Source: Macrostomum lignano (Eukaryota). From it: a stretch of 53,290 nt of DNA. The notes beneath the pieces are model-generated. The model did no database searches, had not been told where the DNA came from, and saw only the letters and a program-made list of their open reading frames with translations. Each line of letters begins with the position of its first letter. Position 1 is the stretch's first letter. Below are positions 1 through 53,290 of the stretch, in pieces. The DNA lies in NCBI GenBank assembly GCA_002269645.1, contig NIVC01004250.1, forward strand, positions 1 to 53,290. The letters run 5' to 3'. The position numbers were made by a program, and so were the translations under genes.

Positions 1-47
1 CTGACCAGGCCAGTCCAAACGACCTGTTGCACCGGGACGCATGACAG

Positions 48-640
48 AAGCGCGCATTTTTAACTGCTCTCAGTGACATGAGCGCGCATTTAAACGCACA
101 AGCGCGCATTTAAACGCATGAGTCTGGCACAAGCGCGCATTCTAGACACATCAATCTGAATTCTGCAGTTTGAAGTTATTAGAATAATAAGACATAGGCG
201 TATTCAGCTTTCCCATCAAGTCAGTGCAGTTCTCGCTGAGTGAGTGGGTGGGGCGACGCAGAGTGCACAGCTGCTTCCGTGGCGACTGGGATCGGCTTTT
301 GCGGAAATCGTCGAAAGCACAATGTATCGACAGCGTCGCAGAATCATTCCGCCGCTATCCGAGGACGCCGACGTCACTTACGAGGCCCTTCTCGATGCTC
401 CGGAAAGTTTCCGAAGCATTTACAGCGTCAATGTGCTGCTCCAAGGACGTGTGGTCGTCCCAAATGGTGGTGTAGCCAAAAAATAAAGCTTCCTGACTTT
501 GTGCCGGACCATCAGCTTCGTGACTTTGTGCCGGATAGTCGTAAAAATTGCCTCCGCGCTTATGTCTCAGCAGTAAAAATTGCCTGCGCGGTAAAGTCAC
601 TGTGGTTTTTGCGCACTTGTGCCTGTGCGCGCTTATTTCC
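48..640 (+). mobile_element. possible internally deleted Mutator-like DNA transposon relic
   Basis: Four copies of A(A/G)GCGCGCATT at about 48-142, inverted copies at 611-634 (GCGCACTTGTGCC, TGCGCGCTT), and between them a short frame ...STMYRQRRRIIPPLSED... resembling the linker upstream of MULE catalytic domains (recognised from memory). No TSD or true termini identified. Confidence 0.3.
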
Positions 641-2386
641 ACACTTGCCAAAAAATACACATTGGTCGATGAATTTTTACTTTTTCGTCTCGCAACTGAG
701 GAGAGTTCAAAGCAATGGAGGGTTGTCTGGAAATGAAAATTCATGGCATTGGTAAACATGGCCATTACCATGTTTTCTCACTGCCAGCTAACTTCATTGG
801 TCAATTTTTCCATCAGGATCCGAGTGGGAAGGGAGAATGTTGTGTGTGGGGGCGAAGCCCCCACTTACAACCATAGATTATTTTATTTTAGGCACCATAC
901 AATGCATCATAGACTATTGCCTTAACGTAAATTACCATAGACATTTTGAACAATGGGCCCTACCAACAGAGCCGCCTTAGCTTCTACTACGATTCAAAGT
1001 GGCACTCCTACTGTGAATTTGTCTAGGGTGGTTGCCAGGACAACAAGAACTACCGCTTTTTTTGGGCCGGCCGACTGCGAGCAAACCTGCAGTGGCTGTC
1101 AATTAGGCTGACTATATTAAATAAAATTGAATGCACTCAGTAATTCCTATCAGGAAATTTTTTTCGAGTTTAACTAAAGCGGCTTCAGGTTTAATTTAAT
1201 TCGTTTGCATTTGAGGTTTTATTACTATAAATTTTAAGAAGCTAAGTAGCTCATTATTGTAAACTTAACAAAAATAATTATACGAGTAACATGTAGCCAC
1301 AAATGTACATGCTGACAGATTGGGGGGGGGTTGAAACTTGCAATAAAAAGGAAGATTTCTGGGTTTAACAATAACTTAAGCTGCGTCATTGTTTTTTAAA
1401 AAGAGCAAGCATATGATCTATTGTTCAGTCAGACACACGGCAAACTCTGAAGAGAGGAAGACAAATATTTTTAGTCTTTTGGATTTTATGACAAGGAAAA
1501 CGTTTTGCCACCGTACCGTTAAATTTAAGCGGCAGGATTGAAGCTTCAAATCCGAGGTATGAGTTTTTTTTATCAGAACTTGCAAAGAAGCTAAGTAAAT
1601 CTTTTGGAGAAAATCAATGATAAAATCTGTTGGCGGAGCGCAAAAGACGGTAGCTATAGAAAACTGAGCTAAAAATTCAATAAGGAATCTAATAAATTTG
1701 CATTTTTTTGTCGCTGCTATCACAGATGCTTCATCGCTGTCCATAATTTGTAAACAATGGTTGCTTGAGGTACACTTTGTGCACTAGCTAAATGTGTTCA
1801 TTACAAAATAGTTATTAACACAGGCGAGGTCAAAAGTTCATTTAGCTACATGTATAAAATATTTATTCGATAGTGATTGGCCGAGGCTCAAGTTTTATAT
1901 AAAAAATGCTACCTGCTGCTCACTGGTTTCCACATGTAGTAGCATTTTCAATTTTCTAGTATAAAGCTCACTAACTGGAATAAACAATACGTATTTACTC
2001 TTCCAATAATTGCAAACCGCTAATAGCACTTTAAAACTGGCTTAGACGTATGGTGTGTTGCGTTGTGGGTTAAGCAGCTAGTGCTAAAATTGTATTTTAG
2101 ACGGCCAAATGCCTCGTCATCTAGATATTGGTCTGTAAACATCCAGGCAGCAGTTCAAAGTTTCAAATAATCTCTCCGAACCCCTACGGCCATGGTTTTG
2201 AAAAAAAATTGTGTATAATAAACACTCGCCAAATTCTTGCAAGGGTTTGAACTTCAGGCTAACAAGTTAAATGAAAGTGTACCATAAATCGTAAAATTGT
2301 ACTTTTCTCTGAGCATAATACGAGTATATCTATTCATACCTGTATCTGATAACAATAATTTTTTTGCGTGAATCGATGCTCGGACA

Positions 2387-4942
<2,556 letters not shown>

Positions 4943-5906
4943 TTAATTCTTATCTACATGTATTACCCCATAATTGGTAATAAAATTAGTGTCTTAAGGC
5001 TCGTTCATAAAATTAGTCGCAATATATTTCACGAATAACGTGAATAGCATCGCAAAAACATGTAGAAGCCGTGCAATGTGCCAAAATTAGTTCATTTAAC
5101 GACGACGACAAAAAAATTATTATGGGCGATAAGACTAACTGCGTGTGCCATTTAATTAGGACTAATTGAAAGCTTTGAACTTACACGAATCCCAGTGCAC
5201 TTTATGTTTCTCTCCCAGAAAGTGTCACCTAATAGCGCAGAGACACCAATAAAAAGTTCTTATCGCTGCTAAGGCTTCTGCGACTCAATGCGTGTTGCTT
5301 TTTTATGCTCCATGACGGGCTTAGCGAGAAAGAATGATCAGGGGTGCTGTGAGTGACTGCACCCACCCCCTTCGCCAGCTCTCCACCCTCACAGCTCTCT
5401 TCTGGTTGCTAAGATACGGTAAACTATCTACGCACTGTACCCTGTACTCGCTTACTTGCACTCCTGTCTCCCTCTACCTCTCTCTCGGTCCCTGTGCAGC
5501 CCCCCCCAATTCCCTATGCAACAACAATGTACATGCTCTGTCCAGATTATTACTAACTAAATGTACGGCTCAGCCCAGCCCGCGGAGATGCAGAGAGCAG
5601 TTGAGCAGAGGAGAGCATTGCGCAGTGCAGCTGGTAAATTATGGAATGCTGTTTACTCTCTGCTCGAGACAGTCCGTCGCACAATGGGTTTTGGGGGTTC
5701 AAGTCAGGCCACTCTGCATGCAACTTTGTAAACAACTTCTTCTAGCTACATGGTTGGCTCCCTGCCGCTCCGCGCCGTCTATTACTCCGCCATTTTAATC
5801 CTATATTATAAAACACCTGGCTAAAGTACTGCATTAATTTTTTTTTTGCTTTCACTCTCTGTGACGCAAGCAAGACTCATATTATAAAAGTAGACAAAAT
5901 ATGTTA

Positions 5907-6282
5907 GGAGTGACATACTTGGAGTGTCAGGAGTAACATGCTTTAGGTGTCAGGAGTAACATGCTTTAGGTGTCAGGAGTGCCATACTTTAGGTGTCAGG
6001 AGTAACATGCTTTAGGTGTCAGGAGTGCCATACTTTAGGTGTCAGGGGAGTGACATACTTTAGGTGTCAGGAGTGACATACTTTAGGTGTCAGGAGTGAC
6101 ATACTTTAGGTGTCAGGAGTAACATGCTTTAGGTGTCAGGAGTGCCATACTTTAGGTGTCAGGGGAGTGACATACTTTAGGTTGTCAGGAGTGCCATACT
6201 TTAGGTGTCAGGGGAGTGACATACTTTAGGTGTCAGGAGTGACATACTTTAGGTGTCAGGATTGACATACTTTAGGTGTCAG
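5907..6282. repeat. minisatellite, 23-bp unit GGTGTCAGGAGTGACATACTTTA
   Basis: Directly visible tandem units, with variants AACATG, GCCATA and GGGGAG. Confidence 0.95.
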
Positions 6283-6691
6283 AAGTGGCAATAACGTCGC
6301 CCACTGCAAACTAATCGCGTCACAAGATAATTAAAATGCATAATTGCAAACTTCCTTTGTGTCCCTCGGGATTACTCTCTAGCTGTTTCCGATTAGAATA
6401 TCTGGTTACTTTTTACGCAAATTTGAAAATGAAGAGATGAGGGTCATCTCGGCGCACCCAACCTTAGCAGGCGCAGCGCTCACAGCTCGTAAATAAGTCT
6501 GCCCATTAGAAAAATGAAAACAACAAAAAGAAGGCCCATAGCTGCTTTTGCGCTCCGCCACTCGCAGGAACCGCCGGTTGTATCGCTTTTTATGCAATAC
6601 GAGCTCTGATTCACTTCAGTACGCAGATTCTACTTTTTGAAAGGAATTTTTTTCCTAGGGAATCAGATTTTTTTTTAAAGCTGTTTTCATA

Positions 6692-7393
6692 TAGGGAAGC
6701 AGATTTTTGGACTGGAAAGCAGATTCTCCATTTGGGAAGCAGCTTCTCAGATAGGGAAGCAGATTCTCAGATTGGGAAGCAGATTCTCAGATTGGGAAGC
6801 AGATTCTCAGATTGGGAAGCAGTTTATCAGATTGGGAAGCAGGTTCTCAGATTGGGAAGCAGATTCTCAGATTGGGAAACAGGTTATCAGATTTGGAAGC
6901 AGTTTATCAGATTGGGAAGCAGGTTATCAGATTGGGAAGCAGGTTATCAGATCGGGAATCAGTTTAGCAGATTGGGAAGCAGGTTATCAGATCGGGAATC
7001 AGTTTAGCAGATTAGGAAGCAGATTCTCAGATTGGGAAACAGGATATCAGATTTGGAAGCAGTTTATCAGATTTGGAAGCAGGTTATCAGATTGGGAAGC
7101 AGGTTATCAGATTGGGAAGCAGGTTATCAGATTGGGAAGCAGGTTATCACATTGGGAAGCAGGTTATCAGATCGGGAATCAGTTTAGCAGATTTGGAAGC
7201 AGGTTATCAGATCGGGAATCAGTTTAGCAGATTGGGAAGCAGGTTCTCAGATTGGGAAACAGGTTATCAGATTTGGAAGCAGTTTATCAGATTGGGAAGC
7301 AGGTTATCAGATTGGGAAGCAGGTTATCAGATTGGGAAGCAGGTTATCAGATTGGGAAGCAGGTTATCAGATTGGGAAGCAGGTTATCAGATC
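6692..7393. repeat. minisatellite, 20-bp unit ATTGGGAAGCAGGTTATCAG
   Basis: About 35 tandem units; explains the repetitive ORFs at 6732-7500. Confidence 0.95.
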
Positions 7394-8284
7394 AGAAAGT
7401 ACGCACCACCACAGAGGCAGCCACACGCAAGACCAAAAGTTCTCCTAAGCCAACCAAAATAATGGAGCAAGTCGCTGTGCCGTTTATTTCAACTAAATAA
7501 TTGTTTTACTTAACAGGTATACTACTTGCAGCAATAAAATACGCACAGAATCTAACAATCCCTTTTGAATGGTTTCATAGTAACAAAAATGTGTTGGATA
7601 TGACATTTGAGGATCTGAGGATCAGGTGTATTTTACAGATGCTTATACATATATCTATATTTTGATGCGCTAGCAGGTTAATTATGGAAGCATATTCGTA
7701 TTAAGAGACCGGCTCCGCGGGTGTTTCAGCAAGCACAGAACTAAAAGCAGCTGTCTTTTGTTTTTGAGTCACTCATAAAACGTGACATGCCTTCCTTGCA
7801 AGATGAATAAAATTGTAAAACTGTTGGCTTGAACTTCAATTAAAATGAGCGCGAATTTGGGGCACTGCATCATCAGTCTTAAAAAGAAGTTCAAGGTCGC
7901 TAAACGGGTACAATGTCCGCACGGGTTTGGGTGGTTTTGTTGTTAGGGGGGAAATCACAGCACAATGAGAATTGGTTAGAGATGCAGGTGAGCTCAGGTG
8001 AGTCAGAGACTGGCTGACCGGCTGGCGCACGCCTTCTGCTTCTGTCTGCCGGGTGATTGACAGGTCAGCGAAGGTTATAGCATTTGACAAAATCACCCAG
8101 CGTGAACGCATCGTTCGATTTGTTTCAAGAAAAATTAACAACAAAACAGTAAGTTTATGCAGCTTAAAAGTCAGTTTTAACGGTCACTAAAAGCGCGCAA
8201 ATATAGTATAGATTTGTATAGATTTGAATGTTAGATTATCAATCATTCTACTGATCTGATGGGAGAGAGTTAGGGACAAAAAGA

Positions 8285-8585
8285 GATGAGACAGAAAAGA
8301 AAAGAGGGGAAAGACAAGGAGAGAGGGGAGAGACAAGAAAATAGGGGAGAGACAAGAAGAGAGGGGATAGACAAGAAGAGAGGGGATAGACAAGAAGAGA
8401 GGGAAGAGACAAGAAGAGAGGGGAGAGACAAGAAGAGACAAGAAGAGACGAGAAGAGAGGGGAGAGACAAGAAGAGAGGGAGAGACGAGAAGAGAGGGGA
8501 GAGACAAGAAGAGAGGGGAGAGACGAGAAGAGAGGGGAGAGACAAGAAGAGAGGGAGAGACGAGAAGAGAGGGGAGAGACAAAAA
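8285..8585. repeat. GA-rich degenerate tandem repeat (GAGAGGGGAGAGACAAGAA-like)
   Basis: Purine-rich imperfect units downstream of the catenin stop codon. Confidence 0.9.
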
Positions 8586-8760
8586 GAGAGCAGTGTCCAG
8601 AACGAGTCCACTATTTCCAAGGTTAAAAAACAATTTCCATATAGTCATTCGCAAAAGCAGAAGCAAAAATGAAACAATAATTTATGCAAAGAAACAGCAA
8701 ATCCGCGATGAGCTGGCGGTTAGTCATAGGAAATTGAAGTATTATTAATTAATTTCGGCC

Positions 8761-11011
8761 TCAAACCCAGCTGTCAGCCACCTGCTGTTGCTCCTGCTCC
8801 TGCTGGCTCTGCACTACCGTGGTGGTCTTTGTCGTGGTGGTGGCGCTGTAGCCGTAGCCCCTCTCGCCTCTGTTGATCTGCGCGTATTGCGGCTCGGAAG
8901 AGGTGGCACGCAGCTCCAGGGTGGTGGGCTTGGAAAGGAGGATGGAGGGAGAAGAGTTTGGCTTTAAGAGGACAGGTGCGATGCTGGAAATGATGTGTTT
9001 GTGACGTGCGTGTGATGTGTGATATGATCTACGTGTGTGATCTGTGTGGCGAATCTGTGTGGCGATCAGTGATGACTCAATCAATGTATTGCAATGCTAA
9101 AGTCGCAACCCCGCCCACCTGGAAGCCCGCATTGTCGTATGCGATATTCACGCCACTGCCAGCACCGGCTGAGGCGGACGAGCCGTGCATGTGCTGCTCC
9201 TGAACAGTCTTCTTCTGCACGGTGGCAGAGGCGGAGACCGACCCGGACGGGGCCGCTGGCGCGCCGCTCTTTGGCTTTTGCTTCCGCAGCAGCTGATGCT
9301 GGCTGGACTTGTGCGGCCCGCTCCAGCCGAACTCGTCACGCAGACGGTTCCTGAGCAGGTATGGGGGGAGAGGGTGAAATTGTGAGTTGATGGGAGTCAT
9401 TTTTAGGTAGATTATTAGGTAGGTAGATCGGTAGATTGAAACGTAGGTAGGCAGATTTGGAGGTACAACGGTAGATTAATACTCGTAAGTAGGCAGAAAG
9501 GTAAAAAGGAGAAAGGCATATAGACAGATTGGAAGGTAGATTGACATATTGGAATGTAGACTGACAGATTGGAAGGTAGATTGACAGATTGGAAGGTAGA
9601 TTGACAAATTGGAATGTAGATTGACAGATTGGGAGGTAGATTGACAGATTGGAATGTAGATTGACAGATTGGAATGTAGATTGACAGATTGGAATGTAGA
9701 TTGACAGATTGGAATGTAGATTGACAGATTGGAATGTAGATTGACAGATTGGAATGTAGATTGACATATTGGAATGTAGATTGACAGATTGGAATGTAGA
9801 TTGACAGATTGGAATGTAGATTGACAGATTGGAAGGTAGATTGACAGATTGGAAGGTAGCTTGACAAATTGGAAGGTAGATTGACAGATTGGAATGTAGA
9901 TTGACAGATTGGAAGGTAGATTGACAGATTGGAAGGTAGATTGACAGATTGGAAGGTAGATTGACATATTGGAATGTAGATTGACAGATTGGAAGGTAGA
10001 TTGACAGATTGGAATGTAGATTGACAGATTGGGAGGTAGATTGACAGATTGGAATGTAGATTGACAGATTGGAATGTAGATTGACAGATTGGAATGTAGA
10101 TTGACAGATTGGAATGTAGATTGACAGATTGGAAGGTAAGATTGACAGATTGGAAGGTAGATTGACATATTGGAATGTAGATTGACAGATTGGAAGGTAA
10201 GATTGACAGATTGGAATGTAGATTGACAGATTGGAAGGTAGATTGACAGATTGGAATGTAGATTGACAGATTGGAATGTAGATTGGCAGATTGGAAGGTA
10301 AGATTGACAGATTGGAATGTAGATTGACAGATTGGAAGGTAAGATTGACAGATTGGAATGTAGATGGACAGATTGGAAGGTAGATTGACATATTGGAATG
10401 TAGATTGACAGATTGGAAGGTAAGATTGACAGATTGGAATGTAGATTGACAGATTGGAATGTAGATTGACAGATTGGGAGGTAGATTGACAGATTGGAAG
10501 GTAGCTTGACAAATTGGAAGGTAGATAGATCGACTGGAAGCTAAATCGCGGACTTGGAGGTAAATCGGCTGCATAGAAAACAATTGATAGATTGGGACTT
10601 GGAAAGCAAATAGCGCTCAGTAAGCAATCAGTAGGCAGCTTTGAGTCCCCATCCTCACCTGTTTGCGGCTCCCTCACCGCTCGAGGCAAGGAAGGCGAGC
10701 AGCGCATCAGCATACCGGACGACAGTCTCGGTGTTGCCGGCCGGGTTGCCGCTGATGTGCACCAGGCTGGCCACGGCGCCGCAGCGGAACAGCTCCTCGG
10801 TGACGACGCCGGGCTCGCGGCGCAGCGCGGCGAACAGGGCGGCGATGATGGCGGCCTGCTGGTCGGCTGGGCGCCGGGCGCCCGGGGGCAGCGGCTTCTC
10901 CTTCGAGCCTCCGGCCTGCGACGACGCCTGGGCTGGCGGCAGAATTGAAGCCAGAAGCTGCACCTGCTGAGCTGTCACCTGAATTATTGATTGATTGATT
11001 GATTGATTAAT

Positions 11012-11052
<41 letters not shown>

Positions 11053-11055
11053 AAT

Positions 11056-11096
<41 letters not shown>

Positions 11097-11099
11097 AAT

Positions 11100-11176
<77 letters not shown>

Positions 11177-11282
11177 ATTAATTGTTAATTCATTGCTTGA
11201 TTCATTGATTTATTGATTTATTTATTTATTTATTTATTTATTCATTGATTCATTGATTGATTGACTGACTGACTGTTGATTT

Positions 11283-11317
<35 letters not shown>

Positions 11318-11320
11318 AAT

Positions 11321-11369
<49 letters not shown>

Positions 11370-11470
11370 ATTAATTGTTAATTCATTGCTTGATTCATTG
11401 ATTTATTGATTGATTTATTTATTTATTTATTTATTCATTGATTCATTGATTGATTAATTGATTGATTAAT

Positions 11471-11511
<41 letters not shown>

Positions 11512-11514
11512 AAT

Positions 11515-11587
<73 letters not shown>

Positions 11588-11686
11588 ATTAATTGTTAAT
11601 TCATTGCTTGATTCATTGATTTATTGATTGATTTATTTATTTATTTATTTATTCATTGATTCATTGATTGATTGACTGACTGACTG

Positions 11687-11720
<34 letters not shown>

Positions 11721-14700
11721 AATCGATTGATTGATTAATTGATTGATTAATTGATTGATTTATTGATTGATGGATTGATTAATTGATTGATTGATGGGTT
11801 GATTAATTGATTATTTAATTTATTGATTGATTGAATGATTGATTGATGAAGCGTACCTCCTTGGGCGCCGAGTCCTGCAGCACGTTGCGGTAGGCGGTCG
11901 CCAGGGTCACCACGGCAGACCAGAGCGGCGGCGGGGCCTCGGCCACAAGCTGGCACAGCAGGTGGTGCCCCTTTGCCGCCCGGAACTGCTTCCGGAAGTC
12001 CACAGCTGGTTGCCAGGAGCAAGCGGCCAGGTTCTGCACGGTGCCGGCCGCGGCCTCAAACATGTGCGGCCGCTGGCAGGCGTCCAGCATGTGCAGCAGT
12101 AGCGGCGCCATGTCGGCTGGGCACCAGATCCGGTCCATGCCGTGCACCGGGTTCGGCATCCGACGCTGGATGATCGGCGCCTGCTCGGTGGTCGCCTTGC
12201 CTTTGCCGCCAGCCGGCTGCTTCTGCTGCGGCTTCTTTTGCCCCGCTGGCTGCCGCTTGTCCTTCGACTGTCCGGAACCGCAGCAGGCCAGCGGCGACTT
12301 CTTGGCGGCGGCACCGTCGGCAGCCGCCGCTTTAGCCTCCTCCTGACGGCGCAGGTAGCCGGGATCGGCCACCTCCTGGCAGGCGAAGGCGAGGTTGCGC
12401 ACGGCGCACAGGCAGTTCTCCAGGCCCGGCTGATTCACCTCCAGCTGCGCCGCCTGGGCGGACAGCAGTGGCCAGACCAGGCTGTCGGGCAGCCCGTCGA
12501 CACGCCGCAGGCGGTCCCGCCACTGCTCGCCGGGCGTGGAGGACACGGAGCGCAGGACACCAGAAGCCAGGTAGAAAAGGAAGGTGGCGTGCATCGGCTG
12601 GTGCGCGCTTACGTAGGCCTCCCCGCGGAGCTCCAAACCAGCGTGCGGCAGCAGCACAGTCTGTATCTGTTCACCGATATGTATCGAAAGTACATTTTTA
12701 TTTTAGAGACTTACTTCCTTTATCCAATCTACATCTTCTATATTTAATCTACCCCTTATTTATCCAATCTACCACCTCCCTATCCAATCTAACCCTTCAC
12801 CATCCAATCTACAATCTCCCAATCCAATCTACTCTGGAGAGCTCTGCTCACCAGTGTCTGAGCGCAGGTGTCAATCACGTCGGGCTTGAGCGTGGGTGTC
12901 GAGCTGATGTTCCACACTGCGGCACAAGCAATTTCGCGCGACTCCTCGTCTCTGCTGGTAGCGATGACCTCGCTGAGCAGCTTGAGAACCCCAAGGCGGC
13001 ACAACTCGAACTTGAGTTCGTCCAGTTTCTGGTCGGACACTTGCTCGCGCTTCTTGTTCATAGCTTCATCCTCGTTTGATCTGAGACGAATTGATGAAAT
13101 TGATTTTATAATCATTTCTCTTAATAGGGAATCCTAGGGAAGGAGAGCCAATAGAGGGAATACTAAGGAGGGAATCCAAGAGAGGGAAACCTAGGTAGAG
13201 AATCCTAGTTAGGCAATCTTAGTTAGAGAATCCTAGTAAGGGAATGCTAGTTAGGGAATGCTAGTTAGGGAATCCTAGTAAGGGAATGCTAGTTAGGGAA
13301 TGCTAGGGAGGGAATCCTGGGGAGGGAATCCTAGAGAAGGAATTCTGAGAGAAATCCAATTTCAAGGGAAAGAATTCCAAGACTAAATCCCCCATAATAA
13401 CCCTTGAAAGTCTACAGGAATCTCAGGCGGAAATCCCAAGGCCCACCTAAAGGTGACGTTGCGCACGATGCCCAGCAGGTTCCGCAGCAGGTCGAAGCCC
13501 TGGCCGCCACCACCGCCGACAGCCGCCTGCAGCAGCGCCACCAGCTGCGGCAGGCCGCCTAGCCTGAAAAACTCCACCTTGGCGAAGTTGTCGGCGAATG
13601 TGACGTGCTGAATGAAGGCGGTGGCGTTCAGCACGGTCTTGTCGTTGTCGGAGCGCAGGTAAGCGACGAGGTCCGCCATGGTGGGGTCGCGGAATGCCGC
13701 GGCGCCTCCGTCGACCATCTCGACCTGGCGGGCTTGCTGCTGCGTCATCGAGCGCTCCGTCCTGGTCTGCTGCTGGGCCTCCTGGCGCATTGCTGTCATG
13801 GCAACGGCCGACTGCTCCTGCAGGTCAATGTCGCGGACTGAGAGTCCGTAGCCGACTCCGACTCCGCCACCACCGCTGCTGGCGCCGCCGCCGCCTCCGC
13901 CGGCGCTGCCCTGAGAGCGCAGCGTCATCGAGGCGCTTCCGCCGGCGTTGACGCGAGCGTTGCCGCCGGAGAGAGCTGTGGGGATTTTAATCCGGAGATA
14001 TTGATTGAAGATTTTGAATTGGTGCGCAGAGCATTTGTATGCTCGTACATAAAACTGCTTTGAGGCTCGTCAAAGTTACAGAAAATCCTCTGGGGTAGAG
14101 TGCGAGCAAGGTAAGGTAAGGATTTGTGGGCTGGGGTCGACAAGTAGGGTAGGCAAGGTGGGTAGGCAAGGTGGGTAGGCAAGCTAGGGTAGGCAAGGTG
14201 GGTAGGCAAGCTAAGGGTAGGCAAGCTAAGGTTAGGCAAGCTAAGGGTAGGCAAGCTAAGGTTAGGCAAGCTAAGGGTAGGCAAGCTAAGGGTGGCAAGC
14301 TAAGGGTAGGCAAGCTAAGGGTAGGCAAGCTAGGGTAGGCAAGCTAGGGTAGGCAAGGTGGGTAGGCAAGGTGGGTAGGCAAGCTAGGGTAGGCAAGGTG
14401 GGTAGGCAAGCTAAGGGTAGGCAAGTTAGGGTAGGCAAGCTAGGGTAGGCAAGCTAGGGTAGGCAAGCTAAGGTAGGCAAGCTAAGGGTAGGCAAGCTAG
14501 GGCAGGCAAGCTAACGGTAGGCAAGCTAAGGGTAGGCAAGCTAAGGGTAGGCAAGCTAAGGGTAGGCAAGCTAAGGGTAGGCAAGCTAACGGTAGGCAAG
14601 CTAAGGGTAGGCAAGCTAGGGTAGGCAAGCTAGGGTAGGCAAGCTAAGGGTAAGCAAGCTAAGGTAGGCAAGCCAAGGGTAGGCAAGCTAGGGTAGGCAA

Positions 14701-15692
14701 GCTAGGGTAGGCAAGCTAGGGTAGGCAAGCTAGGGTAGGCAAGCTAGGGTAGGCAAGCTAGGGTAGGCAAGCTAGGGTAGGCAAGCTAAGGGTAGGCAAG
14801 CTAAGGTTAGGCAAGCTAAGGGTAGGCAAGCTAGGGTAGGCAAGCTAGGGTAGGCAAGCTAACGGTAGGCAAGCTAAGGGTAGGCAAGCTAGGGTAGGCA
14901 AGCTAGGGTAGGCAAGCTAGGGTAGGCAAGCTAGGGTAGGCAAGCTAGTATAAAGGTGGGAAGATCAGGAATCACGCAGTCGCGTCTTACATCCCAGTGA
15001 CCCGAACTTGTCAGATCTCGACAAGGTGATTCCACCGCTGCCACCACCAGACTCGTCGCGCAGTTCCCGGTAGTTTACGTACTGGTTCTGCTGGTCTACC
15101 GAAACCTGCTGCTGCTGCTGCCTGGCCGCCCAGTCCAGGCCCGAGGCCTGCGAAGCGTGCAGGCTGCCGGCTGAAGGCCGCGACCCCTGCCTGGTGGTCT
15201 CCACCGTCACCGTGTAGTCGTAACCGACACCGCCGCCTGCGCCGCCGCCGACAATTCCGTTGACGTACTGCGGCGACCGCGGCCCGCTGATGTTGGAGGT
15301 CGAGCCGAGTCGGACGTCGCCGCCGCCGCCGCCGCCGCCCACCTGTCGGCTGGAAGTCGAGGTGGAGAATTCGTAGCGGTGCTGCTGCGGCGGCAGGTTC
15401 GCGTAGTCGTCGAGATCCGGCGGGGGCGGTGGCGGCTGGCGCTGCTGCTGGCGGTACTCCAGCTGGCCGGCGAGGCGGCGACTGTCAGAGCTGGCGGCAC
15501 TGAAGGTTTTTGGCGAACATGGAAAAGGTTACTTTCTTGATCAATTGGAAACTCGACCGTTCTGGGGTTATTTGAGGTCAATTTCAAGGTCACACAAGAC
15601 CGAATGAGCATTTAGTTTCATTGCAATTGTTTCGCTTGCTGATAAGTTTTGTGCAGCTTCTGAACTTTGTGGGTTGAATTATTTCAAATGAT

Positions 15693-15785
<93 letters not shown>

Positions 15786-18551
15786 AATCTTATCCTAAAC
15801 ACAAGACCATAGCATTGTGTAAATCTCATCCTAAACACAAGACCATAGCATTGTGTAAATCTCATCCTAAACACAAGACCATAGCATTGTGTAAATCTCA
15901 TCCTAAACACAAGACCATAGCATTGTGTAGATCTCATCCTAAACACAAGACCATAGAATTGTGTAGATCTCATCCTAAACACAAGACCATAGCATTGTGT
16001 AGATCTCATCCTAAACACAAGACCATAGAATTGTGTAGATCTCATCCTAAACACAAGACCATAGCATTGTGTAAATCTCATCCTAAACACAAGACCATAG
16101 CATTGTGTAGATCTCATCCTAAACACAAGACCATAGCATTGTGTAAATCTCATCCTAAACACAAGACCATAGCATTGTGTAAATCTCATCCTAAACACAA
16201 GACCATAGCATTGTGTAAACACAAGAAAAAATTCTTGCATGCACCGGTTTGTCAGCTCATACTGAGGAAAAATGAGAACAACAGCAACTCTGAAAGTATA
16301 TAAAGAATTTTTGAGGTGAAACAAGTTGCTGACACGCAAGCTGGCTGTCAGCTCAGTTAATTGGCAACAATGAGTTGCTACTCAGGCAGCAGCAGAGAAG
16401 CTTTCCATCCAATTCAAGTCGATGTTGATCTCTCAGCTACCCAGGCTTGCACTTGCCGCAGCGAGAGGAGAGAGGGAGGCATGCGCAGTCATGTGCCCTC
16501 CCCCTGGTCCATCTCGCATAAAATTTTATTCTAATGCCGCGCTGGGCCGCCCAGCACCGCCTCAGGCAGTGGCGCCAGCGCAATAAGCAGATACTCTCGA
16601 ATACGGAGAGCCCAGGCAGCTCAGGCTGAGCGAGCTCTCAGTGGCAACAATTCAGGTAAAATTCTTTCGGGTCTGAGAGAGAGAGAGAGAGAGGGAGAGA
16701 GAGAGAAAGATCGGCGCTGATGCTTTGCCAGTCAAAGGAAGCCGCATGTAGAATGGCTGGAGAATGTGAGAACCGCAGAGCCAGAGCAGTTTGGCCCTGC
16801 TTGGCACTCAATCGTGTTTAGCATTGTAGAGAGTAGCGGCCTGAAGTTTATGGCAAAACGACTGCGGCTGTGCAATGCAATGGCAGGCAATCTTAATTAA
16901 CTAGCGCAGTCATTTATGACCAGCCAATGGGAGTGCGTTTAGCCCTCTGCCACAGGTGAGTCAGCAAAGTGACTCTGCCCACCCTGCATGTCTGTTTCCA
17001 ATCAGAAAGTTTAACATTGTTTATGAGCTGATGAACTCGTCTGATGTTTTTGGATACTATAGAGGCACAAAACTATCGATAAACAGTCTGTCAAATTCCA
17101 CCTGGGAAGTACACATATCGGTCAATCAAAGCACATAGGAGGTAAACATAAAATAACGACCTATAAAAGCAATCAAAGGCTGAAACATGGCGGTCTATCA
17201 GATCACAAGGGATTCTTTATGTAGCTGTCAGTTTGTTTGCTTGTTGTGTCAGTTTGTTTGTGTTGTGTCAGTCTGTGTGTTGTGTCAGTTTGTGTTGTGT
17301 TGTGTCAATTTGTGTTGTGTTGTGTCAGTTTGTGTTGTGTTTTGTCAGTTTGTTTGTGTTGTCAGTTTGTGTGTTGTGTCAGATTGTTTGTGTTGTGTCA
17401 GTCTGTTTGTGTTGTGTCAGTTTGTGTTGTGTTGTGTCAATTTGTGTTGTGTTGTGTCAGTTTGTGTTGTGTTTTGTCAGTTTGTTTGTGTTGTCAGTTT
17501 GTGTGTTGTGTCAGATTGTTTGTGTTGTGTCAGTCTGTTTGTGTTGTGTCAGTTTGTTTGTGTGTTGTGCCAGTCTGTGTTGTGTCAGTCTGTTTGTGTT
17601 GTGTCAGTCTGTTTGTTTTTTGTCAGTTTGTTTGTGCGTTGTGGTAGTTTGTGTTGTATTGTGTCAGTTTGTGTTGTGTTGTGTAGTTTGTTTGTGTTGT
17701 GTCAGATTGTTTGTGTTGTGTTGTGTCAGTTGTTTGTGTTGTGTTGTGTCAGATTGTTTGTGTTGTGTTGTGTCAGTTGTTTGTGTTGTGTTGTGTCAGA
17801 TTGTTTGTGTTGTGTTGTGTCAGTTGTTTGTGTTGTGTTGTGTCAGATTGTTTGTGTTGTGTTGTGTCAGTTGTTTGTGTTGTGTCAGTCTGTGTTGTGT
17901 CAGTTTTTTGGTGTTGTGTCAGTTGTTTGTGTTGTGTCGGTTTGTGTGTTGAATCAGTTTGTTTGTGTGTTGTGTCAGTTGTCTGTGTGTTGTGTCAGTT
18001 TGTTTGTGTAGATGTCAGTCTGTGTGTTGTGTCAGTTTGTTCGTCCATCGGACTGCAGAGTTATGAAAACTGATCGTCCAGGGAGAAACAACAAACCGTT
18101 TATTGGTAAAACATTGATCCAAAACTCACCCGGGACTTCGCGGCCCCACCGCCCCAGAGTATCCGTAGCCAACATCAACGTCGAAAGACGGATTGGCCAG
18201 CGAGTAGGGCGAGGACAAGTCGACACTGACTTTGGCCGGCTGCGCAGACTCGATGGTGCGCACCTCCGTCCTGTACTCGCGCGAGTACTGCACGCCGCCG
18301 CCTACCTCGCCGCCGCCTTGGTAGGACACGTCAACGGAGTGCGGCGACCGCTCGGTGGTCAGATAGCTGTCGTGAAATTTGATCATAGCTAACAGTCATA
18401 GTTGTCACTCTAAGCGTTCTATTTATAGCCAAACGGGTGGCTCATTTCCTGTTGAAAATTTGCAGGGAAAATCAACTTACACTCTGTTGGCGTAGCCGGG
18501 ACTGGCGGCTGCTGAGCTACCGTTGAAAGTGGAGAATCGCAGGTCAGCCAT
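8761..18551 (-). CDS. p120-catenin subfamily armadillo protein (delta-catenin/ARVCF/p0071-like), ~1034 aa
   Basis: Nine phase-consistent exons: 18551-18481, 18366-18130, 15499-14991, 13975-13447, 13080-12852, 12666-11857, 10978-10659, 9350-9119, 8928-8761 (3105 nt). ARM motifs: LVAYLRSDNDKTVLNATAFIQHVTF, AAVWNISS, TVLLPHAG, ENCLCAVRNLAF, EAAAGTVQNLAACSW. Basic insert KKSPLACCGSGQSKDK. C-terminal PDZ ligand DSWV as in delta-catenin/ARVCF/p0071. Confidence 0.9.
9523..10520. repeat. intronic minisatellite, 20-bp unit GTAGATTGACAGATTGGAA(T/G)
   Basis: About 50 units in intron 9351-10658; source of the spurious 415/432/230-aa ORFs. Confidence 0.95.
10985..11848. repeat. (ATTG)n/(ATTT)n microsatellite with higher-order block duplications
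   Basis: Fills intron 10979-11856; the block ATTATTAATTGTTAATTCATTGCTTGATTCATTGATTTATTG recurs three times. Confidence 0.95.
12720..12835. repeat. short degenerate ATCCAATCTAC repeats
   Basis: About 5-6 copies in intron 12667-12851. Confidence 0.7.
13130..13380. repeat. degenerate 14-bp GGGAAT(G/C)CTAGTTA repeats
   Basis: Tandem units in intron 13081-13446. Confidence 0.8.
14112..14948. repeat. intronic minisatellite, 14-15 bp unit GGGTAGGCAAGCTA(A)
   Basis: More than 50 units filling intron 13976-14990. Confidence 0.95.
15694..15782. repeat. (GA)n microsatellite
   Basis: Perfect dinucleotide run. Confidence 0.97.
15790..16220. repeat. minisatellite, 36-bp unit TCCTAAACACAAGACCATAGCATTGTGTAAATCTCA
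   Basis: About 12 near-identical units (the 12-aa periodicity in the ORF track); intronic. Confidence 0.95.
17219..18040. repeat. TG-rich degenerate repeat (GTGTTGTGTCAGTTT-like)
   Basis: Intronic low-complexity array; source of the C/V/L-rich spurious ORFs. Confidence 0.93.
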
Positions 18552-20897
18552 GCTAATGAGGCGGAATAGTGAATAAACACTTGTAGGGTGTGTTGAATGC
18601 TAAAGTACGGGAATTTTGGTAGCGTGCCTATATTAATTTTACTCAGGAATTCTAAGCAGGAGTTCAGATGCTGATTTTTCCGCTGCTGCTGAAATGTATG
18701 AGTCGGTCAGCTCCTTCGGTGGTTGACGCCTCGGTAGGAGAGCCGGTGATGACTGGGCGCCTGTGGTGGCGTGCCGCGCGGCTGCTATGCAGGCGGAGAG
18801 AGACTACTAGGGAGAATGACGGGGGCGGGTCAGGCTGAGCAGCTCTGAGCTGCTGCCGCTTGGTTTTTGTCTTCGCCTGCCTGAGCAGAGAGACTCAGCA
18901 GAGAATCCGAGTCGGGGGGGGGGGGGGGGGCGATTGGCCCGGCGGAGCGGCTCTCGGGGCAAACAGTGCGAAGGAGATCGCGCGATAGGTGGAAGCGGCT
19001 GCCCCCACTGGCTTAGAGACAGACAGAGACGGACAGACAGGGGGAACACAGGGAGGGCGAACAGCGCGGTAAGCGGCAGTGCCGAAGTTGTACTCAGCGC
19101 CTGAGTTTGTATAAGAATTCCATTTTTAGACTGCCAAAACCTGGCGGGCCACCCCACCTCCTCAGCCTCTACCAGCCCTGCGGCTGCGTGCAAATGCTTT
19201 CCTCTCTGGGCGCGGGCACAATGGGGCTCTCCAGTCTCCGTTTGCATTCTTTGTCTGGACCCTCCTGGCACAATGCGGTGAAGCAGGGAATTTGAAGGGT
19301 TGACAGGGCTTTGGCAAGCAGAGAATTTGTATCGCTTCCATTGGAAGCTGGCACTTAACCGAGCATGAAAAGCTTCCAGAGCCAAGAGAAACTCGTCTCT
19401 ACAGAGCCAGAAAATTCGGAGTAGACACATACCAATCACTCACACGCACACTCACTCAAACACACACACTCACGGGCGTGCCAGCACACAAAACGCACCA
19501 CTCAGCAATTAAAATACATCTGCACCCAGAGGGCCCGGCAGAGTAAAGCTGGTGCAGAGAGAGAGCCCTAAAGTTTTATGGCTGCACAAGCCAAGTACAC
19601 CTGGACCCAGAGTCTGGACTGTCAACTGTTCCCCCGAACACCCATTTTTAAGACACTATTGAGTCTCTAGCAGTGTCTTTGTAATTTACAAGCAGCAGAT
19701 AGACGAGCTTCAATAGAACTAACTAACCGTAACCTAAATTCAGAGAGCCACAAATCTCTACACTTATATAGTTCTATCAAATTTCACTTTGCGTTCGTTG
19801 GTGTCATTTTAAAGCGGCACATTTCTTCTTTCTACTAATCTACTTACTATATTCAGTCTTGTATATACTCAGCAACATCGAAAAGTCTTCATTATTCCGT
19901 CTGTGGTCGCCACTTCTGAGAGTGCAGGTGAAGTCTCTCAAACTTTGCGAGTGACGCAACTCAGCTACACCGCGGCAGACTTGCGTTGAGGAATGAAGTG
20001 GGGGGAGCGGTGTGCGAGGGTTGGATGGATCAAAGCTACCCCGATCAGTTTTGTCGTATCTTTTATTCCAGAATAGTCCAAGAGAAATTGCTCACTGGCG
20101 CATAGAGTGGCGACTTTTTAATGTTGCTGAGTATATTTTGGTCATTCCATTGCAATGCCACTGATAGTGTTACAGTGAAGGGAAAAACGAATGTTAAGTG
20201 CGATGTTTAGTCCCAACAGAAACTAAGTGTTGTCTTTTGTTGGTCTGTCTCGTCATCGTCACCTTTTCAAGGCAGTCTTCTCAACAGTCTCCACCTGTAG
20301 CAATACACTTCTCCCATCGCTTGAGCAATCTCGTCAATGGCATCAAAATCTTGAAAGACCATGGGAGAGAATGCGCCGATCCTTGTCTTCCAAATGATCC
20401 CTGCTGGGAACAACTCGCCGCCTCAAATGGCTGTTCAGCTGCGGAAAAGAAACAAATCAGCTGGCACGACATCCAGCGAGTACGGAGTTCGCGGTAGAAG
20501 TTCAAATTTGAAGAGCTGGCAGTCCAGACTCCGGCTCCAGGACGTCAGTGTTTTGTCAAAGAAAGACGCCTTTAGAAGACATAAAGATGATGCTGTCATT
20601 TGTCATGTGCCAGTGCAGCCTTCCTTGGGGAAATCGAGTAATTCGGTGTAGAGGCTGCCACATATTCCAGCTGGTCGCCCCATACCGCCGCCATTTGAAT
20701 GCAAAACAAATGCGCGTGTGCTTACACAAGAAATAGGTCGAAAAGAGCTTGTAGTAGCTCGTATTTTTGGTCTATCAAAGGCCACCGCAATGTCGGTGCC
20801 ATCGAGTGCAGAATTTTTTAGAACAATAAATCGTCTGTGCTGCAAACAATTTGTTCGGAGAAGCTCATGCGTTTAGTTTAATAGAACTAACTATCTG

Positions 20898-21184
20898 CAG
20901 TGGCGGCGCAGCACTTCCGATAAGGGGGGCATTGGTGGGGTGGTCACCCCCCTCCCCCAGCGAATTTTTAGAAATTAGAATTAGAATCTCACAAAAATGC
21001 ACGTAGTAAACTAAAATAACTAAACTAAACTAAACTAACTAAACTAAAAAATAACGAGCTCATGCTGAAAAATTATGGTGGGTCACCCCACGGAGGGATG
21101 GGAGGGTGGTCACCCCCCAGGGGGGTAGGAGGGTGGTCACCCGAGGGCAGTAGCCCCCTCTGCTCCCCGCCTGCGCCGCCACTG
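20898..21184. mobile_element. non-autonomous hAT-type MITE (287 bp)
   Basis: Perfect 14-bp TIRs CAGTGGCGGCGCAG / CTGCGCCGCCACTG; 8-bp flanks ACTATCTG (20890-20897) and ACTATTTG (21185-21192), one mismatch; four internal GGTCACCC motifs. An 8-bp TSD and CAG termini fit hAT elements. Confidence 0.8.
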
Positions 21185-21629
21185 ACTATTTGGCGGACGG
21201 AAAACAACTCTAAGAGCGTAAACCAATGCTAAATTGCTTATACTAGCTATATATTTTATTTCTCACTGACACAATGACAACGTGCCAGTGAGAGAGAAAG
21301 AGCTTGACTTTGTCAGCGATCGAGACAGAACGTGCAATATATATACACACTATACTACTGCCCAACAAAGCTACCGATACTAGTAATCACATCTAGGAAA
21401 TGGGTACTAAAGGGAAATCTATTCAGGGCCTTTTTTAAGTGTTCAGATTTTTACCGCTGAAAATCGACCAACTTGACGTGGTCAGTCTCTGGGTGGCTGG
21501 TTGTGTTTCATTACAGAATGACCAGAGGTCAGCCAAATGCGACTGGAGAGAGAAAGTCACCGAGCCCAAAATCCTCAGCTTTGCATGTAGAGCACCAAGA
21601 GTGCAGCAATGCAGCAATTATAGATTTTG

Positions 21630-22080
21630 CTGATGACCTCAGCGTCGTACAGCAGGACGGTTTCGACCATCGCCTGGAACACTGCGACGCCGCAGATCCT
21701 CGCGGACGCCGAGAGTCAGACCGCCGAGGCAGATGAACTGCTGATATCGCGGAAGTTTTGTCTACGCTTTGGCGCAAAATTTCAACCTCGGTATCATCCA
21801 GAGCACGATGGTCTTCTGCGTGCTGACCACCAGGCTGACACTCGCCGCAACAGAAACCAGCTTGTCCAGCTGTCGCTTGATGGTTGAAGACAGCAGGGAG
21901 CGATCGTCGGTGTAGCCAAGCACGCTGAGCCGCCTCTCCAGCTGGCCTCAACGCACCGTTTTGACTGCAAATAAATAGTGTCGATGCCGCAGCAGAAAGC
22001 TGTCGTTGGTAAGAAGAGCATTCCGCAGCACCCAGTCAAGCACCAGAACAAAAAGGAACGGTGCTAGGGTATCACCCAGG
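21630..22080 (-). pseudogene. decayed non-LTR retrotransposon (LINE) reverse transcriptase fragment
   Basis: Minus-strand frameshifted pieces LGDTLAPFLFVLVLDWVLR, RLSVLGYTDD, QLDKLVSVAASVSLVVSTQKT and VFQAMVETVLLYDAE correspond to the LINE RT motifs QGDTLAP, YADD, GL-x-N-x-KT and VLLYGxE. Confidence 0.8.
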
Positions 22081-23327
22081 AGGATGTCCGGATACGAAAA
22101 AAACAAGCGCAATGGAGCAGTCAGTTTAGCTTTAGAAAGATTTTTACTTCAAGCTTCAAAGATAGGAAATAGAAAAGTTCACACAAAACGAGGCTACACT
22201 GATCTATCACGTAGTGCGTCGGTAAACGCACGCGGTTCTGTCCGTAAGCTAAAAGTTTATAAATTGAGTCGGGTTAATAAATTATATTATAAATACGATC
22301 GTAAATTGCAAATCAAGGAGAAAATCCGCAGACACGCTCATACTAAGCAAATCAAAATGCTCTTTCAGTGTAAAAAGCTGCTACCCCATTACTAGCTGTT
22401 CTAAGTACTCAATAGTGTTTTAATCATTCTTTTACACAGCTTTTAAAAATATAAACTAGCTCGTACACAGCTAAAGCAACCAGAAGCGGCGCCCGGGAGT
22501 CTGTCCTGTGCCGGATAAAATGTCCCGCATTGAATAAGCTATACGTACAGATGCAGACCCCGTCTCGCTAGCTTCTGTGTGAGTGGCGCTTCGCTCTCAG
22601 GCCTAATGACTGCGGAAAATAGTCATTAATCAAGACGGTACCCCCTCCTGGGCTTCGCTTCAAAGCCGTGGCAAAAAAATCCTATCTTTACAATGCCCAG
22701 AAATTTGGATTCCAAGCAGCCTGGAATAAAGAGCTGCACCAGCACGGGGAAATAGGCAATTTATCCGACTGTCTGCCCCCTAAAGTCAATCAGAAGCCAC
22801 CAGAACTGGGTGGCACACTGTGATGCTTAAGCCTCGCAGGAAAGAGAACCGGTCGGGTTGGCTGGAGAAGATCGGTGAAAAAAAGTTATCAGAAAAATAG
22901 TTCTAGTCTGCGTGATAGTATAGCGGCAGCTTTAACTAACAGTGCCATATTTATTATTACGCACAGTGCCGAGCAGAAAGAAAGGAGCAGAGGAGGCCGG
23001 GGTTGGCGCAGACGCGTAGGCTGGAGGGTAAGAGTGCAACTCCGGGGCCGAGAGATATAGAGAACGTTCATCCTATTCTAGCAGAAGCACCGGGGTACAA
23101 AGGTGTTGTAACCGGAAAGTAGGAACAATTCGATACAAACAGCTCAGAGATAAGTGTGGCTCGAAAAAAACTTTTTCGGTAAATTTTAAATTTTGCACAG
23201 ACATTCATCTCTTCTTAAAGTACAGAAAGTTTTTGTGAGCAAGCAACTTCTATAAAAGGAATAATTATTTAAGCAACTATGAAATATGAAAAGGAACAGT
23301 CATTAAAAAGGGCTCGCACATAAAAAA

Positions 23328-25146
23328 TCACATTTGTGTCGTTAAACAACTAGGTTTAGGCTCCCCTTCAACTGCAGAGGGTTCCTCCACTGATGCAGAT
23401 CTATGCCTCGTGTACGCAAGCTCCGCGATAAGGTCCAACAGCTCGCAAATCGTGAGCAGAGACATCCCCAGATAGATGCCCATGATGCCTCCGATGTCGG
23501 CAACGAAGTTCTCGAAGCCGTAGTCAATGGAGAACTTGAGCTTATCGCAGTCCATGCGCTGCGGTCGGATCTCAAGCTTCAACAGATTTGCATTAGCGAA
23601 GGCGATGGCGGCCGGAGACATGGAGGAGCTTTCAGAGCTGGCGTTGACCAGAAACTCGAGACCCGGAACCGAGATTCCCTTGAGAACCGCCGTGTCCCTG
23701 GCGTCGGCCACCGTAGTTCCAATGAACGCGCGGAGAGAAGTTGAGGTGGGCCAGCTGGCGCTGGAGATCTGGGCGTCATAGATGAGGCTCGAGCAGGGCG
23801 CGCGGCTCTTGCAGGCCGATGCGGTCGCTTCATCAAAATTTTTCGGAGTCGATTCGATTTTAGATACTTCAGCTGGCAGATGATCCAATATGTTACTCGG
23901 ACCGGACATGTTCAGAGTCGTCTGCGAGTGCCGAAGCCTCCAAGTTGTCGGAATGCCGGGCGTTGTAAAGTTGTAAATAGCAAGCGAATTTTCGTTGAAT
24001 TTGTCAAAGTAGCAGTAGGAATAGGAGTAGCTATGGCTGTAGGGTTCAAAGTCGTAGGGGTTCAGAAACTGAATGAGATCGTTAGTGCTAACGCAGTCGA
24101 ACTGATCTGCATTTCGCTCTTCTTGTCGCATTGAAAGCTCAATCTGAAAGTAATCAGATGGGTTCATTCACATTCAATATTGATTTAGCAATTCAGCGAT
24201 GCATCGAAGCAATGACCCACCTGATAGTACTTTCCCGGCTCGAGTAAAATCGAGGTTCCAAAATTGGACGGGTATTCCCCTGGCGGCATGAGGAAGAGCC
24301 GAACTCCTGAGCGCCTGTCTGGTCTGAGGCTATCACGCAGTGCCAGCGGCCAATCAGTCACAGGCATTCTTATGTAGACTGGTGTGCCCGTGTTGCGCTT
24401 CCTGTATTCAGCATAGACGGGCGATTCAACAGATTTCCCGGTAAGATTTGGCGCAGACGTCTCGTCCAGGTTGTCCAGAAACATCGCGATCTCAAGGCTG
24501 TTTCGACTTTGAATGCTTTGGAGCTCAGAGTTGTTGTCAGCTGACCATCTGAAGCATCTCAATTGGGTCTGGTGATAGAACTGAGTGAATGGCACTGGAA
24601 ATTCTTCAGCAAAGCCGTTCTTGTTTGCCTTGAGAGCACTGCTGAGGAGAACGGCTTGCTCCGCTCTGTGAGCCAGAGCACTTACTAGCAGAGTGTAGGG
24701 AATCGATAATGGGTAAACATAGCTTGCAGTGAGTTTCAGTTTTTCCACCTGTTGCGCAATATCTGCTTCACTTGAGCCTGGCGTATTCTTCAATGAATTG
24801 CGTACACTTCGCTCGATTGCAGCTGATATCTCTGTTAGGCTGTCGTTGAGCTGCTGGATGATGCTGTCGCTCATGCTCGCAGAGTAGGTGCCGGACACAG
24901 GGTTCTCGAAGCAAGCGTACACGTCCGGGAACTGGAAGCGCACGCTTTCGGCCTCTAGAGATGAGGTCACCTGCCGACTCTGCAGCTTGACTGCGAAGCC
25001 GACCAAACCGCGGAGGAGCAGGCACAGGAAGAAGAAGAAGAGCAGGAGCCAGGCCACGCGTATGAAGAGCGGCTTGGCGCTGACGAGTCGGGACAACCGT
25101 GCGCTGAGGTGGCCTCGCAGGCGGCTGGCAGTTTCAGCTGTAGCAT
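23328..25146 (-). CDS. DEG/ENaC/ASIC-family channel subunit, two exons, apparent 1-nt frameshift just after the HG motif
   Basis: Exon 1 25146-24221 (CEATSAHG | LSRL, TM1 RVAWLLLFFFFLCLLL, FPDVYAC); 77-bp GT-AG intron; exon 2 24143-23328 with TM2 FVADIGGIMGIYLGMSLLTICELLD (GxS filter). The frames join only if one T is added at about 25096. Confidence 0.85.
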
Positions 25147-26528
25147 GACAGACGTGCGCTTGCTTGGCTTTGCTGAAGGGAAACAGCAGTTGCGAGTGTT
25201 TGTTGGGGAAAAAGTTTTTGAAAATGAGCGCGCCAAAACTTTTTCAGCGTTTTTTTAACAAGTCTATCCGAATTTTGCAAGGTAGCCGATAGATCCTGTC
25301 GTGCATTCAGCCAGTTGACAGCAGCAGGTTATTAGAGTAAGAGGGGCAAAAATGCCCGCCTGGGTGCACCAATGAAATGTTCAGAGATATGGGAATGGGG
25401 GGCAGGAAGGAATAGGTTGGCTAGCATTGGTGAGTCAAGAAGGGGTTTGGGGCGATCGATAAAACGGGGTAAAGTACGAGTATACAGCGAAGGGGAGAGG
25501 CAGGGGCAGGTAAATAGTACAATATTTCATAATTGAATAGATGGAATATGAGCGTAGCAGCGCCTGATCAGCCTGAGCAAGTTCCAGTAAGGATCCTTTG
25601 TATACAGGAGTGTGTCAGCCAGTTCCGGTATTAGCATAATTGAAAGCAAATATTACCAGCGCGAATCAATAAACATATTTAGATCAGTATTTATTGAATT
25701 GGCTGTCACTGGCTGCATTTGTATAGGCTAAAAGAGTTCACACGTACTCCTGCGCATGCTCACTGCCTCCGATGGTTCAAGTGGCAAATTATTGTGTTTA
25801 ATTAATATTCTGGAAGCAGCAGCTGTGCAGTGGAATGCAATATGTTGTGTCGGTGGAAGGCAAGGTAATTAGATAAGGGCAGCTTAGTAGATGGCTCTGT
25901 GGTAATAGTTTTGCACTCTAGGATTGCCTCCTGGACATATCCTTCTATTTTCAGGTTCTGTCTGTAAAGTTCCCTCCCCCGGTGTCATGCGCCCCCCCCC
26001 CGGTGTCATGCGCCCCCCCCCCACGGGAGAGCTTGCCGACAGCTTGATCTATTGGAAAGCTGCAACTCAGAGCCAGGTGTGAGGTGGCGTAATTGATGTA
26101 CGTATACGTTACAGAAAACTGGAGGGGTCAGGCACACTGGGAGGTTTGGGGCGGGTCTGGGGAAAAATAGGGCACGATGGCACAACACCTTAATTATTTA
26201 AGAATAACTAAGCTGAAAAAGGCATTCATTCTTCGCATAGATTGCAAGGTTAATAAAATTAAGATTTTCATCATTTGGGATAGTTTGAACTACGACGTTT
26301 GCTTTGGGAAGTTTGTTTTCGAGGAATTTACTTGTCAACGTTATTTTGCGGAGTTTTTTCGGAGTTATTTGGGCAAAATCCATCTCGACTTTACTTTTAG
26401 TCCCTCTACTTTAGCTGTCCACGGCAGGTACATTTATTCCAACGAGAATAAAATTAGTATACATGTACGAGTATTTTCATGAAGTAGGCGCTCAATACGA
26501 AATCAAGGGCAACTCTAGCAGAAGGATG

Positions 26529-27676
26529 TGAAGTGGTTGCTTGTACTTTCCTCGATAGCGTCTAGAGGTGGCCTGGTAGGTCTTTGAATCCCACCGCTGC
26601 CACCAGTGAAGTACTTGGTTCCGGCTACTTCCCTGTCAGTCACGTGAGCTGCCTACTTTGAGCTCTTGGTAGACTCTCCCAGGAAGCCTTCTAGCAATTC
26701 TTAGTAGCGTTGGTAGTGCTGCCACCAGCCCGCTCGGATCTTGTCCTTCGATGAGGGAGACTCCGGGCTGAGCGAAATAAACGAGACACGAGAACTCAGC
26801 ACGCCGTGCAGGTTTGACAGTTCGTACCGGTGCACACCTCGTCAGCGGTCCTGCCGGGCTCAAGTGCGGGGATGAGGAACTGTGCTAGTCTCTGTTAGTT
26901 CGGTTGGGCTTTAACACACTCAAAGACACACAGTCGAAGATGGATCAGAAATCAGATAGGTTGGCTAAGGCCTAGCGCAAGCTGCGCTGGACTTCCAAGA
27001 GAGCAGTTATTAGAAGAGTTAACTCATAGGTAAACGAGAGGTTTCACAGAGGGTCGGGCGGTTGCCAAACAGAGGCACGAGAGGCCCGTACTTATAGGGT
27101 AGCGGATCGATTTCACCATACCGTGCAACACCCCATTGCGCCAGAGTGCGCAAGGCCGCTCTCACTGCCCCCAATCTGGCGTGAATCAGTTCTATTTTTA
27201 GAAACAGGCGCGGAACCCTCAATTTGAGAGGCAAGGACGCCATTCCTAATTTAGAGCCTGACACCCGAGATTGCACAAGGCAGCGCAAGAAAAGGACAGA
27301 GCGCCGGGGCACGTGATCCGCTCCCGTACGGCCAGACAGAGAGTACAGCCAGAACTGGCTGGACTCGAGCCAAGAGAACGCAGCCACACAAAAAGGGGGA
27401 AGGAGACAGACAAAGAATGAAACAAGGACAGGCTGAGCGGAGAAGCTCAGACGCTGGGAACGCAAACGAACCGGAAAAAGGGGGGGACAAAAGGGAGCGC
27501 AGGCAGACAAAAGGACAACGAGGGAGGGAGAGGGAGAGAGAGGAGTGGGAGAGGGAGAGAGAGAGGGAGAGGGAGAGAGGGAGGGAGAGCTGCGGCCAGC
27601 GGCAGCCAACAGCTCAGGAGGGCGCAGGGCACAGCTGACAAAGGGGGCACCTAACACTAAACTAGTGCTCACTTCA
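26529..27676 (-). repeat. LTR (3' LTR of left copy), 1148 bp
   Basis: Near-identical to the other two LTRs; terminal inverted repeats; preceded on the sense strand by the PPT. Confidence 0.95.
26586..26605 (-). other. second, LTR-internal tRNA-Leu PBS (also 35941-35960 and 45298-45317)
   Basis: GAATCCCACCGCTGCCACCA followed by G-TGAAGTA, mirroring the true junction CCACCA-G-TGAAGTG 78 bp away. Confidence 0.9.
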
Positions 27677-27688
27677 CTCTCCCCGTTC
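27677..27688 (-). other. polypurine tract (sense GAACGGGGAGAG); second copy 37031-37042
   Basis: Purine run abutting the U3 start of each downstream LTR. Confidence 0.85.
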
Positions 27689-28246
27689 AAATGATGAGGC
27701 GGAGTGCAAGCGTAGCCGCTTTATTTAAAACAAACAAGTTAAATTGTACTTTAACAAAATATAAACTTCGGCGTTAATTTGAGTTTAGGCAGCATAAAGA
27801 TGGTAGAGATTGTACCTGAAGGATAAGCATAAAATGCATTAGTGTCGGATTAATACCGGCTGACCTGATTGAATGCAAAACGCGGCAATGTTAAGTAGGC
27901 GAGTTTGCTGTTCGAAATGCGGGCTGACGCCCTACTAAATGCCTATAGCCATGATGGGGGCGTCGGCCCACTAATAGAGTAAAACAAAGGACGCCTAAAT
28001 AAGTTGGTGGGATGCCGGGAGTCAAATGGCAGAGCCCGGGGAGAAGGCGCATGCGGCGAGAGGAGAAAATAAAATAATGCAGTTGCGCGCGACTTGCGCT
28101 TGCCTGGAGGGGGCCCTACCCTCTTTAGAGTTCAAAGTAAGGGCCAGGTTCAGCGTGGCATCAAGCAAAGAGGTGGGTGCGTCCTGGCGACGGCCGACCC
28201 AGCGGCGAGCACACCTGTCAGCGTCAAGGCTACCAGATCGGGCGGC

Positions 28247-31200
28247 TCAGGGCCAGGTGGCCTGGGCGATGCGGTCGGGCAAGTCCGGGACTCGGCCGGC
28301 CATCACACGGGCGATACGGCGGGCCACCGCCCTAAGCACAGCCGGGTGTTCAGGATGGCGGACCGCGGCACCGGCGATGTCCGCACCGTGGTCCATCGCG
28401 GCTTGGCGCTCGATGTCATCAAGAGCCCGCATCTCGGCCCAGATGGGCTCGTTGAAGGAGGGCCATTCGCCATCTTGAGCCGCCGCCACAAAACAGCCGG
28501 CGAGATGCTCGGCGACGGTGTGGGCTAAGCTGATGGGCACACTCGGTGTCGGCTGGAGGTCGGCGTCATGCGGGTTGGCTGCCTGAATGTATGCGTCGGC
28601 CCTGGATGGGCCCTCAGCCTGGGTGGCGGCATCGATGCAGCGGGGCTCGGCCGGGGAGTTGGGCGGGGCCTGCGGCAGAGCGAGCCGGAGCTCCTCGGCG
28701 AGGTCGCTCCAGCTATACGTAATCTCGTTGGCGTCGCTGAATTCAGCCTCGGAGGTCTGGGTGCCCATGGTCACCGATGTCGGAGCCCTGTTGGCCCCGG
28801 TCACAATCAGCTTTGCGGCCGCTGCTGCAGTTTTACCCGGGGGATCTTCCCGCGGCTGACTGGCGATGGGCTCCAGCGTCTCCGGAGTGGAAGACCCAGC
28901 CGTAGGGCCGTCTGCACCGAACGCGGCCGCAAAAGCGGCGAAGCTGGTTGGGCCTCCGGGTAGATGCGAGGGCGCGGCCGCCGATGGCCTTGCAGTGGTC
29001 ACCGGATCGACAGGTCGTCGGGGATGTCGCTGCCGGTGAGCCTCTGGTCCCGAGCTGACCCGTGGGTCATCATGACTCTGGTGGCTCGCCGAGGACCGCA
29101 AACGGCGGATCCGGGTAACGGAGTCTTCGCCCGTGAGGTCAATGACCTCCGGCTGCGAGTTCTCCCGTCGCTGGCGATGCCGTCCGCGTCCTCGGCGACG
29201 TCGCGGTCGCGAGGCGTCCCTTGACCGAGGCGTCTCGTCGTTACGGCGTCGGTCCGGCGGCGGCGATCGTCGATTGGGCGGCGGGGACGGGGACCGACTA
29301 TACGGAGTCTGGCCGAGACGCAATCTGGGATGTACGCGCTGGACCCAGGGAGGCCGGGGCGCACTTTCCCATTGGCCGGCAGCCGCGCCGATGGCGGGGC
29401 CAGCATCGGCGGGGCAGAACAGCTGTCTGCGCTGCGCTGTCGCTCGCTCGTCGGAGCTTGAGCGGTCCGTTCGCTTTGGCGGGCGAGATTGGTGCATTTC
29501 TGCGCTGAAATGGTTGAAATTTTGTGTGCGCATGCGGGCGGTGCGACTAGCGTACGTTTGCGCCCTAGTGTCGCTAATAAGAAGCCTCTCTGGAGGCCTA
29601 CGATCCCTAGCTAGCCTACCGAAACCTACAGGCTCTACAGGCGCTTCCACCGGAGTGGTGCATGGCGATGGTACACGAGACTGTACCGCAGAAAAAGGTT
29701 CGGGGGGAGTAGGGACATGGACGGGCGAAAAGGAAGCAGCAGGCACAGATGCATTAGAAACAGGCTCACGCAAGTGGCATTCACCATACGGCACTGGCTC
29801 ACGCCGAAGTGCACTTGCCTGGTTCGCTGGTGTCGTGTTCGGTCCACCTCCTGGCTGCACCTCCGGGATTGCCAGAGGCCGGAAGTACCACCAGAGAGCC
29901 GGCCTCACATCATCGTCCTCGTTGTCATCGGGATCTTCGAGCTCTTCCTCGGGAACCGGTGGCAGGGTCGCGGGTCCTGCACCGTCAGGATCATCTGGCT
30001 GCCGTCTGCGCTTCTTCGCCTTCTCGACTTCGGGATCTGAAATCATCGCGTAGTCAGCGTCAGGAACGTGGAGCAGGTTGCGGCGATGAACAACAAGTTC
30101 ATCCCGTCGGGCTCGCGGGTTGGGCAGTCTACGGCGAATCTTGTAGACTACCTCGCCTTTGGGTTTTACGACTTCGTAGAGTGCTTTGCGGGGTCGATGA
30201 AACTTCGCCGCCTCGTCCGGTTCGAGCACCGGGTTGTTGAGGAAAACCAGGTCACCGGGCTTGAGCTTCTTGGCCTTCGGCAGGTTGGAGTAGTGCTCGT
30301 CTCGCAGTTGCTGATGCAGATGCAGGCGTTCTTTAGCTAGCTCAGTCGCTTCGTCTAATCGGCGCTGGAAGTCCTTGACATAGTCAGGCAAGTCGGCATA
30401 CTCGGGCAGCTTCTTCAGCGCGTTGTCGATCGGCAGTCGGAAGTCACGGCCAAACACCAGGTAGTGGGGCGTGAATCCTGTCACCGGGTGTACACTAGAG
30501 CGGAGAGCCATCAGACAGGCTGGAAGGAAGGTGTCCCAGTCGTTGTGGTTTCGCTCGAGGAGGCAGGTGAGAACGCTCTTCAGCTGCTTGTTGAGGTTCT
30601 CGACTTGACCATTGGAAGCTGGTTGTACGGAGTTGTTGTAGTATGTCGAATGCCAAACAGGTTGCAAAACTTCTTGAAAGCTGAGCCAGTGAAATTGGTT
30701 CCTTGATCAGTGTGTATCCAGCATGGTACACCAAAGTCAGGGATCAAGCGCTCCTGCAGGATCTTGATGACCGTCTTGGCTTTCTGGTTCCTCATCGGAT
30801 AGGCGAACGGGTACTTCGACGTCGCGTCGCACAAGGTCAATATGTAGCGGTTCCCACTCTTGCTCCTCTGGGCAATAGGGCCTACTACATCGCAGTGTAC
30901 TCTTCCTAGTACTTCGCAGACTGGGAAGCTTTGAACTGGAACTTTGTCTCGCCTTCGCGATTTGCTTTCGAGACAGGCACGGCATCTGCTGATAAAATTC
31001 TCGGTGACACGGGCTAATCCGGGCCGCCAGAATCGTTCTCGCAGTCGTTTCAGCGTTTTTGTCTGGCCTAGGTGTCCACACAGTGGCGAACTGTGGAGCT
31101 CCTGGAGCACCTGGGCATCGAGGGCTTCGGGCAGGACAACCTTCGGGGACTGCTGGCCATCAGTCAGGTCGATCATCAGCAAGTCGTCCTCCACTCGCAA

Positions 31201-34200
31201 ATTCTCAAAATAACCGAGCAGGTTCCGCTGCTCCTTCGACAGGCGCAATCGGGCATCAAACTCTGGCTTCGGGGCTTCGTTCTTAACCAGATTGAGCACG
31301 TAGCTGATAGCTCGGTCGGCGCGCTGCGCGTCGACAAACTGTTGCCGCGTCATCGGCAACCTCAGAAAATCCGTGAGCACAGCGCGGCATGGCTGAGGGG
31401 TCATGACTCCCGCAGTCTCCGCTTCGGTGGCTCGCCGTTGATCACGCGACTCCGTCTTGTCGGCGTCAGGATTAGGTCGCTCCGAGGGACTTTGTCTCAC
31501 AACGTCGGCGTACGATCGCTGATCCCGTTTCGAAGTTCTCATCGTCGCTCTCTTGACAGGAATTTCCGCAGCTGGAGCAGTGCACTTGCCTCCACTGCAC
31601 AGCCCAGGCGACTCTTGGCTGTAGGGCGAGACGCAACACGTGAAGCACGCCTCGTCGCAGGCAGCCGTAGCCGTCGGCTCGATCATCGTCGTCATTGGGT
31701 GAGTCTTCTCCTGCACTGGGCGGTGTCGCAAAGGGGGACTCGACTTTCCGCACAGGCGATGAGCAGCTGTCTGTCGGCTCGGGGGACAGAGCGTTGACCT
31801 TGCAGCCGTCGCGAGAGTCTGGCCTCTGTCAACACGGCGAGAACTCTCAGCGCAAAACTCCGGGGAGTTGAACTTACATTGCTGGTCTGGATTCGCGTTG
31901 TGGGCTGTCATCAGGAGGGCTGCTTGTTCAGTGGCCTCTGAGTCGTAGTCCATGGGCGTCTCCAGGTTCCGAGACCCGCAGTCTTGGACATCATCAAGGA
32001 AGTCTACGTCAGCAGTGGCCTCCGAGGTTTTGTCCGGGCGAATCTCCAAGTAACAGCAGTCGGCGTGGGCGTCGCTGCGGAGGGCTGAGGTGTCAGTGGC
32101 CTCCGGGTTGGTGTCCAAACCGGTCTCCTGGCGTTGACTGCGGCGATGGTCGTCGTGCTGAAGGGCTGCTGGCGCGGTGGCCTTCAGGTCTTCGGCCAGG
32201 GCAGTCTTGGCCTCCTTGTTGCGAGTGCGGACCTTCTTCGAAAGGGCTGGTCTTGCAGTGGCCTTCCGGGTGGTGTCCAAGTCCGGCTCCAAGCTGGTGT
32301 CATCATCGTGTCGGGCTGCAGAACCGGGATGCTCAAGCAGTCGGCCATGTTCGAAGTCAACCGGTGGTGTCTCCGGGCGTCTTGACAGGGCGTCGGCGTT
32401 GGCGTGGTCCTTGCCTTTGCGATGGTGAAGCTGGAAGCGGAACTCGCTCAGTCGCTCAATCCAACGGCCCAAGATGCCTGTGACCTGCGTCTGGTTCAGC
32501 AGCCACAGCAAGGCCCGATGGTCAGAACGAACTTCAAACTTCTTGCCAATTAAATAATGACGGAAATGTCGCATCGCGTCCACGATTGCAAGCAGCTCTT
32601 TCTTCGTGACCGTGTAGCGCTTCTCAGGATCACGAAGCTTCCGGCTAAAGAATGCAATTGGGCGCTCGACGCCGTCGGATTGCCGTTGTCCAAGACAAGC
32701 GCCTATGCGAATGTCTGAGGCATCAGTGTCTAGGACAAACTTCACATCAGGATCTGAGTTAAACTCAGGCAGAGCGAGAACTTCAGTCGAACACAACTTC
32801 TTCTTCAACGTGTCGAACGCTACCTGGTGCTCATCAGTCCAATGCTGCCGCAGGCTGCCGATGTCCTTTCGAGTCAGGGCATGTAGCGGCGCAGCAAATC
32901 CAGCGTAGCCGTTGACAAACTTGTGGTAGTAATTGGCGAGGCCTAGGAATTGTCTCAGTTGAGTAACGGACTGTGGCACGGGCCAATCACGGATCTGCGC
33001 AATCTTGTCCTCCAGGTCTTCAGGCCGTCGGGAGTCACGACGTGGCCTAGATAATGCAGCTCCTTGAGGAACAAATGGCACTTCTTCGGCTTGACCTTAG
33101 GTTGGCTGCGATAATCCGCTGGAGTACAGTCCGCAGGTTGTCCAGCTGCTCCTCGAAGGTCACAGAGTGCACCACGATGTCATCCATGTAGCCAAGCGCA
33201 GTCTTTGGCGTCAGGCCGTCCAGGAGCTTATTGATGCAACGCTGAAAGCTGCCTGGACTATCGTGGAGACCCATCGGTAGAACATTGAAACAGAATTGTC
33301 CGCGGTCAATCACAGAGAACGCCGTCAGGTGCTGATCGCAGTCGCGCAGCGGGATCTGCCAGAATCCTTGGCGAGATCCAAGCTAGAGTACCACTGGGCA
33401 CCACGCAGCTTCGCGAAGGTCTCCTGAATGTGCGGCAGCGGGTACGGGTGATACACACACTTGTCGTTGAGAGCTCTGAAGTCATGCACCAGCCTGATGT
33501 TGCCGTCCTTCTTGGGCACTATCAGCATTGGCGAGTTGTAGCTAGAGTAAGCTGGGCGAATGATGTGCTTCGCCAGCATCTCGTCTAGCAGGGCGTCTAG
33601 CTTGTCCTTCAGATGAGGCGGGATCCTGCGCGGTGGTAGCGCAACTGGTGTCCGATCCTTCAGGATGATCTCGTGGGTCACCAGGTGTGTCAGGCCAGCG
33701 TCTAGCAGATGCTTCGAGAAGGCTGCTTGACACTCAACTAGTAGATCTCGCACTCTCTGTCGTTGATCTTCGGACAGCTCGCTGTTGATCTCGACTTCCT
33801 CTAGCCAAGCTGTGCTGGACTCTTCAGGGCTCCTTGGCAAATGTCGCACTTCAGGTTCCGGCGTCTCTTCCAGGTACATCAGGTCGGCAGTTCTAAGTGG
33901 TGTCGCAACACCAACGCGGATGCCCGACTGCAGGAACACCTCGCAGTCAGCAGTGTTGACGACCTCGATGTAGCCTCGACCTTCAGGCATCGTCATCAGA
34001 GCTGGAGCTGCTTCCAGAGTGTTGCAGCTGGGGTGCAGTCTCGACTTCACCAGCTCGACGATTGATGGCGATCCTCGGTTCTCGGGGTGGCCGACATCCA
34101 ACTGGACGGCCAACAGCGCTGAGCTTCTCGGCGGCAGAGTGCACTTCTCGGAGGTGTACACCCGGCATGATTGAAGCTCACGGCGCGAATATCGAACGGG

Positions 34201-34767
34201 AATGCACGCGCCATTGTTGAACTTTAGCATTCCTTGAGCGAAGTCCAAGTTCTGGCAGTGCTCACGCATGAAATTAATACCAAGCAAATTTTCACAATCG
34301 GTGACCGTGACCAGGAATTCGGTGTCCGCGACGACATCACCAAACTCCACCGGGATGATCACCTTACACGCAAGGGGTAGCTGCGTACCGTCGTACATGG
34401 TCACGCAATCCGGGATAGCATGCGATATAATACAACGAGGCATCCGACGTCTAACATTGGCCCAGGTCGACGCTCCAAGAAAGTTTTTCCGACTGCCGCT
34501 GTCTAGTAGGAAAGGGACTTCTCGGCCCGCCAATCGGCCGGTGACGTACGGATCAGCCTCACGCGCATGGATTTTTTGATCATCGGAGGTGTCCACGAAA
34601 CCTCCGGGCTCCGCGCCACTTACTGACGAGCGACTGTCGGACTGGGCATTGGCGCCTGCGCAGCCGACATCCTCTTCTTCTCGTGACCTCTCGGAGTCTG
34701 CCAAGTAGCCGGGGCTTGGGCTCTTCGGAGGGCGGTGCCGTGGGCGCTCTCCGGCTGGCCGTTTCCC
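28247..34767 (-). pseudogene. pol: pol of left copy (PR-RT-RH-IN plus C-terminal extension), interrupted by four 1-nt deletions as assembled
   Basis: Same motifs as the right copy; frameshifts at about 33370, 33097, 33012 and 30621, of which only 33097 is shared with the right copy. Confidence 0.85.
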
Positions 34768-35795
34768 TGGTTCTGGCGGAGCGGGCATTGGGCGTTACGG
34801 TGGCCTGGCTGACCACAGCCATAGCAGATCATGGCCTTCGTCGGCGGGCTCGTCTGCTGCTGCTGATCACGCTGAGCCAAGTCGCTGAGCAGCTTCTGCT
34901 GCTTCTCGAGTACTTCGGTCAAAGCCAACAGGGCTTGGGCAGTGGCGTCTGATATCGGGCGAGCGTCCTGCTCCCCGTCCAACATTCTAACCGGGGGTTG
35001 AGCGGAGCGCTGGGCCAGCTCTCTGGCACCTTCTAGACGGTGCAGCTCTCGAATTGCGGCAAGCAAGTTGTTTGGGCGCACCCAATACAGTCGTTCTCGC
35101 AAATCTGGGGTTGTCCGCAGGTCGGCAAGGAACTGATCAGCCAGCTCCTTCTCGCGGTCCTCGGGATGCATCCTCGGGTATGCACGCTCTCCTAGGGTGC
35201 GCAGCGAATCAGCGTACTCTTCTACGGACTCATTCTTGCCTTGCTGACGCCTCCTTAGAAGCTCTCGATACTCATCAGCGCCACCATGGCGCGCAAATCG
35301 CTCGATTAAACGCTGTTTAACCTCCTCGTAGCTGGCGAACCTTGGCAGATGCATGCTGGGCAGGGCTGGATACGCAGTAGACAGATCTAGACTCGCGATG
35401 AGGTGCTGCTTCATCTCGAACGGGTCGACGACTCGCTCCATCTCGCAACGCTGCTCGAACGCGGCAAGCCAGACATGAATGTCTTGACTTGGAGTAAATT
35501 TAACAATCTTAATCTGTTTACTCACCGGTCGCTCTATTTGCTGCTGCAGCGCTGCCATCATGGTCCTCAGGTCCAATGGTCTGACGGTCTGGCCAAGGTC
35601 ATCCAAGCCTCGCAGAAGCTCATCTGGCGGGTCCTCGGACACCTCGCTTCGTACACTTCGCCTCGGCGCGGGCCTCTGACAGAAGTCACCGGTCGTTGCT
35701 GCTGCCGCGGCGGCGTCTGCTGCCGCAGGCCTCGAACTGCTGATGTGCTGATCCAGCCGGCTGCTACTCCGGCTCTCGTCTCGCTCGTTGAACAT
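34620..35795 (-). CDS. gag: Gag, left copy (391 aa)
   Basis: ATG-initiated ORF after the PBS; capsid-like WLAAFEQRCE segment; CCHC knuckle CYGCGQPGHRNAQC. Confidence 0.9.
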   Translation of the reverse strand: MFNERDESRSSSRLDQHISSSRPAAADAAAAAATTGDFCQRPAPRRSVRSEVSEDPPDELLRGLDDLGQTVRPLDLRTMMAALQQQIERPVSKQIKIVKFTPSQDIHVWLAAFEQRCEMERVVDPFEMKQHLIASLDLSTAYPALPSMHLPRFASYEEVKQRLIERFARHGGADEYRELLRRRQQGKNESVEEYADSLRTLGERAYPRMHPEDREKELADQFLADLRTTPDLRERLYWVRPNNLLAAIRELHRLEGARELAQRSAQPPVRMLDGEQDARPISDATAQALLALTEVLEKQQKLLSDLAQRDQQQQTSPPTKAMICYGCGQPGHRNAQCPLRQNQGNGQPESAHGTALRRAQAPATWQTPRGHEKKRMSAAQAPMPSPTVARQ

Positions 35796-35864
35796 GCTGA
35801 TCTCGTAGCTGACCGAAAAGTCGTTCTCGAAAAAGGGCGGTTGGCTTGGGTGTTTCGAAGTCGG

Positions 35865-35882
35865 ATCCCACCGCTGCCACCA
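35865..35882 (-). other. primer-binding site complementary to the tRNA-Leu 3' end (second copy 45222-45239)
   Basis: Sense TGGTGGCAGCGGTGGGAT, 1 nt after the LTR end; matches the ...ATCCCACCGCTGCCA-CCA 3' end of metazoan tRNA-Leu(AAG/TAG) as I recall it. Confidence 0.88.
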
Positions 35883-35883
35883 G

Positions 35884-37030
35884 TGAAGTGGTTGCTTGTA
35901 CTTTCCTCGATAGCGTCTAGAGGTGGCCTGGTAGGTCTTTGAATCCCACCGCTGCCACCAGTGAAGTACTTGGTTCCGGCTACTTCCCTGTCAGTCACGT
36001 GAGCTGCCTACTTTGAGCTCTTGGTAGACTCTCCCAGGAAGCCTTCTAGCAATTCTTAGTAGCGTTGGTAGTGCTGCCACCAGCCGCTCGGATCTTGTCC
36101 TTCGATGAGGGAGACTCCGGGCTGAGCGAAATAAACGAGACACGAGAACTCAGCACGCCGTGCAGGTTTGACAGTTCGTACCGGTGCACACCTCGTCAGC
36201 GGTCCTGCCGGGCTCAAGTGCGGGGATGAGGAACTGTGCTAGTCTCTGTTAGTTCGGTTGGGCTTTAACACACTCAAAGACACACAGTCGAAGATGGATC
36301 AGAAATCAGATAGGTTGGCTAAGGCCTAGCGCAAGCTGCGCTGGACTTCCAAGAGAGCAGTTATTAGAAGAGTTAACTCATAGGTAAACGAGAGGTTTCA
36401 CAGAGGGTCGGGCGGTTGCCAAACAGAGGCACGAGAGGCCCGTACTTATAGGGTAGCGGATCGATTTCACCATACCGTGCAACACCCCATTGCGCCAGAG
36501 TGCGCAAGGCCGCTCTCACTGCCCCCAATCTGGCGTGAATCAGTTCTATTTTTAGAAACAGGCGCGGAACCCTCAATTTGAGAGGCAAGGACGCCATTCC
36601 TAATTTAGAGCCTGACACCCGAGATTGCACAAGGCAGCGCAAGAAAAGGACAGAGCGCCGGGGCACGTGATCCGCTCCCGTACGGCCAGACAGAGAGTAC
36701 AGCCAGAACTGGCTGGACTCGAGCCAAGAGAACGCAGCCACACAAAAAGGGGGAAGGAGACAGACAAAGAATGAAACAAGGACAGGCTGAGCGGAGAAGC
36801 TCAGACGCTGGGAACGCAAACGAACCGGAAAAAGGGGGGGACAAAAGGGAGCGCAGGCAGACAAAAGGACAACGAGGGAGGGAGAGGGAGAGAGAGGAGT
36901 GGGAGAGGGAGAGAGAGAGGGAGAGGGAGAGAGGGAGGGAGAGCTGCGGCCAGCGGCAGCCAACAGCTCAGGAGGGCGCAGGGCACAGCTGACAAAGGGG
37001 GCACCTAACACTAAACTAGTGCTCACTTCA
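35884..37030 (-). repeat. shared middle LTR, 1147 bp
   Basis: PBS on one side and PPT on the other, so it serves as 5' LTR of the left copy and 3' LTR of the right copy. Confidence 0.95.
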
Positions 37031-37600
37031 CTCTCCCCGTTCAAATGATGAGGCGGAGTGCAAGCGTAGCCGCTTTATTTAAAACAAACAAGTTAAATTG
37101 TACTTTAACAAAATATAAACTTCGGCGTTAATTTGAGTTTAGGCAGCATAAAGATGGTAGAGATTGTACCTGAAGGATAAGCATAAAATGCATTAGTGTC
37201 GGATTAATACCGGCTGACCTGATTGAATGCAAAACGCGGCAATGTTAAGTAGGCGAGTTTGCTGTTCGAAATGCGGGCTGACGCCCTACTAAATGCCTAT
37301 AGCCATGATGGGGGCGTCGGCCCACTAATAGAGTAAAACAAAGGACGCCTAAATAAGTTGGTGGGATGCCGGGAGTCAAATGGCAGAGCCCGGGGAGAAG
37401 GCGCATGCGGCGAGAGGAGAAAATAAAATAATGCAGTTGCGCGCGACTTGCGCTTGCCTGGAGGGGGCCCTACCCTCTTTAGAGTTCAAAGTAAGGGCCA
37501 GGTTCAGCGTGGCATCAAGCAAAGAGGTGGGTGCGTCCTGGCGACGGCCGACCCAGCGGCGAGCACACCTGTCAGCGTCAAGGCTACCAGATCGGGCGGC

Positions 37601-40600
37601 TCAGGGCCAGGTGGCCTGGGCGATGCGGTCGGGCAAGTCCGGGACTCGGCCGGCCATCACACGGGCGATACGGCGGGCCACCGCCCTAAGCACAGCCGGG
37701 TGTTCAGGATGGCGGACCGCGGCACCGGCGATGTCCGCACCGTGGTCCATCGCGGCTTGGCGCTCGATGTCATCAAGAGCCCGCATCTCGGCCCAGATGG
37801 GCTCGTTGAAGGAGGGCCATTCGCCATCTTGAGCCGCCGCCACAAAACAGCCGGCGAGATGCTCGGCGACGGTGTGGGCTAAGCTGATGGGCACACTCGG
37901 TGTCGGCTGGAGGTCGGCGTCATGCGGGTTGGCTGCCTGAATGTATGCGTCGGCCCTGGATGGGCCCTCAGCCTGGGTGGCGGCATCGATGCAGCGGGGC
38001 TCGGCCGGGGAGTTGGGCGGGGCCTGCGGCAGAGCGAGCCGGAGCTCCTCGGCGAGGTCGCTCCAGCTATACGTAATCTCGTTGGCGTCGCTGAATTCAG
38101 CCTCGGAGGTCTGGGTGCCCATGGTCACCGATGTCGGAGCCCTGTTGGCCCCGGTCACAATCAGCTTTGCGGCCGCTGCTGCAGTTTTACCCGGGGGATC
38201 TTCCCGCGGCTGACTGGCGATGGGCTCCAGCGTCTCCGGAGTGGAAGACCCAGCCGTAGGGCCGTCTGCACCGAACGCGGCCGCAAAAGCGGCGAAGCTG
38301 GTTGGGCCTCCGGGTAGATGCGAGGGCGCGGCCGCCGATGGCCTTGCAGTGGTCACCGGATCGACAGGTCGTCGGGGATGTCGCTGCCGGTGAGCCTCTG
38401 GTCCCGAGCTGACCCGTGGGTCATCATGACTCTGGTGGCTCGCCGAGGACCGCAAACGGCGGATCCGGGTAACGGAGTCTTCGCCCGTGAGGTCAATGAC
38501 CTCCGGCTGCGAGTTCTCCCGTCGCTGGCGATGCCGTCCGCGTCCTCGGCGACGTCGCGGTCGCGAGGCGTCCCTTGACCGAGGCGTCTCGTCGTTACGG
38601 CGTCGGTCCGGCGGCGGCGATCGTCGATTGGGCGGCGGGGACGGGGACCGACTATACGGAGTCTGGCCGAGACGCAATCTGGGATGTACGCGCTGGACCC
38701 AGGGAGGCCGGGGCGCACTTTCCCATTGGCCGGCAGCCGCGCCGATGGCGGGGCCAGCATCGGCGGGGCAGAACAGCTGTCTGCGCTGCGCTGTCGCTCG
38801 CTCGTCGGAGCTTGAGCGGTCCGTTCGCTTTGGCGGGCGAGATTGGTGCATTTCTGCGCTGAAATGGTTGAAATTTTGTGTGCGCATGCGGGCGGTGCGA
38901 CTAGCGTACGTTTGCGCCCTAGTGTCGCTAATAAGAAGCCTCTCTGGAGGCCTACGATCCCTAGCTAGCCTACCGAAACCTACAGGCTCTACAGGCGCTT
39001 CCACCGGAGTGGTGCATGGCGATGGTACACGAGACTGTACCGCAGAAAAAGGTTCGGGGGGAGTAGGGACATGGACGGGCGAAAAGGAAGCAGCAGGCAC
39101 AGATGCATTAGAAACAGGCTCACGCAAGTGGCATTCACCATACGGCACTGGCTCACGCCGAAGTGCACTTGCCTGGTTCGCTGGTGTCGTGTTCGGTCCA
39201 CCTCCTGGCTGCACCTCCGGGATTGCCAGAGGCCGGAAGTACCACCAGAGAGCCGGCCTCACATCATCGTCCTCGTTGTCATCGGGATCTTCGAGCTCTT
39301 CCTCGGGAACCGGTGGCAGGGTCGCGGGTCCTGCACCGTCAGGATCATCTGGCTGCCGTCTGCGCTTCTTCGCCTTCTCGACTTCGGGATCTGAAATCAT
39401 CGCGTAGTCAGCGTCAGGAACGTGGAGCAGGTTGCGGCGATGAACAACAAGTTCATCCCGTCGGGCTCGCGGGTTGGGCAGTCTACGGCGAATCTTGTAG
39501 ACTACCTCGCCTTTGGGTTTTACGACTTCGTAGAGTGCTTTGCGGGGTCGATGAAACTTCGCCGCCTCGTCCGGTTCGAGCACCGGGTTGTTGAGGAAAA
39601 CCAGGTCACCGGGCTTGAGCTTCTTGGCCTTCGGCAGGTTGGAGTAGTGCTCGTCGCGCAGTTGCTGATGCAGATGCAGGCGTTCTTTAGCTAGCTCAGT
39701 CGCTTCGTCTAATCGGCGCTGGAAGTCCTTGACATAGTCAGGCAAGTCGGCATACTCGGGCAGCTTCTTCAGCGCGTTGTCGATCGGCAGTCGGAAGTCA
39801 CGGCCAAACACCAGGTAGTGGGGCGTGAATCCTGTCACCGGGTGTACACTAGAGCGGAGAGCCATCAGACAGGCTGGAAGGAAGGTGTCCCAGTCGTTGT
39901 GGTTTCGCTCGAGGAGGCAGGTGAGAACGCTCTTCAGCTGCTTGTTGAGGTTCTCGACTTGACCATTGGAAGCTGGGTTGTACGGAGTTGTTGTAGTATG
40001 TCGAATGCCAAACAGGTTGCAAAACTTCTTGAAAGCTGAGCCAGTGAAATTGGTTCCTTGATCAGTGTGTATCCAGCATGGTACACCAAAGTCAGGGATC
40101 AAGCGCTCCTGCAGGATCTTGATGACCGTCTTGGCTTTCTGGTTCCTCATCGGATAGGCGAACGGGTACTTCGACGTCGCGTCGCACAAGGTCAATATGT
40201 AGCGGTTCCCACTCTTGCTCCTCTGGGCAATAGGGCCTACTACATCGCAGTGTACTCTTCCTAGTACTTCGCAGACTGGGAAGCTTTGAACTGGAACTTT
40301 GTCTCGCCTTCGCGATTTGCTTTCGAGACAGGCACGGCATCTGCTGATAAAATTCTCGGTGACACGGGCTAATCCGGGCCGCCAGAATCGTTCTCGCAGT
40401 CGTTTCAGCGTTTTTGTCTGGCCTAGGTGTCCACACAGTGGCGAACTGTGGAGCTCCTGGAGCACCTGGGCATCGAGGGCTTCGGGCAGGACAACCTTCG
40501 GGGACTGCTGGCCATCAGTCAGGTCGATCATCAGCAAGTCGTCCTCCACTCGCAAATTCTCAAAATAACCGAGCAGGTTCCGCTGCTCCTTCGACAGGCG

Positions 40601-43600
40601 CAATCGGGCATCAAACTCTGGCTTCGGGGCTTCGTTCTTAACCAGATTGAGCACGTAGCTGATAGCTCGGTCGGCGCGCTGCGCGTCGACAAACTGTTGC
40701 CGCGTCATCGGCAACCTCAGAAAATCCGTGAGCACAGCGCGGCATGGCTGAGGGGTCATGACTCCCGCAGTCTCCGCTTCGGTGGCTCGCCGTTGATCAC
40801 GCGACTCCGTCTTGTCGGCGTCAGGATTAGGTCGCTCCGAGGGACTTTGTCTCACAACGTCGGCGTACGATCGCTGATCCCGTTTCGAAGTTCTCATCGT
40901 CGCTCTCTTGACAGGAATTTCCGCAGCTGGAGCAGTGCACTTGCCTCCACTGCACAGCCCAGGCGACTCTTGGCTGTAGGGCGAGACGCAACACGTGAAG
41001 CACGCCTCGTCGCAGGCAGCCGTAGCCGTCGGCTCGATCATCGTCGTCATTGGGTGAGTCTTCTCCTGCACTGGGCGGTGTCGCAAAGGGGGACTCGACT
41101 TTCCGCACAGGCGATGAGCAGCTGTCTGTCGGCTCGGGGGACAGAGCGTTGACCTTGCAGCCGTCGCGAGAGTCTGGCCTCTGTCAACACGGCGAGAACT
41201 CTCAGCGCAAAACTCCGGGGAGTTGAACTTACATTGCTGGTCTGGATTCGCGTTGTGGGCTGTCATCAGGAGGGCTGCTTGTTCAGTGGCCTCTGAGTCG
41301 TAGTCCATGGGCGTCTCCAGGTTCCGAGACCCGCAGTCTTGGACATCATCAAGGAAGTCTACGTCAGCAGTGGCCTCCGAGGTTTTGTCCGGGCGAATCT
41401 CCAAGTAACAGCAGTCGGCGTGGGCGTCGCTGCGGAGGGCTGAGGTGTCAGTGGCCTCCGGGTTGGTGTCCAAACCGGTCTCCTGGCGTTGACTGCGGCG
41501 ATGGTCGTCGTGCTGAAGGGCTGCTGGCGCGGTGGCCTTCAGGTCTTCGGCCAGGGCAGTCTTGGCCTCCTTGTTGCGAGTGCGGACCTTCTTCGAAAGG
41601 GCTGGTCTTGCAGTGGCCTTCCGGGTGGTGTCCAAGTCCGGCTCCAAGCTGGTGTCATCATCGTGTCGGGCTGCAGAACCGGGATGCTCAAGCAGTCGGC
41701 CATGTTCGAAGTCAACCGGTGGTGTCTCCGGGCGTCTTGACAGGGCGTCGGCGTTGGCGTGGTCCTTGCCTTTGCGATGGTGAAGCTGGAAGCGGAACTC
41801 GCTCAGTCGCTCAATCCAACGGCCCAAGATGCCTGTGACCTGCGTCTGGTTCAGCAGCCACAGCAAGGCCCGATGGTCAGAACGAACTTCAAACTTCTTG
41901 CCAATTAAATAATGACGGAAATGTCGCATCGCGTCCACGATTGCAAGCAGCTCTTTCTTCGTGACCGTGTAGCGCTTCTCAGGATCACGAAGCTTCCGGC
42001 TAAAGAATGCAATTGGGCGCTCGACGCCGTCGGATTGCCGTTGTCCAAGACAAGCGCCTATGCGAATGTCTGAGGCATCAGTGTCTAGGACAAACTTCAC
42101 ATCAGGATCTGAGTTAAACTCGGGCAGAGCGAGAACTTCAGTCGAACACAACTTCTTCTTCAACGTGTCGAACGCTACCTGGTGCTCATCAGTCCAATGC
42201 TGCCGCAGGCTGCCGATGTCCTTTCGAGTCAGGGCATGTAGCGGCGCAGCAAATCCAGCGTAGCCGTTGACAAACTTGTGGTAGTAATTGGCGAGGCCTA
42301 GGAATTGTCTCAGTTGAGTAACGGACTGTGGCACGGGCCAATCACGGATCTGCGCAATCTTGTCCTCACAGGTCTTCAGGCCGTCGGGAGTCACGACGTG
42401 GCCTAGATAATGCAGCTCCTTGAGGAACAAATGGCACTTCTTCGGCTTGACCTTAGGTTGGCTGCGATAATCCGCTGGAGTACAGTCCGCAGGTTGTCCA
42501 GCTGCTCCTCGAAGGTCACAGAGTGCACCACGATGTCATCCATGTAGCCAAGCGCAGTCTTTGGCGTCAGGCCGTCCAGGAGCTTATTGATGCAACGCTG
42601 AAAGCTGCCTGGACTATCGTGGAGACCCATCGGTAGAACATTGAAACAGAATTGTCCGCGGTCAATCACAGAGAACGCCGTCAGGTGCTGATCGCAGTCG
42701 CGCAGCGGGATCTGCCAGAATCCTTGGGCGAGATCCAAGCTAGAGTACCACTGGGCACCACGCAGCTTCGCGAAGGTCTCCTGAATGTGCGGCAGCGGGT
42801 ACGGGTGATACACACACTTGTCGTTGAGAGCTCTGAAGTCATGCACCAGCCTGATGTTGCCGTCCTTCTTGGGCACTATCAGCATTGGCGAGTTGTAGCT
42901 AGAGTAAGCTGGGCGAATGATGTGCTTCGCCAGCATCTCGTCTAGCAGCGCGTCTAGCTTGTCCTTCAGATGAGGCGGGATCCTGCGCGGTGGTAGCGCA
43001 ACTGGTGTCCGATCCTTCAGGATGATCTCGTGGGTCACCAGGTGTGTCAGGCCAGCGTCTAGCAGATGCTTCGAGAAGGCTGCTTGACACTCAACTAGTA
43101 GATCTCGCACTCTCTGTCGTTGATCTTCGGACAGCTCGCTGTTGATCTCGACTTCCTCTAGCCAAGCTGTGCTGGACTCTTCAGGGCTCCTTGGCAAATG
43201 TCGCACTTCAGGTTCCGGCGTCTCTTCCAGGTACATCAGGTCGGCAGTTCTAAGTGGTGTCGCAACACCAACGCGGATGCCCGACTGCAGGAACACCTCG
43301 CAGTCAGCAGTGTTGACGACCTCGATGTAGCCTCGACCTTCAGGCATCGTCATCAGAGCTGGAGCTGCTTCCAGAGTGTTGCAGCTGGGGTGCAGTCTCG
43401 ACTTCACCAGCTCGACGATTGATGGCGATCCTCGGTTCTCGGGGTGGCCGACATCCAACTGGACGGCCAACAGCGCTGAGCTTCTCGGCGGCAGAGTGCA
43501 CTTCTCGGAGGTGTACACCCGGCATGATTGAAGCTCACGGCGCGAATATCGAACGGGAATGCACGCGCCATTGTTGAACTTTAGCATTCCTTGAGCGAAG

Positions 43601-44124
43601 TCCAAGTTCTGGCAGTGCTCACGCATGAAATTAATACCAAGCAAATTTTCACAATCGGTGACCGTGACCAGGAATTCGGTGTCCGCGACGACATCACCAA
43701 ACTCCACCGGGATGATCACCTTACACGCAAGGGGTAGCTGCGTACCGTCGTACATGGTCACGCAATCCGGGATAGCATGCGATATAATACAACGAGGCAT
43801 CCGACGTCTAACATTGGCCCAGGTCGACGCTCCAAGAAAGTTTTTCCGACTGCCGCTGTCTAGTAGGAAAGGGACTTCTCGGCCCGCCAATCGGCCGGTG
43901 ACGTACGGATCAGCCTCACGCGCATGGATTTTTTGATCATCGGAGGTGTCCACGAAACCTCCGGGCTCCGCGCCACTTACTGACGAGCGACTGTCGGACT
44001 GGGCATTGGCGCCTGCGCAGCCGACATCCTCTTCTTCTCGTGACCTCTCGGAGTCTGCCAAGTAGCCGGGGCTTGGGCTCTTCGGAGGGCGGTGCCGTGG
44101 GCGCTCTCCGGCTGGCCGTTTCCC
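37601..44124 (-). CDS. pol: Pol of right copy: protease, dUTPase-like spacer, RT, RNase H, long linker, integrase, ~430-aa extension; one frameshift at about 42453
   Basis: LLDSGS (PR); YMDD (RT); DTDAS, KELLA and SDHRAL (RH); HxxxxxxH...CRAC, VHCDVVGP, HTDQGTNF and NGQVENLN (IN). Confidence 0.92.
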
Positions 44125-45152
44125 TGGTTCTGGCGGAGCGGGCATTGGGCGTTACGGTGGCCTGGCTGACCACAGCCATAGCAGATCATGGCCTTCGTCG
44201 GCGGGCTCGTCTGCTGCTGCTGATCACGCTGAGCCAAGTCGCTGAGCAGCTTCTGCTGCTTCTCGAGTACTTCGGTCAAAGCCAACAGGGCTTGGGCAGT
44301 GGCGTCTGATATCGGGCGAGCGTCCTGCTCCCCGTCCAACATTCTAACCGGGGGTTGAGCGGAGCGCTGGGCCAGCTCTCTGGCACCTTCTAGACGGTGC
44401 AGCTCTCGAATTGCGGCAAGCAAGTTGTTTGGGCGCACCCAATACAGTCGTTCTCGCAAATCTGGGGTTGTCCGCAGGTCGGCAAGGAACTGATCAGCCA
44501 GCTCCTTCTCGCGGTCCTCGGGATGCATCCTCGGGTATGCACGCTCTCCTAGGGTGCGCAGCGAATCAGCGTACTCTTCTACGGACTCATTCTTGCCTTG
44601 CTGACGCCTCCTTAGAAGCTCTCGATACTCATCAGCGCCACCATGGCGCGCAAATCGCTCGATTAAACGCTGTTTAACCTCCTCGTAGCTGGCGAACCTT
44701 GGCAGATGCATGCTGAGCAGGGCTGGATACGCAGTAGACAGATCTAGACTCGCGATGAGGTGCTGCTTCATCTCGAACGGGTCGACGACTCGCTCCATCT
44801 CGCAACGCTGCTCGAACGCGGCAAGCCAGACATGAATGTCTTGACTTGGAGTAAATTTAACAATCTTAATCTGTTTACTCACCGGTCGCTCTATTTGCTG
44901 CTGCAGCGCTGCCATCATGGTCCTCAGGTCCAATGGTCTGACGGTCTGGCCAAGGTCATCCAAGCCTCGCAGAAGCTCATCTGGCGGGTCCTCGGACACC
45001 TCGCTTCGTACACTTCGCCTCGGCGCGGGCCTCTGACAGAAGTCACCGGTCGTTGCTGCTGCCGCGGCGGCGTCTGCTGCCGCAGGCCTCGAACTGCTGA
45101 TGTGCTGATCCAGCCGGCTGCTACTCCGGCTCTCGTCTCGCTCGTTGAACAT
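43977..45152 (-). CDS. gag: Gag, right copy (391 aa)
   Basis: Identical to the left copy except one Pro/Leu difference; CCHC knuckle. Confidence 0.9.
   Translation of the reverse strand: MFNERDESRSSSRLDQHISSSRPAAADAAAAAATTGDFCQRPAPRRSVRSEVSEDPPDELLRGLDDLGQTVRPLDLRTMMAALQQQIERPVSKQIKIVKFTPSQDIHVWLAAFEQRCEMERVVDPFEMKQHLIASLDLSTAYPALLSMHLPRFASYEEVKQRLIERFARHGGADEYRELLRRRQQGKNESVEEYADSLRTLGERAYPRMHPEDREKELADQFLADLRTTPDLRERLYWVRPNNLLAAIRELHRLEGARELAQRSAQPPVRMLDGEQDARPISDATAQALLALTEVLEKQQKLLSDLAQRDQQQQTSPPTKAMICYGCGQPGHRNAQCPLRQNQGNGQPESAHGTALRRAQAPATWQTPRGHEKKRMSAAQAPMPSPTVARQ
44118..44124 (-). promoter_or_regulatory. -1 programmed ribosomal frameshift site G GGA AAC (left copy 34761-34767)
   Basis: Canonical X XXY YYZ heptamer in the gag frame just after the knuckle; a -1 shift enters the pol frame (PGKRP); downstream AGCCGG...CCGGCT can pair. 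Confidence 0.75.
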
Positions 45153-45240
45153 GCTGATCTCGTAGCTGACCGAAAAGTCGTTCTCGAAAAAGGGCGGTTG
45201 GCTTGGGTGTTTCGAAGTCGGATCCCACCGCTGCCACCAG

Positions 45241-46387
45241 TGAAGTGGTTGCTTGTACTTTCCTCGATAGCGTCTAGAGGTGGCCTGGTAGGTCTTTGAA
45301 TCCCACCGCTGCCACCAGTGAAGTACTTGGTTCCGGCTACTTCCCTGTCAGTCACGTGAGCTGCCTACTTTGAGCTCTTGGTAGACTCTCCCAGGAAGCT
45401 TCTAGCAATTCTTAGTAGCGTTGGTAGTGCTGCCACCAGCCCGCTCGGATCTTGTCCTTCGATGAGGGAGACTCCGGGCTGAGCGAAATAAACGAGACAC
45501 GAGAACTCAGCACGCCGTGCAGGTTTGACAGTTCGTACCGGTGCACACCTCGTCAGCGGTCCTGCCGGGCTCAAGTGCGGGGATGAGGAACTGTGCTAGT
45601 CTCTGTTAGTTCGGTTGGGCTTTAACACACTCAAAGACACACAGTCGAAGATGGATCAGAAATCAGATAGGTTGGCTAAGGCCTAGCGCAAGCTGCGCTG
45701 GACTTCCAAGAGAGCAGTTATTAGAAGAGTTAACTCATAGGTAAACGAGAGGTTTCACAGAGGGTCGGGCGGTTGCCAAACAGAGGCACGAGAGGCCCGT
45801 ACTTATAGGGTAGCGGATCGATTTCACCATACCGTGCAACACCCCATTGCGCCAGAGTGCGCAAGGCCGCTCTCACTGCCCCCAATCTGGCGTGAATCAG
45901 TTCTATTTTTAGAAACAGGCGCGGAACCCTCAATTTGAGAGGCAAGGACGCCATTCCTAATTTAGAGCCTGACACCCGAGATTGCACAAGGCAGCGCAAG
46001 AAAAGGACAGAGCGCCGGGGCACGTGATCCGCTCCCGTACGGCCAGACAGAGAGTACAGCCAGAACTGGCTGGACTCGAGCCAAGAGAACGCAGCCACAC
46101 AAAAAGGGGGGAAGGAGACAGACAAAGAATGAAACAAGGACAGGCTGAGCGGAGAAGCTCAGACGCTGGGAACGCAAACGAACCGGAAAAAGGGGGGACA
46201 AAAGGGAGCGCAGGCAGACAAAAGGACAACGAGGGAGGGAGAGGGAGAGAGAGGAGTGGGAGAGGGAGAGAGAGAGGGAGAGGGAGAGAGGGAGGGAGAG
46301 CTGCGGCCAGCGGCAGCCAACAGCTCAGGAGGGCGCAGGGCACAGCTGACAAAGGGGGCACCTAACACTAAACTAGTGCTCACTTCA
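45241..46387 (-). repeat. LTR (5' LTR of right copy), 1147 bp
   Basis: Differences I saw from the other LTRs are single-base homopolymer-length changes; followed outside by the TSD GATG. Confidence 0.95.
45802..45807 (-). promoter_or_regulatory. candidate LTR TATA box (TATAAG)
   Basis: TATA-like hexamer near the middle of the LTR, downstream of a CT-rich U3; position is plausible but unverified. Confidence 0.35.
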
Positions 46388-46628
46388 GATGCTACGCTCG
46401 ATTTTCTATGAAATGGGCTCGAGGCCGGTAAGGAATGCATAAATATAGTGCGTTCTGTATGCTCTAGAGAACGCATACGCACTTGAAAAATCCGATCTTT
46501 TGAGAGAATACAATTCTGGTGATGATCTGACGGCATGTACGAGCTAACTACAAGAAGCTTGACTGACGACACAAGCGTATTTAAAGCCCAAAACCTGGTG
46601 TTTGTGCAGCTACGAGTGTTTCAGTAGC

Positions 46629-46634
46629 TTTATT
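46629..46634 (-). terminator. AATAAA polyadenylation signal of ACE-like copy A
   Basis: Canonical hexamer about 170 nt after the stop codon and about 240 bp before the retroelement. Confidence 0.55.
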
Positions 46635-46802
46635 CGACTTCTGTTTTACATCCACGAGACTTGATTAAATACGAGTAGTCCACTCTTAATCTGAATGCAG
46701 CAAAGCAATTAACTGTGTAACATATGTAGCTTTGGTTGTCAAGTCCTTCAATGTTGATAACTGGAGCATCTTCATCGATCAGTCAGTCCTCCAGATGTTC
46801 TT

Positions 46803-49547
46803 TCAGTTCGAAGCCGATTGCATTGGGTTCGCAGGCACGGTCCAGCCCACTGGCACGCCATTTTTAGCGTTGTAGTCCTTCAGCCAGTTGTGCAGCGGCT
46901 GGAAGTACTCCATCAGTGCATCGGCCGAGATGTCCCTTCGGCCGGTCAGCTGTTGGAGAGCGTCCGGCCACGGCTTGGACCGGCCGAGTTGCAGCATGCG
47001 CCTGTTAGTAAAATTGATCGATTTTTGCTTTGGACACGAGCGAACTTGCATAAAATCTTTCAACGAAGCTCTGAATAAAATAAGAATATTTCTGCTTCCA
47101 TTACTTCTGGCTTTAACACAGCTCTTACCGCAGTTTATCTCCGGCAGCGGTTGATTTGTAGAAGTCGCAGGTAGACAATGGTCCTTTGTGACCGGCTTCT
47201 TCGCACATGGCCTTATAGAATTGGAACTTTAGCAGAAAGCTAATGAAGTATCTGAAATGCGATTAAGCAAGACAAGCAGTCGTTTATTTTACTTCAACAA
47301 ATAACGAAAAGTAGTGATGCGTTTCTTTTCTGGGCAAAAGCACTATTTTGTATTCACTGTTCAGGGCACCCACCTTACGTAACCGATGTTCTTCGCGGCA
47401 TGGTACTTGGACAGAGCGTCGGTATCCGCCTCGGATCTTGAGACTGAAGGACCAACACCGGCGTAGAGGCCCCTCAGCCGCCACCAGTCCTGGTTGAGTT
47501 GTTCCTTCGGCACCTTACCGCTAATGTATCGCCACTTCCAAAGGTCAACCGTCATTGCAAACGGTAGGAACATGACGTTTTCGAGAGCTTGCGTTAGTTG
47601 TGTGTTCACTTGAGACTCTGGAAAGTGTTAATGTTACTCAGTACGAACTCTTCCTTTAAAAAAGAACGCGGAATATTTGAATTGCCATATTTACGTACCA
47701 TGCGTATCATTTAAATGTTTGGCAAACTTAATAGCCTGAAAGTGCTCTGCCGTCTTCACAGATAATGTGATTGTGTCTCCAATAGCCTCGTGAAAGCCAC
47801 TATTCGCGCTACCTTGGAACAGGACCGGCTGGTGAGAGTACAGCATGAAGTACATTATGTGTCCCATCTCGTGATGAACCGTGCTGAAGCTGCTCATGTC
47901 CATTCGGGTGCACATCTTGATGCGGAAGTCGTCTCTTGACGCGCTGTGCATGTCGAAAGCGGTTCCATGGCAGTTCATCTTGTGGTCCTTCGGCTTTAGA
48001 AACACGCTCTTACGCCAGAATGTTTCTGTCATCTTTGGCAGTCCCAGACTTCTGTAGAACTCGTCGGCGACGTGAGGAAGCTGTGGCACAGTCAGGAGAC
48101 CACGCCTCTCCCTGTCCTTGAGAATGCCGTCGAAATCGATGGACTCGGCTGCTGGGAACGGAACGAACTCATTGTGCCACTTTGTGTATTGGGATCCCCA
48201 AGGATCATCGCCAAGATGACCAGGTAGAAGCCCGTTAGCTGCAAATTTTCCTGGATACTTCTGGTGCAGTCGGTGTCTTAGGTAGGCGTGCAGCTGCTCG
48301 TAGAGGGGTTTGAACTGGTTGTAGAGCGAGACGACTGTTTCCGGGAACTTTGGGTCCTCGAAATCGGTGAAATATTCAAAGAATGCGTAGTTTTTAAAGC
48401 CTGAAAGATGAATGAAATTCAATAAAGGTTTTGGTTGTCCAAAGCTGAATCGAGATAGTAGCTATTCAAAATGTAACCAATAACTGCCGAAAGCTCACCC
48501 GCAGGTCGAACGGATTCGTTGAGCAGCTGAGCTCTCTCTACGAACGCGTTTCGGAACTTTGCGCCAGTCGCATTGCGCCAAGACTTCCACAGATACCGCA
48601 GCTGGTCGTAGTCATTTTTGGTGCGAAAGAAGTTTTTCACGTTGTCCTCACCGCTGTCCAGGCACTTTCCTGGCGCGTAGCAGCCGACAGCCGTGTCGTA
48701 GCTTTGGCTCATCTGTGAATCCAGGTTTGACATCCGGCTAAGACAGGTAGGTGGTGGATGAGAGTAGGTTAGTTGTGGAAATCTGAGAGCTGTTCCAACT
48801 AATGTTATTTGTCTTACCTGGAATCCTTTCTTCTTCCGAACACCATGTTCCACTGCAGATCCCGGAGCATCCTTGCATCAGAAGCTGACAAACCGCTCAT
48901 GCGTTTGCCTTTGAACTTCAGTGCAAAAAGCGTTAGCTTGCTGCTGAACCTGCGGTATTTTGTGTCCACTCTAGTCAACTGAAAGTAGATGATGGGACAG
49001 TATGGTGGTAGATGGTTGTAGATGGGACTGTGATACTGTTGCTATATCAGCTAAAACACTTTTCCTAAAGAGCGCAGTCTTAAAACCCTGCCCCCCTTTT
49101 AACTGAACCTTACCAACTCCTTGTTCCTCTTGTTGATGTTGACGTTGTAGTGAAAGGAAGCCAGAGAAGATCGGTGCTTCCGCTTTCTGAGCTGCTGGTT
49201 GGCAAAGTGGATGAACCGACGGGCGCATTTTGTCAGCTGAGATTCGGTCAGGCCGTCAAGGCTGTACTTCCAGCCTGATAATAGTGCAGATTTCGATCGA
49301 TAAATGCGCTGATAGTTAAATTTGGAGCTGTAATTTATTTAGATAAATTGTCTAATATTTTCTAATAAAATATCTCACAATGCTTCCTGTGCTGGTCCCG
49401 CCTGAGTTTCATCAACAGGTGGCTGAGCTCGCTGGACTCATCGTCACGAAACCGATAGGCGTCGGCGCACAGGGCAAAAACTGCCATCACGGCGACTGCG
49501 AGCAGCAAGAGTCCGACGGGCCGGGTCGGCGAGCTGCTGAGCGTCAT
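46803..49547 (-). CDS. secreted single-domain angiotensin-converting-enzyme-like peptidase (family M2), copy A, ~665 aa
   Basis: Eight phase-consistent exons: 49547-49379, 49274-49114, 48978-48818, 48737-48499, 48400-47699, 47617-47374, 47251-47129, 47001-46803 (1998 nt). Signal peptide; HHEMGH and GFHEAIGD zinc ligands; K-x-H...Y-x-R-Y; no C-terminal TM segment. Confidence 0.93.
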
Positions 49548-50925
49548 CGTGCCGCGTTTGTCTTGCTATCGAACAAAAGTTTGTTATATGAGATTTGTGA
49601 ACTTGCACAGGCCAAAGCTGTATCAATTTATGTGAGAGCACAACGCCAAAAAAGGGTTTTGCAGACCTTTTTATGTATGAGAGCGCCTCAAGCTTTATGA
49701 TGCACTTACTTAGCTCACCCTTTGCACATTGTGGACATGCTTGTCACATGCCTCTCCCTCTCTACCCGCAACTCGTTTGTCTTCCGGCCTGTCAGCTCGA
49801 GCCTCAACCCCCGCCCCAACCTCACTCTCTAAAATCTTGGATTTCGGCCTCAGTGAGGTGCCATTGTTCCTTCGCCCCGCTTTGCTCTGCCAGCATCTGC
49901 TGCTTTCTGCATGGCTGATTCGTAGCTCATTTTGGGCGCGGCTGCTTGCCTGCGCGCAGAGTTAAAACAACCTTCATCTCCAGCCGCCTCACACCATCGC
50001 ATGGAACTGTGCAAACCCACGTCGCAGAGCAGTTTACTCTTAGGGAGGGTTGGATGACAATTATGCAGGTAGAAGGTGAACACGTGCCCCAACCAGCTCA
50101 TGACCAACGAGTCTAGGTGTACGCATTTGTTAGCAGAATGCTCGCAAACAGGCTTTACCCGAAGTGGTCGCTACAGTACGTTCATAAAGAATCTATCTTA
50201 AGTATACAGTAACCAGTTTAATCTTGTTGAAAGATGCAAAGCATTTCAGCTTGACTCGTTAAATATTAGATGTTGGAAAACATGATGTCAATCAAAAAGT
50301 TTGTTTGCAAAGCTTTAAGGAGTTTAAGCACTGCATTGGATCCCGTGCCAGCGGTTCGATAATCGCCGTTTAATTAAAGCTGCGCACTTCTTTCAAAGTA
50401 TTTTTTGGAAGAAATACATTGCATAATGTTAAATGTCTTTCATCACAGCAATTACAACTCTCTCGGTTAGAAAATAATTAAATGTGATAAACAGATAGAA
50501 AATAGTTTAGAAAACAGTTTCTTGAAAAGTCATGCAGGTTCGAAGGAACATAAATTATGGCATAACTTGTTAATTAAAAAACTCTCAAAAACCATATTTA
50601 AAAATATTGATTCATCATAAACTACGAAAAAATACACTACGGAGATAGGAAGTTTTCTATTGCTTTCGATAGGAAGCAGACCCAATATTCATCTTTTGAT
50701 ATGTTGTGCCTTTCTTATAGCTCTATTGATATTTATAAAGGTTTCCCGTTCTTCTAGTTGAGTAGTCCCTGTGTGCAACGTTCTTACAAGTTCTTAAAGT
50801 TCTTATAAGAGACAAACAAACGAATTCGCTTTGATGTATTTCATTCGTTCCTCTAAAAATCGATGTTTTCAGAATTTGTGATGATTTATGCAAAAATATC
50901 CCTACAAATTCGTAATTCGGTGCGA

Positions 50926-53233
50926 TCAGTTCGAAGCCGATTGCATTGGGTTCGCAGGCACGGTCCAGCCCACTGGCACGCCATTCTTAGCGTTGTAGTC
51001 CTTCAGCCAGTTGTTCAGCGGCTGGAAATACTCCATCAGTGCATCGGCCGAGATGTCCTCCGGCCGGTCAGCTGTTGTAGAGCATCCGGCCAAGGCTTGG
51101 ACCGGCCGAGCCGCAGAGTGCGTCTAAGTGAAAAAATATAATTCTGAAGTTTGCTCACAAAACGTGTGTACTTTGTCTGTGTGTAAGGTTGCTTCACTCA
51201 GTATCCCCTCACCTGAGCTTATCTCCGCAGCGGTTGACCTGTAGAAATCGCACGTGGCCAAGGATCCCAAATGTCCAGCTTCCTGGCACAGGGCCTTGTA
51301 GAATTGGAACTTCAGCAGGAAGCTGACAAAATATCTGAAATTGGAAAAAGAAGCGCGTCACCTGTTAAGCGACTGAAAGTTGACTTTTATATTGTCTGTA
51401 TGTAATTGGTTTAAAAGAAGATGCAGTAGGTGACATTTATGTTTGATTAGGCTTCAGTTCTTTATGATCAACAGTTGGATCAATAACTGTACCTGATGTA
51501 GCTCACATCGATTGCTAAATGAAACTTGGACAGAGCGTCAGTGTCAGCCTCAGATCTTGTCACTGGCGGCCCGATTCCCCCAAACCGACTTCTGATCTGC
51601 CACCAGTCCTGGTTGAGCTGCTCCTTGGGTACCTGACCACCGAAATAGCGCCACTTCCATAGGTCCGCAACCAATGCGTAAGGAAGAAACATGACATTTG
51701 CCAGTGCTTGAGTAAACAGATTGTTCACAAGAGACTCTGGAAAAAATGCAAAAGAGTTCGATTATTACAAAAACTCCTTAACTACTAATATGGCAACAAA
51801 ATCATTTCGCATCGCTACTGGATGACCCTAATATGCCTTAACCACTGAAGTATACAAACTTACTGTCACTACTTCATAAACTTGCACAGGATCGGATGTA
51901 TATCAAAAGGTTTAAAACTGAAATAGCATTCGTTTCTCACCAGAAGTGTCGTTTGTGTGCTGGATAAACTTAATGGCCTTAAAATGTTTCGGCGTCAGAA
52001 CGGACAGCGTAATCGTATCGCCAATAGCCTCGTGAAAGCCCCCGTTCGCTCCCCTTCGAAAAATGACCGGCTGGTGAGAGTACAGCATGAAGTACATTAT
52101 GTGTCCCATCTCGTGATGAACCGTGCTGAAGCTGCTCATGTCCATTCGGGTGCACATCTTGATGCGGAAGTCGTCTCTTGACGCGCTGTGCATATCGAAA
52201 GCGGTTCCATGGCAGTTCATCTTGTGGTCCTTCGGCTTTAGAAAGACGCTCTTACGCCAGAATGTGTCTGTCATCTTTGGCAGTCCCAGACTTCTGTAGA
52301 ACTCGTCGGCGACGTGAGGAAGCTGTGGCACAGTCAGGAGACCACGCCTCTCCCTGTCCTTGAGAATGCCGTCGAAATCGATGGACTCGGCTGCTGGGAA
52401 CGGAACGAACTCATTGTGCCACTTTGTGTATTGGGATCCCCAAGGATCGTCACCAAGATGACCAGGTAGAAGCCCGTTAGCAGCAAATTTTCCAGGATAC
52501 TTCTGGTGCAGTCGGTGTCTTAGGTAGGCGTGCAGCTGCTCGTAGAGGGTTTGAACTGGTTGTAGAGCGACACGACTGTTTCCGGGAACTTTGGGTCTTC
52601 AAAAGCAGTAAAGTAATCGAAGTAGGCGTAATCTCGGAAGCCTAAAATTGAAAAGAACTCTTCAATTTTTAAAAAATATTTAGAAAACACTTCACCAATA
52701 GGCGTTGCCAGTACTAAATATCACTGAAGCAATAAATAATTGCATCGCGCTTCACTCACCGGAAGGCCAAACGGATTCGTTGAGCAGCTGAGCTCTCTCC
52801 ACGAACGCGTTTCGGAACTTTGCGCCAGTCGCATCGCGCCAGGACTTCCACAGATACCGCAGCTGGTCGTAGTCCTTTTTGGTGCGGAAGAAGTTTTCCA
52901 CGTTGTCCTCACCGCTGTCCAGGCACTTTCCTGGCGCGTAGCAACGACTGCTTGGTTGTAGTCTTGCATTATTCTCGACTGAACTTGATTGTAACGGCTG
53001 AAAGAGCCATCCGCAATGCTAAGTGACAGGGTACGTACGGGGGGGCTTAACTCAGCGATTGTAAACTGCAGCTTACAGCAGATTGCGTTACTCTTGAAGA
53101 CCTGCTTTCCCTGCAGAAGCTTCATCATTCTGGCCTCTCGGCGGCTGAGTTTCATCTTAAACTTTTTAAACTTGAGTGCGAACAGCGTTAGCCGGCTAGA
53201 GAACTTTTCCAGTCCAGCCTTCGCACGCTTCAG
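50926..53233 (-). CDS. ACE-like M2 peptidase copy B (5' end outside window), with four clear and one inferred 1-nt deletions
   Basis: Exons 53233-53077, 52997-52760, 52641-51941, 51736-51493, 51334-51213 and 51123-50926 at the same intron positions as copy A; HHEMGH and EAIGD intact; four exons are exactly 1 nt shorter than their copy A counterparts. Confidence 0.85.
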
Positions 53234-53290
53234 CTGTTAAAGATGGAAGTAGAGGGATACATTTAAAATCTATATCAAATAATATTTCTT

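Follow-up and report, generated by a model that had tools for sequence, protein, structure and literature searches.

Background

The U5 end of a long terminal repeat (LTR) is normally treated as being set by a single primer site. In typical Ty3/Gypsy elements (Metaviridae) the LTRs run from TG to CA, a 4-bp target-site duplication (TSD) marks the insertion, a polypurine tract (PPT) and a defined pol order are present, and a tRNA primer-binding site (PBS) lies one base past the 5' LTR. The Macrostomum lignano element described here is like them in all of these features but unlike them in its U5, which ends, in both LTRs, in a variable array of units, here called cassettes, each made up of a CA end and a full PBS. 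Engineered HIV vectors with two PBSs, to go by the title of Voronin and Pathak 2004, reportedly show frequent dual initiation. The likeness to such vectors is the presence of two full PBSs per RNA; the cassettes, however, are natural, and their inner site rarely defines the LTR end.

Several natural systems resemble the cassettes in part. In one account of Ty3 and Ty1 (PMC5371799), the bipartite PBS supplies an additional tRNA-pairing sequence beyond the main PBS, but its second segment pairs another part of the tRNA, whereas the cassette sites repeat the same 18-20 nt and bring their own LTR end. The same account contains a model of Ty3 plus-strand transfer in which a second RNA can serve as the template for 5' R-U5, and it describes strict inheritance of the PBS; the interspersed perfect and bulged alleles reported below fit copying of the tRNA better. 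Drosophila gypsy (PMC1635307) also has two tRNA sites, there for tRNA-Lys, only one of which is required for cDNA synthesis, but the second of the two lies at the 3' end of the RNA, binds the anticodon and T stems, and has neither an LTR end nor a copy-number array. We rejected membership in the bipartite-PBS group (Ty3, Ty1 and Drosophila gypsy) because the inner site repeats the match to the 3' 18-20 nt of the tRNA and adds no different region. Self-priming of the Tf1 type, in which the PBS would pair with the element's own 5' end in place of a tRNA, was rejected because the PBS matches host tRNA-Leu (18/18). In mouse ETn, MusD and IAP elements, according to PMC7472051, the imperfect PBS is the commonest and perfect copies are scattered over the tree, a pattern attributed there to pressure from 3' tRNA fragments and reversion by tRNA copying; in the present elements, by contrast, the PBS change is an insertion of 2-3 nt that recurs, and spare copies that are perfect lie upstream, inside the LTR. 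A search of open full text found no natural array of units combining an LTR end with a PBS.

Results and discussion

The window, our term for the whole 53,290-nt stretch of contig NIVC01004250.1 that was analysed, contains a tandem Ty3/Gypsy retrotransposon at 26529..46387 of the minus strand, on which all the element's features lie. Its structure is LTR-internal-LTR-internal-LTR, and it is enclosed by one 4-bp TSD, GATG, at 26525-26528 and 46388-46391. The 3' LTR (26529..27676, 1148 bp) terminates at the outer junction, adjoining the flank; the shared middle LTR (35884..37030, 1147 bp) has a PPT before it and an outer PBS after it; and the 5' LTR (45241..46387) is likewise 1147 bp long. The PPT that precedes the 3' LTR occupies 27677..27687, with its second copy at 37031-37041. 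Mutual differences among the LTRs amount to one to four single-base indels, the two internal copies have seven differences, and the tandem element is young. Comparable tandem arrays of the same structure were seen in the same clade at L152/L154 (C3668), L291/L311 (C255) and L170 (C2137).

Pol extends over 37601..44151 and is split in this copy into two frames, one with the RT part (42403-44151) and one with the end of RT, RNase H and integrase (37601-42535); pol of the other internal copy is broken at another place. Pfam domains follow in the order RVT_1, RT_RNaseH, Integrase_H2C2 and rve, which is the Gypsy order RT - RNase H - integrase. Upstream of RT, gag and protease gave no Pfam match; a CCHC knuckle in the gag-like frame (43977..45347) and a D-S-G protease-like motif were recognised by eye. 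By the features examined (TG...CA LTRs, TSD, pol order, tRNA PBS and PPT) the element is Ty3/Gypsy. Its closest named protein relatives are from Macrostomum lignano (60-62%); fish, molluscs and schistosomes supply others at about 50%. On either side of the element, at 23328-25243 and 47691-48461 (both minus strand), lie host exons that match an amiloride-sensitive sodium channel and angiotensin-converting enzyme. Elsewhere in the window, 47724-48682 is duplicated at 51966-52943 (88%), numerous minisatellite arrays occupy 4200-18050, and one more 10-base match to the tRNA-Leu 3' end occurs at 15037.

Each window LTR ends in a 78-bp cassette (26529..26606 in the 3' LTR, 35884..35961 in the middle LTR and 45241..45318 in the 5' LTR), which in the 3' LTR is of type A and consists of one nucleotide, a PBS copy, an anti-PBS arm, a spacer and a new CA end. 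The inner PBS (26586..26605, 35941-35960 and 45298-45317) is complementary over 20/20 nt to the 3' end of host tRNA-Leu(AAG/TAG); in all three LTRs it is preceded by TACTTCA-C, 78 bp inward of the LTR end. It is predicted to pair with the anti-PBS arm (26567..26580, 35922-35935 and 45279-45292); of 200 shuffled arms, 3 give an equally good fold. The outer, working PBS (45220..45240, with a second copy at 35863-35883) comprises a 1-nt spacer and an 18/18 match that gives way to a mismatch at position 19, and the TSD marks the LTR end here. A conserved inner box (26718..26728, 36073-36083 and 45429-45439) matches the complement of the tRNA 3' end over 10 nt and, in the window family, lacks a CA end. 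Just inward of it, near 26776-26782, is a T-rich hexamer that resembles a poly(A) signal of the antisense strand and was seen by eye in several families.

A sequence-only reading of the window had described two junctions of LTR end, single nucleotide and PBS lying 78 bp apart, and both the sequence and the coordinates hold. It placed an outer PBS at all three LTRs, which is right at 35863-35882 and 45220-45239; position 26529 is instead the element's right end and abuts the flank. The third 11-mer, said to lie 122 bp further inward, does so in two copies and lies at 121 bp in the remaining one. The proposed primer was confirmed in the host genome, where 12 of 12 T-arm pattern matches are tRNA-Leu(AAG/TAG) genes with an identical 3' end, and so were the mismatch of the outer site at tRNA position 19 and, from the TSD directly at the outer junction, the use of the outer end at this insertion.

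Chance is excluded as a source of the cassette, since the genome contains 333 matches to the inner pattern and 0 to a reversed control, and the cassette is common to otherwise unrelated LTRs. Nor is the cassette an assembly artefact, because contigs of four public runs (four studies, tentatively taken to be RNA) span the junction, with depth highest on the cassette. No RNA ends are visible in these contigs. A tandem-PBS pattern had 0 matches in viral contigs; in metagenome contigs it matched one stretch, L287:700-1080, a 60-70-bp tandem repeat with a tRNA-Leu-PBS-like motif after CA and no visible LTR context.

To describe variation we surveyed 100 elements: the window unit, 20 found via a perfect outer PBS (20 of 24 matches) and 79 found via RT. 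The RT-found set derives from 99 of 150 matches listed, of 3416 candidates, less 20 that were truncated, duplicated or without an LTR pair. The TSD was verifiable in 76 of the 100 elements, 73 of them independent. On the 5' side of these 73 proviruses the number of full cassettes is zero in 40, one in 25, two in seven and four in one, in line with the earlier suggestion that related families might differ in unit number. A half-PBS unit takes the place of a full cassette in 15 of the 40, and 25 of the 73 have neither. LTR arrays in the window family are A, AA, AB, BA, B, BB, CB, BC, C and 0, with units of 74-94 bp (the L026 LTR carries a type C cassette). A 34-bp mini-cassette, with a perfect PBS and a 15-base tail but no hairpin arm, was observed at L195 and L196 (C255, C1205). 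The last 20 or so bases before CA ends are A/C-rich and hypervariable, at core ends and cassette ends alike (L069/L092 in C511, L160 in C199), and the 5' and 3' LTRs of a single insertion can differ only in this tail. In three leaders (L136, L146, L197) there are tandem repeats that start with the distal PBS half, and the outer PBS there pairs with the tRNA over 22 bases.

Full cassettes are present in families at 79% and 74-75% RT identity, and half-PBS units at 55%. The cassette start is the one part of the window LTR with clear alignments to these families, which span 49 nt at 92% identity in the 79% RT family and 42 nt at 88% in the 75% RT family; RT third positions in these two families are 44% and 37% identical, respectively (44, 37 and 32% across the families compared). 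A further alignment covers 28 nt at 93% together with the inner box (18/18), and none was found against the 55% RT group. The inner PBS is perfect in 55 of 59 cassettes, and family-specific substitutions, by inspection, fall mostly in loops or preserve pairing. The inner box also occurs in the families at 79 and 75% RT identity and is retained even where the PBS fits a different tRNA-Leu; as a tRNA 3'-end complement with a short foldable arm it was observed in all groups down to 55% (for example L304 in C2013, L197 and L207). Its retention at this distance contradicts the view that the third copy is a mere decaying relic.

Among 25 distinct cassette starts, 18 have a fold of PBS and arm that beats 190 or more of its 200 arm shuffles; because cassette types share ancestry, these do not amount to 18 independent cases. 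By the same comparison, 0 of 10 leaders behind a perfect outer PBS show such a fold. Dinucleotide shuffles of the complete 78-mer give folds like its own (z -0.69), and one family at 75% RT identity has cassettes without the hairpin.

The outer PBS is more variable. It is a perfect AAG/TAG match in 38 of 94 elements (35 of 91 if three found only via the perfect pattern are set aside), and in 54 of the 94 it is interrupted by 2-3 inserted nucleotides. Inserted bases and their positions differ across at least five lineages, including the 55% RT group, whose PBS is best fitted by tRNA-Leu(CAG) plus two bases. Bulged sites such as those of L155, L135, L198, L201, L206 and L212 often show G>A where the seed of a 3' tRNA fragment would pair. 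We looked for a special host tRNA matching the bulged PBS and found none among the 12 AAG/TAG and 16 CAG-type matches to exact T-arm patterns. Copies whose pol is identical may carry either a perfect or a bulged allele, an interspersion that resembles the ETn/MusD pattern and by that analogy may reflect pressure from tRNA fragments.

Cassette number turns over rapidly. In a sister family, one identical 241-nt U5 core was found with zero, one and two cassettes and one identical 400-nt core with zero and one, which implies that the number changes faster than point mutations accumulate. Cassette count and PBS allele also vary among near-identical or identical rows of a pol tree of 57 close copies from this genome only (fasttree), in which support is low and recombination likely. 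LTR isoforms of different length, each with its own TSD, had been anticipated, and they exist: besides the identical cores with differing cassette numbers, a solo LTR of the window family, L125, stops at the inner junction. A frozen one-off duplication, in which all ends would be outer and the inner PBS would decay, is excluded by the mixed arrays, the variable counts and the identical cores that carry zero, one or two cassettes. Cassette-free proviruses are as young as cassette-bearing ones: 32 of 40 of the former and 21 of 33 of the latter have no more than one LTR substitution.

Most insertions ended at the outer site. The two LTRs have the same count in 29 of the 33 independent proviruses in which full cassettes occur under a verified TSD, which indicates that the outer site set the LTR end. 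The same is true when the inner PBS matches better than the outer one. That the two priming sites proposed in the sequence-only reading are used on equal terms is not supported. Four proviruses have unequal counts under matching TSDs: C163, C2478 and C440 have more cassettes on the 5' side, and C206 has more on the 3' side. In C440 the counts are two and one and the inner end is not clean; in C206 they are one and two. Two others, C511 and C199, have differing 5' and 3' U5 tails under matching TSDs.

The reading that we favour, with a probability of about one half for the whole, is that these LTRs end in zero to four cassettes that are dispensable for the element and are likely swapped at plus-strand transfer, while the outer PBS in the leader primes. 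It is drawn from genomic footprints. Cassettes would be gained, duplicated, shuffled and lost during the plus-strand transfer step of reverse transcription. Identical PBSs flank every cassette, so plus-strand strong-stop DNA, whether it terminates in a tRNA copy or at CA, could pair at the inner PBS of a minus strand whose synthesis had run through the second RNA's intact U5 or had used an inner-primed RNA as template. The cassette would then sit between the new LTR and the leader, and the next round would put it in both LTRs. A perfect PBS would help the cassette to be captured, and the hairpin would reduce both its competition for the primer and its exposure to tRNA fragments; on this proposal the advantage in capture keeps the inner PBS perfect, and its folded state persists since an exposed site would enter competition for primer or attract silencing. 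Unequal counts and differing U5 tails under matching TSDs are what would be expected if the two U5s came from two RNAs. Against template swapping, slippage or gene conversion after insertion can also give unequal counts (C206 and C440), and the conservation would be explained just as well if the cassette benefited the element. The stepwise LTR growth that had been proposed agrees with the position of decayed half-units, which lie inward of full cassettes wherever both are present (seven elements, two lineages). The accompanying idea of leader capture does not stand for the present leader: the sequences of cassette spacer and present leader differ, and the spacer is therefore not the captured present leader.

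A more elaborate reading, which we regard as rather unlikely in its entirety, is that the cassette is a selfish sub-element. Its hidden perfect PBS would capture plus-strand strong-stop DNA in mixed particles, which would carry the cassette from one LTR lineage or family to another more often than an even chance predicts and build up a polar array, and the working PBS would be bulged repeatedly to escape silencing by tRNA fragments.

True dual priming, in which tRNA-Leu would prime at either site and the cassette would be a backup primer site, is improbable. The two proviruses most suggestive of it are C163 (TSD TAAT, cores differing at 1/996) and C2478 (TSD ATTA, 0/983), both of which have the cassette on the 5' side only and stop exactly at the inner CA. 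Cassette-free LTRs with an identical core exist for each of them, however (C2457 and C2102 for C163; C251 and C73 for C2478), so that C163 is not proof of inner priming, and on the sequences both ends are equally explained by inner priming or by a co-packaged cassette-free RNA. Given these cores, and the two-template or conversion events seen elsewhere, inner priming is unproven and bounded at about 2 of 33; it probably does occur, in at most about 6% of cassette-bearing insertions. The near-constant perfection of the inner PBS is in keeping with a backup role, as is the report, at title level, that engineered two-PBS vectors initiate at both sites. Opening energies, computed for 71 elements, favour it too: the inner and outer sites are 0-4 kcal/mol apart when both are perfect (17.2 for the inner and 13.5 kcal/mol for the outer site in the window). 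If the cassette were a backup, it would be called on chiefly in elements with a bulged outer PBS, but clean inner ends number 0 of 14 in that class against 2 of 19 otherwise, too few for significance. Hairpin masking was rejected as the sole cause of outer-site use, since with a bulged outer PBS the computed net binding is about 8 kcal/mol better at the inner site and yet none of the 14 has a clean inner end.

It is similarly doubtful, taking its variants together, that the cassette is a regulatory RNA switch or a primer-loading site, whether the arm pairs alternately with the inner PBS and with freed 5' strands of the tRNA (PAS-like), or the masked site either loads tRNA or acts as a sponge for 3' tRNA fragments, which the bulged working PBS escapes. 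The deep conservation of PBS, arm and inner box is what such a role would lead one to expect, and the independent 2-3-nt insertions and seed-region G>A changes resemble how priming is traded off against silencing in mouse endogenous retroviruses, as set out in PMC7472051. The 25 proviruses without full or half cassette are nonetheless young, and neither arm nor leader exceeds its shuffles in complementarity to the tRNA 5' part (p 0.07-1.0).

A neutral tandem repeat, arising from an old duplication of LTR end and PBS, DNA slippage after insertion and recent transfer between families, would account for the exact tandem pairs (C910, C1140, C723 and the 3' LTR of C206) and the decay of the inner half-units, but it is very unlikely, being largely refuted by the conservation of PBS and arm against near-saturated RT third positions and opposed also by substitutions that mostly spare pairing (by inspection), by mixed arrays (AB, BA, CB) that require different templates, and by counts and types that match between both LTRs in 29 of 33 proviruses, which indicates that arrays pass through retrotransposition.

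Conclusions

U5 in these elements is a modular, heritable array, and their insertions record both the site that was used and the RNA that donated each U5. Plus-strand transfer, with one template or two and with the tRNA copied or not, thereby becomes testable in an animal Gypsy clade without engineering. So does the influence of 3' tRNA fragments on PBS evolution outside mammals, as perfect masked copies lie beside a repeatedly bulged working site. For annotation, the implication is that LTR boundaries and ages are mis-called when the 5' and 3' U5 derive from different templates.
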